IMG/VR virus record: IMGVR_UViG_3300042556_002263
DNA: 64,000 nucleotides
DNA from: an uncultured virus (IMG/VR IMGVR_UViG_3300042556_002263)
Taxonomy: Duplodnaviria; Heunggongvirae; Uroviricota; Caudoviricetes
Direction: 5' to 3' (one strand)
Below, piece by piece: positions 1-64,000 of the stretch; the stretch's first letter is position 1, and the number at the start of each line of letters is the position of its first letter. Under the pieces are notes generated by a model. That model saw only the letters and a program-made list of their open reading frames with translations, did not search any database and was not told the origin of the DNA. The position numbers were made by a program, and so were the translations under genes.

Positions 1-54
1 AGCGTAGTGGCGAATTTTTCTGTAGTTCACCCCCGTCATGCGGGCCACGCTTTC

Positions 55-1452
55 TTAGATACTAGGGTCGATATTTTTGAACTCTTCCTCGAGCAGTTCA
101 AACTCGATTAGAGAAGACTTGATGTCTTCAGGAAGTTCTGCAGACTTTTCGCCGCCAACCCAATTGTCTGGAATCATTGCTTCCTGACCAAGTGCCTTGG
201 CGCGCTTCATGATGTGCTTCTTTGCCGCTTCCTTGTCGCTTGCTCTACCAAATGCAGAAATAGCATTCTTTAAGTCAGAGGCGTTGGCAATTGGGAAAGA
301 ACCATCGGGTAGAGCAGAACCTTCTTTGGCCATCTGGTTGCGGGCATCTTCGCTGAACGCTCTCTTGAGTGCAATTTCTGCAGCCTCTGCCTCAATTGAC
401 TCTGCTTCCTCTGGTTCATACTTGTCGTAGCCAAGAACTTCGCCATCAAGGGACACAAAAACGTCATATGACTTACCGTCAAGACCCTCAATCTCTACTG
501 CGTATGCGTCAAATCCCTCAAAAATGTCTGGCTCTACAGCAACAACATCTCCCTGAATTGACTTAACAGCAATTTCGGCAGCCTCTTGAAGGTCGATAAC
601 CAGAATTGAGTCAAGCGCAGACTTTTGCTCAAATGCACTGTCGTCAAGTTTGTGGAAACCAAGAACTTCTGCTGTTGTTCCATCGACAAAGACCTCTACC
701 GAGCGACCATCTTTTGTCTGGACATCAACAACGAACATGTCAGCATCTGATGAATATCCAGAGTCAAGAACTGTTCCGTTGAACATCTTCTCTGCTATTC
801 CCTCAACAGAGAGCAGACCTGGCATGCCTCTTTCTGCTACACAACCGCCTGGGCAGTCGTCGCAAACGGAAGTTCCACCTGGATAAACCTTGCGCTCAAT
901 GGCGCACATGTAGGCATTTCTTCCAAGTTCTGCAGACTTTGCGCCCATTGCTGAAAGTCTTCTCTTGCGGGCAGCCTCGAGGTCGGTGTCGCCACCGTAC
1001 ATCTTCATCTCGGTGTCGTCCTCCTCCTCTTCATCCTCCTCCATGTCCTCTTCGTCTTCCATGTCGTCGTCTTCTGCCATGGCTGGGTCAGCCTTGCGAC
1101 CACGCATCATTGCCTGACGGCGACCAGATGAGCCGGAGTTTGAATCCATCATCTTCTCTTCGTCCTCTTCGCCCTCATCCTCTTCGTCCATGACTTCTTC
1201 TTCGTCGTCCATAGTTGGAGATGCGACTGCCATTTTCTTTTTTTTCTTCATTGGCATTTCATCGTCCATCATCCAGTCGCCGCCCTTTTCGTCAATGTCG
1301 ACTGGAACCATCTTCATCTCGATGGGCATAGCGCCGCATTTTCCACAAACCTTTGCACCGGCAACATAACCGCACTCACCAGAATTAGCGCCCTTGGCGC
1401 ATTTCAGGACATTGCCGTCCGCGTCAACGCTGACTTCAACTTTTTCTGCCAT
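55..1452 (-). CDS. Head-associated multidomain protein: two Cys4-type clusters, acidic/Met-rich linker, two PepSY-like repeats, C-terminal 'LPDGSFPI...AI...GR' phage head domain
   Basis: 465-aa ORF with RBS CAGGAG. Cys motifs CAKGANSGECGYVAGAKVCGKC and CAIERKVYPGGTSVCDDCPGGC. PepSY-like IDLQEAAEIAVKSIQGDVVAVE...YAVEIEGLDGKSYDVFVSLDGEVLG. Lies downstream of the prohead protease gene. Confidence 0.6.
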   Translation of the reverse strand: MAEKVEVSVDADGNVLKCAKGANSGECGYVAGAKVCGKCGAMPIEMKMVPVDIDEKGGDWMMDDEMPMKKKKKMAVASPTMDDEEEVMDEEDEGEEDEEKMMDSNSGSSGRRQAMMRGRKADPAMAEDDDMEDEEDMEEDEEEEDDTEMKMYGGDTDLEAARKRRLSAMGAKSAELGRNAYMCAIERKVYPGGTSVCDDCPGGCVAERGMPGLLSVEGIAEKMFNGTVLDSGYSSDADMFVVDVQTKDGRSVEVFVDGTTAEVLGFHKLDDSAFEQKSALDSILVIDLQEAAEIAVKSIQGDVVAVEPDIFEGFDAYAVEIEGLDGKSYDVFVSLDGEVLGYDKYEPEEAESIEAEAAEIALKRAFSEDARNQMAKEGSALPDGSFPIANASDLKNAISAFGRASDKEAAKKHIMKRAKALGQEAMIPDNWVGGEKSAELPEDIKSSLIEFELLEEEFKNIDPSI

Positions 1453-1514
1453 TGTTTACTCCTGTTGTTGTAAGTACGGACAACCTGTCAATACCAAAAT
1501 TAATTAGTCTCTAA

Positions 1515-1546
1515 AGTATAACTTAGCACGGTCTTTGCGTCGGCAA
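1515..1546 (-). promoter_or_regulatory. Putative promoter (TTGCCG ... TATACT) upstream of the 465-aa head gene
   Basis: Minus-strand TATACT at 1520-1515 and TTGC starting at 1546, in the intergenic gap. Confidence 0.45.
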
Positions 1547-1555
1547 TGCTTACTA

Positions 1556-4500
1556 TTATGCCTCTGGGACTATATTTATCTTTTTCTTCTGACCACGAGA
1601 GTTTGTCGCTTCTCTTGTAGTGGAATTTATTTCTTTTGTCGTCTTGTCAATAAATGTAGACTTTGCTGCTTTAGCAATCATCTCTATCAGTCTTGAATAC
1701 CACTCAACTCTCTTTTCCCCTCCATCTTCAAGTTGAGTGTCAAGGGCAAACATAAGTCCGTCAAGAATTTCGTCTGCCTCGTCCACGGTGAAATAGACGC
1801 TTCCGACATTGGTTCTTCTGCTTCCAGTCTTTGATGCTTCATCACGGCGGATTATTTCTGCAAGTTTGCTCAAGCCCTTTACTGCACGCTTATCGCCAGC
1901 CTTGGTTGCTCTTCTGATTTCTTTGTCAAGAGATTTTTCTACATCTCTAAAGAATGTCGCCTCGTCGGTAATCATTGTTTTTCCGCCGGACGATGTGGAT
2001 GCAAATCCTCTTGTTCCTGGATTTCCAGAACCTTGAAGTTTCTTAATATCCTTTTTAATATCTTTTGCAACTGTGCGCATCGCATTGGCCATCGATTCTG
2101 CCTCTTTGCGCCGTTTTTCTTGACCCTTGGCCCATCCGGATGTGTATTCAATTTCTCTTCCAGGAATTGAGCCAACAGAAGCAAACCCTGAACCCTTGCT
2201 CTTGGACGCCCCAGGAATCCACTCGTCATTTGCATAGCCAGCACGCGCTTTTGCTAATTGCTTTCTCATTGCCTTAGCGGAAGACATATTCACTCTTTCG
2301 GCCTTCGAGAGTTCGCCTTCCCCAAATTCGCCAATGTACTCGTCTAGCGCCTCTATTGCCCTATCAAGGCTCTGGAGGCTGAAGTCGTACCCGCCAACCT
2401 GTATTGCGTCGGAAACTTTATCCCATACATCTCTGTGGTCGTCAACCTCGGATTCGTCTGAATCAAACTTTGAGCGATATTTTTCTATTGCTTCAAGGAA
2501 TCCATCAAGTCTTGACTCTCTTTCGGTTTGTGCCTCTTGAGCATTTTTGCTCTTCTTAACCTTGACTGGAACTATTTCATCATCATCTTCTTGCGGTGCT
2601 GATGGCTTTTTTGCAGGCTTCTGTTTTTCTAGACTCGTCTCTGGCATGTAGCCCATGCTGTCTAGTTCTCTCTGGTCCGCTGACCTGCGTCTTAATTCGG
2701 CGCGTCTTTCGGCTGGAGTCATGGCGTCAAGGTCATCTTTATCCATTTCTTCCATTAGGTCATTTAGAAGTTTCCTGTAGGCAACCTGTGACATTCTTTC
2801 TTCTACATTTTCAATGTTTTCTGGGTTTCCATATGTCATCGCCCATTGCCATTTTTCGTCAAGAGTAAGTTCATCCCAATTGTCTGGTTTCATTTCTTCA
2901 AAAGTTTTTCCAGCAAACTTTGTTTCAAATCCGGGCTTTTTTCTTGTTTGGCCCGTTTCGCGACTTCTCCCTGGGGCAATGTTTCCACCTGGAACAAATT
3001 CACCCATTCCCCTTGCTCCACGGGCGGTACGGCCCGCCGCTTCGTCGTCTCCAGGCCCGTCAATGCTTGAAGATGCAAATCCTCTAGTGCGACCAGCGGA
3101 AGCAAACGGGCGTGCTTTTGCACCAGATGCATCGCTTCGTGAAGTGTCTGATGGTTTTTCTACAAACTTCCCAGTTCCCCAGTGGTCAACAATCCAGTCC
3201 CTTCTAGCGATAAGAATCTGAGCAAGTCTGTCGCCATCTTGTTGGTCTGAGATTGTTTGTGCAACAAGTTTTCTAATATCTTCGTCTGTAACTTTTCCAA
3301 GTTCTTTTACTTGCCTTGCGATTTCTTCTGGTTCTATATCGCTGTAGTACGCCCTGGAAACACCAGCCTGAACTGATTGTCCGCTCCTTGTTTTACCGTG
3401 TATTAAGTTATAAACCTCTTCGACTCGCGGACCAAACGAATCAGTGCCGCCCTGACCCTTCATCCCGCTATACCTTTGGGCGCGGAACAAAAGACCACCA
3501 CCAGAGTCGGCCATGACTGCCTCGCCGTCACGTTCAACAATATTTGACATATTGCCGGTTCCGTCCCAGTTTGCTAACCATGCATTTGCGATAAGCGTTC
3601 CTTGCATTGATTTTCTAAATTGTGGGTCTTGCGACATTCTTCTGTGGTCAACACTGCTGTCGATACTTGGGTCCCATTCGCTTACTCTCTGAAGTTTTCC
3701 ATTATGAACGCCACGCTCATATTTGATTGTTCCTATTCCAAGAAGTTGGTACAACTTGCTTGTAAGTATTTCTGATTCACCACGGAACTCTTCTCCAGCA
3801 CGAGTGTGCTTAACGTAGTACTTTTTGCCAGTCTTTGGGTCTTGCATGACGCTTGCTTCATTCAGACCACCTGCACCACCAACTTTTTTCCATCCGCTGG
3901 TTGTGTGAACATATGGAAGAGGTCCTCCGCCAGTGTCTCTCATGCCGCCACCAGTTGGCTGACTGATGTTTGGACCACCACTCCGTGAACCAAAACCACG
4001 ACCACGCGCACTTCCCGGCCCCATGTTTCCATACATGGTTCGAAGTGCTTTCCATTGAGAAGCCTTCAGTTGACCATTGTTTTTGTCAAAGTCTTCAACT
4101 ATTGACTGTGCAACTCTTAGACCCCTCTGTCTTCTTGCCCAGAATATGAATTCTTTTTGCATTGACTCAGTTATGTCGCTAGGTGCACCATTGTTGATTT
4201 TGTTGGTTGACGCAAATCCCTTTTTGGGTTTAGGTGGGTCAATAAAATCGTTGATGTCATACTTTCCATCTGCTGATTCAGCAGCCTGGTGAAGAACTCC
4301 GGATATATCTGAAGTAAGGAGGCCGTTTTCCCACGCTTCTTCCGTTAGTTTGACTATTGAATCAAATTGCTCTGGCGTTACTTCGAATTTTCCACCCTTT
4401 GCTCCTCTGAGAATTTCTTTCAAAGCCTCCGCAGCCGGGCGGTCCTTTGTGCGGTCAGCAATAAAATCTGCTTCTTCAAGCAAAAGTGCTATTCCATCTT

Positions 4501-7500
4501 CATCAAGCGTTATGCTTAATTTCTTTGCGGGCGTCAAAGTTCCTTCTGATGTAAGTTTTCTATCTCTAGTTCTAGAACGAGTGCTTCTTCCCGCAACGGA
4601 AAGTCTTGTTCCGGCTTCTTTTAGTTTTCCTGATTCCGAATAGCCAGTCTTTTGCGCTTCCTTGAGAGCATCAATAAGTGAATCAATGTTGTCTTTATCT
4701 TCTTTTGAAACATCGTCAAGACCAACTCCGCCATCGCGCATAGATTCAAGTATTCCCAGATAGTCACCCAACTCGTCATCTTCAAGCGGAATCATGTCAT
4801 TTGCCGCAATGCTGGCGTCTATTTTTTCAGTTAATTCTTTGAGTTTTTCAATTTCATCTTCTGCGCCAAAGTCGCCTTCTTCGAGTTTTTTAATAACATT
4901 ATTGATTGAATCTTGAAGTTCTCCATACTCCTCAAGCGTCATGTCTACTTGTTTGAAGTCATCTTCTAGTTTTTCTTTTCCACCAGAAGATGCAAACCCT
5001 CTACGGACTGCTCTGTTTTGGGAGTCTCTGTCAAGCCTGTCTGCTACTTCGTCGCCTACAGGGTCTGCTTGCATTCCTCTGCCTGGCGTTCTTTCGCGAG
5101 GACCAAACGCTTCGTCATAGTCTGGGTCGCCAGCGTCGTCAGTACGACTAGAAGATGCGAATCCACGCAGTCTTTCTTTTTCTGACCTTCCACGGTCAGG
5201 TCTGTACTTAGAGTCTTTTTGTACCCTGCGTAGTTCATTTATGAGGTCGCCACCAGTAATGTCCTCATCGCCCCATGAATCTGCTATTTCTTCAAGTTGA
5301 GTGTTCTTTTCCCCGCCCTTTTTTAGGGCTTTGCGCAGTTTATTAGTCAATTCTTCCGGCTGCATGGATGGGTCAAGTTCTTGAATATGTTCTAGAACCA
5401 TCTCTAATTCATATTGCAAATCTTGAGTATCGAATTCACCATTTCTGATTCTTTCTTTCATCGCGGAAGTTATAACGCTTTTACCCAATGAATCAAGCCA
5501 GTCTGCAAAATCTTCAGAGCCTCCAGCCTCGCCCTGTAGACCTCTTTCGACAATGTCAATAAGGTCTTCAAGAGCAAATTTTGCTTGTTCTTTTGCATCT
5601 TCTGGGCGAAGTTCTATTTCTCCCCTGCCCCACCATGGGTCAGAGTATTGTTCTTTTCTTCTAGTAGCCCAAAAATCTTTTGCTCTTTTAGCAATATTTT
5701 CAGCCATATCCCTGAAATCGCTTTCAAGGTCTGATGAAAGTTCTTCAAATTCTTTTAATTCTGATTTTGAACCAGTTTTTTCAATTTCAGAAAATCTGTC
5801 AGTAAGCGCTTCCTCTATTGCGTCTTCAACCGAACCAAGAAAATCATCAATTTGCTCTCTACTCTCAAACTGTTCAATAAAATCTTCGTCAGATAGTTTT
5901 TCAACAAGATTTTTTCTTACTTCAGATAACGCTTTTCCAGGACTTTCTTTGATTTTTTCTTTTGAAAGAGGAGCAAAAATTTCATTTAAAGAAGACAAAA
6001 CCTTGTCGTATTCATCTTGATGAAATGAGTAAATGTTGCCATCTCTGTTTGTTATCTTTGAAGCATTGCCCTTGCCAACTATTGTTCTTGCTGCCTGGTC
6101 AATAACGTCGTCTACTTTTTCTGCTCTTCCCGAAACAAGTTCCGGTTTACCGGAAGACGATGCAAAGCCTTTAGGTTTTCTATTTTTTAAATTTTCATCA
6201 GAGAATGGTTTTTTCCTGGAAAGTTGTTGACCGGTTCTGGCTTTTTCGTAATCTTCGATTATGTCCCTTACGCTGTCTTCGGGAATATCTAATCTATTCG
6301 CAAGTTTGGTTATATCTTCGTCACTACCGATATTGTTTAAAATTCTTATGTAATTTGCATCGGCTTCATCAATTAGGTCACGACCCCACTTGTCTCCAAG
6401 TATGTTCGTTATTTGTTCGTGTGTTCTTTCCGGCTTATTGCTAGTTGACGCAAAGCCAGCACCTCCCTGATAAGCCTCAACCGCTCTTCTGGCATTAACT
6501 TTTCCGCCAGTTGCTCTATCGTTTACACCGGGAATAGCAGGTCTTTGAAACGGTGTTCCTTCTTGTACTAGGCCGTCTCCGTCTCCGTCCCAGGCATTTG
6601 GGTCGAAGCGCGCAAAAGCAGCCCTACCGGCTGCTGGACCTTTTCCCAGGCCGCCACGGAGATTACGCCCAAGACCTTTCTGCGCATTATCTATTGCCTC
6701 TACTAAGTCCTTTGTCACCCCTGACGTAATTAATATTCCGTCTTCCGTAACAATGGACTCAACTCTGTGATAATCAAAAATTGGGTCAAGGATTGATTTT
6801 GTGTGAAAAGCACTTTCTAATTCAACCGGAATTAGGTAGCCCTTAGTTTCAAGGTCTTCTTTTTCTGCAGAAGCAATTACGTCTTGAAGATTTTCGAGAA
6901 TAGACTTAAGTTTTGAAAGATTTCTTTTGTTGATTGTTCTTCCAACTTTTTCATCCAACTCTTGCATCAACGCATCTTCAAGTTCTTCTAGTTGCCCAGA
7001 TAGGTCAGACTTTGGCATTACAACCATTCCATTTGGGTCATATCCAGGTTTTACCTGCATTGGCATCATTGGCATCTGCGAAGGAACAACAACTCTTGAA
7101 CCAGATGGTTTTCCACCAAACTGTGATGGCTTATTTTGGCCGTTTACAAGTTCTGGCTTGCCAAACATGAATGTTGAGTAATTGTCTGGCGTGTGATATC
7201 CGATTCTGAATGTCATTGGGGTGCCATTTGGCATCATTCTTTGGAATACTGCTGTATTTTCCGTTGCCTCAACTAGTCTTACTTGAGAACCAGTTCTTTC
7301 CATTATTTCTTTTTCTAGACGCTGTCTTTGGCTTCCATCAATCGGCTGCGCAAGGCCCTCGGAGAAAATTGGCTTTTCTGATTCATACTTGTCATCGTCA
7401 TCTTCGTCTTCTTCTCTGATGACTATTACATTGGGTTTCATCGGCATTTGACCCATCATGTGATGGGGGTTCATCATTCCCCATCCCTTCTCCTCTTCTG

Positions 7501-8026
7501 CTAAAGCCAACTCATCCGACTTAACGGATATTGTCCCAGTCAGTTGATTTGCGCCATGTAGAACTGGAGAAACTTCGTATAGTTCGACTTCTTTTAAAAC
7601 ATTCGCCTGAATGTTTGGGTCAAAAATTGCATCAAGCGTTTTATATCCGATTGACCATTCCTGTTCTTGACCGAAGAAAGCGACATTCGCAAATGCCTCA
7701 CGACCCTTTTCCGAATTCAAGTTGAACTGAACTTTTGCGTAAAGACCGCCTATCCCTGCATTAATCATTTTTTGCGGAAGTCTTCTATCGCCAGGCGGAA
7801 CTTCGTAAATCTCTAGAACTTTGCCAATTGGGTCATTCCAGTTGTGACCCCAGACAACTCTTGGCTTTCTTCTTGTAAGGCTCTTGGAAAAAGCGCCAGC
7901 AATCAAAACATCGCCAACCGAGTCCTTGTTTCCTATTCCGGCAACAAAACACTCAACAATTCCCTGCGCCTCATCTACATTGAACTGTCCTGGCATAGCC
8001 TTGAATTCGATACTGCTATTAGACAT
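1556..8026 (-). CDS. HK97-family (peptidase S78) prohead protease fused to a ~1980-aa modular polyprotein that includes a PI3K/HipA-like kinase domain
   Basis: N-terminal ~170 aa carry prohead-protease motifs (GNKDSVGDV..GAF, VVWGHNW..PIG, GGLYAKVQFNL, EWSIGY, LYEVSPVLHGAN). Follows the portal gene, RBS AGGAGA. Internal YYVK...AWLANWD...N...DSGG kinase-like motif. Confidence 0.85.
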   Translation of the reverse strand: MSNSSIEFKAMPGQFNVDEAQGIVECFVAGIGNKDSVGDVLIAGAFSKSLTRRKPRVVWGHNWNDPIGKVLEIYEVPPGDRRLPQKMINAGIGGLYAKVQFNLNSEKGREAFANVAFFGQEQEWSIGYKTLDAIFDPNIQANVLKEVELYEVSPVLHGANQLTGTISVKSDELALAEEEKGWGMMNPHHMMGQMPMKPNVIVIREEDEDDDDKYESEKPIFSEGLAQPIDGSQRQRLEKEIMERTGSQVRLVEATENTAVFQRMMPNGTPMTFRIGYHTPDNYSTFMFGKPELVNGQNKPSQFGGKPSGSRVVVPSQMPMMPMQVKPGYDPNGMVVMPKSDLSGQLEELEDALMQELDEKVGRTINKRNLSKLKSILENLQDVIASAEKEDLETKGYLIPVELESAFHTKSILDPIFDYHRVESIVTEDGILITSGVTKDLVEAIDNAQKGLGRNLRGGLGKGPAAGRAAFARFDPNAWDGDGDGLVQEGTPFQRPAIPGVNDRATGGKVNARRAVEAYQGGAGFASTSNKPERTHEQITNILGDKWGRDLIDEADANYIRILNNIGSDEDITKLANRLDIPEDSVRDIIEDYEKARTGQQLSRKKPFSDENLKNRKPKGFASSSGKPELVSGRAEKVDDVIDQAARTIVGKGNASKITNRDGNIYSFHQDEYDKVLSSLNEIFAPLSKEKIKESPGKALSEVRKNLVEKLSDEDFIEQFESREQIDDFLGSVEDAIEEALTDRFSEIEKTGSKSELKEFEELSSDLESDFRDMAENIAKRAKDFWATRRKEQYSDPWWGRGEIELRPEDAKEQAKFALEDLIDIVERGLQGEAGGSEDFADWLDSLGKSVITSAMKERIRNGEFDTQDLQYELEMVLEHIQELDPSMQPEELTNKLRKALKKGGEKNTQLEEIADSWGDEDITGGDLINELRRVQKDSKYRPDRGRSEKERLRGFASSSRTDDAGDPDYDEAFGPRERTPGRGMQADPVGDEVADRLDRDSQNRAVRRGFASSGGKEKLEDDFKQVDMTLEEYGELQDSINNVIKKLEEGDFGAEDEIEKLKELTEKIDASIAANDMIPLEDDELGDYLGILESMRDGGVGLDDVSKEDKDNIDSLIDALKEAQKTGYSESGKLKEAGTRLSVAGRSTRSRTRDRKLTSEGTLTPAKKLSITLDEDGIALLLEEADFIADRTKDRPAAEALKEILRGAKGGKFEVTPEQFDSIVKLTEEAWENGLLTSDISGVLHQAAESADGKYDINDFIDPPKPKKGFASTNKINNGAPSDITESMQKEFIFWARRQRGLRVAQSIVEDFDKNNGQLKASQWKALRTMYGNMGPGSARGRGFGSRSGGPNISQPTGGGMRDTGGGPLPYVHTTSGWKKVGGAGGLNEASVMQDPKTGKKYYVKHTRAGEEFRGESEILTSKLYQLLGIGTIKYERGVHNGKLQRVSEWDPSIDSSVDHRRMSQDPQFRKSMQGTLIANAWLANWDGTGNMSNIVERDGEAVMADSGGGLLFRAQRYSGMKGQGGTDSFGPRVEEVYNLIHGKTRSGQSVQAGVSRAYYSDIEPEEIARQVKELGKVTDEDIRKLVAQTISDQQDGDRLAQILIARRDWIVDHWGTGKFVEKPSDTSRSDASGAKARPFASAGRTRGFASSSIDGPGDDEAAGRTARGARGMGEFVPGGNIAPGRSRETGQTRKKPGFETKFAGKTFEEMKPDNWDELTLDEKWQWAMTYGNPENIENVEERMSQVAYRKLLNDLMEEMDKDDLDAMTPAERRAELRRRSADQRELDSMGYMPETSLEKQKPAKKPSAPQEDDDEIVPVKVKKSKNAQEAQTERESRLDGFLEAIEKYRSKFDSDESEVDDHRDVWDKVSDAIQVGGYDFSLQSLDRAIEALDEYIGEFGEGELSKAERVNMSSAKAMRKQLAKARAGYANDEWIPGASKSKGSGFASVGSIPGREIEYTSGWAKGQEKRRKEAESMANAMRTVAKDIKKDIKKLQGSGNPGTRGFASTSSGGKTMITDEATFFRDVEKSLDKEIRRATKAGDKRAVKGLSKLAEIIRRDEASKTGSRRTNVGSVYFTVDEADEILDGLMFALDTQLEDGGEKRVEWYSRLIEMIAKAAKSTFIDKTTKEINSTTREATNSRGQKKKINIVPEA

Positions 8027-8053
8027 TGTCTCTCCTACGCACTAGATAAAAGA

Positions 8054-8085
8054 ATGATAAACCACAATGACGCAACTGATTGCAA
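8054..8085 (-). promoter_or_regulatory. Putative promoter (TTGCAA ... TATCAT) upstream of the protease polyprotein
   Basis: Minus-strand TATCAT at 8059-8054 and TTGC starting at 8085; same 26-nt offset as the promoter at 1515-1546. Confidence 0.4.
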
Positions 8086-8120
8086 GTATTGATTTGGTTT
8101 ATTTATTTAGAATAAATAAA

Positions 8121-10151
8121 CTACATCCGAGAACCCATTGACCACGCGATTCTGGCCTCACTCTGCGCTATTTCGTATTTTTTCTTTGCTATAAGATTCG
8201 TAAATATTCCAACCAACGATGTTCTGAGCGCAGTTGAACGCTCCTCGCCATCAGCAATGTTGAGAGTCCCCAGTATCGAGTTGCTAATTTGCTGTGCGGT
8301 TTCATCATTGATTGACTTAATTCTCTCAACTTGTGAATTGACCTGAGCAACAATGTCTTCTTTTTTGATTGGTGTCTTAATCAAAGACTTTTCGGCAAAC
8401 ATTGTCTGGGAATCGGTAATTATCGCATTCAACACTGGTTTGATGTCTTCTTCTATTTGCTTTGACCAAACTTCTGTTTGAAAAACGCTTTCGGTGTCAA
8501 GGAATCCAGAGATTAGTTGTTTTCTGGCTTTTGCACCCGCTGCTTTTTCCAGAACAACCCGCTGTTGTCTTTCAAAGATTCTCTCAAGGCTTCTGTCAAG
8601 AATTTCTGTCCATCTATCAAGCGTGTTGTCTTCTTCTGATTTTGTCCGCATTCCTCCATAAGACATTGAAGCCTGCTGTGGTGCCGTCTCCATAGAAGCC
8701 TGTTCTGGCGGAGCAACTTCTGGACCCATTCCAGCCTGTGCAGCCATTGACTGATTCTGTGATGCCAACTCCATTGCGCCCTGCATGGTTGTTGGGTCTG
8801 GAGGAGCGGCACCCTCTGGTGGCATTCCAGGCATTGCCCCTGGTGCCCCTGGTGCCCCTGGCATTCCCGGAGGAGGTGGAGCACCCATGACACCAGCCTG
8901 CGCTGGTTGTTCCATTTTTTTCTTTGTGTTGGCGATTGGTGTCAGGTTTGGGTTTAGTAGCAGAGAGTCTGCTAGGTCGCTTTCGACTTCTTTTCTTCCG
9001 GTTTTATCTCTGTACTCATTGAGGCTGATTAGACCCTGCGTGAACTCTTCTTTTGTGTATCTGTTTCTTTCCTGCTCGTACAAAATTAAAACAGGAACAT
9101 TTGAGACATCAAAATCTATGTAGTAATCATCATCTAGTTCATCTAGCGCTCTACCTATTGGCTCTAGGTGTGGAAGCATTGTTTCGTTCCAGAAAACTCT
9201 AATTTCTTCACCGGCATTAGAAAATGTTCTGCCAGCAGCATTTCCAATGACAGATTCTGGAACGCCAAAAGATGCAAGAATTTCTTCTTTTGTAATCTGA
9301 CGCATCTGAATATATGCAGCGTCTCGTGGGCTTGCTGATGTATCAACAAAGTCAGCGCCATCATCAGAAGAAATAACTGTAGTTGCGCCAGCACGGGCTA
9401 TGTTTCCCCTAAATCTGCTCTTCAGTTCTTCTTTGTCGTCATCGTCTATTTCTCCACGGAGAACAAGTAGACCACCCGGTCTTCCGTCGTTTATAAGATA
9501 ATTTCTGTTATAGACCTTTGCAAGATTTTCAATCTCAACAGCAATTCCCGCTGCTTCAAGCGGCGTCATTGACAGGTATGGGTCAAGCGGGTGCGGTTTT
9601 CTAATCCATATGACGTCTTCTGGTTTCATGTTGACAATTGCACCATTTGGCATTCTCACTTCGTAGCCAGCAACAAACCTCTTGGGGTCAGGTATTGGGG
9701 CAGTGCTTTGTGGCGGCAAAAGGTTTAGACCGATAACAGCACCATCTCGACCGTATATTTTTTCAATGAACACGCCACGAGTGCTCATCAACAACTGAGA
9801 AGAAAGCCTGTACCTAAAAATAAAAGAGTTTTCGCCAATATTAGATTTTGTGTTAAGAAGTTTTAGTATCTCTGAATTTTTTGCTTTGGAGCCCTTGATT
9901 ATCTCGCCATGTGGAGAATTGTCTTTCCTCAAAACTATTGGTAGGCGCGCTTGATTTCCGGCAATGGCGTCGATACATCTTGCTACCCATGTAACCTTCT
10001 GCATTCCTTCCCGGTAGACACGCTCGATGTCCCACGAGTCGGTATAAGGTTTTCCAATAAAACCAGGGTTATGGGACACGGGGGCACCCGGCCCGACAGC
10101 CTTTGACGATTCGTTGTTTAATGATTTATTGCTGTAATTATTCCACGCCAT
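8121..10151 (-). CDS. Phage portal protein (HK97 family) with Pro/Gly/Met-rich linker and C-terminal extension
   Basis: Motifs WVARCIDAIAGNQARLP, EDVIWIRKPHPLDPYLSMTPLEAA, NDGRPGGLL, ITKEEILASFGVPESVIG, GLISLNEYR. Confidence 0.92.
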   Translation of the reverse strand: MAWNNYSNKSLNNESSKAVGPGAPVSHNPGFIGKPYTDSWDIERVYREGMQKVTWVARCIDAIAGNQARLPIVLRKDNSPHGEIIKGSKAKNSEILKLLNTKSNIGENSFIFRYRLSSQLLMSTRGVFIEKIYGRDGAVIGLNLLPPQSTAPIPDPKRFVAGYEVRMPNGAIVNMKPEDVIWIRKPHPLDPYLSMTPLEAAGIAVEIENLAKVYNRNYLINDGRPGGLLVLRGEIDDDDKEELKSRFRGNIARAGATTVISSDDGADFVDTSASPRDAAYIQMRQITKEEILASFGVPESVIGNAAGRTFSNAGEEIRVFWNETMLPHLEPIGRALDELDDDYYIDFDVSNVPVLILYEQERNRYTKEEFTQGLISLNEYRDKTGRKEVESDLADSLLLNPNLTPIANTKKKMEQPAQAGVMGAPPPPGMPGAPGAPGAMPGMPPEGAAPPDPTTMQGAMELASQNQSMAAQAGMGPEVAPPEQASMETAPQQASMSYGGMRTKSEEDNTLDRWTEILDRSLERIFERQQRVVLEKAAGAKARKQLISGFLDTESVFQTEVWSKQIEEDIKPVLNAIITDSQTMFAEKSLIKTPIKKEDIVAQVNSQVERIKSINDETAQQISNSILGTLNIADGEERSTALRTSLVGIFTNLIAKKKYEIAQSEARIAWSMGSRM

Positions 10152-10154
10152 TGC

Positions 10155-10400
10155 TTACTCAAGACCTAGTAGGAATCCCAATATTCCGCATGTAACACCC
10201 GCCGCTAGAAAACCAAGAGCAGGGGAGATTAAGCCCGCTCCGATGCTTGTAAATATAATAAATCCTACCATCAGTGTGTAGGATATAAATGACCTTGTTG
10301 TTGCAGTTCTTGCTTTTGTCAAAAAAGTCCTAATACTGTTTACTGACTTACGCATCGCGTTGGTGATGAAATTGTTCATACAGGAAATACCGTAGCGCAT
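10155..10400 (-). CDS. Small membrane protein upstream of portal (start uncertain)
   Basis: Two hydrophobic segments; small TM genes are common immediately before HK97-type portals. Confidence 0.6.
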   Translation of the reverse strand: MRYGISCMNNFITNAMRKSVNSIRTFLTKARTATTRSFISYTLMVGFIIFTSIGAGLISPALGFLAAGVTCGILGFLLGLE

Positions 10401-10438
10401 AAATCGTTTTTATGCAGCAATACCCGTACAGGAAAAAA

Positions 10439-11743
10439 ATGACCGACTGGGCAAAAGTTTTAGAGTATTTAGAGCCGAAGAAGCCACCGTTCTGCCCTGA
10501 AGAGCCGTCTTTAACTCAAAAAGTGTTTTTGAGAACAAATGCAATAGAGGCTTTGTTTGGTGGTGCTGCAGGTGGAGGAAAGTCGTCTGCTCTACTGATG
10601 TCTGCACTTCAATATGTTGACGTTCCTGGCTACTCCGCAATTCTCTTCAGAAGAACATTTGCCGACTTATCTCTTCCCGGCGCTCTCATGGACAGATTTA
10701 AGACATGGGTTGACGAAATGGACGGCATTCACTGGAACGCCAACAGTTATGTGGCAACCTTTCCTTCTGGCGCAAGAATTTCGTTCGGCTACTTGAACAA
10801 CACGAACGACTACCTCAGATATAAGGGTTCGGAATTTCAGTTCATCGGAATGGATGAGGTGACTGAAATTCGTGAATCTGATTACAGATATTTGTTCTCC
10901 CGTCTCCGTCGTCCTGCTTCTGGACCACTCTCTCAAGTTCCACTGCGAATGAGATGCGCATCCAACCCTGCACCCAACTGGGTCAGACAGCGTTTCATTA
11001 TTGAGGGGCTGGAAAAGGGGAGAATCTTCGTTCCGTCAAAACTGACCGATAACCCTGGAATTGACGCTGATTCGTATCGTCAAGCCCTGCAAGCCCTTGA
11101 CCCCATTGAGCGGAGAAGGTTGGAGGAGGGTGACTGGTGGTCAACCACCCTGGGAACAATGTTTGAAAGAGAGTCAGTTGTTATAATTGATAACTCGGAC
11201 ATTCCGGTGGTTACATCTGCGGCTAGGGCTGTCAGATTCTGGGACCTTGCGGCTACGGAGCCGTCACAGACGACCCCCAACCCTGACTGGACTGTTGGTA
11301 CATTGATGTTGTTTGATTCTGGTATTGCCTACATCTTGGATGTCCGTAAAATAAGGGCCAAAGGGGAAAAAGTAGAGCAATTTGTTGCCCAGACAGCCTA
11401 CGAGGACGGGAAAGGCGTAAGCATTAGAATGGAACAAGAACCAGGTTCCGCAGGTAAGGCACTGGTTGACCAATACGCCAGATATGTGGTTCCAGGCCAT
11501 GATTTCCAGGGAATTCGCTCAACTGGCGACAAGGTAACTAGGGCAAGACCATTTGCTGCCGCCGTTGCTAATGGAAATGTCCGCATTGTCCGTGGACCGT
11601 GGTTAACCGAATGGATGGATGAACTTTCTTCATTCCCGGAAGCATGCGACCATGACGACCAAGTTGACTCAGCCGTTGGGGCGTTTACATATTTGACAGG
11701 ACTAGGGTTGCCACAAAGAAAAATCGTCAGTATCATCGTCTGA
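10439..11743 (+). CDS. terL: Terminase large subunit
   Basis: Walker A GGAAGGGKS, Walker B FIGMDEVTE, coupling motif ASNP, RNase H-like nuclease (RFWDLAA...DWTVG, EQEPGSAG, HDDQVDS). Start placed at the ATG following AGGAAAA. Confidence 0.95.
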   Translation: MTDWAKVLEYLEPKKPPFCPEEPSLTQKVFLRTNAIEALFGGAAGGGKSSALLMSALQYVDVPGYSAILFRRTFADLSLPGALMDRFKTWVDEMDGIHWNANSYVATFPSGARISFGYLNNTNDYLRYKGSEFQFIGMDEVTEIRESDYRYLFSRLRRPASGPLSQVPLRMRCASNPAPNWVRQRFIIEGLEKGRIFVPSKLTDNPGIDADSYRQALQALDPIERRRLEEGDWWSTTLGTMFERESVVIIDNSDIPVVTSAARAVRFWDLAATEPSQTTPNPDWTVGTLMLFDSGIAYILDVRKIRAKGEKVEQFVAQTAYEDGKGVSIRMEQEPGSAGKALVDQYARYVVPGHDFQGIRSTGDKVTRARPFAAAVANGNVRIVRGPWLTEWMDELSSFPEACDHDDQVDSAVGAFTYLTGLGLPQRKIVSIIV

Positions 11744-11766
11744 TAACTGATGATTGGAGTTTATAG

Positions 11767-12270
11767 GTGTTAAAACCGGAGCATATTTCCCCTTTTCTTA
11801 TAGAATTAGATGAGTTCCTGAATAGTGACGATATTGCCAATGCGCCACTAAATGAGGCGTTAGGACAGTTGGTTGCGCTTAACGAACTTAAAAAGGAACT
11901 GTCTATGGTTTATGAATCATACGCAGCAAAACTGGCGCACCGTATGGAGTCCGAGCAGTCAACGATTGTGACGCTTGAGTCTGGTGCCGAAATCAAGTGC
12001 ATGACCAGCGCGCCTCGCAAAAAGTGGGACAACCAAAACCTTGTGTCCGTTGTGTATGACAGATTGAAGAGTTCATCTGTGGATATGGATACTGGCGAGG
12101 TCGGGTTGTCAGACAAGGAGATAGTCATTAAACTCCTTGACTACTTGAGCCCTTCTTACTGGAGGGTCAAGGCTCTTAACGAACTAGGAATAAATGCCGA
12201 TATGTACTGCGAAACTGGTGAACCAAAAACCAATATTGCAATTTTCGGCGCTCACAAGGAGACCAAGTAA
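11767..12270 (+). CDS. Hypothetical protein, coupled to the annealase gene
   Basis: 167-aa ORF with RBS GGAG; stop overlaps the next start (TAATG). Confidence 0.7.
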   Translation: MLKPEHISPFLIELDEFLNSDDIANAPLNEALGQLVALNELKKELSMVYESYAAKLAHRMESEQSTIVTLESGAEIKCMTSAPRKKWDNQNLVSVVYDRLKSSSVDMDTGEVGLSDKEIVIKLLDYLSPSYWRVKALNELGINADMYCETGEPKTNIAIFGAHKETK

Positions 12271-13016
12271 TGGCTACTAAGAAAGTGGAAACAGCAGAAC
12301 CAGTCGAGGCTGTTGATTTGAAGGATATTCTTCCTCCCGACTGGCAGGAAATGCGCAATAGAGAAATGCGCGAGGCTCAGGAAAAGATGACCAAAATGCA
12401 TAACGAACTCTCTGAGCCATTTCCGAAAGAAGTTGAGCGCATTCTTAAAAAGGGTGGGGCGAGCCTTACCTACATTCCCGTCAGCGAGGTAATCAATCGC
12501 CTCAATAAGGTTCTCGGTTTTGATGGTTGGTCGTATGAAATCATCAAGTGCGAACGAGACGCCCTTGACCCAGACTTCATTGTTGCCCATGTCCGAATGA
12601 CCGTATATCCAGGAACAGACAAGTTCATCAGCGTCACCAAAGACGGTTTCGGTGGTCAGAAAATCAAGCGCACTAAGAATGGCGACATTGTCGACCTTGG
12701 TGATGAGTTCAAGGGTGCTGTTTCTGATGCGCTAAAGAAGGCAGCACAGGCTCTCGGTGTCGGCCTCTATCTCGCTAGAACAGAAGAGGCGATGGAGGCA
12801 GAAGCGGAAGCATCTATCGACCCACAGGTTGATGCAATGTGGGAGCAGTTTGTTGAACTTTCCCGAAGCCTTTCAGTTGAAGCAAAGGCGGGTCTGAATG
12901 ACTTTTGGAAGACTCACGCTGGCGATAGACCAAAGCCGACCCGCCAGACCGCAAAAATGGCAGACCTTGAGGCGCTCATCCAACAGTGCATCAACCTCAC
13001 CATGAATGCCGAATAG
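12270..13016 (+). CDS. Rad52/22-family single-strand annealing protein (Sak-like)
   Basis: LTYIPVSEVINRLNKVLGFDGWSYEI...FKGAVSDALKKAAQALGVGLYL. Confidence 0.9.
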   Translation: MATKKVETAEPVEAVDLKDILPPDWQEMRNREMREAQEKMTKMHNELSEPFPKEVERILKKGGASLTYIPVSEVINRLNKVLGFDGWSYEIIKCERDALDPDFIVAHVRMTVYPGTDKFISVTKDGFGGQKIKRTKNGDIVDLGDEFKGAVSDALKKAAQALGVGLYLARTEEAMEAEAEASIDPQVDAMWEQFVELSRSLSVEAKAGLNDFWKTHAGDRPKPTRQTAKMADLEALIQQCINLTMNAE

Positions 13017-13778
13017 ATGCCGTTCAAGCCACCACCACATCTTTCGCCTTCGTCCATAGGGACATACAAACAATGCCCCCTGAAATTCAAGTATTCAAAA
13101 ATAGACTTGATGCAGGAAGACCCAACAGAGGCAACTCTGATGGGCAATTTTGTTCACGAAGTTCTTGAAACTCTTTATGCACTTGAGCCGGAAAAGCGAA
13201 CACAGCAAGAAGCAAAAACAATAGCCTCTAGTCTTTGGTCTGAATCGTGGATGGACAGAGTCACCCCATGGGTGAGAGGTGAAGAAAAACTTCGCCTGTT
13301 CCGATGGAAGTCATGGTGGTGTGTTGAAAATCTTTGGAAGATAGAAAATCCAGAGAAAACTCAGCCAGCAGGAATAGAGCACGAACTCAACGGGCAAATC
13401 GGTGGAGTAACAATAAAGGGCTTCATCGATAGGTACTCGTGGGAAGGACTTGGGTATGTCATTTCTGACTACAAAACGGGCAAAACACCAAAAGCCGCTT
13501 GGGTACAGGATAAGTTCTTCCAACTTGTTGTGTATTCACATCTCCTTCAGTCAACTGGAGTCGGACATGTCCAAAGCGTTGAACTTCTCTACCTCAAAGA
13601 TGGAGTTTCTTTTAAGCAGGAAGTTACGGAAAAAATGCTTTCCGAAGTTGAGGAACAAGTTGTTTCAGTAAAGCAACAGATAGACTTCAGTTGCGAGAAC
13701 GAAGATTTCAAACCGAATAAATCAATCCTCTGTGATTGGTGTTCTTTTAGAAAGGTATGCCCTGCATGGCGGTCATGA
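13017..13778 (+). CDS. PD-(D/E)XK RecB-family / Cas4-like exonuclease with Fe-S cysteines
   Basis: HLSPSSIGTYKQCP, GNFVHEVLE, GFIDR, ISDYKTGK, QLVVY, CDWCSFRKVCP. Confidence 0.9.
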   Translation: MPFKPPPHLSPSSIGTYKQCPLKFKYSKIDLMQEDPTEATLMGNFVHEVLETLYALEPEKRTQQEAKTIASSLWSESWMDRVTPWVRGEEKLRLFRWKSWWCVENLWKIENPEKTQPAGIEHELNGQIGGVTIKGFIDRYSWEGLGYVISDYKTGKTPKAAWVQDKFFQLVVYSHLLQSTGVGHVQSVELLYLKDGVSFKQEVTEKMLSEVEEQVVSVKQQIDFSCENEDFKPNKSILCDWCSFRKVCPAWRS

Positions 13779-14281
13779 TTAGTGATGATGCTTTCGCCCG
13801 AATGGTTTCAGAGGATGTGAAAAACAAAATTTCCTCTGCCGAAAAAAGTGTCCTTATGCAACCAGAAAACTGGAGCAGATGGAAGGAAACACTTCTTGTT
13901 CTCGTTGAGAACCTAGACAGACAGATTGAGTCGCTGGCAAACGATGCTGATGCCGATGCCGAGCGTTACCTGTCTATGGGTCGTAGTGGCGAGCGCCTAG
14001 CCTCTGCTGCTGCTCGTGACTATCAGTTCAGAATCAAAAAGATTGACAGGTTCAAGTTCCATGTAAATCGTCGCCTTGATGAAGTCATGGTCATGATTGA
14101 GACAGGCGATGTCAAAGAGGAAAACGGTTGGGAGAGGGCTGCGTTTTTGGAAAACGCAATCTATAGACACCGTGCCCTACTCAGAGAATTTGAACTAGAG
14201 GAAACCCCAGTTGACAGGGCTCTCTGGGCAGCGCTTGAGGGGAATTGGGATTTTGATTCGATTGATGAGGACAGCATCTGA
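13775..14281 (+). CDS. Hypothetical protein
   Basis: Helical 168-aa ORF; ATGA overlap with the exonuclease stop. Confidence 0.7.
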   Translation: MISDDAFARMVSEDVKNKISSAEKSVLMQPENWSRWKETLLVLVENLDRQIESLANDADADAERYLSMGRSGERLASAAARDYQFRIKKIDRFKFHVNRRLDEVMVMIETGDVKEENGWERAAFLENAIYRHRALLREFELEETPVDRALWAALEGNWDFDSIDEDSI

Positions 14282-14433
14282 TGCAGGTTGATATTGACAG
14301 AGTTGTTGCCGCCCTAACTGAGCAGATTGCTAACCTGTTCAGGGATAATGCAATACTCAGAGTTCTTGTATCCCAACTCGAGGCTGAACTAGAATCTGTC
14401 CGTGCGGCACAGGTCAAAGAAAAAGCAGGATGA
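14281..14433 (+). CDS. Small coiled-coil hypothetical protein (50 aa, not in ORF track)
   Basis: MQVDIDRVVAALTEQIANLFRDNAILRVLVSQLEAELESVRAAQVKEKAG; TGATG coupling, upstream GAGGA. Confidence 0.6.
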   Translation: MQVDIDRVVAALTEQIANLFRDNAILRVLVSQLEAELESVRAAQVKEKAG

Positions 14434-14704
14434 ATACAAACTTCGAGTTCCGCTGGTAAAGCGATTACTTGAAGAAAAACCATACTGTGAAGCGTGCCCT
14501 GTATTTGCAGGACATGATGGTCTTGTTACTTATCGTAGACAACGCTCAGTTGACATACACGAGATAGTTAGACGCTCGCAGGGTGGCTCAATCCTGGATG
14601 AAGCAAATCTCCTCGCTGTATGCAGGCCATGCCATAACAGAATAGGCAGAGAGCCAGCCCTTGCGTTTGAACTGGGTCTAGCCAAGCACGGGTGGGAACA
14701 ATGA
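14402..14704 (+). CDS. HNH endonuclease
   Basis: CEAC...DIHEIVRRSQGGSILDEANLLAVCRPCHN. Confidence 0.85.
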   Translation: MRHRSKKKQDEYKLRVPLVKRLLEEKPYCEACPVFAGHDGLVTYRRQRSVDIHEIVRRSQGGSILDEANLLAVCRPCHNRIGREPALAFELGLAKHGWEQ

Positions 14705-15231
14705 GCCTCATGGGTCTCGACATATCTCTCACCTCCACTGGGTACAGCATTGACGGCTCTACTGGTTTGATAAAAGTCAATTCTCGTGGGGCGCAAAGAC
14801 TCCACGAAATAAGCCAAGCAGTTCTAATTATGTGTTCTGAATATTCTATTGACACCGTAATCCTTGAAGGATATTCTTTTGCTTCTAGGAACTCTCAGGC
14901 ACACAGCATTGGGGAATTAGGTGGGTGTATCAGAATGCGTTTATGGGAAAACACAATTCCATATGTGGAAGTCCCACCTACATCAAGAGCAAAGTTTGCA
15001 ACAGGTAAAGGAAATGCTGGAAAAACAGAAGTTATATCTTCTATTTCCTCAAAAACTGGAATGGTTTTTTCTGGCTCTGGAGCGGATGACGAATGCGATG
15101 CGTGGGTCCTTGAACAGATGGGATTGGCCCAACTCGGAAAATCTAAATATCAGTGGACCAAAGAGCAGTTATCTGCACTTGAAAAAATAGACTGGTCACA
15201 AATGAACGGAGTAATTAATGCCCAGAAATAA
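14701..15231 (+). CDS. RuvC-like Holliday junction resolvase
   Basis: MGLDISLTSTG, VILEGYSF, VPPTSRAKFATGKGNAGK, DDECDAW. Confidence 0.88.
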   Translation: MSLMGLDISLTSTGYSIDGSTGLIKVNSRGAQRLHEISQAVLIMCSEYSIDTVILEGYSFASRNSQAHSIGELGGCIRMRLWENTIPYVEVPPTSRAKFATGKGNAGKTEVISSISSKTGMVFSGSGADDECDAWVLEQMGLAQLGKSKYQWTKEQLSALEKIDWSQMNGVINAQK

Positions 15232-15565
15232 TCCCATAAGTCAGGTTGAAATTGAGGGAGAACTTATGCGTCTTATGGACATGCTTGAATCCGAAACAGA
15301 AGCATTTGAGTCGCTTGCAGAAGACCTTGCTAAAAAAGAGGCTCTTTACAAATCAAACTGGGCCAAAGAATACTTGTCGGCCAAGGGTTCAATTAAGGAA
15401 CGCGAAGCGTGGGCTGACTACAAACTCGCAGACGAAAACTTTGATTACAAGATTGCAGAAGCACTTCTCAAATCAAAGAGAGAGAAACTGCTATCTTTGC
15501 GAACCTCGATAGATGCGCTCAGGACCCTGAACGCCAATGTCCGCATACAGGTTGGTAACCAATGA
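15218..15565 (+). CDS. Hypothetical coiled-coil protein
   Basis: 115-aa ORF with RBS GGAG, coupled to both neighbours. Confidence 0.7.
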   Translation: MPRNNPISQVEIEGELMRLMDMLESETEAFESLAEDLAKKEALYKSNWAKEYLSAKGSIKEREAWADYKLADENFDYKIAEALLKSKREKLLSLRTSIDALRTLNANVRIQVGNQ

Positions 15566-16335
15566 CGAAAATATCAAACGACCTATTGTCTCTTGCTCTC
15601 CCAATAGAAAATTTAATACCCCTGCAAAATAATCCGCGCAAGGGAAATGTGGAAGCAATTATGGCTTCATATAAAGAGTTCGGACAAATGAAACCAATTG
15701 TCGTGCGCCCTGAAAAAGACGGAACTTATGTTGTAATAGCGGGAAACCACCAATTGCAGGCCGCAAAAAATCTTGGGTGGACAGAAATAGCCGCCGTTCA
15801 GATGAACGCAGACGAAGAGAGGGCAATTGCGTTTGCGCTTGCCGATAACAGAACAATGGAACTCGGTCATACTGACCCATCTTTGCTGAATGACATCGTT
15901 GTTGACATCTGGGATGGATATCCGGAATTGTTTGAGGGTCTTGGCTGGGATGAGTTTGAACTTGCAGCCATCCAGGAAAGTCAGTTTGAAACAGAAGACA
16001 TTTCCCCTACAACAGGAGGATATGTTGCACCAACCCTTGTTACTGAGCCATTTCAACCGACAAACATAGTTATTGAGCAGTCAGAGGATGGTGAACGCAA
16101 GATTGTTGCGAATAGCGATTTTGACCACAATAAAGTCGCTGTTTCTGGAAGCACAATAGTTTCTCCTGGCTCGGCACCACAGGCAGTCGTTCAATACACT
16201 TTGGTTTTTGATAACCCAGACCAACAGCGTAGATGGTATGAGTTCATACGCTGGCTTAGGAATGACCCCGCAATCGAGGGAAATACAACTGCAGAAAAAC
16301 TTATTGACTTTATTGACCAGCACATAGAGATTTGA
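15562..16335 (+). CDS. ParB/Srx N-terminal domain protein
   Basis: NNPRKGNVEAIMASYKEFGQMKPIVV...VIAGNHQLQAAKNLGW...ALADNR. Confidence 0.88.
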   Translation: MTKISNDLLSLALPIENLIPLQNNPRKGNVEAIMASYKEFGQMKPIVVRPEKDGTYVVIAGNHQLQAAKNLGWTEIAAVQMNADEERAIAFALADNRTMELGHTDPSLLNDIVVDIWDGYPELFEGLGWDEFELAAIQESQFETEDISPTTGGYVAPTLVTEPFQPTNIVIEQSEDGERKIVANSDFDHNKVAVSGSTIVSPGSAPQAVVQYTLVFDNPDQQRRWYEFIRWLRNDPAIEGNTTAEKLIDFIDQHIEI

Positions 16336-16336
16336 C

Positions 16337-17479
16337 ATGACCAAACAACGCATGTTTCTAAATATCAGTTGTGTTGAGGCTGCTCGCCAACGAATACGCC
16401 ATGTCTACGACACATTTGACACAGTTTGTGTTCAGTTTTCTGGCGGGAAAGACTCGACCGCTATTCTCTATTTAGCCAAAGAAGTCCACGAAGAACGCGG
16501 TCTCGGTCCTGTAAAAGTCATATTCAGGGACGAAGAGATGGTTAGCCCAACCATCTATGACTATGTAAATAAAGTCAGACAGTATGACTGGGTTGACATG
16601 GAGTGGTATTGCCTTCCGTATGCAAATGAAGTTTGGGTTCTTGGAATCAGAGAGAACATACTTCAATGGGACCCGGTTAGGGCTGCTCAAGGAAAACTTG
16701 TTAGAGAAATGCCATCTTGGGCAATAAATGCTTCGCACTATGGATTACCCATGGATGAGACACCTCCAGAAAGCATTGACTACTACACGCTCCAGGGAAA
16801 GAAAGGGAGTGTTGCTTTTTTGACTGGAGTTAGGGCTAATGAGTCTATGGTTAGATACCGTTCTCTTGTTCAAAAGGTTCATGAGAACTACATTGTCTCT
16901 CCTTACAAGATGAAAAAATCGATACCTCTAAAGTTTGCAAAAGTCATATATGACTGGCAGACAAATGACGTATTCAAATTTATTTCAGAAGAACACAATG
17001 CTGAATACTGTGAGTACTACGACCTGGCGGCTATGACTGGCTCAAATACTCGGGTCGGCATTCCGCTTCATGCAGTTGCAATTCGTAGAATAGGCGATGT
17101 TGTTGCAACCGAGCCAGACTTTTACGACAGGCTCTGGGATGTATGGCCAGAAATAGATGCACAGCGGCGCTGGTGGCCAGATTTCGATATGGAAAAATAC
17201 ATAGAGAGTTACGCCGTTGACGGGTTTGAGGGCGCAAAACGATGCATAGAAGAAAATACTTCTGACGACCTAGATAAGCGTAGGGCGATGGCGTATGTTG
17301 CTGACTTCAGAAAAAAACACCTCAAGGACCCGTATTCGTACCCAATGAATTGGTTAATCAGAAATCTTTTGACGGCAGAACTTACTGGTGTTGCCGCAGC
17401 GCCAGTTGGGCCGAAAACAAAAGCAGATACCCTCAGGCAAAAGGCAGCACAACAGGAGTTGGATAATGAACAAAATTGA
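16337..17479 (+). CDS. PAPS-reductase-family (PP-loop) protein, IbrA-like
   Basis: EAARQRIRHVYDTFDTVCVQFSGGKDS, FRDEE, GVRANESMVR, IYDWQTNDVF; followed by a ParB-like partner as in IbrA/IbrB pairs. Confidence 0.85.
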   Translation: MTKQRMFLNISCVEAARQRIRHVYDTFDTVCVQFSGGKDSTAILYLAKEVHEERGLGPVKVIFRDEEMVSPTIYDYVNKVRQYDWVDMEWYCLPYANEVWVLGIRENILQWDPVRAAQGKLVREMPSWAINASHYGLPMDETPPESIDYYTLQGKKGSVAFLTGVRANESMVRYRSLVQKVHENYIVSPYKMKKSIPLKFAKVIYDWQTNDVFKFISEEHNAEYCEYYDLAAMTGSNTRVGIPLHAVAIRRIGDVVATEPDFYDRLWDVWPEIDAQRRWWPDFDMEKYIESYAVDGFEGAKRCIEENTSDDLDKRRAMAYVADFRKKHLKDPYSYPMNWLIRNLLTAELTGVAAAPVGPKTKADTLRQKAAQQELDNEQN

Positions 17480-18017
17480 AATGGTTGACTTTAATGAATT
17501 GAAGATTGCCCCTTTCAAGGCAACACACATTTTGCGTCCTGACCTATTGGCGCTCTCTTCTTCGCTTAGGGATTTTGGGTTCATAATTCCAATCGTTGTT
17601 CAAAAATCAACAAATATTGTGATAGATGGGAACGAGAGGGTTTTGCTGTCCTTGCATCAAAAAAGCATTTCTCAAGCAGTTGGCGACAAGTGTCCTGTTG
17701 TATTTATTGACTGTGACAGCATGGAAGCGCAGATGCTTCACCTGAGGCTTAATAGGTCTAGAGGGAATCTTTTGGCAAAGCCAATGTCAAAGATAATTAG
17801 AAATCTAGTGCAGTCAAAAAAATACAGCCGTTCCGACCTCGGTTCTCTTCTGCAAATGAAGCATGACGAGGTTCAGTTATTACTTGACGGCTCTTTGCTG
17901 AAGCACAAAAAAATATCTGAACACTCATATTCTCGTGCTTGGGTTCCAATTGAAGCAGACCCCAAAATAACTCAAGCGCCTTTGTCTATCGAAAAACCGC
18001 CCAATGCAGACCGCTGA
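17466..18017 (+). CDS. ParB-like protein, IbrB-like
   Basis: LSSSLRDFGFIIPIVV...VIDGNER...LRLNRSRG; start at MNKIE with RBS AGGAG. Confidence 0.8.
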   Translation: MNKIEMVDFNELKIAPFKATHILRPDLLALSSSLRDFGFIIPIVVQKSTNIVIDGNERVLLSLHQKSISQAVGDKCPVVFIDCDSMEAQMLHLRLNRSRGNLLAKPMSKIIRNLVQSKKYSRSDLGSLLQMKHDEVQLLLDGSLLKHKKISEHSYSRAWVPIEADPKITQAPLSIEKPPNADR

Positions 18018-18030
18018 ATTATCCATAATG

Positions 18031-18036
18031 TATACT
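18031..18036 (+). promoter_or_regulatory. Putative -10 element (TATACT) at the start of the neck/tail operon
   Basis: Intergenic TATACT followed by RBS GAGGAG and ATG at 18064. Confidence 0.5.
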
Positions 18037-18063
18037 TTGTGAAAACTACCGAGGAGATACACA

Positions 18064-18258
18064 ATGCCACCAGCAGGAAGAAGATTTCGTAGAGGCGCTC
18101 GCGCGGCACGAGCCGGAAGACTGCGTCGCGCCACGGGTGCTGCCGCAAATACTTTCGGTCGTGTTTTTGGTCGCGGAGATGTTCAGACAGAGACAGTCGG
18201 AGATGTCCTAAGAGAAGGCGGAAGAGCGCTAGTTAATAGATTTAGACGTCGTCGTTGA
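18064..18258 (+). CDS. Arg-rich basic small protein (possible DNA-condensing core protein)
   Basis: 18 Arg and no Lys in 64 aa; strong RBS. Confidence 0.7.
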   Translation: MPPAGRRFRRGARAARAGRLRRATGAAANTFGRVFGRGDVQTETVGDVLREGGRALVNRFRRRR

Positions 18259-18287
18259 CAATTCTTTCCCTTGGTAGGGGGTAAACA

Positions 18288-19178
18288 ATGCTCGTTTCAG
18301 TACAAGAACTTGTCACATATATGGACATATCGTTTTCTCTCAGGCAGCAAGATGCTGCCGAGTTGGTTCTTGCTGGACTTCAGTCGGAACTTGAAACATA
18401 CCTAAGAAGACCGATAGAGGTAACGGAATTTACCGAAGAGTACAAAATACCGGCAGACCACCTTGCGTCGCCAATGTCTTCTTTTTTCTATCAAAGAAAT
18501 CTTGAGTCATCGTTCTATGGCTATAGCGGAAATGCAATGCAAAGCACGATGAACTATGCGATGCCTCCAGAAACTATCTACCTAAGAAACTCCCCGGTAT
18601 CAAAAGTCAAAAGCGTTTTGATTAACAACGAATGGACAACTCCTGCGTATCTTGGTGAGGCGGTCAAAAAAGAAGGTTCAATATCTTCCGCCTCCTACAG
18701 TTCTGGAAAAATTACATTTACATCTTCGGGTCATAAATTGACTCCAGGTCTGTACCTGACAACAGAGGGCCTTCTTCCCGCTGGATACAACATAGATAAG
18801 AAAAAAATTATTGAAGTGTCATCAAGTACTTTTTCAATAGCAGTTGACTCCAACCCTGGTGCTTTTACATCTGCTACATCAGCAACATACTCGGCAACTG
18901 GGACTGATTACATCGTTCGCAGATATGGAATAGACATTGCGAATATGGTTGCTGGCGACACGGTAACAATTAATTATGAGGCCGGTTTAGACGGAGATTC
19001 AATACCGTTTTTTAAATTGTTGATACTGAGGGCAGCAACAAGAGAGATGCAAAATATGCATGACGATGTTGTTGGAATAAAAGATTTGGAATCGAGAAAT
19101 GTTGCCCCAATGGAAACTGGGTTTTCAGAAAGAGAACTTCTGTCTGTTAAAAAATACAGGAGAAATAGGGTTGCCTGA
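18288..19178 (+). CDS. Head-tail adaptor/connector with an inserted beta-rich domain
   Basis: MLVSVQELVTYM...ELETYLRRPI...VTINYEAG pattern of gp6/gp15-like adaptors; first gene of the neck cluster. Confidence 0.75.
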   Translation: MLVSVQELVTYMDISFSLRQQDAAELVLAGLQSELETYLRRPIEVTEFTEEYKIPADHLASPMSSFFYQRNLESSFYGYSGNAMQSTMNYAMPPETIYLRNSPVSKVKSVLINNEWTTPAYLGEAVKKEGSISSASYSSGKITFTSSGHKLTPGLYLTTEGLLPAGYNIDKKKIIEVSSSTFSIAVDSNPGAFTSATSATYSATGTDYIVRRYGIDIANMVAGDTVTINYEAGLDGDSIPFFKLLILRAATREMQNMHDDVVGIKDLESRNVAPMETGFSERELLSVKKYRRNRVA

Positions 19179-19183
19179 TAATC

Positions 19184-19627
19184 ATGCGCATAGAAATTGA
19201 CGTAAAATTTGACCCAGATGAAATCGTTAGGGTTTATGACGAAGTTGAAAAATCCTCAACTAATCTCAAGCCTGTTTTTATATGGGCTAGAGAAGAACTA
19301 AGAAAAACATACACAAACCATTTTCTTAGCAACGGCAGTGGAGCATGGAAGCCGCTAGACCCCGAATACGGAGCGTGGAAAGCATCTAGGTATCCAGGTG
19401 CGCCAACATTGATTAGGACCGGTGGGTTGTTTGAGTCTGTATCGAAACTTGAGATTGATGAAATAAATGACATGTCGGCGAGATTTGGAACAAACGCAGA
19501 AGTTGCAAAATTTCATCAGTACGGAACCTGGAGCATGCCTAAAAGAGAAATTATCTTTGAACCTCCAATGTTTGCCAAAAAACTTGCTGAAAAAATTGCT
19601 GACCATATTGAAGGCAAGGTCGACTAA
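19184..19627 (+). CDS. Virion morphogenesis / neck protein (Mu gpG-like)
   Basis: WKPLDPEY...LIRTGGLFES...FGTNAEVAKFHQYGTWSMPKR. Confidence 0.8.
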   Translation: MRIEIDVKFDPDEIVRVYDEVEKSSTNLKPVFIWAREELRKTYTNHFLSNGSGAWKPLDPEYGAWKASRYPGAPTLIRTGGLFESVSKLEIDEINDMSARFGTNAEVAKFHQYGTWSMPKREIIFEPPMFAKKLAEKIADHIEGKVD

Positions 19628-20214
19628 TGGACGTAATGTTTGGTGCGCACTTTCCTAAAAGTTATGTGAACGAGTATTTGCAGCAAGACATTCCTATACG
19701 AATTATTGACTACAGAAATGAATGGAATCTTGACGACACACAACTTCCGTCTCCAGTTTCGTACTTCATATATGAACCTATTGCCCTAGATTCGTGGCCA
19801 TCAATTATTACTGTGGTCATGTCAACAAACTCAATGACCAGGATTGGTTATAGTTCTTCAAATCCTCTTTACAGAGTTTCGTATTCAATGCGCACCTATG
19901 TGTGGGTTAGAACCGAACAGTCAGAACCAACAACAGTAATGAGGGACAGGCTTACAACCGTGGTTCGTTCCGCCTTGCTCGACTATCCATGTCTTAACGC
20001 CGTCGACCCGCATGACTATTTCAAGGCAGAAATAGATGAGTCAACAATGCAAGAACAGTTTTCCGATTTAACTTTGTTGAAGGGTGACAGAGTGCTTGCT
20101 GGTGCTTATTTGTCATATACCCTTAACATGGATGAGACCATCGGTAGACGAGACAGGGGAGTATTTGATGAAAAAGAAATTGAATATCTCCAATTGTCAT
20201 TTCTGCCAGAATGA
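19627..20214 (+). CDS. Probable tail terminator/completion protein
   Basis: Size and position between neck and sheath genes; WPSII motif. Confidence 0.55.
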   Translation: MDVMFGAHFPKSYVNEYLQQDIPIRIIDYRNEWNLDDTQLPSPVSYFIYEPIALDSWPSIITVVMSTNSMTRIGYSSSNPLYRVSYSMRTYVWVRTEQSEPTTVMRDRLTTVVRSALLDYPCLNAVDPHDYFKAEIDESTMQEQFSDLTLLKGDRVLAGAYLSYTLNMDETIGRRDRGVFDEKEIEYLQLSFLPE

Positions 20215-20251
20215 TTGTTGTACACTAATTGACTGAGTAGCAGGAGTATTT

Positions 20252-20599
20252 ATGGCCCACGTACATGGATTGCAAAAAATAAAAAAAGACGCATCGTTTG
20301 ATTGCAGTGTTGAGCATGCTGTGTTGAAAAACGTATCCGGAAGAACCATTTTTGCTGACGGAGTAAATCTTTTTCCAGACGACACAGCCTGGTACTGTGG
20401 ACAAAGCGACAAAGTTGACAAACTTATTGCTAAAAAAATCTTAAAAACTATTGAAACAAATCTTCCAAAGCCAAAAGCGAAAAAACAAAAAGACGAAAAA
20501 TCAGAGGAAACTTCAGCAACAGTTGCAGAGCCAGACGGTGAAGCATCTGTACAATTAGGTTCATCCGAAGATGACGTTGCGCTTACAACTGAGCAATAA
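20252..20599 (+). CDS. Hypothetical protein preceding tail sheath
   Basis: 115-aa ORF, RBS CAGGAG, upstream TACACT at 20221. Confidence 0.6.
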   Translation: MAHVHGLQKIKKDASFDCSVEHAVLKNVSGRTIFADGVNLFPDDTAWYCGQSDKVDKLIAKKILKTIETNLPKPKAKKQKDEKSEETSATVAEPDGEASVQLGSSEDDVALTTEQ

Positions 20600-20620
20600 A
20601 TATAAACGGAGAGAGGTCAT

Positions 20621-22081
20621 ATGCCCGGAGTAGTAATAACCACATCAGTTAGAACAGGACCAACAAGCGATACTGTTCGCGAGTCTTCACAGGCTTTTTT
20701 TGTTGGTCTTGCACAGCGCGGTCCTTCAGATGAGGCAGTTCTTGTTCAAAGCCTCGCAGAGTTTGAAGAGACATTCGGTACATATGTTTCGTATGCGTAC
20801 CTCCACCCAACCGTACAAACCTTCTTTGAAGAGGGTGGCACACAGTGCTACATCGCAAGAGTTGTAGGACCAGCAGCAACAACCGCTTCCCTTGACCTTG
20901 ATGACTCGGCTTCAGCGACCGCAATCACATTGACAGCAAATGGTCCTGGCAACTGGGCACATGACCTTGATGCCGAGGTTATTGCTTCTGGCTCAAAGAG
21001 AAACATCAAACTGATTTACAACAATGACACCGTTTACACAACCGGCCTAAAATCAACAAATGCCGAACTTGTTAACGCAATCAACAACAGCCCTATTGCT
21101 AGCAAGTACGTAAGTGCTGTTGCTGGTGCCGGTACGCTTGTTGCTTCAGTCGCTGCAACCGCACTTGCTGGCGGAGATGACGATAGAGACGACAACACTG
21201 TTGACACATCTTTCACTGCATTTGTTGATGCTCTTGAACTTTTCCTTGATTCGTTTGGTCCTGGCGCAGTATCTTGCCCAGAGACGCACACAATCAATGC
21301 CGAACTGATTGCTCATGCAAACTCATACAGCAGAGTTGCAATTCTTCACACCGCATCTGGCGATGATGCAACAGATGCGAAAGATGAAGCAGACGACCTG
21401 TCTGGCGAAGACGGTTCCGAGCATGCCGCCCTCTACTACCCATGGGTATACATCCCAACCACCGTAACCGGCGTAAATAGACTCATCCCGCCAGATGGTC
21501 TTGTTGCTGGTTCAAGAGGTGCTGCGCATAACAGTGTTGGCCCACATCAGCCAGCAGCAGGTCTAATTTCAGCCGCATCATTCGTGAACGGCGTTGAAGT
21601 TGACATCAACAAGACTGTTGGCGACGACCTCGACGACAACTACGTTAATGCAATCCGTGTTATTGCAAATGGCGTAAGAGTTTATGGCGCTCGCTCACTG
21701 TCAACAGACACTGAGAACTTCAGATTTGTTAGCACCCAGGACACCGTAAACACGGTTGTACATAAGGCAAACAGGTCGATGGAAGACCTTCTGTTCTCCC
21801 CAATCGATGGAAGAAATGCTTTGTTCACCGAGATTCAGGGTCGACTGAAGTCAATTTGCGAAATTCTTGCTCGCGAAGGTTCTCTGTACCCAGCCTACGA
21901 TACGAACGGAAAACTTATTGACGAAGGTTTCACTGTTAAGTGTGACGCCTCAATCAATACAACCGCTCAATTGGCAGAGGGCAAAGTTAAGGCTCAAATA
22001 GGTCTTAGAGTTTCGCCAATTGGTGACAAAATCGAGGTAACAATCATCAAATCAAATCTCACTGGTTCAGTGACGGTATAA
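20621..22081 (+). CDS. Contractile tail sheath protein
   Basis: MPGVVI..., FFVGLAQRGP, FFEEGGTQCYIARV, GPGNWA, AALYYPWV, IPPDGLVAG, VNAIR...VYGARSL. Confidence 0.95.
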   Translation: MPGVVITTSVRTGPTSDTVRESSQAFFVGLAQRGPSDEAVLVQSLAEFEETFGTYVSYAYLHPTVQTFFEEGGTQCYIARVVGPAATTASLDLDDSASATAITLTANGPGNWAHDLDAEVIASGSKRNIKLIYNNDTVYTTGLKSTNAELVNAINNSPIASKYVSAVAGAGTLVASVAATALAGGDDDRDDNTVDTSFTAFVDALELFLDSFGPGAVSCPETHTINAELIAHANSYSRVAILHTASGDDATDAKDEADDLSGEDGSEHAALYYPWVYIPTTVTGVNRLIPPDGLVAGSRGAAHNSVGPHQPAAGLISAASFVNGVEVDINKTVGDDLDDNYVNAIRVIANGVRVYGARSLSTDTENFRFVSTQDTVNTVVHKANRSMEDLLFSPIDGRNALFTEIQGRLKSICEILAREGSLYPAYDTNGKLIDEGFTVKCDASINTTAQLAEGKVKAQIGLRVSPIGDKIEVTIIKSNLTGSVTV

Positions 22082-22094
22082 CAGGAGAATATTC

Positions 22095-22550
22095 ATGGCC
22101 AAGTTATCACAGAGACAAATCGTTGCATCGATTGAGCCGGTGACCACTGCTGCTCCCAAGTGGGGTTCGTTCAAGTTTGCACAGGTTTCCGGTGGTGAAA
22201 TCACTGCATCTGTAGAGAAAATTTATCTTGGTGGCCAACTTTTCCCTGAAGTACTTTGTGCTCCAGCAGAAATTGGTGACATTACGCTAACGGCACACTT
22301 CGATGACGACACAGTACAGAGTGATACCCAGACCGGAATTGCAAAGAAACTGTCAGACCTCAGAAAACTAGTTGGCCAGGCTTACTACAACATTCAGGTG
22401 TCAACACTTGACTGTGGAATCAACGTTAAGGGTGAGTCAAGACTTTACTCAAATGCCCTCCTCGTTGGATTGACAGAGCCAGATGGCGACTCGTCTTCGG
22501 GTGCTCCTGCAACATTCGCTCTTACATTCTCAATTCAGAGCGTCTCCTAA
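22095..22550 (+). CDS. Tail tube protein
   Basis: 151 aa directly after the sheath; FAQVSGGEITA...GDITLT pattern. Confidence 0.8.
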   Translation: MAKLSQRQIVASIEPVTTAAPKWGSFKFAQVSGGEITASVEKIYLGGQLFPEVLCAPAEIGDITLTAHFDDDTVQSDTQTGIAKKLSDLRKLVGQAYYNIQVSTLDCGINVKGESRLYSNALLVGLTEPDGDSSSGAPATFALTFSIQSVS

Positions 22551-22575
22551 TAATCAAATAATAAAAATTTGATAG

Positions 22576-22613
22576 TTGCGCATTGATGTTATTTGTGTGC
22601 TAATGTCTGCCCC
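22576..22613 (+). promoter_or_regulatory. Putative leaderless promoter (TTGCGC ... TGcTAATGT, 7 nt before ATG)
   Basis: Extended -10 at 22598-22606, ATG at 22614, no RBS. Confidence 0.5.
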
Positions 22614-23153
22614 ATGACAGAAAACTCCCTTTATTCAGAACCGGAAGACTCAAAGAAGACAGAGGCAAAGAAGGCTGCACCGCTTGCAAAGCCTGCTGAA
22701 CCAAATCTTCTAGACAGACTCAAGGATGCAATCCAAAAGAAGGTTGAGCGTCCTATCGTGCGTCTTGATGTTCCAGAGCGTCCTGGCGTTTCTCTCCGAA
22801 TTAGCCCAAACATCACACAGCATCAGTTGAAGCAGTGGAGAAAGCAGTCTGGAGAAGACACAAAGCAGGGTCTTGACTCAATCAAGTTCTCCACCCATGT
22901 AATCGGACACACCACTGTCGGTATTGTTTTTGACGGCGAAGAAGTTTTTGACGAAAGCGGTTACGAGTTGAACTTTGCATCGTCAGAGATTCTTGAGATG
23001 ACAGAAACAACTCGACCAATCCCAGAGGCTGTTCGCGCCTTCTTCGGAGTTGACCCTCACCTTGAGGCTGCTGCTCTTGCAATTCTTGATGCCGCTGGTT
23101 ATTCAGATACTGTTGACACCACGGACCCTACGATGGAGTCTTCGACGAATTAG
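22614..23153 (+). CDS. Tail assembly chaperone (gpG-like)
   Basis: Lies between tube and tape measure; overlapped at its 3' end by a start-less -1 frame. Confidence 0.8.
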   Translation: MTENSLYSEPEDSKKTEAKKAAPLAKPAEPNLLDRLKDAIQKKVERPIVRLDVPERPGVSLRISPNITQHQLKQWRKQSGEDTKQGLDSIKFSTHVIGHTTVGIVFDGEEVFDESGYELNFASSEILEMTETTRPIPEAVRAFFGVDPHLEAAALAILDAAGYSDTVDTTDPTMESSTN

Positions 23154-23323
23154 TTGCCGAACCGCTCATAGTGTCTGCAGCACGACTGGGCGAACTGTTT
23201 GGAACTGACCCTCTAAGGCTCCTAGAATGCAATGACGTTGAATGGATGATACGTCTAGCCTGTGCTAAAGTTATATCGAATGATAAAGAAGAGCAGGAGA
23301 AGCGGGCAAAGAGCGCCGGTTAG
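23117..23323 (+). CDS. Tail assembly chaperone -1 frameshift extension (gpGT-like)
   Basis: Open -1 frame between TGA at 23114 and TAG at 23321 reading PYDGVFDELVAEPLIVSAARLGELFGTDPLRLLECNDVEWMIRLACAKVISNDKEEQEKRAKSAG; candidate slip G-GAC-CCT at 23123-23129. Confidence 0.75.
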   Translation, partial: HHGPYDGVFDELVAEPLIVSAARLGELFGTDPLRLLECNDVEWMIRLACAKVISNDKEEQEKRAKSAG

Positions 23324-23354
23324 TCTCTAGTTTTTTTATTTTATTGGAGCGGAT

Positions 23355-26300
23355 ATGGCCGAGGCTAAGACAGAGATAACAATTGATGTCGATTATAAAG
23401 GCCGCACGGAGGTCCGTAGAGCCATCCAGGACATGAAGCGCCTGGATAGACAGGTAGCAAGAACAAACGCTGGATTTGCATCCTCCAGCCTTGCATTTGG
23501 CGCAAGGTCGGCTGCTCAAAAGTCAACAGAAAAGTTTTATGCTCGTCTAACGAAACAAGTTACTGAGTTTGATAAAGCAGTATCGATGCTTGGCAAAGTT
23601 GGGCTCAAGGGTTTGAGTCTTGCCCTAAAGGGCTCGGCGCTATCAATGGCTGCTATGGGTGCGGCAATGTTGGGTGTTCATGCCGCCTTCGTTCTCGGAA
23701 ATGCTGCAATGAAGGTCATGAAGGCGACCCTCGGTCCACTAGCCGCAGGTATGGCTGGTCTTGTTGCGGCTGCTAGTGCTGCTGCGGCGGCAGTACGCGA
23801 ACAACAAGCGGCAATGTATGCGTACAAAAATAACAACAAGGGCGAGTTTGGTTCTGGTCTAAACCAAGCAAGGCAGGTAATGAGAGCCCTACATACGGAT
23901 ACCTATCTTGCAGCAGTTGGGGTAGAAAACCTCAATAAGGCTTTTGCCACCGTCTCAAAGAACTCAACCTTCACCATGAAAAGCCAAAACATGCTTAAAG
24001 GTCTCATGGACTTTGCTTCGGCTGGCCAACCTATTGAAGAAGGTATACAAAAAGCAGCAGACCTCATAGCAATACTTCAAGACAGTAAAAAGGGATTTGC
24101 AGAAGCAAAATCATCAGCACAGCAGTTATTTCCTGGAAAAAAGGAAATGGACAAAGCCCTAAAGGACTTAAAAATTACAACTAAGAAGGGTCTTGAAAAA
24201 GCAATCAATGATGGAACGCTGGCCAAGTCCGCGAATGTTCAGGGACAGTTTGACGCCGTATCCGGAACGCTAATAAACCGCCTGAAGGGCTACTTCAACA
24301 TAATCAAACAGCAATTTGCTGACCTCGGACAACCGCTTCTTGAACCAATCAAAATAGCGGCTAATGACATTTTTAAAATTCTAAGAAGAGGATTTGTAAA
24401 ACTAGCGCCAGCGACTAACAAGTTTGGCATGGGTTCAATGCTCGACGGACTCGTGAAAATGGTTGAAAAACTAACTGACTGGTCTGTCAAGTTTGTTTAC
24501 AAGAACCTTAAAAGTGTTGACGGAATGTTTGGGAGAATGGGAAGGTGGTGGGACAGATTCCAAGATGGATGGGACAACGTAACCGACAAACTAAGACCAC
24601 TGATAGATGGCGCGCGCGTAATTGAATCATTCTTTGGCGAAGTATGGAAGCATGTGAAGAACATATTTTCAACAAAATTTGACCAATTTAATGGATTTTT
24701 GGTTAGCAACAAAGAAGAAGTAAAAGAATTTGGCGACTCTGTCGGAAAACTTTTGGCAGACATATTTGAACTAATTGGCGAGTTCAACAAACTAACTCAA
24801 AGAATGCTTCCATTCATCAATGACCTAGTTAAAGGTTTGTCTGGCATAGTAAATGCACTTACATCAATCGTTGGATTAATGAACGGCATAGGCGGGGGCC
24901 CTGGCGGAGCGCTAGCAATGTTGTTTGGAATGCGCGGAATGTTTCAAGGCGCTCAAGTAATGGGCGCAAGAGGTGGATACAAACAGACGATAATCGGCGG
25001 TGTAGCCAGTAGAAAAAGCGGAAGAAGACCTTCTGGGCCTACAACGCCAAGAACTCCAGGAACAAGACCAACTGGCCCAACAGGTGTAACTGGTGGTCCA
25101 ACTGGTGGTCTTGGAACAACACATGCCGACCCGCCTGGCACAATTCCGCCAGTAGGCCCAACTCCACCTACTCCCCCAATTGGTACAACGCCAGACACTG
25201 GCGGTCCTGGAACATTTGCAAGTGCAAGAGTGCCACTTCAAAGACCAGAGTATGAGGTTTTTAAGCGTGCGCCGAAGGGGGGAATAGAAATCGGTGGCAA
25301 GTTCTATAAGGGTGGGCAGATGTTGCCGACTTCACAAATTACAGCATCAGAGCGCTCTTATTACGGAATAGAAGATGTCGCTAGACCTGGAAGAATGGCA
25401 CCAATGTCAGATGTTTCAACTGATGTTGGAATGGTTTCAATGAGGACTGGAACAGTTGTTCCTGGCAGTACAACACCAGCCGCTGCCGCAGCAAGTTCTT
25501 CGGCAATGCTTGCTTCTGCAAGTTCCGGTGTTCGTTTAAATAAGGCTGGAAAACCAATAGCGCCAGTCGGCGGCATTGAATACAATGGCAAATTTTATAA
25601 ACAAGGTCAGCAACTTCCTGCGGGTTTCGCTTCTGCTTCGGGTGGAGGCGGAGGAGGCGGAGGGGGTGGAGGTGCTCCCGCCGCTGCTCCGCGTACCGGA
25701 AGACAGTGGATTAACCGCGCGCAGCAACAAGTTCCAAAACCTTTTGAGAAAGTGTTTGGGAAAAATCCAACCCATATGTATTTGCCAGGCAAGGCAGGAA
25801 CATGGGACAACTTAAAAGCGGTATCAGACATGACGGAGGAAGAGTTCCGCATGGCAAAGAAATACAGAGCGACATGGGGTGAGAAGGCGTATAAGGGTGG
25901 AGTTATTCCGCAACCAGGACAAGATGGAAAGAGGACGCTTAGAGGCGCATACAACCAGCGTTCTGTAGCAAACAGAACCAAGATGGACAGTTATCGCGGA
26001 AGACAACTTCGTGGGGCGATGGGTAGCACGACAGCGAAAATGGGTGGCTCAATTGCTCTTGGTATGGCTTCGCAATACATGCCAGAAGAAGCGCAGGGCG
26101 CAATGGCTCTTGGCTCAATGGTAAGCCAGATAAACCCCTTGGCAGGGTTGGGTGTTGCCGGTCTTGGAACAGCAATGAGCGCAAGAACGGCAAAAGGTGG
26201 AGCGCTTAGTGGAGCAGTTGGTGGTGCGGCAACTGGTGCAATGATTGGTTCAATACTTCCAGGTGTCGGAACCGCTGTCGGAGCAGTGGTTGGAACTGTT

Positions 26301-28169
26301 GTCGGCGGTCTTGGTGGAATGGTAATGGGCGCTCTAAATAGAGAAAAAGAAAAAGCCAAAAAAGCAAAAGCAGTAGCAGATAAGCAAATTTCTTCAATAA
26401 TAAATACAAGCATGAGTTTTTCTTTTAGAACCGCTGCAATGGAATCAAAAACTGGGAATGTTGACGAAAAAGGCAATCCACTTCCAAGCGCTACAAGAAG
26501 AATGTTTGATAACCCAATTAAGCAATTATCAAGACAAAACGCCTATGTAAATGACAAAACAACAGGAGAAGGTGCATACGACGCTAATGGCATATTAAAA
26601 GACACAGCCACTATTGTTAAAGAACTAACCGCAAAAGGCATGAGGTTTAGCGACCAAGATATTAAAGACATAGAAGCAAAACCGCAAGATTATGTTAACA
26701 AACTTGGCAGCAAGGGTGTTGAAAACATGAAAGCAATGACTGCTGTTCAGGATAAATACAACAACAGATTAGATGCTTTAAGAAAAATGACTGGTAAAAG
26801 CGACCAGCAATTAATTGAACTAGCGTCATCTATGGGTGTTAACCTTGGAGATGCAACTATGGACTTCAAGGACATGATTGACCAACTTGGTTTATCAATT
26901 GTCAAAACAAAAGAAGAGATGCAAGGTCTATCTATAAGCACAGTTGTTGATTCTTTGTCGGTTTTTGACCAAGCAATTTCTAAATGGGAAACACCGAAAA
27001 TTCTTGACGAAATGGCGAGAACATTTAGAGATAAGGCTGATGCTGGAAATCTAACAAAAATGGATAAAGCGCAATTCTTAAAAGATGTAGGCGAACAAAA
27101 CACTGCCCTCTTCGGAACAGGCGGTGTGGCGCAGGCTCAGTTTGAACAGTCATTCTTAAATGGTGACGCCTTTAAAAAAGGTGGACCGCTTCATGGAATG
27201 GACCCCAAAACGTTTACTGGCGACGCAGATATGATGGCGCTTCTTGAGCAGCAAAAAACAACAGCAAGAACAAAACTAGGACAAGACTACGCAGGACAAA
27301 TAAACGCAGTATTGCAAGACCGTGGATTTAATCAAACCATTGATGCATCAAAGTTCACTTCTCAATTCAAAAATCTTTCAACAGATGAAATGGCGCGAGT
27401 TAGCAAATTTGTTGAAGGCGGAATGGACATGAGCAATTATCGCGGTCCCAAGTCGGGTGCCGAAGCGATTGCTGCTGTTCTGGGAATCGACCCATCAAAA
27501 CTTGGAATTGCAGATACATCAGTAAATGCAGAAGAAACAGCAAAACTGGATACTGCCGCTCTCGGTATTGCCGATGCAACAACAAAATTAATCCAACAGA
27601 TGGATGCGTTCTTCCAAAGAGATAAAGAAAATACTCCTGAATGGTTTACAAAAGAAGCATTTGATGCAATTACAAGAGACACATCCACCCCTAGAGGTTC
27701 AAGAATCGGTGACACTACATCTAGCCGCCTTGGCGTAACAATGGGTCGCCACTCTGCAATGGACGGAATGCTTACAGGAAAACGTACGGTTACGTCAGCA
27801 TACAGAACATACGGACTTGGCTCAATTAACTCCGACCACGCGACCGGCAGAGCGTATGACCTTGTTGGGCAAAACCTTGGTCAATACCAAAGACTTGTTT
27901 CTGCTGGTGGGGGATTTGCCGAATTCCATGGAACTGGCGGTGGAAGACATCTTCATGTAGTCCCAGGGCCTGGTGCTTTTGGTGACACAAAGGTTCCAGT
28001 TGCTTCTTCAAATAGGCCAGCACCGATGGTTCCAGGTGGACGCTCTGGCGGGGACACTAACTACACATTCCATATTCAAAGCAGCGAAAATGCTTCTCCG
28101 AAGCAAATAGCCGACGCAGTTATGATGAGAATCAGAGAAACAGAGCGCTCGAATAGAGAAAGAAAGTAA
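23355..28169 (+). CDS. Tape measure protein with central low-complexity modules and a C-terminal M15-like Zn-peptidase domain
   Basis: 1604 aa, Ala/Gly-rich helical, after the chaperone genes; C-terminal TSAYR...SDHATGRAYD...HLHV. Confidence 0.92.
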   Translation: MAEAKTEITIDVDYKGRTEVRRAIQDMKRLDRQVARTNAGFASSSLAFGARSAAQKSTEKFYARLTKQVTEFDKAVSMLGKVGLKGLSLALKGSALSMAAMGAAMLGVHAAFVLGNAAMKVMKATLGPLAAGMAGLVAAASAAAAAVREQQAAMYAYKNNNKGEFGSGLNQARQVMRALHTDTYLAAVGVENLNKAFATVSKNSTFTMKSQNMLKGLMDFASAGQPIEEGIQKAADLIAILQDSKKGFAEAKSSAQQLFPGKKEMDKALKDLKITTKKGLEKAINDGTLAKSANVQGQFDAVSGTLINRLKGYFNIIKQQFADLGQPLLEPIKIAANDIFKILRRGFVKLAPATNKFGMGSMLDGLVKMVEKLTDWSVKFVYKNLKSVDGMFGRMGRWWDRFQDGWDNVTDKLRPLIDGARVIESFFGEVWKHVKNIFSTKFDQFNGFLVSNKEEVKEFGDSVGKLLADIFELIGEFNKLTQRMLPFINDLVKGLSGIVNALTSIVGLMNGIGGGPGGALAMLFGMRGMFQGAQVMGARGGYKQTIIGGVASRKSGRRPSGPTTPRTPGTRPTGPTGVTGGPTGGLGTTHADPPGTIPPVGPTPPTPPIGTTPDTGGPGTFASARVPLQRPEYEVFKRAPKGGIEIGGKFYKGGQMLPTSQITASERSYYGIEDVARPGRMAPMSDVSTDVGMVSMRTGTVVPGSTTPAAAAASSSAMLASASSGVRLNKAGKPIAPVGGIEYNGKFYKQGQQLPAGFASASGGGGGGGGGGGAPAAAPRTGRQWINRAQQQVPKPFEKVFGKNPTHMYLPGKAGTWDNLKAVSDMTEEEFRMAKKYRATWGEKAYKGGVIPQPGQDGKRTLRGAYNQRSVANRTKMDSYRGRQLRGAMGSTTAKMGGSIALGMASQYMPEEAQGAMALGSMVSQINPLAGLGVAGLGTAMSARTAKGGALSGAVGGAATGAMIGSILPGVGTAVGAVVGTVVGGLGGMVMGALNREKEKAKKAKAVADKQISSIINTSMSFSFRTAAMESKTGNVDEKGNPLPSATRRMFDNPIKQLSRQNAYVNDKTTGEGAYDANGILKDTATIVKELTAKGMRFSDQDIKDIEAKPQDYVNKLGSKGVENMKAMTAVQDKYNNRLDALRKMTGKSDQQLIELASSMGVNLGDATMDFKDMIDQLGLSIVKTKEEMQGLSISTVVDSLSVFDQAISKWETPKILDEMARTFRDKADAGNLTKMDKAQFLKDVGEQNTALFGTGGVAQAQFEQSFLNGDAFKKGGPLHGMDPKTFTGDADMMALLEQQKTTARTKLGQDYAGQINAVLQDRGFNQTIDASKFTSQFKNLSTDEMARVSKFVEGGMDMSNYRGPKSGAEAIAAVLGIDPSKLGIADTSVNAEETAKLDTAALGIADATTKLIQQMDAFFQRDKENTPEWFTKEAFDAITRDTSTPRGSRIGDTTSSRLGVTMGRHSAMDGMLTGKRTVTSAYRTYGLGSINSDHATGRAYDLVGQNLGQYQRLVSAGGGFAEFHGTGGGRHLHVVPGPGAFGDTKVPVASSNRPAPMVPGGRSGGDTNYTFHIQSSENASPKQIADAVMMRIRETERSNRERK

Positions 28170-28172
28170 GAA

Positions 28173-29768
<1,596 letters not shown>

Positions 29769-29770
29769 CC

Positions 29771-31465
29771 ATGTTTACATCACAGTCTTTACAAATAGGG
29801 GATTTGACTACTAAGCAAATGGCTTTAGTGTCCGAAAATTTATTGAATATAAACGTGAGTTACACGATGGACATGGCCAATCAGTTGTCGTTTCAGATTG
29901 TTGACCCCGGACTAGAGATGGCTTCTAATCAGTACTTTATTGTTGGTCGTGATGTCGTATATGAAACAACCTCCATAAGACCAATAGAACTAATAACTAT
30001 TGAACAAGAAACTTTTCCAGCAATATCAAGAGTTAGGCACATATATGAGATAAGCCGAGTAAGCGTCGCCCAAGAAGGTGCTGGCGCTTCCCCTGTCTAC
30101 TCAATAGAAGCAATGCCCAAAGCGGTTCAACAAATGAAAAGAGACAAGAAGTCCGGAAATATCGGTGGTTCGGGTTACGAGTTTGTAAAAAGAGCAGCAA
30201 AAAAATATGGACTTAAATTTGTTGGAGAAAAAAGCACGAGAGTAAAAGCAGGTTCCAAGAACTCCGGAACAGGGCAACAGGATTCCGTGTGGGACAGAGT
30301 AACAAGCATTGCACAAGAATCACAGTATGTTGTTTTTGTTTCCGATGGGACACTTTATTTTGGAAGTCAAAAATGGTTTATGTTCAGGTGGGGAACATCA
30401 AAACAGCCGGGAAAACAAAAACTAGATAAAAACAAAAAACCAATTCTTGATAAAAAAGGCATACCAGTTAGGCATCCTTCTAGATTTTTTGTTCCGCTTG
30501 AATATCCAGGCACAAGTGATTCAAGAAAAAGATTTGAAGTTTTAAGCATGCCTCAAATCTCAAAAGGAGAAAACGACCCCATGGAAGCAGAGGGGTCTGC
30601 AATTGTTGCCAGAGATAATGGTGTTGCCCTTAGACCAGGAATGACTGTTCGTGTAAACAATATTCCGTTTATGGAAAAATACTACTTAATAACAAGTGTT
30701 ACTTTTCAAGAACAGACTACAGAGCCTGTTTCAATACAGTTCAGAACACCAGAGAGACTAGAAGTCAACGGAAAACCGGCAAAAATAACTCCACTTCCAG
30801 TGGGTAAAAGATTTTCGAGTGACTACTACAGAACAAGACCAAATATTCTTAGCACTGCAACTCTAGGATTACCCGTTTTTAACGATACATCACCCAAAAG
30901 AGTCCCCATAGGCACAACTCCTTCACCGATAGGAGAAGAAGCAAAAGCGCGTATTCCAAATAGAAGAAGACAAACTTTTCACCCAATAGAGGCTGCCGAA
31001 ATAAAACAAATTGTTCCCAACCCTCCACTTCCTGCTATTGGCCAAATAACTTCTAGCAACTTTGTTGAGGCTGGAAATATAGATATGTGGAATAGGCCGC
31101 TCTTTGATAATAGTGTTAAAGGGATAACGGATAATAAATGCAGAACTCTGTCTATGTTTATTCATACAACAACTGTTAATATTTCTGGTGAACTAATAGA
31201 CGTATACGCAATATTAGAAAAATTATTCTGTGTTGACGGCTCAATAATAGAACTCAGCGATGAAGACGCTATAGATTTTTATGAAGAAGAAAACAAACAT
31301 CATGGCCTAATTTTTCAAACTGCCGGTATTGCAAAAGCGGAAGCGTATATGTATGTATTAATTCAGGCACAGTTTTTGACGGTTCAAAAAAGATTTCCTA
31401 AAAATGGGTTAGAAATTTGGCTTAGTGGCGCTGGTCTTCCAGAAAGCAATAGGTGCTTCGCATGA
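29771..31465 (+). CDS. Baseplate hub protein (gpD / Mu gp44-like) with C-terminal extension
   Basis: ANQLSFQIVDP, DSVWDRVTSIAQESQYVVFVSDGTLYFG, LRPGMTVRVNNIP...YLITSVTF. Confidence 0.8.
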   Translation: MFTSQSLQIGDLTTKQMALVSENLLNINVSYTMDMANQLSFQIVDPGLEMASNQYFIVGRDVVYETTSIRPIELITIEQETFPAISRVRHIYEISRVSVAQEGAGASPVYSIEAMPKAVQQMKRDKKSGNIGGSGYEFVKRAAKKYGLKFVGEKSTRVKAGSKNSGTGQQDSVWDRVTSIAQESQYVVFVSDGTLYFGSQKWFMFRWGTSKQPGKQKLDKNKKPILDKKGIPVRHPSRFFVPLEYPGTSDSRKRFEVLSMPQISKGENDPMEAEGSAIVARDNGVALRPGMTVRVNNIPFMEKYYLITSVTFQEQTTEPVSIQFRTPERLEVNGKPAKITPLPVGKRFSSDYYRTRPNILSTATLGLPVFNDTSPKRVPIGTTPSPIGEEAKARIPNRRRQTFHPIEAAEIKQIVPNPPLPAIGQITSSNFVEAGNIDMWNRPLFDNSVKGITDNKCRTLSMFIHTTTVNISGELIDVYAILEKLFCVDGSIIELSDEDAIDFYEEENKHHGLIFQTAGIAKAEAYMYVLIQAQFLTVQKRFPKNGLEIWLSGAGLPESNRCFA

Positions 31466-31812
31466 ATGTTGGAGTTAATAGGTTTAAAGCGTCTTCCCAC
31501 CCCACGAGGGCGGACGGCCTATATCTAGGTGTTGTTAAACGGGTTATCCCTGGAAATAAAGTTTATGTTTATGTTCCAAAACTGTCCAACACAATAGGAC
31601 CGATGCGTGTCTTAAACATGATTGAGGGTTCAACAATAAATGAAAACAGCAGGGTTATATGCGGCCATGTCGGTGGAGGAACCGAAGAAATGTATGTAAT
31701 TGGACACCTGACCCCAGTAACTCTTCAATACCTAACACCTGGCGCTGCTACAACCCAGATAGACCAATCATCAAGAGATATAAAAATTTCCATATTTATG
31801 AATGTGGACTGA
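31462..31812 (+). CDS. Baseplate spike-like protein (OB-fold, gpV-like, short)
   Basis: GLYLGVVKRV...VYVYVPKL...RVICGHVGG...YVIG; position after the hub. Confidence 0.65.
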   Translation: MNVGVNRFKASSHPTRADGLYLGVVKRVIPGNKVYVYVPKLSNTIGPMRVLNMIEGSTINENSRVICGHVGGGTEEMYVIGHLTPVTLQYLTPGAATTQIDQSSRDIKISIFMNVD

Positions 31813-31833
31813 GCACTGTGAGATAATCAGATA

Positions 31834-32130
31834 ATGGACTGTCTTTCGTTTCCAATTAAATTTACTGCTGGAAGAATCAAGACTCTTCCACGCGGCAGTT
31901 ACGAATATTACAGACAAATATTGACTTTATCCATATTGACAGAAAACGGCGAGCACCCCATCACTCCAGATTTTGGAATTCTCGACCCTACATTCATATC
32001 GATAGAGCCAGTAGACTTTATTCTCAACGCAGCAAGATTTTTACCAGAAATAGAAATCACAAACATGAATCCGTCGTTGAGGGAAGACGGTTCATTGAGT
32101 GTTGAGTTCGACTTTAGGTTGAGGAACTAA
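31834..32130 (+). CDS. Baseplate wedge protein (gpW/gp25-like)
   Basis: LSFPIKF...ILTENGEHPITPDFGILDP; preceded by TGTGaGATAAT 6 nt before ATG (leaderless-type promoter). Confidence 0.8.
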   Translation: MDCLSFPIKFTAGRIKTLPRGSYEYYRQILTLSILTENGEHPITPDFGILDPTFISIEPVDFILNAARFLPEIEITNMNPSLREDGSLSVEFDFRLRN

Positions 32131-32131
32131 A

Positions 32132-33337
32132 ATGCCAATTGATTTTTCACAATACATATCGCTAAGACCTTTTGATGCGTCCCCAACTGCGATATATCTT
32201 GACGCAATAGATTATGCTCGTGTTGCTCTTCCTGAGTTTCAGCCGAGACAAGGAACTCCCGAAGATGCAATACTGCAGGCTGTTTCCTACATAAGCAGTT
32301 TGAATATTTCCGCCATAAACAGGCTCCCAGACAGATTGATAGCCGGAATCCTTGGAATGATGGGCGTTGATTTGGATGAGGGCTCAAAAACAATAATTGA
32401 CATAAAGTTTACGGCAACTACAACAGATGGAACAACGATACCCCAGGGTACGGTTGTCAGGTATGACTATGAGTTTCTGGGCGACAGAAATTCCATATAT
32501 TTTGAAACATCTGAAGAACTCATAATAGCGCCGGTAGACGAAGAGGACCCATTGCCATTCGGAGTTGTCGAGGCGGCTTCACTGGAAGTTGGACAGACAA
32601 TACCATTAGAGGTTGGGTATGTTTTTGAAATAGAGACGCCAACAACCGATATTCTCCAGGCTGAACTTGATTCGCTTGTTGAAAGCGGCATGAATGTTGA
32701 GACTGAAGCGGAATATCTTACAAGAGCAGTTAACTTTCTTGGTTCTCTTTCTTCGTCTTTTGCCAAAGCGGAACAAGTTGATTCTTTTATTGCTTCCAGT
32801 TATCTTTCCACCATTTCCAGGTCTAAAACATACGACCTTACTGACCCTGAAGGCGCTTTAGAAATAGGTGACCCAGATGAAGTTGGATTTGTAACAATTT
32901 TTGTTTACGGTATAAATGGGCTTGCTACATCAGAGCAAAAAACAGACCTTTTGGCCGATGTTCAAAATAGAAGCGTTGCTGGTCTAGAAATAGGAATACA
33001 AGATGTTCGTCTTATTGAAATTGAAATAGAAGCGAATGTTGCCCATAGTCCAGAATACGAATCATCAGTTATATCGCAGAATGTTAAGTCTGCTATTGCA
33101 TCGTACTTTTCGCCTCTGAACTACAGGTTTTCTGATGGAATTAAACTTTCAGAATTTTATGGAATTATGTCGTCTGTAGCCGGAGTCTTGTATATAACAG
33201 GTCTTGATGTTAGCGTAACAACACCAGCAGAAGCAACAGTTGATGTTGATGGAAACATTGTTTATGTATTCAAGGGCTCTCTTCCGTCAATAGCCACCGG
33301 GGACATAACCCTAACAACAGAGTCGGTGTCTTTGTAA
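32132..33337 (+). CDS. Baseplate J-like protein
   Basis: LPEFQPRQGTPEDAIL, GTTIPQGTVV, GMNVETEAEYLTR, GFVTIFV, VAGVLYI. Confidence 0.88.
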   Translation: MPIDFSQYISLRPFDASPTAIYLDAIDYARVALPEFQPRQGTPEDAILQAVSYISSLNISAINRLPDRLIAGILGMMGVDLDEGSKTIIDIKFTATTTDGTTIPQGTVVRYDYEFLGDRNSIYFETSEELIIAPVDEEDPLPFGVVEAASLEVGQTIPLEVGYVFEIETPTTDILQAELDSLVESGMNVETEAEYLTRAVNFLGSLSSSFAKAEQVDSFIASSYLSTISRSKTYDLTDPEGALEIGDPDEVGFVTIFVYGINGLATSEQKTDLLADVQNRSVAGLEIGIQDVRLIEIEIEANVAHSPEYESSVISQNVKSAIASYFSPLNYRFSDGIKLSEFYGIMSSVAGVLYITGLDVSVTTPAEATVDVDGNIVYVFKGSLPSIATGDITLTTESVSL

Positions 33338-34902
33338 TGAAAACAATACAAAGATTAAACACATACCAATCTCTCGCTGCGTATGACCATGAAACACAGA
33401 CTGAAGTTAACAACGATGCAATAACTTCCAACACAGGTTGGTATGTGCTCAGTGGCCCTGGAACAATGATTTTTAGTGGAGATAATTACTTTGCTAGAGA
33501 TTTTTACAATATGAAAATTATTGCCACTGGTTCTGGACCGATAAGCGTAAGGCTTGATTTTGATGAATCTAATTCACCATTTAACGCCAATGATATTGGT
33601 CAAAATTTTGTTTTTACATGCGTTCTGCAGTGCACACATGGTTCTCCGGAAGTGACTGCACAACTATGCAATCTAAACGGAGTCTTACCCAGTGGCAACA
33701 CAAGAAGCATTATTGGTGGATATTGGGATGCTGTTAGGTCTAACACGATGACACTAAGCAGTCTTGATTACGAAGAAGACGCATACGGAATAACTATCAC
33801 CATCGCGAACCATAGCCCTAATTCACCGCAACTTTCCACAATATATATTTCTACACCAAATTTGGTTAACGATTCTGCGTGGGCAAACAATCCTGTAATC
33901 CAGAATATGCGCTCTTATATTCCAGGTCTGTATGAATCATATGACAGCCAAGAAACAGACCCAACTTGGCCGTTCTTTAGATTTGTCGATATTCTAACAG
34001 ATGCAATCGCAGACACCATGTTTTTGTATGCAGAATGGTTTCAGCATGAAAAATCAGAACTTCCAGCAAATTTTAATGAATCTGATATTTCCACAAGAAG
34101 CAGATTAACAAACTATTTGCATGTTAGAGACGAGTATTCACCTTGGCTTTCTCAGTTTTCTGGAAATAGACTAATAAAACAACTATATACATCTTCTGGT
34201 AATTCAATAATTTCCAATACTGATTCATTCAAAACATGGCAATTGTCGCCTGCTGGATACGGGAGAGCATGCGGTACACAGTTGTCAATAAAAACTGCTG
34301 CGCAATTTGTCTTAACCGGCGGCAAAGAAGTTGTAATTAGTCAAAGATACAACGACGGTTCCGGAGAAGACCCGTGGAAAATAAGAATCACAACTCTTGG
34401 TTCTGAAACTCCAGATGTTGATTATCGCGGTTCAGTAAAAGCCGCTACAACAGGTCCAATAACAATAGCAACTGCTTTAAATGCAGGCGACATAATCGAC
34501 GGAGTAACGCTAGTCAACGGCAATAAAGTTCTTGTAAAAAATCAAACAACAGCATCGCAAAATGGTGTTTACACCGTTTCTGCAACTCCATCAAGGTCTA
34601 CCGATTTTGATACTGGATGGAATGGAACCACTGGAGAAATAAAACATGGTGCCGTTTGGTATGTGGAGCAGGGAATCACAAACGGTGACAAATCATTTAC
34701 AACATCTATTGCAGGTGGCGGAAATGTTACGGTTGATACAACAGCAATAAACTTTGTTGATTTTGCTGGTTCAGAAATGATACTGGCAGTTGTCGAGGAA
34801 GCAAGACCAATGGGTTACAAGATTTACCATACTGTTGTAGAAGAGTTCAACTTAACTCTTGGCGATTCAACATTTGGTGTTCTTGGAACAGCAACTCTAT
34901 AA
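33337..34902 (+). CDS. Baseplate wedge / tail protein (gpI-like) with an inserted fibre-type domain
   Basis: Follows baseplate J; IPGLY..YD, WLSQFSG, EARPMG; contains SVKAATTGPI...VLVKNQTTASQNGVY domain also found in 35622..37289. Confidence 0.65.
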   Translation: MKTIQRLNTYQSLAAYDHETQTEVNNDAITSNTGWYVLSGPGTMIFSGDNYFARDFYNMKIIATGSGPISVRLDFDESNSPFNANDIGQNFVFTCVLQCTHGSPEVTAQLCNLNGVLPSGNTRSIIGGYWDAVRSNTMTLSSLDYEEDAYGITITIANHSPNSPQLSTIYISTPNLVNDSAWANNPVIQNMRSYIPGLYESYDSQETDPTWPFFRFVDILTDAIADTMFLYAEWFQHEKSELPANFNESDISTRSRLTNYLHVRDEYSPWLSQFSGNRLIKQLYTSSGNSIISNTDSFKTWQLSPAGYGRACGTQLSIKTAAQFVLTGGKEVVISQRYNDGSGEDPWKIRITTLGSETPDVDYRGSVKAATTGPITIATALNAGDIIDGVTLVNGNKVLVKNQTTASQNGVYTVSATPSRSTDFDTGWNGTTGEIKHGAVWYVEQGITNGDKSFTTSIAGGGNVTVDTTAINFVDFAGSEMILAVVEEARPMGYKIYHTVVEEFNLTLGDSTFGVLGTATL

Positions 34903-34935
34903 GGCACAATATATAAAAGGCTTTTGGAAGGTTTT

Positions 34936-35301
34936 ATGATTGCAGGAAATTACAACATATTGTGCGAACAGGGGGTGACATTCACTCGTGTTATAGCAAT
35001 TGAGCAGCCGACAGAGGCTGACCCTGAAGTCTATGAACCATATCCTCTTGCTGACCATACGGCCAGAATGCAGGTCAGAAGAACAATTGAGTCAACAACT
35101 GTTTTGATTAGTCTCACAACAGAAAATGGAAGAATATCTATTGACGAAGCAAATGGGGCAATAACACTTGTGATTAGCGCTGCTGATACTGCCGCGCTTT
35201 CATCTAGCGGCGTATATGACTTAGAAATTATTGACGACTCTGGAAATGTGTCAAGAGTTATACAGGGAACATTTACTCTCTCGCCCGAGGTGACACGATG
35301 A
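34936..35301 (+). CDS. Virion structural protein (BppU-like Ig fold)
   Basis: YNILCEQGVTF...TARMQVR...GVYDLEI...RVIQGTFTLSPEVTR. Confidence 0.65.
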   Translation: MIAGNYNILCEQGVTFTRVIAIEQPTEADPEVYEPYPLADHTARMQVRRTIESTTVLISLTTENGRISIDEANGAITLVISAADTAALSSSGVYDLEIIDDSGNVSRVIQGTFTLSPEVTR

Positions 35302-35612
35302 GTAATACAGTTCCCAACAATGTAAACGTTTATCAAGATACTCCCAACAGGGTAACGGTAGACCAAGATTCCCCAAATTTGGTGGTTGTTCGCTCAACAT
35401 CGCCAAGCACAGCAAATACAAGAAGGTTTGTGCACACCCAGTCTTCTGCGTCTACCGAGTGGGTGATAACCCATACTCTTGGTGGGAGACCATCAATAAC
35501 TATCGTTGATTCTGCGGGAACGGTAGTAATTGGTGAGGTACAATACGATAGTGATACGCAGATAACGGTTTCGTTTACTGCGGCTTTCTCCGGATATGCA
35601 TACTTGACGTAG
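35298..35612 (+). CDS. Small virion structural protein
   Basis: FVHTQSSASTEWVITHTLGGRPSITIVD...F...FSGYAYL. Confidence 0.65.
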   Translation: MSNTVPNNVNVYQDTPNRVTVDQDSPNLVVVRSTSPSTANTRRFVHTQSSASTEWVITHTLGGRPSITIVDSAGTVVIGEVQYDSDTQITVSFTAAFSGYAYLT

Positions 35613-35621
35613 GAGTTGTTA

Positions 35622-37289
35622 ATGGCGACAAAATTTGTAACAAATTTAGACCTCAATCAGAATCAAATTCTTAATGCCACATTTGAGGTTCTGTCGGCTG
35701 ACCCAAGCAGTAATAACTTTGAGGGTCGCCTCATCTACAACTCCACAGAAGACACCATTAAGGTTTATACAGGTTCCGCATGGCGGAAAATGCTTCATGG
35801 CGTTCAGGCTTCTGGTTCTTACACCGATGCACTGACTGTTTCTGAGTCAAATGGAACAGTTTCGCTTACCCTAAATCTTGCTGACACCGACAGTGCCGGT
35901 CTTCTGTCAAGCACATTCTGGAACGCACTCAATGATGCTACCTCAGACGCTACCGCATCAAAAATCGCAAAAAGAGACGCCAATGGAAACCTAAAGGTTG
36001 CTGACCCGACGGATGCGGCACACGCTGCAACAAAAGGCTATGTTGATGCTGCTCGCTCTGGTCTTGATGTCAAGCAGTCGGTACGGGCCGCTACAACAGG
36101 TCCTATCAACCTTGCTTCAGACCTCGAAGACGGCGACACACTTGATACTTCAGTAACTCTGGCCACCGGCGACAGAGTTCTTGTCAAGAACCAGAGCACT
36201 GCTTCTGAAAACGGTATCTATGTTGTTCAAGCCTCTGGTGCAGCAGTTCGTGCTACGGACTTTGATGGAACTGGAGAAGTTTCTGGTGGCGCGTTTACTT
36301 TCGTTGAAGAAGGAACTGTAAATGCTGACTCTGGCTGGGTTGTTACATCAAATGGTGCCCTTACTGTTGGAACAAGCGCTATTAACTGGGCGCAGTTCTC
36401 TGGTGCTGGTCAAATAACTGCCGGTGCTGGTCTTACAAAAACCGGAAACACAATTGATGTTGGCGGAACTACTGACAGAATTACTGTAAATGCAGACTCA
36501 ATTGACATTGCTTCTACATATGTAGGACAAAACACAATCACCACCCTTGGAACAATTACCACAGGTACATGGAATGGCACAGACGTTGCTGTAACCGATG
36601 GTGGTACTGGTGCTTCCGATGCTGCTACTGCAAGAACAAATCTTGGTCTTGCGATTGGAACGGATGTTCAGGCATACGATGCTGAACTTGCTGCACTTGC
36701 TGGTTTATCATCTGCTGCCAACAAACTTCCATACTTTACTGGCTCTGGAACAGCAGCACTCACAGACCTCACTTCGCAGGCAAGAGGACTTCTTGACGAC
36801 ACATCATACTCCGACATGCGCACGACCCTTGGTCTCGCAATCGGAACTGATGTTCAGGCTTATAACTCAACATTGGCTGCTGTTGCTGGTGGTACATATA
36901 CAGGTGACGACAGCATAACCACTGTCGGAACAATCACATCAGGTACATGGAATGGCACGGATATCGCAGTTGCTGACGGCGGTACTGCGGCATCAACCGC
37001 TTCGGGAGCAAGAACCAACCTTGCCGAAACATCTTCATCTGGCTTAACAACAAGCACCCCGGTTCTTGCAAGAATTGCCGCTCAAAACTGTGCTGCTTCT
37101 TCTACTGGTGTTTCAACAACAGCAGTTGTTCATAACTTTGGAACAACAGACATCATTGTCCAGGTATATGAAGTTTCGACAGGCTTGACCGTAATAGCGG
37201 ATATCGACCGCGACAATACAAATCAAGTAACAGTTGTAATCAACGGCACAATTTCGCTTGGTGACTACAGAATAGTTGTAACTGGATAA
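35622..37289 (+). CDS. Tail fibre protein
   Basis: Thr/Ala/Gly-rich; HAATKGYVD; duplicated GTITxGTWNGTDxAVxDGGT and [12 protein letters not shown] repeats. Confidence 0.8.
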
Positions 37290-37300
37290 TTGGAGAAAAT

Positions 37301-37489
37301 ATGAAACTATCAGCAGAACAAAAAGCAATGTTGGCATCATACGCAAGAAGCGTAATTGGTGCGGCTATCGCGACATATACGGCTACCGGCGACCCAAAGG
37401 CTGCGCTCAATTCGCTATGGGCTGCTGTGATTCCTGTAGCAATGCGCTACTTTAATCCTGCTGATGGGGCGTTTGGCAAGAAAGCCTAA
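37301..37489 (+). CDS. Small membrane protein, holin-like
   Basis: 62 aa, two hydrophobic segments, RYFNPADGAFG C-terminus, RBS GGAG. Confidence 0.55.
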   Translation: MKLSAEQKAMLASYARSVIGAAIATYTATGDPKAALNSLWAAVIPVAMRYFNPADGAFGKKA

Positions 37490-37532
37490 TTAATAGCCTC
37501 GAGGGGCTAAAAAACAGAAAGCGATTGAGGTC

Positions 37533-38717
37533 GTGGCACAGAAATTTACAGTACCAGTAACGGTAAAACAACTTTCATCATCTGGTTCTGATGCCATAAC
37601 CGTATTCGTAGATGCTGATACCTATGCCCGCTTAAAGATTGAAGCAGGCGGTCGCCTCACATGGGGTCCTGGCTCTGGAACTGGTGACACAAATTTATAT
37701 CGCGACTCTGCGGATGTTCTTAAAACCGACGACACCTTCAAAGCCGCTGCTTTATTTGTTGATGGCATTGAGATTGATACAACCGGTGCAACAACAAACC
37801 AAATCCTAAAATATGACGGTACAAAATTTGCTCCAGCAACCGGGGGTGGTGGCGGTGCGTCTGCTCTTGATGATTTAACCGATGTAACTATCACATCAGC
37901 CTCTACTGGTCAGGTTCTTAAATACAACGGCACCGCATGGGTCAACGACACGGACAGTACTGGAACAACAATTAGTTCAATTAATGACATCAACGATGTT
38001 GTAATTACTTCCGCTGAAGAATTTCAATCTCTTGTATTTGATGGAACAAACTGGATAAATCAACATGCGCCCTTGGTTTCGTATGTGCGCAATGCGGAAT
38101 CAACCACAATAACAACAGGTACATGTGTTTATATTTTTGGCGCTACTGGCGACCACGCAACTGTAAAGCGTGCGGATAATGGTTCAGATGCAACTTCTTC
38201 CAAGACAATTGGTGTTGCTGGTGCAAATATAACAGCATCAAACAATGGACCGATTATTACTCGCGGCTATGTAGATGGTATTGACCTGTCTACTGGCTAC
38301 TCCGCTGGAGATGTGCTTTGGCTTGGAGAGAATGGAGCGTTTACAAAGGTAAAGCCGAGTGCTCCAGACCATTTAGTTTTTATCGGCGTAGTGGTTCGCG
38401 CAACAAGTAACGGAATCATCTATGTTGCAACACAAAACGGATACGAGTTGGATGAACTACACGATGTTTCTATAACTGAAAAAACATCTGGTGATTTTCT
38501 TAAGTACAACGGAACGCTATGGGTAAACGACCAAATAAACCTTGGAACAGACACAACTGGGGATTATGTTGCCTCGCTTGTGGCTGGAACCGGTATAACG
38601 CTTAGTAACAACTCTGGTGAAGGCGCTACGCCAACAATTGCAGTAACATCGAATACGTACGACGCATATAACTCGTCAAGAAACGTGGAAATAAAACTTT
38701 TGATGGAGGTTTTGTAA
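37533..38717 (+). CDS. Tail fibre / fibre-associated protein
   Basis: Repeated LDDLTDVTIT...GQVLKYNGTAWVN units typical of fibre shafts. Confidence 0.75.
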   Translation: MAQKFTVPVTVKQLSSSGSDAITVFVDADTYARLKIEAGGRLTWGPGSGTGDTNLYRDSADVLKTDDTFKAAALFVDGIEIDTTGATTNQILKYDGTKFAPATGGGGGASALDDLTDVTITSASTGQVLKYNGTAWVNDTDSTGTTISSINDINDVVITSAEEFQSLVFDGTNWINQHAPLVSYVRNAESTTITTGTCVYIFGATGDHATVKRADNGSDATSSKTIGVAGANITASNNGPIITRGYVDGIDLSTGYSAGDVLWLGENGAFTKVKPSAPDHLVFIGVVVRATSNGIIYVATQNGYELDELHDVSITEKTSGDFLKYNGTLWVNDQINLGTDTTGDYVASLVAGTGITLSNNSGEGATPTIAVTSNTYDAYNSSRNVEIKLLMEVL

Positions 38718-39049
38718 TGGCATTAACACAAAAAAGACTTTTTGGTCCTGCGGCTGCTGTAACTTCAGCGACCGACGATTCAACTGGTAGATATTTGGTT
38801 CCAACTTCAACTACAACAATTGTTAAACAAATTATTGCATGCAACACAAACTCTTCTTCGGGGACAGTAAGGGTGGCAGTAGGAACAACGGCAACTGCTG
38901 CAAACAGAATCCTTTCTGACTTAACTGTTGCTGCGAACGAAACGGTGTCTTTTAACTGTTCTCTTGTTTTGACAACTGGAGAAAAATTGTTTATTACGGC
39001 AAGCGCCACAAGCATGACAATCACGGTAAATGGTATAGAGGAGACATAA
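38717..39049 (+). CDS. Small beta-sandwich fibre-associated protein
   Basis: YLVPTSTTTIVKQIIACNT...LVLTTGEKL...ITVNGIE; translationally coupled. Confidence 0.65.
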   Translation: MALTQKRLFGPAAAVTSATDDSTGRYLVPTSTTTIVKQIIACNTNSSSGTVRVAVGTTATAANRILSDLTVAANETVSFNCSLVLTTGEKLFITASATSMTITVNGIEET

Positions 39050-39762
39050 TGGCTGGTTTATCTAGATATCCCGCCGCTAACGCATTTGCCACGTTTTCTG
39101 ATGCTGCAGATTCTGTTTATGGGACTGGCATGGATGGCGATGCAACTCTTGATGGCTCAAGCACCGTATTAAGTATGGCTCCATCATCAAGCGTCTATAC
39201 AATGACTAAAGACCTGTATTTTGACGACCTGACAATTAACGCTGGAGTAAGACTCAATCCTGCTGGCTACAGAATATTTGTAAAAAATGTTTTGACATTT
39301 GCTGGCAACAATGCAACAATCGGTTTTACTACCGGGTTTTCAACTGCTGGCTCTATCTATCAAGGCGGAGCGGCGACAACTGCCGTTACTCATTCGCTTG
39401 GCGGTTCTGCAACTGGATATGCAGCAACAGCACCCACCGCAGCCCTTGGTGGTTCTGAATACTTTAAAGTTGGACCTCAGGCAATTACTGGATATTCAAT
39501 AACCGCTTCTGGGGGACCGACATGGCTAAGGGGTGGCGCTGGAGGCTCAGGACAGGCTGGTGGCGGAGTCGTTATTCTCGCTGCTCGATACATTTCTGGC
39601 CCTGCTTCTGGAAGCACTGGATATATAAAAGCGCCAGCAACTGCACCCGCTGGCGGTGGTGTAATCATAATAGTTTCCACGGGAGCAGCGTTACCTGAAA
39701 CCGTATCAACAGACGTTACTGGTCAAAATGCAGGAACAGTAAATTACATACAGTTGGTGTGA
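39049..39762 (+). CDS. Glycine-rich adhesin-like fibre tip protein (paralog of the next gene)
   Basis: YGTGMDGDA...LTINAGVRLNPAGYRIFVKNVLT; GGAGG and GGGVVI motifs. Confidence 0.65.
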   Translation: MAGLSRYPAANAFATFSDAADSVYGTGMDGDATLDGSSTVLSMAPSSSVYTMTKDLYFDDLTINAGVRLNPAGYRIFVKNVLTFAGNNATIGFTTGFSTAGSIYQGGAATTAVTHSLGGSATGYAATAPTAALGGSEYFKVGPQAITGYSITASGGPTWLRGGAGGSGQAGGGVVILAARYISGPASGSTGYIKAPATAPAGGGVIIIVSTGAALPETVSTDVTGQNAGTVNYIQLV

Positions 39763-39763
39763 T

Positions 39764-41278
39764 ATGGCAAGTATTGATAAGTATGGCTCGCCAACAAGAA
39801 CACAAAGAACAGGAAATGACTGGATTTATGGTCCTGGGAGTGACGGTAACGCGGTCATAGCATCTAGTACATACATACAGAGAGATATGTACTACAACAA
39901 CTTAACAATTAATTCTGGTGCTCATTTAAATACAAACGGGTTTAAAATTTTTGTTAAAAATATACTTACAGTTAATGGTTCAATTGGAATATCGTCAACC
40001 ACTACAAACAATGACGATGGCTCAACACCAGTAAGTACAAAAACTGTTTCCGGAATAACTCCACTGTCAACTTCGGTGACAAACAGCATTGGCGGGTCAG
40101 CGGCTGGAGTTACATATACCGCTTCTTCGCTTCCTACATCTGTAAAGAACTACATAGTTGACACAATGCGGGGAGCAACCGTTGATGTATCTTCTGGGTT
40201 GTTTGTTGCGGTAACTGGTGGTGCTGGAGGAGGAACTGGGGCAACTGGTTCAGTTGTTGCTGCCGTTCCTGCTGGAGCAGGCGGTGCTGGTTCACTTAAT
40301 AGAAACGCACTTGCCCCAGGAGGACCTGGAACGGCGGGAAGTCTTGGTCCAAACGCACCCCTTGCTAGCGGTGGTGCTGGGGGAAGAGGTGGGCCGGTTG
40401 TTGCAATTTGTGCAAAATCAATAATTGGTACTGGTTCTATAGTTTCAGTTGGGAGAAGCGGTTCTACTGGTGGTGCTGCCGTAAACCCTGGTCCGCTTGG
40501 TAGCGCTGGTACTGCAGCCCCAAGCCAAGCACTTGCTCACCATGTGGATGGGGTTGCGCCTTATATAACTGGCGACGGTACGCACGGTCCACATGCAAAC
40601 TACCCATCCCCAAACCTTCCACATGGGTCTCATGTTCCAGCGACACACGGCGTACTACATGCTGACAGGTATGTTAGTTTTCATGTTTACCATAATGATT
40701 TTTGCCCCAACGCGGCGCATGGTGGGTATGGTCACTATCATGGTTATGCGGGCGTAATACACGACAACAGAACCGGGTATCACGGACATTCTCCGGTTAG
40801 CCCGGCTGAACACACTCCGGGATTTCACGCAATAAACGGTATTCCACACAACCACGGGCATAGAAACCATACTGGAATAGCGTTTTCTTATTATGGTCAC
40901 TCACAACATGTTGATTCAAACCCAGAACATACAGCCCACCATGGCGCTGGTGGTGTTCATTGTTCAAACAAGGCTGGACACTTTACGGTTCCTTTGCTTC
41001 AGCACACAAAAGTTGGATACGCACACCATTGGGTATACAGAAACGCTGGAACAGTAAGCCATGTTGGTCACCTCACCGCACCTGGTGGGACCGCCGGAGC
41101 GGCTGGAAGGGGAACAGGAACGACCGCTGGAGGAAACGGTGAATCCGGCGGTGGCGGTGGAATAATTGTGGTCACCGAATCGACCCCATCTGCCGGGATT
41201 ACAACAAATGTTTCAGGTGGGTCAATAGGCGGCGTATCTGGTTCAAGTGGTAATGTTATTGTCGTAATTAACGCTTAG
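39764..41278 (+). CDS. Glycine-rich adhesin-like fibre tip protein with a ~178-aa His-rich insert
   Basis: Same N-terminal domain as the upstream gene; polyglycine motifs flank a segment with about 34 His (40538-41071). Confidence 0.7.
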   Translation: MASIDKYGSPTRTQRTGNDWIYGPGSDGNAVIASSTYIQRDMYYNNLTINSGAHLNTNGFKIFVKNILTVNGSIGISSTTTNNDDGSTPVSTKTVSGITPLSTSVTNSIGGSAAGVTYTASSLPTSVKNYIVDTMRGATVDVSSGLFVAVTGGAGGGTGATGSVVAAVPAGAGGAGSLNRNALAPGGPGTAGSLGPNAPLASGGAGGRGGPVVAICAKSIIGTGSIVSVGRSGSTGGAAVNPGPLGSAGTAAPSQALAHHVDGVAPYITGDGTHGPHANYPSPNLPHGSHVPATHGVLHADRYVSFHVYHNDFCPNAAHGGYGHYHGYAGVIHDNRTGYHGHSPVSPAEHTPGFHAINGIPHNHGHRNHTGIAFSYYGHSQHVDSNPEHTAHHGAGGVHCSNKAGHFTVPLLQHTKVGYAHHWVYRNAGTVSHVGHLTAPGGTAGAAGRGTGTTAGGNGESGGGGGIIVVTESTPSAGITTNVSGGSIGGVSGSSGNVIVVINA

Positions 41279-41286
41279 GAGAAAAA

Positions 41287-41517
41287 ATGGAATTTCAACT
41301 GTCAAGAGAAGAAAAAATTAGAAACGTAAACTCTGTCATCGCTATGAAAGAGAGCGAATTGTTTCATTCTCTTTTACTTGGTGGGTTTGACCCAGACACA
41401 TTCGACCCCGAAACCTATGAAGTTCCAGATGATGCCGTAACTGGTTCAATTCAGCAAAGAATTGGTTCTATCGTTTTGGAACTTACAAGATATAGGACAT
41501 ATCTTGAAAGCATCTAA
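41287..41517 (+). CDS. Small hypothetical protein, family A copy 1 (paralog of 48368..48613)
   Basis: LSREEKI...SELF.....GFDPDTFDPETYEVP; RBS AGGAG. Confidence 0.75.
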   Translation: MEFQLSREEKIRNVNSVIAMKESELFHSLLLGGFDPDTFDPETYEVPDDAVTGSIQQRIGSIVLELTRYRTYLESI

Positions 41518-41918
41518 TGCAAAGACTCATTTATTGCCCGAGTAATGAAAAACTCGACGAGGCTTCAAGTTTAGGGAAAAAACTTTCTTTGCCGATAGTT
41601 GTTGGCGAATCAGAGTCAATATCTTTTATTAATTTTGATAGAGATTCTGTTTCTGTTTTGATTGTTCCTGAAAAAAATCAAATTCGTTTTATTGAAAACG
41701 TGAATCATGGTTTACATCAGTCAGTTAGGTATACAAACGAGTTTGTTGACTTTGATGATACAACAATGCTTAAGGATGGCGACCTGGAAATTGCGCCAAC
41801 CATACATGAAAAACACTATTGCCAATTTATATACCCCTGTAATAGTGTAGGCAGTCGTTCGTTCTCCGTTTTTGTTAACGGAGTTTTCTTAGAGGAAAGA
41901 AACTACGTTGTTAGTTAA
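41517..41918 (+). CDS. Hypothetical protein
   Basis: 133-aa ORF coupled to its neighbours. Confidence 0.65.
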   Translation: MQRLIYCPSNEKLDEASSLGKKLSLPIVVGESESISFINFDRDSVSVLIVPEKNQIRFIENVNHGLHQSVRYTNEFVDFDDTTMLKDGDLEIAPTIHEKHYCQFIYPCNSVGSRSFSVFVNGVFLEERNYVVS

Positions 41919-42498
41919 GAAAGAAAAAGCACCAGCAATTTGGGTTTACGAAGACTGTTTTAACCCGAAAAATTTTATTGACCTTATAGAAGAAGAAGCG
42001 TCTAAGGACTGGCCATATTTGTCATGGACATCTTCTAGCACTGGAGGAAAAGATGCATCCGTTACTTCTGAATATAGAACTTCACAAGAAATGTTTGTAA
42101 GCCCATTGTTGTCTGACAAAGTTGACGAATCTTTAAAAGACATTAGTTCTTTATTCTTTAATATTTTTTCAGATATAGACAAAACTGTGTGGGATTACAG
42201 GGAATGCTTTGACCTTTATCTCAACTCCCATGAAGGTTTGGGTCTTTTAAAATACTCACACGGCGGCGAGTATCACCATCACTACGACCATGCGCCAGAC
42301 AACGCCAGGGTTCTGAGCCTAGTTGCTTCAATGTCTTCTGACTGCGAGGGTGGCGAACTTGAGTTCCCACATTTTGGAACAAAACTAAAACTTCAAACAG
42401 GCTCTGTTGTTTTGTTTCCTTCTAATTTTCCCTACATGCACATAGCGCATCCGGTAACTTCAGGCACTAAATACAGTATGGTAACGTGGTTTGTATGA
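41908..42498 (+). CDS. 2OG-Fe(II) oxygenase (prolyl-4-hydroxylase-like)
   Basis: LKYSHGGEYHHHYDH (HxD), EGGELEFP, VLFPSNFPYMHIAHPVTSGTKYSMVTW. Confidence 0.92.
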   Translation: MLVKKEKAPAIWVYEDCFNPKNFIDLIEEEASKDWPYLSWTSSSTGGKDASVTSEYRTSQEMFVSPLLSDKVDESLKDISSLFFNIFSDIDKTVWDYRECFDLYLNSHEGLGLLKYSHGGEYHHHYDHAPDNARVLSLVASMSSDCEGGELEFPHFGTKLKLQTGSVVLFPSNFPYMHIAHPVTSGTKYSMVTWFV

Positions 42499-43574
42499 GA
42501 ACAATAGATGAATGCAATCCCCTTGAATACTCTTGCTTCTATTACATTGCCTCAAAGAGTGCAATAAGTGTTTACAAGAGAAATCCAAACAGCGATGAAT
42601 TAGTCGAAGACGTACATCAGTTCTTGACAAACAATGGCTCAATCATCGCATTCAAAAAATACTCTAGGTACTCAACCGACATGGCGTACATTGCCAAGTA
42701 CGAAGACAAAGAACAGTTAATCCAATATCAAATTTACGAAAATATGTTGGATATTTTTTCTGGTGCAGACGCTGATAGCAATCGCCATTATCTGCTGTTT
42801 TCTTCAAGGGCTTTTGACACATCAAAAAATCAACCAGTTCTTGATTCAGATGAACGATGCGATTCGCAAACTTACTCTGCTTTATTGTTCTGGGAACTTA
42901 CGGACGGAAGCGACTCACCACTTACAGATAACTTATCTGTAAAAAAAGACAATCTTCAAGAAGTTTTTGTAGCACTTTCTGTTCCTGGGTCGGCAAACAT
43001 AGTTAGATTTACTTTTAGGGAAGTTTCTGGAACATACGTCAATTTTCCTGTTGTAACAACAACCGCAAGAAGTCTTCTTGGTTCTCTGAGGCTTGCCTGT
43101 GAATGGCAAGAATGCACAAAAGAACCTTTTAACTCAACAGAATACCCTGCATTAAAAATTGCTGAATTTGTTGAAAAATTGGGAATTAATGAGGGTATTA
43201 AAAATTCTATTTATTTATCCCAGGAACCGATGGCTGTTGCAAAATTTTTGTCTGAACCGGAAAATTCAAGAATTCCATCTGTGGAAAATGGTGTGCTTCC
43301 CAGTGAAGTTTTATTGTGGTTAAAAGGAATAATTCGTTACAGAACTTTAAATTCGCTAGCAAGAGAAACTGGTGTTATTGGTGAAATACCGGAAGAAATA
43401 CTTTTGCTTGAAAAAGCCTCAATTGCTTCAGAGGTTTTCAAATTGTGTGTTCAGGCAAATATTGAGTTTGAAACAATGACGTATGACGACATTAGAAATG
43501 CAGTATCAACATTTGACAGTGTTTCAATAGGTTCTTCGCCCGGGGAGTGTGTAGAAAAAATGAGCGGCTTATGA
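42495..43574 (+). CDS. Hypothetical protein, family B copy 1 (paralog of 47658..48365)
   Basis: RCDSQTY...RSLLGSLRLACEW...EPFNS...MAVAKFL. Confidence 0.75.
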   Translation: MRTIDECNPLEYSCFYYIASKSAISVYKRNPNSDELVEDVHQFLTNNGSIIAFKKYSRYSTDMAYIAKYEDKEQLIQYQIYENMLDIFSGADADSNRHYLLFSSRAFDTSKNQPVLDSDERCDSQTYSALLFWELTDGSDSPLTDNLSVKKDNLQEVFVALSVPGSANIVRFTFREVSGTYVNFPVVTTTARSLLGSLRLACEWQECTKEPFNSTEYPALKIAEFVEKLGINEGIKNSIYLSQEPMAVAKFLSEPENSRIPSVENGVLPSEVLLWLKGIIRYRTLNSLARETGVIGEIPEEILLLEKASIASEVFKLCVQANIEFETMTYDDIRNAVSTFDSVSIGSSPGECVEKMSGL

Positions 43575-45034
43575 TGAACATTACGATAGTTGGAAGCGGA
43601 ACCGCAGGGTTAATAAACGCTCTTGTTTTAAGAAAAGCGTTTCCGTTTTTTAATATTACAATAATATCTTCATCTAAAATTGGGATAATAGGTGTTGGAG
43701 AAGGAAGCACGGAACATTGGCGCATGTTCATGGAGCAATGCGACATACCGCTTGCTGAATTGATAGTAAAAACAAAAGCAACTCACAAAAATGGAATACG
43801 TTTTGAGAATTGGACAAACCATACTCCCGACTATTTTCACTCCGTAACTGCAACGCACCAAAGTAAGCCATTTAGTGTTTACTCTTTATATGCGGCGTTA
43901 ATTAAAGACGGAAAACTTATTACTGAAAATACAGCAAGCAGGGCGTTGGTTGAGAATAAAGTCCCCGTAAACGGAATGCACAGAAGTGTAAACCAATACC
44001 ACTTTGACACTTTTGCGCTAAATTCTTATTTGACTTCTTTGTGTATTGAAAGAAATATAAAGTTTATTGATGCAGAAGTAGAACAAGTAGTAAAAAATTC
44101 AGAAAACTCATACATAGATTCAGTTTATTTAAGCACTCAATCGTTCCATAAGTCGGATTTTTGGATTGATGCTTCCGGCTTTAAGCGCGTATTAATTAAT
44201 GAAATGCCTGGCGTTAAGTGGCAAAGTTATTCCGACTATCTTCTTATTGATTCAGCAATAGCATTCCCAACAGAATCCGACCCCAATGGTCAGATAAGAC
44301 CATATACAAGAGCAAAAGCAATGGACAGCGGGTGGATGTGGGAAATACCCACACAGGAAAGAAGGGGTAATGGCTATGTTTATTCTTCCGCCCACATTTC
44401 AGAGCAAGAGGCAGTAGACGCCGCAGCAAAACAGGTTGGGTATGAAATAAACATTGGTCGCTCAATAAAATTTGAGTCTGGCTGTTTAGAAAAAATGTGG
44501 ATTAATAATTGTGTTGCAGTCGGCCTTTCTTCTTCTTTTGTTGAGCCCTTAGAAGCAACCTCAATAGGTTCCACAATTCAGCAGGCCAATTGCCTTGTGG
44601 AGAATTTGGGAACATTTAAGCCAGGGCAAACACATCAACAGAAATCATTTAATAATAAAATGGCTTCCATGATGGAAAATATTTTGTGCATGATTTCTTT
44701 ACATTATATTTCTGACAGAAAAGATAGTAATTTTTGGAAAGATGTATCTTCTGCTAAGAAGCCTGAATACTTGGAAGAACTTATTGGTCTTTGGTCGGAA
44801 AGACCAATGTTTCAGGGAGACATAAAACGCAAGGGATATGAAATGTTTTTGGAACCTCATTTTTTTCATGTTGCCAACGGTCAAGGATTAATAAACAAAG
44901 AGCAAGCGCAAAAAATGCTAGTTTCTTTTAACCTGGAATTAGAAGCAAAAAACTTGGTTAGCAATGCAAAGTTGAACCAAATTGACCATGAAAGGATTGA
45001 CCATGGGCAGGCGCTCAGAGAAATTCAGATATAA
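43571..45034 (+). CDS. Flavin-dependent (tryptophan-type) halogenase
   Basis: GSGTAG (FAD), IIGVGEGST, catalytic Lys in ATHKNGIRFENW, GWMWEIP (WxWxIP), FVEPLEATSI. Confidence 0.93.
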   Translation: MMNITIVGSGTAGLINALVLRKAFPFFNITIISSSKIGIIGVGEGSTEHWRMFMEQCDIPLAELIVKTKATHKNGIRFENWTNHTPDYFHSVTATHQSKPFSVYSLYAALIKDGKLITENTASRALVENKVPVNGMHRSVNQYHFDTFALNSYLTSLCIERNIKFIDAEVEQVVKNSENSYIDSVYLSTQSFHKSDFWIDASGFKRVLINEMPGVKWQSYSDYLLIDSAIAFPTESDPNGQIRPYTRAKAMDSGWMWEIPTQERRGNGYVYSSAHISEQEAVDAAAKQVGYEINIGRSIKFESGCLEKMWINNCVAVGLSSSFVEPLEATSIGSTIQQANCLVENLGTFKPGQTHQQKSFNNKMASMMENILCMISLHYISDRKDSNFWKDVSSAKKPEYLEELIGLWSERPMFQGDIKRKGYEMFLEPHFFHVANGQGLINKEQAQKMLVSFNLELEAKNLVSNAKLNQIDHERIDHGQALREIQI

Positions 45035-45761
45035 AATCGCTCAATATAGGCACGATTTGCCTGTTCCCAAAAAAGACGAAATAGTAATAATCCCTGAAGA
45101 TAATAGGGTTGTGGCAACTTCTCCATATACGGGTGCTAGTTCACTACCTTCGTGGTGGAACAAACTTCCCAAAGGAAAAGGAAGCCTGCGTAGATGTCAA
45201 GGCACTTACGACTATGTAAAACTGGGAACATATATTCCCCTGTGGACAAATGTTCACATCAGACCCAATATCCATGGCAATGGGTATGATGTAAAACTTG
45301 ACAGAATGGATAGGTTTGAGTTTGGCGTTGATGGGTTTTCCGCACAATCTTCTACTGGTTGCCCAATAGAGCACGTTAAATCGCTTCCGGAAGCGCAATA
45401 CATAAAACTAGTTACTCCGTGGCGTTTTATTACAGCAAAAGGCATATCCCTAATTTCTCTACCCGTTGCCCATGAACCCAACCCACACTATTCGGTAGTT
45501 CCTGGAATTGTTCATTCTGATTATTATCACCAGATAAATGTTGTTATCAATGTACACACCAAAGAACCCTTCACAATCAAGGCAGGAACGCCAATAATGC
45601 AACTTGTTCCAATAGAGCGCTCCATGAATACCTCTCAAATAATATGGGGCAATGAGTCAATGTCTAGATTTGTAATGTCTTCTGGTCTCGGTGATGGTCA
45701 TCTGATAGAACAGGACCAATCTTTGTCTTATAGGAAATTACTTAGAAAGGCCGACTCATGA
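45003..45761 (+). CDS. Hypothetical protein with a dUTPase-like beta fold
   Basis: LPSWWNKLP...LRRCQG..D....G..IPLW...KLVTPW...VVPGIVHSDYY...IKAGTPIMQLVPI. Confidence 0.6.
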   Translation: MGRRSEKFRYKIAQYRHDLPVPKKDEIVIIPEDNRVVATSPYTGASSLPSWWNKLPKGKGSLRRCQGTYDYVKLGTYIPLWTNVHIRPNIHGNGYDVKLDRMDRFEFGVDGFSAQSSTGCPIEHVKSLPEAQYIKLVTPWRFITAKGISLISLPVAHEPNPHYSVVPGIVHSDYYHQINVVINVHTKEPFTIKAGTPIMQLVPIERSMNTSQIIWGNESMSRFVMSSGLGDGHLIEQDQSLSYRKLLRKADS

Positions 45762-45844
45762 CCGTTGCTGAAATTATGAAAAGACTGTTTGAAGAGCACT
45801 TCTTGGGCGGCGAAAAAGTCGTCTGGCCCGACGAAGGTAAATAG
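45758..45844 (+). CDS. Possible 28-aa small protein (not in ORF track)
   Basis: MTVAEIMKRLFEEHFLGGEKVVWPDEGK; ATGA overlap and upstream AGAAAGG. Confidence 0.35.
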   Translation: MTVAEIMKRLFEEHFLGGEKVVWPDEGK

Positions 45845-45918
45845 TTCAAATAAATAATTTACTTAGAGCCTGTTGCAATACGGCGTAAAATTTACTGGAT
45901 AGAGATAGGCGGACCGGT

Positions 45919-46860
45919 ATGCCCTGGAAAGAATTCGTAGACGGAGAAATCCTTGACGCATCTGAAGTAAACACGTATTTCATGGACCAGGCGGTTCTTG
46001 TTTTTGAAACAGAAGTGGCAAGGGAAACGGCAATAACCGCACCAACGGAGGGGATGTTCTCGTACATAACAAGTACGTCAACTATTTACATTTACGACGG
46101 AACTGAGTGGTCTGCCCAGTTAGCAGAAATTACCGATGGTGCAGTAACTGCCGCAAAGATAGCGAGCGGTGCTGTTCTAGAGGCAAAAATTGGTTCTGGT
46201 GCTGTAACTACTTCTAAAATAGCAAGTTCTGTCACATTGACTACACCAAACATAGGCGTGGCAACAGCAACAAGTATTAATGGGTTAACAGTATCATCTT
46301 CTACAGGAACGCTTTCAATAACCAATGGCAAAACACTTGCTGCTTCTAACTCAATTACCCTTGCGGGGACAGACTCTTCGACAATATCCGTTAGTGGGAA
46401 CATAACTCTTGGCTCAAGCACACATACGCTGGCACTTACAACTACTGGAAACACAAGTCTTGCATTGCCGACTTCTGGAACAGTTGCGACACTGGGTGGA
46501 ACTGAAACTTTTACAAATAAGACATTGACATCTCCAACAATCAATAGTCCAACAATGACAACACCAGTTCTTGGTGTAGCGAGCGGAACATCGATAAACC
46601 TAAGACCTGCATCGACTCAAGACGGAGTAATTATTCAGGGGCGCGCTGGTGGAACTGGCACCCATTCTGTAACCATAACCCCCGGAACATTGAGTACTAA
46701 TAGAACATTAACTCTTCCAGACAGAAGCGGAACAGTAATTACAAGTTCTGATTCTGGGACGATTACAGAAACAATGGTTGACTACACAACTGTTCCTAGA
46801 CAATTTGTGCAGTCAAGTCAGCCAACTGGAAAATCTGGAGATATCTGGGTAAAGGTTTAA
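45919..46860 (+). CDS. Second tail fibre protein
   Basis: WKEFVDGEILDASEVNTYFMDQAV...PTEGMFSY; GAVTAAKIA repeats; FTNKTLTSPTI; C-terminal QPTGKSGDIWVKV. Confidence 0.78.
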   Translation: MPWKEFVDGEILDASEVNTYFMDQAVLVFETEVARETAITAPTEGMFSYITSTSTIYIYDGTEWSAQLAEITDGAVTAAKIASGAVLEAKIGSGAVTTSKIASSVTLTTPNIGVATATSINGLTVSSSTGTLSITNGKTLAASNSITLAGTDSSTISVSGNITLGSSTHTLALTTTGNTSLALPTSGTVATLGGTETFTNKTLTSPTINSPTMTTPVLGVASGTSINLRPASTQDGVIIQGRAGGTGTHSVTITPGTLSTNRTLTLPDRSGTVITSSDSGTITETMVDYTTVPRQFVQSSQPTGKSGDIWVKV

Positions 46861-46863
46861 ATT

Positions 46864-47661
46864 ATGCCAAATGTAGGCTCATATGAATTCAAAGGAAATG
46901 ACGGTTCATGGAAAGACCCAACTTATGTGCAGGGCCACGATGGCTCTGCATGGAAGTACGGAATAGCGGTTTACATTCATAACGGAACAAGTTGGGTTGA
47001 GGTTTGGAATGCTAGACCGGTAGCGGTTTCTACAAGTATGGCCACTACTTCTACTGGCTTAACCTTTAGCGGAACAGCAGACCCAAATAATTTTTCAACT
47101 ACAGCAAAATTCCAATACAAAGAAGTCGGTGGTTCCTATAGCGACTCTGGGACAACATCAACAGGAATGGGTGACGGAGTTGATTCTGCTGTTTCCTATA
47201 CTGTGGCAGCAACAGTTGCAGACACTTATAAAAACTGGGAAGCAAGAGCGTCTGCATCAAACACAGCAGGAACTGGTGTTGGTTCTACTTTGACACTAGA
47301 TTGTAGAAAAAGCGGTCCAACATGGGGTACTAGCGATTCTTCCAATAACAGCACATGTGATGATTGTGGAACAGTAACCACCCGTACATATACGAGAAGC
47401 GGATGCCAAACATATTCTGCTGTTGTAACAAACTGCGGTACAAGAACTTATTATTCTTCTACTGGAACTTATGACGGAATAAGTTATACCGTTTTTACAG
47501 ATTGGGTATTTGGAACACCATACCTTAGAAGAACAGCAGATGGTAATGGTGGCTGTGGATGCGACTCCTACTATGCATGGTCTGTTTCTTATTGCGACTC
47601 AACAAACTCATGGAGACATACGCCACTTGGTTGTGTTCAGTGGGTTATGTCTTGTGGTTAA
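46864..47661 (+). CDS. Fibre tip protein: Trp-repeat attachment N-terminus, FN3-like domain, Cys-rich C-terminus
   Basis: GSWK / GSAWK / GTSWVEVW repeats; beta-rich middle; 10 Cys in the last ~120 aa. Confidence 0.65.
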   Translation: MPNVGSYEFKGNDGSWKDPTYVQGHDGSAWKYGIAVYIHNGTSWVEVWNARPVAVSTSMATTSTGLTFSGTADPNNFSTTAKFQYKEVGGSYSDSGTTSTGMGDGVDSAVSYTVAATVADTYKNWEARASASNTAGTGVGSTLTLDCRKSGPTWGTSDSSNNSTCDDCGTVTTRTYTRSGCQTYSAVVTNCGTRTYYSSTGTYDGISYTVFTDWVFGTPYLRRTADGNGGCGCDSYYAWSVSYCDSTNSWRHTPLGCVQWVMSCG

Positions 47662-48365
47662 ATTTCAATTTCTAGCAATCTTTGATTGGTTGTTTTAGGT
47701 GGAAATTGTAAAAGTTTTTCTTTAAACCATTTCATCATGTTGTCTGACATTTGAGGAAATCCACTTACTCTGCTTCTATGGTTGGGGTCTCCCTTTAAAA
47801 ACCTAGAAAGATGCATGTCTGGCAAAGAGTCAAGTTCTTCAAAAATAAATTGCGGAGTTTCCAAGGTGTCAAAAACAAGTTTTGAATATGTTGCCATTGG
47901 GTGGTCGGAATTGAATGGCTCTTCTGCCATAAAAGACCATTCGCGAATTGTCTTTAATAATTCAATAAGAGACTTTCCAAACCATAGTGCTCCTGGAAAA
48001 TCTCCATCGGCTATGTATTGTGCTGGGGAAACAGACCCATCTATATTCTGACTAATAAAAGTCATATAGGTTATGCAGAAATTTGGAGCAGCATCAATGA
48101 TTTTTTGAAACGCAGCAACATCGCTTCTAGATAAATAATGGCCGGTATATGGAGATGTTTCGCCAACGTAAATCCCCTCATCGTGATATACCGTATTATG
48201 AGTGGGAAGTTCTAATGCATAGGTCATATTGTCGCATCTTCCTGAATATGCCGTATTATGACCATCTATAACAAAAATGCTTTTATGCAGCATAAAAAAA
48301 CCGTATGCATTGTCGGATGGTTCTCTAAATATGATTTTTTCCGGAAGCGGAGTTGCGTTATCCAT
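47658..48365 (-). CDS. Hypothetical protein, family B copy 2
   Basis: RCDNMTY...KSLIELLKTIREW...EPFNS...MHLSRFL. Confidence 0.75.
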   Translation of the reverse strand: MDNATPLPEKIIFREPSDNAYGFFMLHKSIFVIDGHNTAYSGRCDNMTYALELPTHNTVYHDEGIYVGETSPYTGHYLSRSDVAAFQKIIDAAPNFCITYMTFISQNIDGSVSPAQYIADGDFPGALWFGKSLIELLKTIREWSFMAEEPFNSDHPMATYSKLVFDTLETPQFIFEELDSLPDMHLSRFLKGDPNHRSRVSGFPQMSDNMMKWFKEKLLQFPPKTTNQRLLEIEI

Positions 48366-48367
48366 TA

Positions 48368-48613
48368 TTATTTACCGATTTTTAAATCGATTATTTTAAG
48401 CATATTGCAAAGTCTTAGTACGGCTACCAGTAGGGTATATTGCATAGTATTGGTTTCGTCTTGGGGTGGCAGTTCCCAGGTTTCATAATCAAGAGTATCT
48501 GGGTCAACCCCAGCGCGTATGCAGGTTGTATAAAGTTCACTAAAAGTCCTGTTTCTCAGGGCCTCGAGAGCCGCAACCTTATCTTCCGCTGACAAGAAAT
48601 CTTCTAAACCCAT
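48368..48613 (-). CDS. Small hypothetical protein, family A copy 2
   Basis: LSAEDKV...SELY.....GVDPDTLDYETWELP. Confidence 0.75.
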   Translation of the reverse strand: MGLEDFLSAEDKVAALEALRNRTFSELYTTCIRAGVDPDTLDYETWELPPQDETNTMQYTLLVAVLRLCNMLKIIDLKIGK

Positions 48614-48659
48614 TTTTTCCCATTTCCTTGCAATTACCAATTTAGACTATACTCATTAT

Positions 48660-48905
48660 ATGTCCACACCATGGCAGCAATGGAAAGAACGAAACGCGCA
48701 GCGTCACAAAGAGGGGAAATCTTCCCCCCTTGATTTTGTTAACCCCGAAACACAGTATGCGCCGGTTGACGAAATACAAAGGCGAATGACAATTTGCGAA
48801 GGCTGCGAACATTACATGAAATCAAAACAATGCTCTCAATGCGGTTGTTTTATGCCCCTCAAGACACGCTTATCTCACGCAGTTTGCCCTATTGCTAAAT
48901 GGTAA
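48660..48905 (+). CDS. Small Cys-rich metal-binding protein
   Basis: RMTICEGCEHY...QCSQCGCFMPLKTRLSHAVCPIAKW; TATACT 6 nt before ATG (leaderless). Confidence 0.75.
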   Translation: MSTPWQQWKERNAQRHKEGKSSPLDFVNPETQYAPVDEIQRRMTICEGCEHYMKSKQCSQCGCFMPLKTRLSHAVCPIAKW

Positions 48906-48940
48906 AACCACCTCCGTGCTAAAATTGCTCGGGGGTAATC

Positions 48941-50086
48941 GTGGGGATACTCAAATATTTTAGATACTTAATATTTTGGCCTGTAGCAATACTGTCAATC
49001 TTTTCACCAGTAGTTGTTAATGCTGAGCCTGCAGAGCCAGGACTTACTGCAACTGTTTACAATAACTGGAACCAATGGAACGAGTACAACGATTCCCCGC
49101 CCCTCCCCCCAACAACCCCTATTTGCGCAACCCTTACATATCTAAGACTTGAAGCATATTTTGACCAAGAGCCAGTATGTAATCTTTGGGACGATTTTGT
49201 TGTCAAATTTGAAGGACACATAACTGCGCCATCAGACGGAACATACACCTTCTATATGCATGGCGATGACGGAACAAAGTTGTACTTTGACGGCGAATTA
49301 GTAGAAGATTTTTGGTACGACACTGGAGACGGTGGTCAGGTTTTCGAATACCAAATGCAGGCAGGTCAATCTGTTTCCCTACTCGCCTGGTTCTACGAAA
49401 ACGGCGGCGGCGCTTGGGTTCGTTTGGAGTACATAAATTCAGATAATCAATGGGAAGTTGTTCCAGAATCTTGGTTTACAAAACAATCTGTTACAACCAC
49501 CACAACGACTACTACTACCACTACGACTACTACTACCACTACAACGACTACTACAACTGTTCCAGAGACTACGACTACAACCGTTCCTGAAACTACAACT
49601 ACAACTATTCAGCCGACTACAACCACCACGCAAGAAACAATACCGCCCAAGACAACAACAACAGTCTTGCCTCAAACCACACTACCTCTAGCAACAACGA
49701 CATCTCTACCCCCAACAACTACAACTATTCCCGCTACAACTACAACAATACCAATAACACCGGAAATAACTAAGGAGGAAGCGCTTGCAGTTGCAACCGA
49801 CCCTGAAATAATTAAAACGCTTGACCAAGAAAAAGCGGAAGAAGTGTTTGCCGCTATTGAGGTTGAAGAGTTAACACCTGAACAAGCGGAACAACTGATT
49901 GCTGCAGTGCAGGATGCTCCACAAGAAGTTAGAGAGGCTTTTGAAAAAGAAATTAACGTGTTCAGTGGGGCAGTTGACACATATGTTCCAGTTGGTTCTT
50001 CGGTTCCTGTAGGCACTCGCCGTGTCATAATTGGTGTCAGCGCGGTTATGGTTTTTAGCGCACCTCCATCATCTAGGAGACAATAA
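48941..50086 (+). CDS. Secreted/membrane protein with PA14 carbohydrate-binding domain and Thr-rich stalk
   Basis: Signal peptide (…VNA-EP); PGLTATVY...DDFVVKFEGHITAPSDGTYTFYMHGDDGTKLYFDG...FYENGGGAWVRL; poly-Thr linker; C-terminal hydrophobic segment. Confidence 0.85.
   Translation: MGILKYFRYLIFWPVAILSIFSPVVVNAEPAEPGLTATVYNNWNQWNEYNDSPPLPPTTPICATLTYLRLEAYFDQEPVCNLWDDFVVKFEGHITAPSDGTYTFYMHGDDGTKLYFDGELVEDFWYDTGDGGQVFEYQMQAGQSVSLLAWFYENGGGAWVRLEYINSDNQWEVVPESWFTKQSVTTTTTTTTTTTTTTTTTTTTTTVPETTTTTVPETTTTTIQPTTTTTQETIPPKTTTTVLPQTTLPLATTTSLPPTTTTIPATTTTIPITPEITKEEALAVATDPEIIKTLDQEKAEEVFAAIEVEELTPEQAEQLIAAVQDAPQEVREAFEKEINVFSGAVDTYVPVGSSVPVGTRRVIIGVSAVMVFSAPPSSRRQ
49493..49750 (+). repeat. ACN-codon low-complexity repeat encoding a poly-Thr / PTTTT stalk
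   Basis: Run of more than 20 Thr codons followed by VPETTTTT repeats. Confidence 0.9.
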
Positions 50087-50253
50087 TGTTTAACAATCTT
50101 AAAGACAATATAAGCGACCTTGCATGGACACTTGGTGGTACTGGTCTGGTTCTAATTACTTTGAGCGGTGATACCCAAAAGTGGGGAATATGGATATCTG
50201 GCATTTCTCTTTTTGCGTATTTGGTTGGATTAGCAATAAAAGGTAAAGAATAA
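50086..50253 (+). CDS. Small two-TM membrane protein (55 aa, not in ORF track)
   Basis: MFNNLKDNISDLAWTLGGTGLVLITLSGDTQKWGIWISGISLFAYLVGLAIKGKE; RBS AGGAG; TAATG coupling at both ends. Confidence 0.75.
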   Translation: MFNNLKDNISDLAWTLGGTGLVLITLSGDTQKWGIWISGISLFAYLVGLAIKGKE

Positions 50254-51635
50254 TGAAAAAATTAATAGGATTAATATTAATAACACTTGGTTTATCTACT
50301 GTTTTTGCTGTAACTCCAGAAAACAAAATTGACTACCTTGTCGGCGGTGCAAAGCAAGCAAATGCCGCCGGTGGTGGACCAATTGTCCTTGACGGCATGG
50401 ACCCAGTTTGCCACTCAGGGTATGAGGGAACCTGGGGATATATTGCGCAAGTCTTGAAGAAAACGTATGACTCTGTTAGTTCTGTAAACAATGGAGCAAT
50501 TGCTGTTCTTGGTGCCAACGGAACAAATAACTCTTGTGGCGGTAATTGGAATACTCTTTTAACAACAAAATATTTAGGTCAATTCACTACCGCTCCAACT
50601 GTTAATTTTTACAATTCAACCACTCAGGTAACTGACTTCTTTACCAACATAAACACAATCAAACCAGCAATCATATGGATACCCGACAACTGGAGCAGGT
50701 CTTCTGCTGTTGAATCTATTTTTACAAGCAACGCTGAAAAAATTGCAGACTTTGTAAACTCTGGTGGTGGAATTTTTGCTAACAATGGAACATATGGTTG
50801 GTTGACAGCACTTTTGCCGAGCGCCGTATACAACAACGGTGGATGTAACGGCGGTCCAGATGCTACTGCTGATGGAACCGCAGACTTCGGTTTAACCAAC
50901 ACAATGGTTGCTGCCTGTTGGCATGGATACTTTACTGGCAATGTAGGGACGCTTAAAACCCTTGTTGACTATCCGTATCCGACAATTTCAAGCACAAGAA
51001 AATCCGTTTCAATTGGTGGAGGCTCTGTCTCTTTACCAAGTTCTTTTACTCTTGGCATATCCCCATCAAGCCCAAATGCTGGTGAAGATTTAACTATTAC
51101 AGCAAATGCCCAAACCCTTGCTGGTGTTCCTCAGGCTGGTGTTACCGTTACTGTAACCGTAAGTGCTGGACCTGATGCTGGTCAGACATTTACTGCAACG
51201 ACAAACGCATCTGGAATTGCAACTATTGTAGTTAGAACAAATACGCAGGGAACCGCTGTTTATACCGCAACAGCAACAGTTAACGGTGTTGCAAAGACTG
51301 TGTCTGCGACCGTTTCATGGAATCCACCGACTACAACAATTCCCCCTCCAACAACTACGACTGTTGCTCCGACTACAACTGTTGCTCCGACTACAACTAT
51401 TGCTCCAACAACTGTCGCTCCAACTACTGTCGCCCCAACTACCAGTGTTGATGCCGTTGTGGTTCCAGAACCAGTTACTACAACAACAGTTCACGACCAC
51501 AGCACACATAGTCACGGTCCAAAACTTCCACAAACTGGAACTGGAATCGGCTGGCTATGGGGAATTGTTTTAATAATTACTGGATATATATTGTTCTTTT
51601 TAGGAGCGAAACCTCAAAAGCCCAAACGACCATAG
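50253..51635 (+). CDS. Sortase-anchored (LPXTG) cell-surface protein with Ig-like domain and Pro/Thr stalk
   Basis: Signal peptide; Big_1-like PQAGVTVTVTV...ATTNASGIAT; APTTT repeats; LPQTG at 51525-51539 followed by a TM helix and basic tail. Confidence 0.85.
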   Translation: MKKLIGLILITLGLSTVFAVTPENKIDYLVGGAKQANAAGGGPIVLDGMDPVCHSGYEGTWGYIAQVLKKTYDSVSSVNNGAIAVLGANGTNNSCGGNWNTLLTTKYLGQFTTAPTVNFYNSTTQVTDFFTNINTIKPAIIWIPDNWSRSSAVESIFTSNAEKIADFVNSGGGIFANNGTYGWLTALLPSAVYNNGGCNGGPDATADGTADFGLTNTMVAACWHGYFTGNVGTLKTLVDYPYPTISSTRKSVSIGGGSVSLPSSFTLGISPSSPNAGEDLTITANAQTLAGVPQAGVTVTVTVSAGPDAGQTFTATTNASGIATIVVRTNTQGTAVYTATATVNGVAKTVSATVSWNPPTTTIPPPTTTTVAPTTTVAPTTTIAPTTVAPTTVAPTTSVDAVVVPEPVTTTTVHDHSTHSHGPKLPQTGTGIGWLWGIVLIITGYILFFLGAKPQKPKRP

Positions 51636-51671
51636 TGGTAAAATTAGTTTCATTATCGGAAGGAACGATTT

Positions 51672-52205
51672 ATGCCAAGAAAATATCCTTATTATCCCGC
51701 GTTTGACGGTAAAAAAGCCGGTGCTGGTGTTGAGTGGTTTGTTCATGCTTGTGGTCGTAGATGGAAAGCAACCAACATGGGAATTTATTCCGCACGGTTG
51801 ATGAGAAATTCTAAGACCGCTGGTAAGAAGATTGGCGACCCAGGGATGGAAAAGTGGCTATCAGTTCACGCAACTGGCGCTGCCTGCGATATCGGATATC
51901 CGGACCGCAAGACTGGTCTAGCAATGTGGGAGTGGTTCATTAACCACACAAAGGAACTTGGAATCGTAGAGATTCACGACTATGCATTTGATTCAAACGC
52001 CAAAGACGGAAAGCCTGGCTACGGTCGCGGGTATCGCTGTAGTCGCGGTGAGGGTATGGCTGGGGTCAAGGTTTATAACGAAAAAGAGAATGCTGGCTCA
52101 TTCGGCGGGCAGTGGTTGCATTTGGAGTTTGAACCAGAATTTGCAAAAGATGCTGCGAAGATGGAAGCGGCATGGAAGGCAATTCCAAAGCCCGGAGCAG
52201 CATAA
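51672..52205 (+). CDS. Endolysin, M15-like Zn peptidase (catalytic domain only)
   Basis: R...SVHATGAACD (H-x6-D) ... WLHLE; followed by holin-like genes; upstream TGgTAAAAT promoter. Confidence 0.75.
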   Translation: MPRKYPYYPAFDGKKAGAGVEWFVHACGRRWKATNMGIYSARLMRNSKTAGKKIGDPGMEKWLSVHATGAACDIGYPDRKTGLAMWEWFINHTKELGIVEIHDYAFDSNAKDGKPGYGRGYRCSRGEGMAGVKVYNEKENAGSFGGQWLHLEFEPEFAKDAAKMEAAWKAIPKPGAA

Positions 52206-52208
52206 GAG

Positions 52209-52457
52209 ATGCCGGATATATGGGGACCACTTATTGGCGCTGTAGGTCTTATTGTCGTCGCCCTGATTGAGGCTGGAAGAAGAACCAGTAAATCCCGTTG
52301 GGAAGAAAACAAGGCTGACCATAACTTTGTTGTAGACAAGATTGAAAACCTTGGCAAAAGCCTTGGAATATCTATTGACAGAGTTGAAAAAGGCGTAGAG
52401 CGCACAGAAGCAAAAGTTGACCAACACATTCGTGACCATGCAAAAGGGGATGTGTAG
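52209..52457 (+). CDS. Lysis-cassette membrane protein (N-terminal TM plus coiled coil)
   Basis: TM helix, then coiled coil ending KVDQHIRDH. Confidence 0.65.
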   Translation: MPDIWGPLIGAVGLIVVALIEAGRRTSKSRWEENKADHNFVVDKIENLGKSLGISIDRVEKGVERTEAKVDQHIRDHAKGDV

Positions 52458-52684
52458 TGAAAATAAAAGATAAGTTAATGATTTACATAACGCTTGGAAT
52501 ACTTGGTTTTATTGGTCTTGTTGTTATTGGTGAATACTCGTCAATGCTCGCACAGCAGTTGTCTACTGGTGAGAAATACAGTACAAACTCTGACGCTATT
52601 GCTCTTGTTCAAAACGCTCTTGTTGGTCTTATTGGAATCATCGGTGGATATTTTGCCGGTAAGAGCAAGGGTGACGGAGAATAG
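52457..52684 (+). CDS. Holin-like two-TM protein
   Basis: Two hydrophobic helices, GLIGIIGGYFAG. Confidence 0.6.
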   Translation: MKIKDKLMIYITLGILGFIGLVVIGEYSSMLAQQLSTGEKYSTNSDAIALVQNALVGLIGIIGGYFAGKSKGDGE

Positions 52685-52686
52685 TA

Positions 52687-52902
52687 ATGGCTAGTAAGAA
52701 ACCTGCTAAACCAATTGCTGGCCAGAACAGAACTGCTCCAGTTCTTGACCCGGCTGTATACGGTTCTTTAATAAAGTTTTACGGAATGAAGACAGCAAAA
52801 TGCGTATGTGGCACTTGTGCCAAAGAGATTGTTAAAGGGATGGTTAGAGAGAAGGGCGGTGCGTTTTACTGCTCGTCAGTGTGCGCTAAGAATTCTAAAT
52901 AA
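52687..52902 (+). CDS. Small Zn-finger protein
   Basis: CVCGTC...FYCSSVC. Confidence 0.6.
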   Translation: MASKKPAKPIAGQNRTAPVLDPAVYGSLIKFYGMKTAKCVCGTCAKEIVKGMVREKGGAFYCSSVCAKNSK

Positions 52903-52922
52903 AACAACGGGGGTTGTGAAAA

Positions 52923-53156
52923 TTGAAAACTATATTGCTTCGTATTCTTGCCGTATTCGGCGCTAACGGTCTTGGTGTAATCGGTGCTGGCTCAATTGCC
53001 GGTGTACCGCTATGGAAGGCATGTTTTATGGCTGGCATTGCCGGTGTAGCAACCGTCGTTGAAGGTCTCGCCAGGGCGTTCCTTGATGACGGAAAATTAA
53101 GTGTTGATGAGATAAATGCTGTTTTCAATAAGGTTGACAAGAAAAGCGCCGAGTAA
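52923..53156 (+). CDS. Holin-like membrane protein
   Basis: Hydrophobic 77 aa ending DDGKLSVDEINAVF; TTG start. Confidence 0.6.
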   Translation: MKTILLRILAVFGANGLGVIGAGSIAGVPLWKACFMAGIAGVATVVEGLARAFLDDGKLSVDEINAVFNKVDKKSAE

Positions 53157-53177
53157 GTAGTAATATTTTTTGTGTCC

Positions 53178-53208
53178 GGCCCCTTTTCAAGAGATGGGCC
53201 AAATTTTT
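53178..53208 (+). terminator. Possible intrinsic terminator hairpin after the lysis cassette
   Basis: GGCCC...GGGCC stem followed by AAATTTTT. Confidence 0.3.
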
Positions 53209-53229
53209 CAAATTTAACCAAAGGACACA

Positions 53230-53565
53230 ATGACTACGGAAATGATTTGGCACAACGATGGTCATGTAATCCATCTGCGTGTAGACAGGTCGGAGGTAAA
53301 TGTTGTTAGAACCGACTGCCCCAATAAAGAAGACAGTGCGTGTCGCTTACCAAGTGGCGACTGCGCCGTTCAATATTTTGTCGACTTGTATGGCTTGGAC
53401 TGCAATGCTGGTTCGTGTGATGCGGCTGAATCCATACAAATCTGCTGGACAATCGGAGGAAACATCTACGACCTAGATGCTTGCCAACTCTGGTTTATGC
53501 CGATAGATGACACCACATTCCAAGCATGGGTGTCTACGATGACCTCAGAGGGTACTTCTTCTTAA
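53230..53565 (+). CDS. Hypothetical Cys-rich protein
   Basis: 111 aa, RBS AAGGA, 7 Cys. Confidence 0.6.
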   Translation: MTTEMIWHNDGHVIHLRVDRSEVNVVRTDCPNKEDSACRLPSGDCAVQYFVDLYGLDCNAGSCDAAESIQICWTIGGNIYDLDACQLWFMPIDDTTFQAWVSTMTSEGTSS

Positions 53566-53872
53566 TACTGGGAACTTGTGCCTTGTTCTGTTTAGCAAGT
53601 TCTACGACCTGCCTCATGCCCAATGCGGTGATTCTCCAGTAGTTTTCGTTGAGTTGCTCCATAGCCTTATTGTTTACAAGGACTAAGAGCGCCTTCTTGA
53701 TGTCTCCCTTGTCCCTAAAAGCCTTGTTGCTGAGCCTCTGGAAATCGTCAACCGTCATTGCCCTGTCATATGCGTACGCATAAGCCAAAACGACATATGT
53801 TGTCGAGCCATACTTGAATGTGGGCTGCTTTGGCTTTGGGAGGGGTGGAAGGTCAAGGTCTGAGATATCCAT
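53534..53872 (-). CDS. Hypothetical protein, probable winged helix
   Basis: ALLVLVNNKAMEQ...YWRITALG wing pattern. Confidence 0.5.
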   Translation of the reverse strand: MDISDLDLPPLPKPKQPTFKYGSTTYVVLAYAYAYDRAMTVDDFQRLSNKAFRDKGDIKKALLVLVNNKAMEQLNENYWRITALGMRQVVELAKQNKAQVPSIKKKYPLRSS

Positions 53873-53933
53873 ACAGCAGTACAGGCTAAGGCGCTAAGCC
53901 TGTATTTACAACATGCCGGTAGTGTTAATAGGA

Positions 53934-54326
53934 CTAAAGGTCTAACAATTTGTCGAAAAGCACTGGGAGGCGCTGTATATCAGCGTTTTTTAGAAGTAAA
54001 TCTTTATTAAATCTGTAGACATTTTTGCGATTGACTTTTGTCTTTGTAATCAGTCCTTTATTTACAAGGGTTTTGATGGTTTTCTCTACCATTGTCTCAC
54101 TGATTCCCAAATAGACAGCCATAGCCCTCTGGGTCATAGATGGGTCAAGTATTAGTGTAATTAGTATTCTTCCAGGGGTAGATAGTAGAGAAACTTCATC
54201 CTCTTCCGAATAGCGAATTATTCTATTTTCATCCAGAGACTGAAGGACCTGTTCTATTAAATCCTTTTTGTCTTCAAGTATTTTTTCTAATTCGTTCTTG
54301 AATTTGTTGATTGATGTGTTGTCCAC
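53934..54326 (-). CDS. MarR-like winged HTH regulator
   Basis: DPSMTQRAMAVYLGISETMVEKTIKTLVNKGLITKTK. Confidence 0.8.
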   Translation of the reverse strand: MDNTSINKFKNELEKILEDKKDLIEQVLQSLDENRIIRYSEEDEVSLLSTPGRILITLILDPSMTQRAMAVYLGISETMVEKTIKTLVNKGLITKTKVNRKNVYRFNKDLLLKNADIQRLPVLFDKLLDL

Positions 54327-54417
54327 CCGCTGGCTCCAATGGTGAGATAATGGAGATTAGCATGCTTGCATCGTGCACGCTCCGTGTTCTATTGTGTTGA
54401 CAGCGAATGGAGGCAAA

Positions 54418-54687
54418 ATGCTAAAAGACAAACTGGACAAACTTGCCAATAAGCAAAAGGGCGAAGAACTGTGCTTACTAGGCATCGCAATGTCAAAAAT
54501 GTCTAAAGAAGACTTATCGTCTTTTGTGAATGTCATGCAGAGTGACGCATCTGCGACAGACATTATGGATGTTCTAAAACAGGAAGGTATAGGCGGCTTC
54601 GGAATGTCCCATCTCAGGGAAAAGCGCCGTCTATGTTTTTCCGAAAATCAACCCTGCTACTGCCTTAAAAATATCCTGGGAGAATAA
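54418..54687 (+). CDS. Small hypothetical protein upstream of the phosphoesterase
   Basis: RBS GGAGG; promoter-like TTGCAT-N18-TATTGT at 54366-54395. Confidence 0.65.
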   Translation: MLKDKLDKLANKQKGEELCLLGIAMSKMSKEDLSSFVNVMQSDASATDIMDVLKQEGIGGFGMSHLREKRRLCFSENQPCYCLKNILGE

Positions 54688-54689
54688 CT

Positions 54690-55865
54690 ATGGCTGGAAA
54701 AATGTCCTCAAAACTTGACCAGGTTGCCCAGAAGGCATCTATGGAAGATGCAAAAAAGAAACTTCTTGGCACTATCGCTGACATGCTTGAGCGGAAGAAC
54801 ATAGACCTATCGGAAATTGGCGAAATCAAAAAGGTCTCTCTGTACCAGTCGATGCTGAAAGACGAGCAAGGCGAGGCGCAGATTCATGACCTTGCAGCCA
54901 TTCAATTCAGCCCTAAATGGGAAAGTGGGCCAGAGTGGCCCGTCATTCAACAGGGCAAGCCAGTACAACTACAAAAGTCAACTACAAAACCGAAGACGGC
55001 AACTGGGTTCAAAACCTGCATTATTCCCCCTGATATACAGATTGGTTACTACCGTAATCAAGAGGGAAATCTCGAGCCAACACACGATGAGGCTGCTATC
55101 AGCATCTTGATTGCCCTCATCAAAGACATGCAACCGGAACTGGTCGTGATGGTTGGAGACAATCTCGACCTTCCTGAAATGGGTAAATACTTGACTTACC
55201 CAGCGTATGCACAAACAACCCAGGCTGCGATTGACCGTGCAACCATGCTTTGCGCTCAACTTAGGAGTGCCGCCCCCCATGCCAGAATCATCTGGCTTGC
55301 TGGCAACCATGAAGAGCGCATGCCTAAGTACATCCTCACCAACGCTGGCGCTGCTTATGGTCTCAGAAAGGGCAATACACCAGAGTCTTGGCCTGTACTT
55401 TCTGTTCCGTATCTCTGTCGTATGGATGAATTCGGTGTTGAGTACTTCCCTGGATACCCAGCGGCTGACTTTTGGGTCAATAAGAAATTGCGAATTATCC
55501 ACGGAGACCGCGTTAAGTCGTCTGGTTCTACTGCTCATGTATACCTGAATGCCGAAAAAACTTCAGTGATATACGGACACATCCACAGAATTGAGTGTGC
55601 CTACAAGACCAGAGAGGACTATGACGGTCCTCGCACCATCATGGCTGCTTCTCCTGGATGCCTTGCCCGTATTGATGGCGCTATTCCATCAACAAAAGGT
55701 GGCGTAGACCTTGACGGTAGACCACTGACTCGCCATGAGAACTGGCAACAGGGTATTGGAATCGTCCAGTACGAAGATGATGGAGAGCACAAGTTCTCCT
55801 ATGAGTGCATGACGATATACAACGGCTGGTCAATGTTCAGAGGAAAAGAGTACAGGACAGAATGA
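54690..55865 (+). CDS. Calcineurin-like metallophosphoesterase
   Basis: PDIQIG, VGDNLD, AGNHEER, IIHGD, YGHIHR. Confidence 0.88.
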   Translation: MAGKMSSKLDQVAQKASMEDAKKKLLGTIADMLERKNIDLSEIGEIKKVSLYQSMLKDEQGEAQIHDLAAIQFSPKWESGPEWPVIQQGKPVQLQKSTTKPKTATGFKTCIIPPDIQIGYYRNQEGNLEPTHDEAAISILIALIKDMQPELVVMVGDNLDLPEMGKYLTYPAYAQTTQAAIDRATMLCAQLRSAAPHARIIWLAGNHEERMPKYILTNAGAAYGLRKGNTPESWPVLSVPYLCRMDEFGVEYFPGYPAADFWVNKKLRIIHGDRVKSSGSTAHVYLNAEKTSVIYGHIHRIECAYKTREDYDGPRTIMAASPGCLARIDGAIPSTKGGVDLDGRPLTRHENWQQGIGIVQYEDDGEHKFSYECMTIYNGWSMFRGKEYRTE

Positions 55866-56092
55866 GCGAGTCAGGATGGACTTGGCTCCTGTTTGCTATG
55901 GAACTAATCGGAGTAGGCGGTAGTTTCCTCGTCGGCAACAAGAAGTGGTACGGGCACATGATTGTTGCCCTTCACTCATTTCCCTGGTTAATTTATTCAA
56001 TAGTGTTCGATAAACCGGGATTTCTCGCAATGTGGGCCTTGTGGCAGTGGGTTCACTGGCGAAACATGTACAGGTGGCTCAAACAGGGTTGA
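55862..56092 (+). CDS. Small membrane protein (PnuC-like three-helix unit)
   Basis: Trp-rich hydrophobic 76 aa, LVGNKKWYG...PWLIY...RNMYRW. Confidence 0.55.
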   Translation: MSESGWTWLLFAMELIGVGGSFLVGNKKWYGHMIVALHSFPWLIYSIVFDKPGFLAMWALWQWVHWRNMYRWLKQG

Positions 56093-56121
56093 TTGACATC
56101 ATGTAATTATTGTTGTACGGT
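56093..56121 (+). promoter_or_regulatory. Sigma70/SigA-type promoter TTGACA-N17-TACGGT
   Basis: Exact 17-nt spacer; RBS GAGGTG and ATG at 56141. Confidence 0.65.
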
Positions 56122-56140
56122 CACTTACAGAGGTGACAAC

Positions 56141-56761
56141 ATGACAACAATAGTCGCAATTCAGGGAGATGGCTTTACCGTCGTCGGCGCAGATACAAGA
56201 ATAACCAGTTTTGACAGCAATGGGAATGCATATCAGTACACAAATTTAGGCAACGGTATGTCGAAGATTGCCACAAGAGGCAAGTATCTCTTGGGGGCAG
56301 CAGGCGATGTGCGCGCCATTAATATTCTTCACCATGTATTCCAACCCCCTCCGGTAGCACCAACCCTAAAGGGGAAGAAACTAGATGCTTTCATTACCGG
56401 GAAACTGATACCCACAATGCGCCAATGCTTTGACGCTCAGGGATACTCGGCACCAGAACACGGTACAGACAGAACGCACAGGGCTGAGCAGGACTCAACT
56501 ATTGTCGTAGCGATTAACGGAGTCTCCTACTTCATAGAGAACGACTATTCGTGGACCTCGGAATCAAACGGCTTCTATGCCTGTGGTAGCGGTTCAGACT
56601 ATGCGCTTGGGGCTTTGTACTGTCTGGCTTCCAGTAAGACGCTTTCTGCACATCAGGCAAAACAGGCAATTATCAAATCACTTGCCGCTGCTGCGAAGTT
56701 CGACCCCGGTACTGGCGGTCCGTACCACACCTTTATCCAGCAATCGCAGGGGACGAAATGA
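56141..56761 (+). CDS. Ntn-hydrolase protease, proteasome-beta / HslV-like
   Basis: M-TTIVAI (N-terminal catalytic Thr), GADTRIT, KI, GAAGD, ACGSGSDYALGAL, AAKFDPGTGG. Confidence 0.85.
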   Translation: MTTIVAIQGDGFTVVGADTRITSFDSNGNAYQYTNLGNGMSKIATRGKYLLGAAGDVRAINILHHVFQPPPVAPTLKGKKLDAFITGKLIPTMRQCFDAQGYSAPEHGTDRTHRAEQDSTIVVAINGVSYFIENDYSWTSESNGFYACGSGSDYALGALYCLASSKTLSAHQAKQAIIKSLAAAAKFDPGTGGPYHTFIQQSQGTK

Positions 56762-56861
56762 TGAGCAACGCGCCCAGAACTTCCTGCCATGTTTCTGGAT
56801 ATGGGGTTAGCCACATAGGGGGAAGAAGACAACTAGTGGAGATACCTATAGGGAGTAGTAA

Positions 56862-57194
56862 GTGAGTACAGACAATAGTAAGAAAAAAATTACCAAACTA
56901 GATAAATCTGTAGATATACCTGATTTGGACTTGTTTGAGCATGCTGCGTGTAAAGGGAAAACAAATCTCATGTTCCCCAAAGAACATAAGGATATTACCT
57001 ACATCGCAGAAGCAAGGAGCATCTGCAAAACATGCCCTGTTCAAAAGAAGTGTCTGGAGTACGCATTGGAGTTTCCGGCAGCAGATATGCACGGAGTATG
57101 GGCAGGACTAACATCAAGACAACTGGCAGCGGAGCAAAGAAGAAGAGGGATAAAACCTTCAAGACCCACGCTCAGTCAGATGTGGGGGGATTAG
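56862..57194 (+). CDS. whiB: WhiB-family Fe-S transcription factor
   Basis: AAC...FP...ARSICKTCPVQKKCLEYAL...GVWAGLT. Confidence 0.92.
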   Translation: MSTDNSKKKITKLDKSVDIPDLDLFEHAACKGKTNLMFPKEHKDITYIAEARSICKTCPVQKKCLEYALEFPAADMHGVWAGLTSRQLAAEQRRRGIKPSRPTLSQMWGD

Positions 57195-57204
57195 CCGAAC
57201 GCAG

Positions 57205-57546
57205 TTAGCCGACCCTGAAGGAACAGGTGTCGCAGTAGTCAGCAGAACCGAAGGTCACTATCTTCATGTTGCACTCTTCTTTACCGCAGGGCATCAGAAC
57301 CTTCTCGCCCTTCAGATACAGGTTCAGGTAATCCGAAGGGGTAGGTCTTGGGTAGGGAGCAGGAGCAGGGGGATGACCCTTCTGGGTCTGGCAGTAATCC
57401 CAAGCGACCCAGGCTAGGAAGTCGGACAGGGTCATACCGAGGGCTCGGGATGCGTCTATCAGGGTGTTCTTATCAGCGCCAGATACCTTAACCGTCAGGG
57501 TATGGGTAGCCTTGGGGGTTCTTGACTTCTTAGGTTTACGACCCAT
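57205..57546 (-). CDS. Ribbon-helix-helix protein with C-terminal Zn ribbon
   Basis: TLTVKVSGADKNTLIDASRALGMTLSDFL; PCG..C...YCDTC. Confidence 0.65.
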   Translation of the reverse strand: MGRKPKKSRTPKATHTLTVKVSGADKNTLIDASRALGMTLSDFLAWVAWDYCQTQKGHPPAPAPYPRPTPSDYLNLYLKGEKVLMPCGKEECNMKIVTFGSADYCDTCSFRVG

Positions 57547-57703
57547 CTCGTTCCACCAACATCTTTATGTATTCGGTCATCGTCATGCCGTAGGCATCAG
57601 CCTGAGTCATCAGCAGACGCTTGAACTCAGCAGATACCCGCATCGTCATTATGACATAAGGGGTATCAGGGTTCTTGGGGGGACGGCCTGGATTGCGCTT
57701 CAT
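57536..57703 (-). CDS. Ribbon-helix-helix DNA-binding protein (55 aa, not in ORF track)
   Basis: MKRNPGRPPKNPDTPYVIMTMRVSAEFKRLLMTQADAYGMTMTEYIKMLVERDGS; ATGA coupling. Confidence 0.7.
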   Translation of the reverse strand: MKRNPGRPPKNPDTPYVIMTMRVSAEFKRLLMTQADAYGMTMTEYIKMLVERDGS

Positions 57704-57954
57704 TTGGTCTCAAACGCTCCGTGGATAGAGCGCCACTCTCCACACCAGTAGTCTTCCGCCACAGTGACGGCTTCTGGGTATCTATGGCAGGTGCCGTATC
57801 GAGAGCCTGGAATCTCACTGAAATACAGACAGGTGGGACACCCACGGGAAGGCTGGTCCATATGGACTCGGGCAGTGATGGATTCCCACCCTGGGTTAGA
57901 GGTTGTGCTGGTTGATGGGAAAGTGCTGGAAGTGTTGGAAATGTCGGAATTCAC
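57700..57954 (-). CDS. Small Cys-rich hypothetical protein (start uncertain)
   Basis: CPTCLYF...GTCHRYP...DYWCGEW. Confidence 0.6.
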   Translation of the reverse strand: MNSDISNTSSTFPSTSTTSNPGWESITARVHMDQPSRGCPTCLYFSEIPGSRYGTCHRYPEAVTVAEDYWCGEWRSIHGAFETK

Positions 57955-57971
57955 GACGCCTGTGGTCCTTT

Positions 57972-58433
57972 TTACGAAATTTTGTATTTTTGTTGTTGAT
58001 ACGCCGATACTACTTGCTCGTAGGTTTTCATGAAGGCGACTTGGTCAGTTGCGTTTCGCAACCCGTACACCGCACTACCCAACTGAGAAATTAGTTGCAC
58101 TATGCAAGGATGTAGTTCGGTTGTGTCAGGTGTCACACCAGCGTTGCTATCCTCCACCGTGCGGGTAACGAGGCTCCACGCGACCAGGGGTGCAGGTGGG
58201 TCTCCCTCTGTGGAGACGCTGTCCAAATGCCGGCGACGGAGGTCCCCTGCTTTCGGCATGTACTGGGAGATGCAGGCGTGGTCAACCAGAGATTGCTTTA
58301 CGCCACCGAATGGTAAATCCTGGAGAATCTCCCACCAGGCACGCAAGATGTTTTTTCTGTCGACATCCAGAAGAATCTGGTTATACATCGAGTACGCACT
58401 AATTACGATTTCTTCAAGTTCGGATTTTGTCAC
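57972..58433 (-). CDS. Helicase loader/inhibitor-like protein (SPP1 G39P-like)
   Basis: MTKSE...Y...AWWEILQDLPF..VKQSLVDH...YMPKAGDLR...AW. Confidence 0.7.
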   Translation of the reverse strand: MTKSELEEIVISAYSMYNQILLDVDRKNILRAWWEILQDLPFGGVKQSLVDHACISQYMPKAGDLRRRHLDSVSTEGDPPAPLVAWSLVTRTVEDSNAGVTPDTTELHPCIVQLISQLGSAVYGLRNATDQVAFMKTYEQVVSAYQQQKYKIS

Positions 58434-58807
58434 CAGGGTTCTCCGGAGTCTTCTTTAGATTTATCCAGAATTTCTAGAAACTTCTCTACGTGCTCTGCGT
58501 CCCTAAAAATCAATTCGACAGAATCGTACTTCTTATTCATTTTGTTCCGGCCCATATGGAACTCAGATAAAGAACATCCGTCGATTGCTTCCTTGCAGCC
58601 ATCCACTTCGTAATCGTGAATTGCTGCCGCGATGATTTGTCGGCGAGTTGCATCCAGGATTGGTTTGCGCTTGGAGCCGCCACGCATCACAGATATCCAG
58701 TATTCCCATACTTCGAGCACTGCAGCATCTGGAATCATGGCCGCTTTCTTTGCGCGGCTTAATGTGCGCTCTGAGGTTGGTCTCCCGCGACCTCGTTTAT
58801 CTGACAT
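58430..58807 (-). CDS. Stand-alone protein resembling the C-terminal domain of phage replication initiators
   Basis: EVWEYW...R...I.......C..AID......FHMG.N...KY...ELIFR...VEKF; coupled to the loader-like gene. Confidence 0.55.
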   Translation of the reverse strand: MSDKRGRGRPTSERTLSRAKKAAMIPDAAVLEVWEYWISVMRGGSKRKPILDATRRQIIAAAIHDYEVDGCKEAIDGCSLSEFHMGRNKMNKKYDSVELIFRDAEHVEKFLEILDKSKEDSGEPW

Positions 58808-58842
58808 GGTAGTAATCTACTAAACCTTTCCGCCACCGTCAA
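58808..58842 (-). promoter_or_regulatory. Leaderless SigA-type promoter TTGACG-N17-TAGATT-N6-ATG
   Basis: Exact spacing; no RBS before the ATG at 58807. Confidence 0.7.
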
Positions 58843-59173
58843 GTGTTTGAGCCATGTAAAGAAGAACACAAATGACTCAACCACCTACCTCCATTTTGGA
58901 GGGGTCCGGGGAACCTTTCCGAAATTCGAATTTGAAACCAGGGCAGCCTCGAGAGATTTCCATTTTTCAGGAAAGTCTTTAACGTGTTCTGGTTTACCCG
59001 GGTAGGTTGTCCAGGAAAATGTAGCAGCCCCGCGAGATGATTGCAACACACGCGCGACATTTTTTCCTCGCGTGTTATTCTGGATTCGTCGCCGGGGCTT
59101 CCCTCCTTTCACCCGGTGTACCGCCTCCTGGGGCTGCTGCTTGTGCGCGGCCCTGGGAGTGCGGGGGGAAGAA

Positions 59174-59569
59174 TCAGAACATTTTGCGAATGTCACCGGC
59201 CGCAATCTTCTCTTCTGCCGCAGCGAGCAAGTTGTCCATCGCCTTTTCCCAAACTGGTTCATGCAATTTTTCTGGCAGCATGTCATGAATCGTTTGCAAA
59301 ATTTCTAAAAGCGAAGACTTTCTGTAGGCCGCGATATAAACGTTTTTTTCTGAAGTCTCGAATACAGTGCACCCAACCGGTTCGAGCAAATCAGAATCTG
59401 GAAAATGCATTCCTCGAATGATGGGCCCATCCGGTTCTTCGGAGTTCGCAAGAAAAAGGAAATTGTCCATATCTTCCTCGAGCGTTTCTTTCATAAATTT
59501 TCTGATTCTGGGGCCGCCGGGCCCTCGAACGAATTTTACGAATTCATCCCATTTCTTCTTTTTGCTCAC
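59174..59569 (-). CDS. Hypothetical protein
   Basis: GTG start with RBS AAAGGA; 131 aa. Confidence 0.65.
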   Translation of the reverse strand: MSKKKKWDEFVKFVRGPGGPRIRKFMKETLEEDMDNFLFLANSEEPDGPIIRGMHFPDSDLLEPVGCTVFETSEKNVYIAAYRKSSLLEILQTIHDMLPEKLHEPVWEKAMDNLLAAAEEKIAAGDIRKMF

Positions 59570-59676
59570 TGCAGTTCCTTTCCGCCACCGTAATAGCATT
59601 TGTAAAGATTTTGTTTGAATAAATTTTTCTGAAGCATTCGCGCACGAGTCGAATTGTTGTTCTATTATGCACATCC

Positions 59677-60048
59677 ATGGACAACAAAACCAGATTCAAC
59701 TTGTACGTAGCAGCCCTTAGACAGTTCGCCGAGCGCACTGGTCACACCAGAGTCCCGGCCGTTCATGTCGAAATTATTGATGGCAAGGAGATTGCCGTCG
59801 GTGCCTGGGTCGGCTACATCCGTCAGCGCCAGAAGAAGAACATGCTTTCTGCGGAAAAACAGCAAATCCTCCAGGGCCTTCCTGGCTGGGAATGGGGTCC
59901 GCTGAAGCCAGGGCCCTCGAGTGATGCGAGCAGAAATTCTGAAATTCTTCAGATGCGCAGCCAGGGAATGACTCTTCGTCAAATTGCGGATTCGTACGAC
60001 CTTAGCCGCCAGCGCGTGCACCAGATTGTGAAGAAGGCGAATGCCTGA
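59677..60048 (+). CDS. Helicase-associated (HA) domain fused to a sigma70-region-4-like HTH
   Basis: ALRQFAERTGHTRVP...VGAWVGYIRQ...L..LPGWEW; GMTLRQIADSYDLSRQRVHQI. Confidence 0.8.
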   Translation: MDNKTRFNLYVAALRQFAERTGHTRVPAVHVEIIDGKEIAVGAWVGYIRQRQKKNMLSAEKQQILQGLPGWEWGPLKPGPSSDASRNSEILQMRSQGMTLRQIADSYDLSRQRVHQIVKKANA

Positions 60049-60295
60049 TTTCGAAGACTGGGATGTAAATCTCAACGATGCTGCAGACCAGCGTGCGTAT
60101 GCCTGGGACGTCATAAAAACTGGATTGCGTTTTCTGGTTTTTACTTGTCTTTTGTATACGTTCATAATATGGGGCTTCGCAAATTTACTTGTTAAGAGTG
60201 ACATCTTATCAGGTGATATCTCGTGGCAACATGCGGGCATGATGTCTGTCGGAATAATTTTTCTACGAATGTGGGACCGAACTTTTTTTAAATAG
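60041..60295 (+). CDS. Small membrane protein
   Basis: Two hydrophobic segments; overlaps the upstream stop. Confidence 0.6.
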   Translation: MPDFEDWDVNLNDAADQRAYAWDVIKTGLRFLVFTCLLYTFIIWGFANLLVKSDILSGDISWQHAGMMSVGIIFLRMWDRTFFK

Positions 60296-60391
60296 AAAGT
60301 TCTGACATTTCCGGCAGCAAGAGTGTTCGAATCGGAATCTAATTTTTTTGAGTTTTTTTGCTCGACCGGCCAGGCTACGTAGCGCAAAAAA

Positions 60392-60661
60392 TCAAACTTC
60401 TTCTTCGACCTCGCGGGCCATCTGGCTTTCCGCCACCGTCAAAGTTTCAGAGGCAGTCAGTGGTCGGGGGAAAACCATGAATCCACGCTCATCGCGTGCT
60501 ATCCCAGTGACCCACATTGACCTCTCGGGGCTCCCCGTCGAAGCGACGCCGTTGTCGCCGATGGCTTCTTTGATTCTGTCCACTGCAGTGGTGATTGCGA
60601 CTCGGTCATCGTCAGCCACGATGTCAGTGGTGACCTGAATGGTCACTCGGTAAATGTTCAT
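60392..60661 (-). CDS. Hypothetical protein
   Basis: ATG with RBS GGAGGA, coupled (ATGA) to the upstream small ORF. Confidence 0.65.
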   Translation of the reverse strand: MNIYRVTIQVTTDIVADDDRVAITTAVDRIKEAIGDNGVASTGSPERSMWVTGIARDERGFMVFPRPLTASETLTVAESQMAREVEEEV

Positions 60662-60771
60662 GAGTTGTTCCTCCACTCACAGTAAGAGTTGTAGTTTTCG
60701 TCGTCTTCAGGGTCGAGCCCGTTGGCATCGCACCATTCTTCGTAAGACGGTGTGTTCTTGAAGATTTTCAC
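60658..60771 (-). CDS. Small acidic protein (37 aa, not in ORF track)
   Basis: MKIFKNTPSYEEWCDANGLDPEDDENYNSYCEWRNNS; GTGA and ATGA overlaps at both ends. Confidence 0.6.
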   Translation of the reverse strand: MKIFKNTPSYEEWCDANGLDPEDDENYNSYCEWRNNS

Positions 60772-60992
60772 TTCGTGTCTGCGTAATCCAGCGCACCCAT
60801 GTGGAGCGACTCGTAAATGTCGTCAAAGGTCTGCTCGTCAAAGTCGGCACACAACTTCTCCCAACCCTCGTTGGTGAGAATCATGTCGTCATCGTCAGGG
60901 AAGTCAAACTGTCGCTTGTCGTAGACAAGAGCACAGATGGAGTCTTCGGGGTCAATTTCGGACAGGTACTTGATGAGGTCTTTCACTTTCAT
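60768..60992 (-). CDS. Small acidic hypothetical protein (leaderless)
   Basis: MKVKDLIKYL...; ATG is the last triplet of the 40-bp promoter repeat. Confidence 0.7.
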   Translation of the reverse strand: MKVKDLIKYLSEIDPEDSICALVYDKRQFDFPDDDDMILTNEGWEKLCADFDEQTFDDIYESLHMGALDYADTK

Positions 60993-61029
60993 AAGTTCAG
61001 TATGGCTTGTAAGGGACGAAACCACAACC
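60990..61029 (-). promoter_or_regulatory. 40-bp repeated leaderless promoter cassette, copy 1
   Basis: GGTTGTGGTTTCGTCCCTTACAAGCCATACTGAACTTATG = TTGTGG-N17-CATACT-N6-ATG. Confidence 0.8.
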
Positions 61030-61821
61030 TCACTTCCAAACATGAGCCTTGCCCTTCGGCTTGACAGCCTCCTTGGGCTTGACAGGCGCAACAGGCATGG
61101 GGAGCCAGTCCCGATTTTGGAGATACACCTCAGCCCTGTCTGCGATTTTGTCCTCATGGTTGCTCTTCCATTCTTCATAAGCCTCCACTTGGTCGTCGTC
61201 GTCCCAGTCCACTTCCTCGGGATACTCACATGGCTCGTAGTAGTCCTCAAAGACAACCTCGCCACCATGCATCATCTCAATGCCTGCAAAGAATCCAGCC
61301 TCCTCGTCTGAGTCAAGCATGAACAGACAGTTGGGAAACTTCTCAGAAAGAGCCACAAAGCCTGCGACTGCCACACCCCAAGGGGTCTGAAAGGATGCGC
61401 TCGTCATCCACAAGTCCTTGTGACCGTAGGGAGTCGGAGCAGTATGGAAGTCCGTGTCGCAGTCTCCCCACTTCACGCCCCACTTGGCGATTTGCCAGTC
61501 GTACCAGTCTTTGACTCCGTACTTTGCCCTAGCCTCTTCTTGCTGTTTCAGAATCTCGGCATTTTTCGCAACACGCTCGTCGTACTCTTCCTGAGTCCAT
61601 TCGCCATTCGCAAGCATTTCTTTCCACTGTTCGGGGACTTCATCAAATGCGAAAGTTGCAGTAATGTCTCGGAGTTCTTGGGGACATGGCAAATGACCCT
61701 CAAGGATTTGGAACTTGTCAAAGCCGTCGTCGGTGGCAGGAATCCTGCACCCCTCATAGAAAGCCTTGATTTCTTCCTCGGGTCCACGGACAACGAGACC
61801 TGTAGATGACCAGTTAGGCAT
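61030..61821 (-). CDS. YubB/DUF1281-like ferredoxin-fold protein
   Basis: MPNW....L...G...P.P.EL...DWYDWQIAKWGVKWGD...FQTPWG...LSEKFP...EEAG.F.G. Confidence 0.8.
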   Translation of the reverse strand: MPNWSSTGLVVRGPEEEIKAFYEGCRIPATDDGFDKFQILEGHLPCPQELRDITATFAFDEVPEQWKEMLANGEWTQEEYDERVAKNAEILKQQEEARAKYGVKDWYDWQIAKWGVKWGDCDTDFHTAPTPYGHKDLWMTSASFQTPWGVAVAGFVALSEKFPNCLFMLDSDEEAGFFAGIEMMHGGEVVFEDYYEPCEYPEEVDWDDDDQVEAYEEWKSNHEDKIADRAEVYLQNRDWLPMPVAPVKPKEAVKPKGKAHVWK

Positions 61822-62011
61822 TAGCGATAGCCTCCGTTGTGATTTCGTCTGCGCCGTTTATGAAGTCTGCCCCAAAGAGGCGACTCCACTTGTCCAGTAT
61901 CAAGTTCTCGGCGTACTGGATTTCGTTCTCGGGCGAGAGTTCGGAGCGAACATCCATGTCCTCGGACAATTTCATCGCTCCCCACCTCGCAGTAATCAGA
62001 TAAGTAGTCAT
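61814..62011 (-). CDS. Small hypothetical protein (leaderless)
   Basis: MTTYLITARWG...; ATG is the last triplet of repeat copy 2. Confidence 0.7.
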   Translation of the reverse strand: MTTYLITARWGAMKLSEDMDVRSELSPENEIQYAENLILDKWSRLFGADFINGADEITTEAIANA

Positions 62012-62048
62012 AAGTTCAGTATGGCTTGTAAGGAAGACGACCACAACC
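62009..62048 (-). promoter_or_regulatory. 40-bp repeated leaderless promoter cassette, copy 2
   Basis: GGTTGTGGTCGTCTTCCTTACAAGCCATACTGAACTTATG; 25 nt identical to copy 1 at the 3' end. Confidence 0.8.
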
Positions 62049-62080
62049 CCCTGACCGAGAGCAACCCACCGGTCAGAGGG
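62049..62080 (-). terminator. Hairpin between the vWA gene and promoter copy 2
   Basis: CTGACCG...CGGTCAG inverted repeat; no clear U-tract. Confidence 0.35.
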
Positions 62081-62091
62081 AGTGGCGACCT

Positions 62092-63603
62092 TTAGCGTAC
62101 TCGGTCTCCCCACGCCTCACGGAGCATCGCAGGGAGTGAACGCTCAACCGTTGCGCCTGCCTTCAGTTTCTCCAGCGTCTCAACAGCCTTGTTAGCGTCC
62201 TCAACAACGATGACCTTCTTCTCCATGCAGTATGCAGTGCATTGGTTCGCAAGCAGTTCAGAGAATCCTTGGTTCGGTCCACACACGCCCCCGTCCGTCA
62301 CCCAAATGACTGGAGCAGACGAGTGTTGGCGATGCTTCACGCCCCACTCAAGCGCAGGGAAGTCCACACCGTTGCCTGAACCCATGTCGGGGAAGTCGTG
62401 GTCAGACACCATGCGACCCTTGTCGGCAAGCACCCATGCGTTCGGTGCGCCGTTGCAACCGTCCACATCGGAGTATGCGATGACGGTACACCCTGGACTT
62501 GCATCAAGCATTTTGCGAACATCGTTGCGAGTGAGTGTCATAGAGCCTGAAGCGTCAATGACGACCACGCCACCCATGCCACGCCTCTTGTTGTCAAAGA
62601 TGCGCTTCTGAGGGTCGCTCATGTATCGGTGCAGTCGGCGTGGAGAGCGACCAGTATTGGATGCACTGCGCTTCTTGCCGAGGTTGCCCTGAGTCAGAAC
62701 CGTGAGTGGCAGACGAGAGACGACCAGTTCACCCCAATAGGGTGCGCTCGCCCTGCCCATTCCGTCAGGAGACACCTTGGTAATCTTGTTCAGGTATTCC
62801 TTCTCGGAAAGTGGCTTGGGTGCGTTCTCGCCCCTGTTGTCGTGGGCGACAGTAATGGTGTCCTCGTCCTCAACAGCAACGGCACTGCCCTTCTTGCTGT
62901 CCTTGCTGTCCTTGCTGTCCTCTTCCTGAACATTCTCGGGTGGCATACCAGCGAGCCTGTCCACCCATTCAGCCAGTTTCTCGGTGAAGCCGAAGCCGAC
63001 TGGAGCGAGACCACTCCTTCTGTCTGTTCCCGTGGAAGCGAGAAAGCCCGTTCGGTGAGCCTTCTCCATTTCCTTCACTGCTCGCTTGGAGATAGAGAGC
63101 AGAGCCTTGCCCCACATTCTGTTGTGTCGGCGCACACCGTTCAGGAACGGCTTGTTGGATGCAGTGCCAGCAGTGGCGACAGCCATGTGAACAGCACCCT
63201 TCCAGTCATTCGTGCAGGCATAGCGTTCACCGTCAGCAGTCTCAGTTCCGTCAGTGAGGTGAGTCTCCACATCAAAGCCAGCCTTCTGACAGAGAAAGTT
63301 CACTCGCAGTTCCTCGCACACGACCATAGCCTTGACGCTTGCGACCTTGCGAGCCTGCCACTGCTCCCACTCTCCAGCAGGAGAGACCTTGGCATGCATC
63401 ATTTCGTGCGCTCGGATAGCCCTTGCCTGAGGAGTGTCTGCCTTGGGTGCGAGCATCGTGCGCTCGGTGATAGAGGTTGCAGGGATGCCACGCCTTGCCT
63501 CGCAGTCGTGAACATCCCACGCACCGTTCTCGGTGTCCTCTCGGTGAATCCACTCAGGCTCAGCAGTGTGGAGACCAATGTCCTCGGTGTCGTAGATGCT
63601 CAT
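62092..63603 (-). CDS. HExxH metallopeptidase-like domain fused to a vWA (MIDAS) domain; partner of the AAA+ ATPase
   Basis: RAHEMMH...EELRVN; VVVIDASGSM; GNG; IWVTDG. Confidence 0.8.
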   Translation of the reverse strand: MSIYDTEDIGLHTAEPEWIHREDTENGAWDVHDCEARRGIPATSITERTMLAPKADTPQARAIRAHEMMHAKVSPAGEWEQWQARKVASVKAMVVCEELRVNFLCQKAGFDVETHLTDGTETADGERYACTNDWKGAVHMAVATAGTASNKPFLNGVRRHNRMWGKALLSISKRAVKEMEKAHRTGFLASTGTDRRSGLAPVGFGFTEKLAEWVDRLAGMPPENVQEEDSKDSKDSKKGSAVAVEDEDTITVAHDNRGENAPKPLSEKEYLNKITKVSPDGMGRASAPYWGELVVSRLPLTVLTQGNLGKKRSASNTGRSPRRLHRYMSDPQKRIFDNKRRGMGGVVVIDASGSMTLTRNDVRKMLDASPGCTVIAYSDVDGCNGAPNAWVLADKGRMVSDHDFPDMGSGNGVDFPALEWGVKHRQHSSAPVIWVTDGGVCGPNQGFSELLANQCTAYCMEKKVIVVEDANKAVETLEKLKAGATVERSLPAMLREAWGDRVR

Positions 63604-64000
63604 CAGCGAACACCGTCCACTCGGATAGCGTCCAGCACATCCTGAGAGCGTGAGCCGAAGATGACACGGCTTGCGTTCTCGTCACCCAACTGCTTACGCA
63701 ACTTGTCGTATGCCATGAAGGTTCGGAGCGAGATGCGCCTCTTGCCTGCGTCACACATACGCACTGCGTACTTGCGAAGGTCGGGAGACAACTTGGCGAG
63801 AGCAGTCGGATGAGGCTCGTTGATTCGGATGCGAACGGGGAAACGGTCAGCCAATGCAGTCGGCAGTTCTTCCATGTTCTCAATGTTCGTGGTCATCACG
63901 GCAGAGAACCCGTCCTTGGGTCGGTGGATGCGACCAGTCTCGGGATGCTCCCACGATGCAGACTCAGGTGAGTCAAGCATGGCGAGCAGGAGTGCGAACA
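63603..64000 (-). CDS. MoxR/CbbQ-like AAA+ ATPase, 3' part (runs off the window)
   Basis: LLAMLD...HPETGRIHRPKDGFSAVMTTN...LPTALADRF...ISLR. Confidence 0.8.
   Translation of the reverse strand, partial: FALLLAMLDSPESASWEHPETGRIHRPKDGFSAVMTTNIENMEELPTALADRFPVRIRINEPHPTALAKLSPDLRKYAVRMCDAGKRRISLRTFMAYDKLRKQLGDENASRVIFGSRSQDVLDAIRVDGVR

Follow-up and report, generated by a model that had tools for sequence, protein, structure and literature searches.

A phage polyprotein led by a prohead protease and divided by GFAS-type motifs that are probable protease cut sites

The HK97 protease gp4 is a protein of roughly 200–230 aa. In T4-type systems, separate cargo proteins carry a short N-terminal leader that an S77 protease cleaves off at L/I-x-E: T4 gp21 cuts the internal proteins IPI–III and Alt, which bear capsid-targeting sequences, and phiKZ gp175 is likewise a head protease. 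The cut codes of T4, phiKZ and SPN3US read L/I-x-E, S/A/G-x-E and A-x-E. Herpesvirus proteases cut at Phi-x-Ala/Ser, and the M site of UL26 precedes its C-terminal module. The HK97 capsid protein gp5 is cleaved at K103/S104 (PMC10275583), and gp245 of SPN3US processes both head and ejection proteins (PMC10052503, PMC5694885). Phages and conjugative elements encode giant multi-module proteins, described as polyvalent proteins, whose module sets differ from lineage to lineage; it was proposed that they are packaged and delivered and that embedded peptidases release them, and their assemblin-like peptidase lies at the C-terminus (Iyer et al. 2017, PMC5512222).

Here we analyse a 64,000-nt stretch of DNA from an uncultured member of the Caudoviricetes (IMG/VR record IMGVR_UViG_3300042556_002263), referred to below as the window, in which a protease-led open frame is divided by ten GFAS-like motifs. 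Judging from sequence, we put the chance at roughly two in three that these motifs are cut sites of the fused S78 protease, which would make the chain a head-assembly polyprotein that releases head-packaged cargo. As a probable protease cut site, GFAS would make the head-packed proteins of such a phage readable from its sequence.

The protease domain and its gene neighbourhood

The polyprotein gene occupies positions 1556..8026 on the minus strand, an open frame of 2156 aa whose product is 100% identical to a public protein annotated in one source as 'HK97 family phage prohead protease'. As the sequence-only reading of this DNA had noted, only ~170 aa of the frame are HK97-type protease. The S78/HK97-type domain covers aa ~10–180 (7487..7999, minus strand), with Pfam Peptidase_S78 (PF04586) matching aa 23–166 only, at 41.1 bits against a curated cut-off of 21 bits, and PHROG 80 'head maturation protease' matching aa 3–179 (E = 8.3e-28). 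An AlphaFold2 (AF2) model of the domain is confident over aa 10–157, and its top Foldseek matches are the EBV and HSV herpesvirus proteases and T4 gp21, at probabilities of 0.90–0.99 and E-values of only 0.016–0.046. The putative catalytic residues, whose role is assigned from the S78 family, are intact: His61 (VVWGH), Ser125 (EWSIGY) and His157 (PVLHGAN) show no variation in either a 25-sequence or a 42-sequence alignment.

The gene sits in the head module. It adjoins the portal gene, which lies directly upstream (8121..10151, minus strand; PF04860, E = 1.4e-48), and the large terminase gene is found at 10412..11743. Directly downstream is the gene for a 465-aa acidic, Cys-rich protein with PepSY-like repeats (55..1452, minus strand). 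This protein was considered as the capsid protein and rejected, as profile searches matched it to no capsid family; the capsid protein of this phage is absent from the window. Over aa 363–444 it shares 60% identity (E = 8e-27) with the C-terminal 83 aa of gp27 of the Gordonia phage DalanDe, itself a protease-fusion protein, and it is probably a scaffold-like head-assembly protein.

The conserved N-terminal region has at least 587 relatives in IMG/VR, and the protease is N-terminal in every family member inspected; a tblastn search of a phage collection returned no cultured member of the group. Homologues are 41–79% identical over polyprotein aa 1–560. In aligned relatives, the protease is followed by an accessory region (aa 225–523; 6458..7354, minus strand) that is conserved and is modelled as three small folded domains (aa 225–296, 341–454 and 469–523) with disordered stretches between them. 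The accessory region matches no Pfam family.

The motifs and the modules between them

The ten motifs all lie on the minus strand, and the higher coordinate of each range given here is the first base of the Gly or Pro codon. Motif 1, A-GFAS-T (aa 524–527, 6446..6457), closes the conserved N-terminal region, and disorder in the AF2 model starts exactly there, at aa 524. Motif 2, K-GFAS-S (aa 620–623, 6158..6169), falls in a segment with pLDDT<50 (model residues 97–130). R-GFAS-S is found both at the edge of a disordered segment (model residues 459–523) as motif 3 (aa 955–958, 5153..5164) and within that segment as motif 4 (aa 1010–1013, 4988..4999). Disordered segments also hold motif 5, K-GFAS-T (aa 1270–1273, 4208..4219; model residues 755–771), motif 6, R-GFGS-R (aa 1344–1347, 3986..3997; model residues 836–869), and, in model residues 1129–1200, both the degenerate motif 7, R-PFAS-A (aa 1640–1643, 3098..3109), and motif 8, R-GFAS-S (aa 1649–1652, 3071..3082). 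Motif 9, S-GFAS-V (aa 1947–1950, 2177..2188), is read from the sequence, and motif 10, R-GFAS-T (aa 2007–2010, 1997..2008), stands immediately ahead of the conserved C-terminal module.

All ten motifs listed in the sequence-only reading are present, eight as exact GFAS (0.04 expected from composition), one as GFGS and one as PFAS. Its remark that codons vary between copies also held (GGC/GGA/GGG/GGT; TTT/TTC; GCG/GCA/GCT; TCA/TCG/TCT/TCC), so conservation is at the level of the peptide. Burial of the motifs in folded domains, which that reading had regarded as fatal to it, is not what the models predict: all eight modelled motifs lie in or border coil with pLDDT<50 that separates confidently modelled folds.

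Conservation of the motif extends across the family. Among 120 homologues, whose shared ancestry makes the motif counts non-independent, G[FLM][ARSG]S occurs 965 times compared with 62.7 in shuffles, and 112/120 carry at least three copies. Residue order matters, with 946 occurrences of G-Phi-x-S versus 26–47 for five scrambled orders. Within the motif, Gly and the hydrophobic residue match the Ser in invariance; positions −1 to −5 are enriched in basic residues, and Ser/Thr follows downstream. The first motif falls at aa ~465–545 in most homologues; a 5358-aa family member has 21 GFAS, and the short members of 380–580 aa have zero motifs. At module junctions, where the initial reading needed it to be conserved, the motif is kept in lineage-specific flavours (GFAS, GFSS, GLAS (up to 15), GMRS (up to 16), GLRS, GMAS, PLGSRS and [RK][LF]SSG), and within each genome one flavour dominates. 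Because the protease domain is 60–80% identical across lineages that differ in flavour, the flavours may stem from drift that a tolerant specificity allows, or from linker spread by recombination, rather than from co-adaptation.

The segments measure 92, 331, 51, 256, 70, 292, 294, 56 and 146 aa. Their initial description as unrelated and domain-sized stands in its first half, since the best pairwise BLASTP E-value among the ten segments is 0.019; some are not domain-sized, and the 51-aa piece is predicted to be disordered. At least six folded blocks appear across the AF2 models of the polyprotein. Modules 2–4 (4220..6157, minus strand) are modelled as a helical block (aa 624–954), a disordered acidic spacer (aa 959–1009) and an alpha/beta block (aa 1014–1269), for which no Pfam match reached the cut-off and no PHROG match was found.

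The modules may be effectors for injection, as first suggested; none of them reaches a Pfam cut-off, and module 6 (aa 1348–1639; 3110..3985, minus strand) is the sole one with a recognisable fold. Foldseek places its model closest to the H. pylori kinase CtkA (E = 2e-3, probability 1.0, TM 0.53–0.56 on target), followed by eukaryotic-type kinases, which suggests a protein-kinase-like fold; Pfam and PHROG searches of module 6 gave no match, and tblastn also places the domain in large proteins from Felix-O1-like phages and Gordonia phages. Such a fold, together with the invariant Ser, the basic residues ahead of it and the Ser/Thr behind it, would fit motifs that serve as post-translational modification sites, for instance for glycosylation or for phosphorylation of the Ser by the kinase-like module. 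We regard this as highly improbable: many homologues without the kinase-like module bear 9–12 motifs (for example, P0042–P0047), and the Gly and hydrophobic residue are conserved no less than the Ser.

Module 9 (aa 2011–2156, 146 aa; 1559..1996, minus strand) closes the chain. BLASTP finds this module in 126/248 homologues, at the extreme C-terminus in 126/126, and 112 of these 126 have a motif within 25 aa upstream of it.

Pfam content differs among homologues, in which modules have been gained, lost and reordered and which include exonuclease, sigma-70 region 4, HTH, pentapeptide and WYL domains. The expectation that gain and loss occur exactly at GFAS was borne out in part. Of 433 internal BLASTP HSP ends, 211 are no more than 15 aa away from a motif (13.7% expected), the relative P0010 lacks exactly one motif-plus-module unit, that between motifs 1 and 2, and module order is swapped in P0039–P0041. 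On the other hand, a strict test in which both edges lie no more than 15 aa from a motif is passed by only 5/26 segments unique to the polyprotein and 7/35 unique to a homologue, a poor result. HSP ends are scattered through linkers 20–40 aa long.

The evident exchange of cassettes via linkers also suits a polyprotein that stays uncut as an intact polyvalent protein, its motif being a conserved linker element. Such an element might, for example, bind the capsid interior, portal or DNA as a short motif, or be a joint that inter-linker recombination preserves as it shuffles modules. A single dominant flavour per genome is what recombination or gene conversion would yield, and N4 virion RNA polymerase and some other virion-delivered giants are described as packaged unprocessed (PMC5512222). 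Yet the codons vary between copies, so the DNA itself is not conserved, and the same peptide recurs in matching flavour in the unrelated tape-measure protein discussed below. The motif also resembles a known protease site, and a fixed hydrophobic residue in a Gly/Ser/Arg-rich disordered linker is typical of recognition sites. We consider an uncut chain distinctly unlikely.

The proposed cleavage and the motif in other proteins

In the cleavage model that we favour, the N-terminal part, an active S78 serine protease with ~340 aa of conserved accessory domains, would carry the entire chain into the procapsid, with exchangeable cargo modules placed between it and the conserved C-terminal module. 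Each junction would be a disordered linker with (basic or small)-Gly-Phe-Ala-Ser-(Ser/Thr). The protease would then cleave at these GFAS-type signals, in cis or between neighbours, freeing ~10 separate proteins that stay in or leave the head, and at least some of these would be delivered to the host along with the DNA. Capsid loading is what we infer from two features only, the protease fusion and the position in the head module. The original interpretation, that cargo is loaded via the protease, cut at GFAS and injected, is partly supported, with encapsidation, cleavage and injection of the modules as its predicted steps.

By analogy with the HK97 capsid protein, in which K103/S104 is followed by L-G-S, the cut would probably fall just before the motif Gly; alternatively, it would follow the invariant Ser, as at the Phi-x-Ala/Ser sites of herpesviruses. 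HK97 gp5 reads K-SLGS at its cut site, and the capsid proteins of the relatives, which are close gp5 homologues (E ~1e-50), have K-SLGSS or K-GLGSS where a ~91-aa helical leader ends. However, HMMER alignment puts the HK97 cut site opposite aa ~150 of the relatives' capsid protein and not opposite K-SLGS at aa ~91, which is a point against a link to the canonical substrate.

The motif is restricted to cargo-type proteins. Across 80 IMG/VR loci, its density per 1000 aa is 2.98 in the polyprotein beyond aa ~455 and 1.42 in a second giant ORF of the relatives, compared with 0 in the polyprotein N-terminus, 0.06 in the portal (3 in 46,591 aa) and 0.05 in all other ORFs; orthologues of the 465-aa neighbour in relatives have 0 motifs in 15,232 aa. 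The second giant ORF, whose motif flavour tracks that of the polyprotein, encodes RNase_T and KTSC domains that are also found inside the polyproteins of other members.

The 1604-aa tape-measure protein of the window (23355..28169, plus strand; PHROG 167 and 23574), encoded after the tail tube and tail chaperone genes, carries A-GFAS-S at aa 40 (23472..23483, plus strand) and A-GFAS-A at aa 757 (25623..25634, plus strand). Tape-measure sites share the hydrophobic residue of the polyprotein motif in 9/9 genomes (the window and eight relatives), often with its flanks too, and in G011 both proteins have GFASRG. A protease confined to the prohead does not explain the tape-measure motif: tails assemble apart from heads, and such a protease should therefore not meet the tape-measure protein.

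Motifs common to two classes of protein expected to exit the virion, and lacking from the portal and other ORFs, could instead mark ejected proteins generally (head cargo and tape measure) and be cleaved after delivery or by another enzyme. The chain might be packaged and ejected mostly intact, its own protease domain cutting it once it is in the host cell, or the cutting might be done by a host protease or a phage HslV-like peptidase. An HslV-family peptidase gene is encoded in the window (56093..56761), with homologues in 2/5 partial relative genomes, but it was not found in the other 3/5, whose records are 29–47% complete. We judge later or foreign cutting unlikely, as the S78 domain is the only protease fused to the substrates and the motif is similar to the site at which the HK97 capsid protein is cleaved inside the prohead.

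More speculatively, G-Phi-x-S may be a genome-wide 'ejectome code' common to the polyprotein, the tape-measure protein and the second giant cargo protein, all of which would be threaded into the host, with the phage's own S78 protease processing them. We hold this idea tentatively. If true, it would place an RNA-virus-like polyprotein strategy in uncultured myoviruses (up to ~140 kb), probably actinobacterial, that form a large and diverse group; the motif-bounded modules would be swappable cassettes, and for hundreds of uncultured phages all delivered proteins would be predictable from sequence.

Relation to known systems

The polyprotein relates to two known kinds of system, head-protease processing and polyvalent proteins. 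With HK97 gp4 (MEROPS S78) it shares the protease family, and the HK97 site K/S-L-G-S has the same shape as basic/G-Phi-x-S. Unlike gp4, the protease here is the leading part of a 2156-aa chain that has ten putative sites and ~9 further modules, and the signal occurs also in the second giant ORF and the tape-measure protein. In T4, phiKZ and SPN3US, as in our proposal, a head protease processes many proteins inside the capsid at a short motif, and a subset of them is ejected. Their proteases are of the S77 type and their cargo is encoded by separate, leader-targeted genes, whereas here an S78 protease leads one chain with G-Phi-x-S at internal junctions, which sets it apart from T4-type capsid targeting.

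Unrelated domains and variable module sets are common to polyvalent proteins and the polyprotein. The former have a C-terminal peptidase, whereas the protease here lies at aa ~10–180 of 2156; their description in PMC5512222 is not known to include a recurring junction motif, whereas the polyprotein has one. Polyvalent proteins have recognised conflict or effector domains (ART, MPTase, nucleases and the like); in the polyprotein, a kinase-like fold is all that could be recognised. DalanDe gp27 (1633 aa, protease at aa ~1122–1300) fits the published polyvalent type and has no recurrent motif.

The architecture is also like that of the herpesvirus UL26 protease-scaffold (assemblin) and of RNA-virus and retrovirus polyproteins, in which an N-terminal protease frees itself at defined sites. 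As in UL26, a conserved terminal module is preceded by a site, here a putative one; this UL26-like layout, with an N-terminal protease, a first putative site ending the conserved region and another before the terminal module, is read from sequence and models. A separate scaffold-like gene, that of the 465-aa protein, lies downstream of the polyprotein. Compared with UL26, the polyprotein has many more putative sites, and the modules that they separate are unrelated and exchangeable.

A protease-led giant protein beside the portal gene

The minus-strand ORF at 1556..8026 encodes 2156 aa in one uninterrupted frame. Directly upstream of it lies the portal gene (8121..10151; Pfam Phage_portal, E 1.4e-48), and profile matches place the large terminase gene nearby on the opposite strand (10412..11743). 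The window as a whole is that of a myovirus, with a tail sheath (20621..22081), tube, chaperone, tape-measure protein and recombination genes, and a WhiB-like regulator gene (56862..57194, plus strand) suggests an actinobacterial host. Elsewhere, a PAPS-reductase-like gene (16337..17479) sits between two ParB-like genes in the region 15562..18017 (plus strand), which may be a DNA-modification or host-takeover cassette. One gene resembling a 2OG-Fe(II) oxygenase and another resembling a tryptophan halogenase (PHROG 2928, E 2.6e-110) occupy 41908..45034 (plus strand) amid tail-fibre and late genes. At the right end (62001..64000), G+C rises to 57%, against 40-50% elsewhere, and the ORFs are on the minus strand, including one for a 503-aa protein (PHROG 33218) and an ATPase-like fragment.

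The sequence-only reading had assigned only a small part of the giant protein to the protease, and the database searches agree, since the match to known families is confined to the N-terminus: aa 23-166 match Peptidase_S78 (Pfam; 41.1 bits against a cut-off of 21) and aa 3-179 match PHROG 80, 'head maturation protease'. Two alignments show no variation at His61, Ser125 or His157. By Foldseek, the domain is nearest to herpesvirus proteases and T4 gp21 (probability 0.90-0.99, with E-values of only 0.016-0.046). When the remaining modules were scanned one by one against Pfam and PHROG, none gave a match at the curated cut-off.

In a tblastn search of a cultured-phage collection, 189 records matched, limited to the protease domain (at most 44% identity, in Gordonia phages) or to aa ~1371-1626; none covered 80% of the polyprotein, and no cultured phage in that collection has a similar protein. 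The second region has a predicted protein-kinase-like fold (module at aa 1348-1639; 3110..3985, minus strand), and aa ~1371-1626 is nearest by Foldseek to the Helicobacter pylori kinase CtkA and eukaryotic-type kinases (E 2e-3, probability 1.0). This domain is also part of large proteins in Felix-O1-like, Pseudomonas, Yersinia and Gordonia phages, and some of these proteins carry an ADP-ribosyltransferase annotation.

A lineage-specific peptide motif between modules

All ten proposed GFAS-type motifs are present, at aa 524, 620, 955, 1010, 1270, 1344, 1640, 1649, 1947 and 2007. They comprise eight GFAS, one GFGS and one PFAS, where composition alone predicts 0.04 GFAS. The accompanying claims of variable codons and unrelated intervening segments also proved correct: codon choice is not the same from copy to copy, and the segments, 51-331 aa long, match one another with a best pairwise E-value of 0.019. 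The ORF contains no stretch of seven or more A. Just ahead of the second motif (6180..6195, minus strand; aa 611-615), a T_TTA_AAA heptamer at aa 612-614 is immediately followed by TAG in the -1 frame. A slip there would yield a 614-aa short form; the module that carries the heptamer is found in only one relative (91% identical).

Predicted structure places the modelled motifs outside folded domains. In an AlphaFold model of aa 500-1699 (22-sequence alignment, mean pLDDT 64.8), confidently predicted helical or alpha/beta blocks alternate with coil of pLDDT below 50. All eight modelled motifs are inside this coil or border on it; the motif at aa 955 abuts a disordered segment. For the modelled region, the motifs are predicted not to be buried. 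The model of aa 1-560 (42 sequences, pLDDT 70.8) comprises the protease at aa 10-157 and three small folded domains (aa 225-296, 341-454 and 469-523), with disorder setting in exactly at residue 524, the first motif. Docking of this motif into the active site is absent from the 560-aa model, in which the tail is merely disordered, and a complex prediction of the protease (aa 1-185) with the linker (aa 500-545) scored 0.00, which counts neither for nor against. The most likely reading, to which we give a probability of about two in three, is that the motifs are cut sites for the fused S78 protease.

The motif is a feature of the whole family. A search of 5.8 billion proteins, with 8000 candidates scored, returned 269 relatives of 1185-3773 aa (E<=0.001), and motif counts were taken over the 120 of these that were listed. 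Nearly all 120 carry the S78 domain, while their other Pfam domains differ (pentapeptide repeats, sigma-70 region 4, HTH, RNase_T exonuclease, WYL and KTSC). The over-represented tetrapeptide is specific to the lineage: GFAS, GFSS, GLAS (up to 15 copies), GMRS (up to 16), GLRS or GMAS. Together, matches to G[FLM][ARSG]S number 965, where composition-preserving shuffles yield 62.7; three or more copies are present in 112 of the 120 proteins and none in three. Usually the first copy marks where the conserved N-terminal region ends, at aa ~465-545. Beyond this set, an exhaustive phmmer search with aa 1-523 gave 3997 cluster representatives at E<=0.001, of which 319 reached E<=1e-30, ranging from 175 to 5358 aa. 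Among the best 150 representatives, one 5358-aa member has 21 GFAS, more distant giants carry [RK][LF]SSG instead (for example, 13 copies of LSSG), and members of 380-580 aa have no motif. At least 587 IMG/VR stretches encode a relative.

The order of residues within the motif matters. G-Phi-x-S was counted 946 times, compared with 26-47 times for five scrambled orders and 36 times for the pattern with Ile, Val, Trp or Tyr in place of Phe, Leu or Met. Flanking positions are enriched as well, in Arg and Gly ahead of the motif and in Ser, Thr, Arg and Gly behind it. That the motifs are sites of modification is an alternative explanation that we regard as highly improbable.

Whether modules are gained and lost exactly at GFAS, as had been proposed, is borne out only in part. 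In BLASTP comparisons of the polyprotein with its homologues, 211 of 433 internal HSP ends fall within 15 aa of a motif, against 13.7% expected, though these ends are not independent events because the homologues are related sequences. One homologue, P0010, has a single GFAS in place of a GFAS-module-GFAS unit, and in three others (P0039-P0041) the module order is swapped. A stricter criterion gave poor agreement: only 5 of 26 unique segments in this polyprotein, and 7 of 35 in the homologues, had a motif within 15 aa at each end, and many edges fell 20-40 aa away, inside extended disordered linkers. Of 248 homologues, 126 have the C-terminal module (aa 2011-2156). It invariably stands at the very C-terminus, and in 112 of the 126 a motif lies shortly before it; the architecture is therefore one of conserved head, variable middle and conserved tail. 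In a second alternative, the chain would stay uncut as a polyvalent protein, with linkers that function in binding or recombination; we consider it distinctly unlikely.

The signal in other proteins and the proposed cleavage

Outside the polyprotein, the signal is present in certain proteins only. Across 80 IMG/VR loci, the polyprotein beyond aa ~455 contains 2.98 motifs per 1000 aa (256 in 85,798 residues) and its N-terminus none (0 in 36,581). A second giant ORF, found downstream in 24 of the 80 loci, contains 1.42 per 1000 aa (69 in 48,755), compared with 0.06 in portals (3 in 46,591), 0.05 in all other ORFs of at least 150 aa (5 in 108,876) and none in the ORF after the polyprotein (0 in 15,232). 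This second giant, 900-2800 aa long in the density count, follows the 465-aa gene; sizes of 1700-2800+ aa were also noted (for example, 18370-24726, 17815-23049 and 15177-23687 in the related loci L006, L025 and L065, respectively). Its domains are RNase_T, KTSC and DUF2510, the first two of which also occur inside polyproteins of other members, and its flavour of the motif tracks the polyprotein of the same locus. It is absent from the window; its expected place is to the left of position 1.

The 1604-aa tape-measure protein (23355..28169, plus strand) also carries the signal, as A-GFAS-S at aa 40 and A-GFAS-A at aa 757. In eight relatives of differing flavours, the orthologue has sites near the N-terminus, in the Gly/Ser-rich middle or in both. 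The hydrophobic residue is that of the genome's own polyprotein (Phe in four genomes, including this one, Leu in four and Met in one), and the flanks frequently match too, as with GFASRG in both proteins of one genome. A protease strictly confined to the prohead does not account for the tape-measure motif, which best fits a third explanation, namely processing after ejection or by another protease. We judge this unlikely overall. The HslV-family (proteasome-like) peptidase encoded at 56093..56761 (plus strand), adjoining the WhiB-like gene, was considered as a universal cutter and has homologues in two of five partial relative genomes.

Under cleavage by the fused protease, the chain would enter the procapsid via the protease and accessory regions and subsequently be split into some ten pieces (5.7-57.5 kDa), a few or several of which would be delivered to the host. 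Herpesvirus proteases follow a Phi-x-A/S rule, by which the scissile bond might lie after Ser; by analogy with HK97, the cut would probably fall immediately before Gly.

The HK97 analogy rests on the capsid protein. In the relative G002, an HK97-type capsid gene (PF05065, E ~1e-45) lies ~19 kb downstream of the polyprotein gene, a place that falls outside the window in the present layout. Capsid proteins of relatives are close homologues of HK97 gp5 (E ~1e-50) and, after a helical leader of ~91 aa, read K-SLGSS in two genomes, K-GLGSS in one and K-GLDRS in one. The gp5 cut site is K103/S104 (PMC10275583), and the HK97 sequence there is K-SLGS. In the polyprotein signal, G-Phi-x-S comes after a residue that is basic or small, which gives it the same shape, but HMMER puts the HK97 site opposite another stretch of the relatives' capsid protein, at ~aa 150, and the equivalence of K-SLGS is thus our own reading and not an alignment result.

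The ORF after the polyprotein (55..1452, minus strand) encodes an acidic, Cys-rich protein of 465 aa, with an N-terminal Cys cluster, a long Asp/Glu-rich stretch, a second Cys cluster and PepSY-like repeats. It is conserved in 17 relatives at 59-80% identity, and over its last ~82 aa it shares 60% identity with the C-terminus of gp27, the protease-fusion protein of Gordonia phage DalanDe (E 8e-27). We rejected it as the capsid protein: it has no capsid signal, and its C-terminus is homologous to that of a protease fusion. On these grounds it is more likely a scaffold-like protein, perhaps one of the head.

Comparison with known head proteases and polyvalent proteins

If the signal is a cut site, it provides a sequence rule for an S78 head protease, a family for which we know of no published cut-site consensus. 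Capsid-packaged and possibly injected proteins could then be listed across a large family of uncultured phages, and a natural way to load a phage head with foreign proteins would be to place a module between two signals. The tape-measure signal raises the question of where and when the head protease acts.

Multi-substrate head proteases and polyvalent phage proteins are both already known. In T4 and phiKZ, a short code directs the head protease to numerous internal proteins. SPN3US is a further case (PMC10052503, PMC5694885). DalanDe gp27, from a cultured relative, fits the published polyvalent type (PMC5512222) and has no recurrent motif. In the literature searched, with most subscription journals outside its scope, neither a polyprotein headed by its protease and punctuated many times nor this G-Phi-x-S motif is described. 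Should the signal prove to be a cut site, the polyvalent-protein concept would extend to a protease-led, repeatedly cut type.
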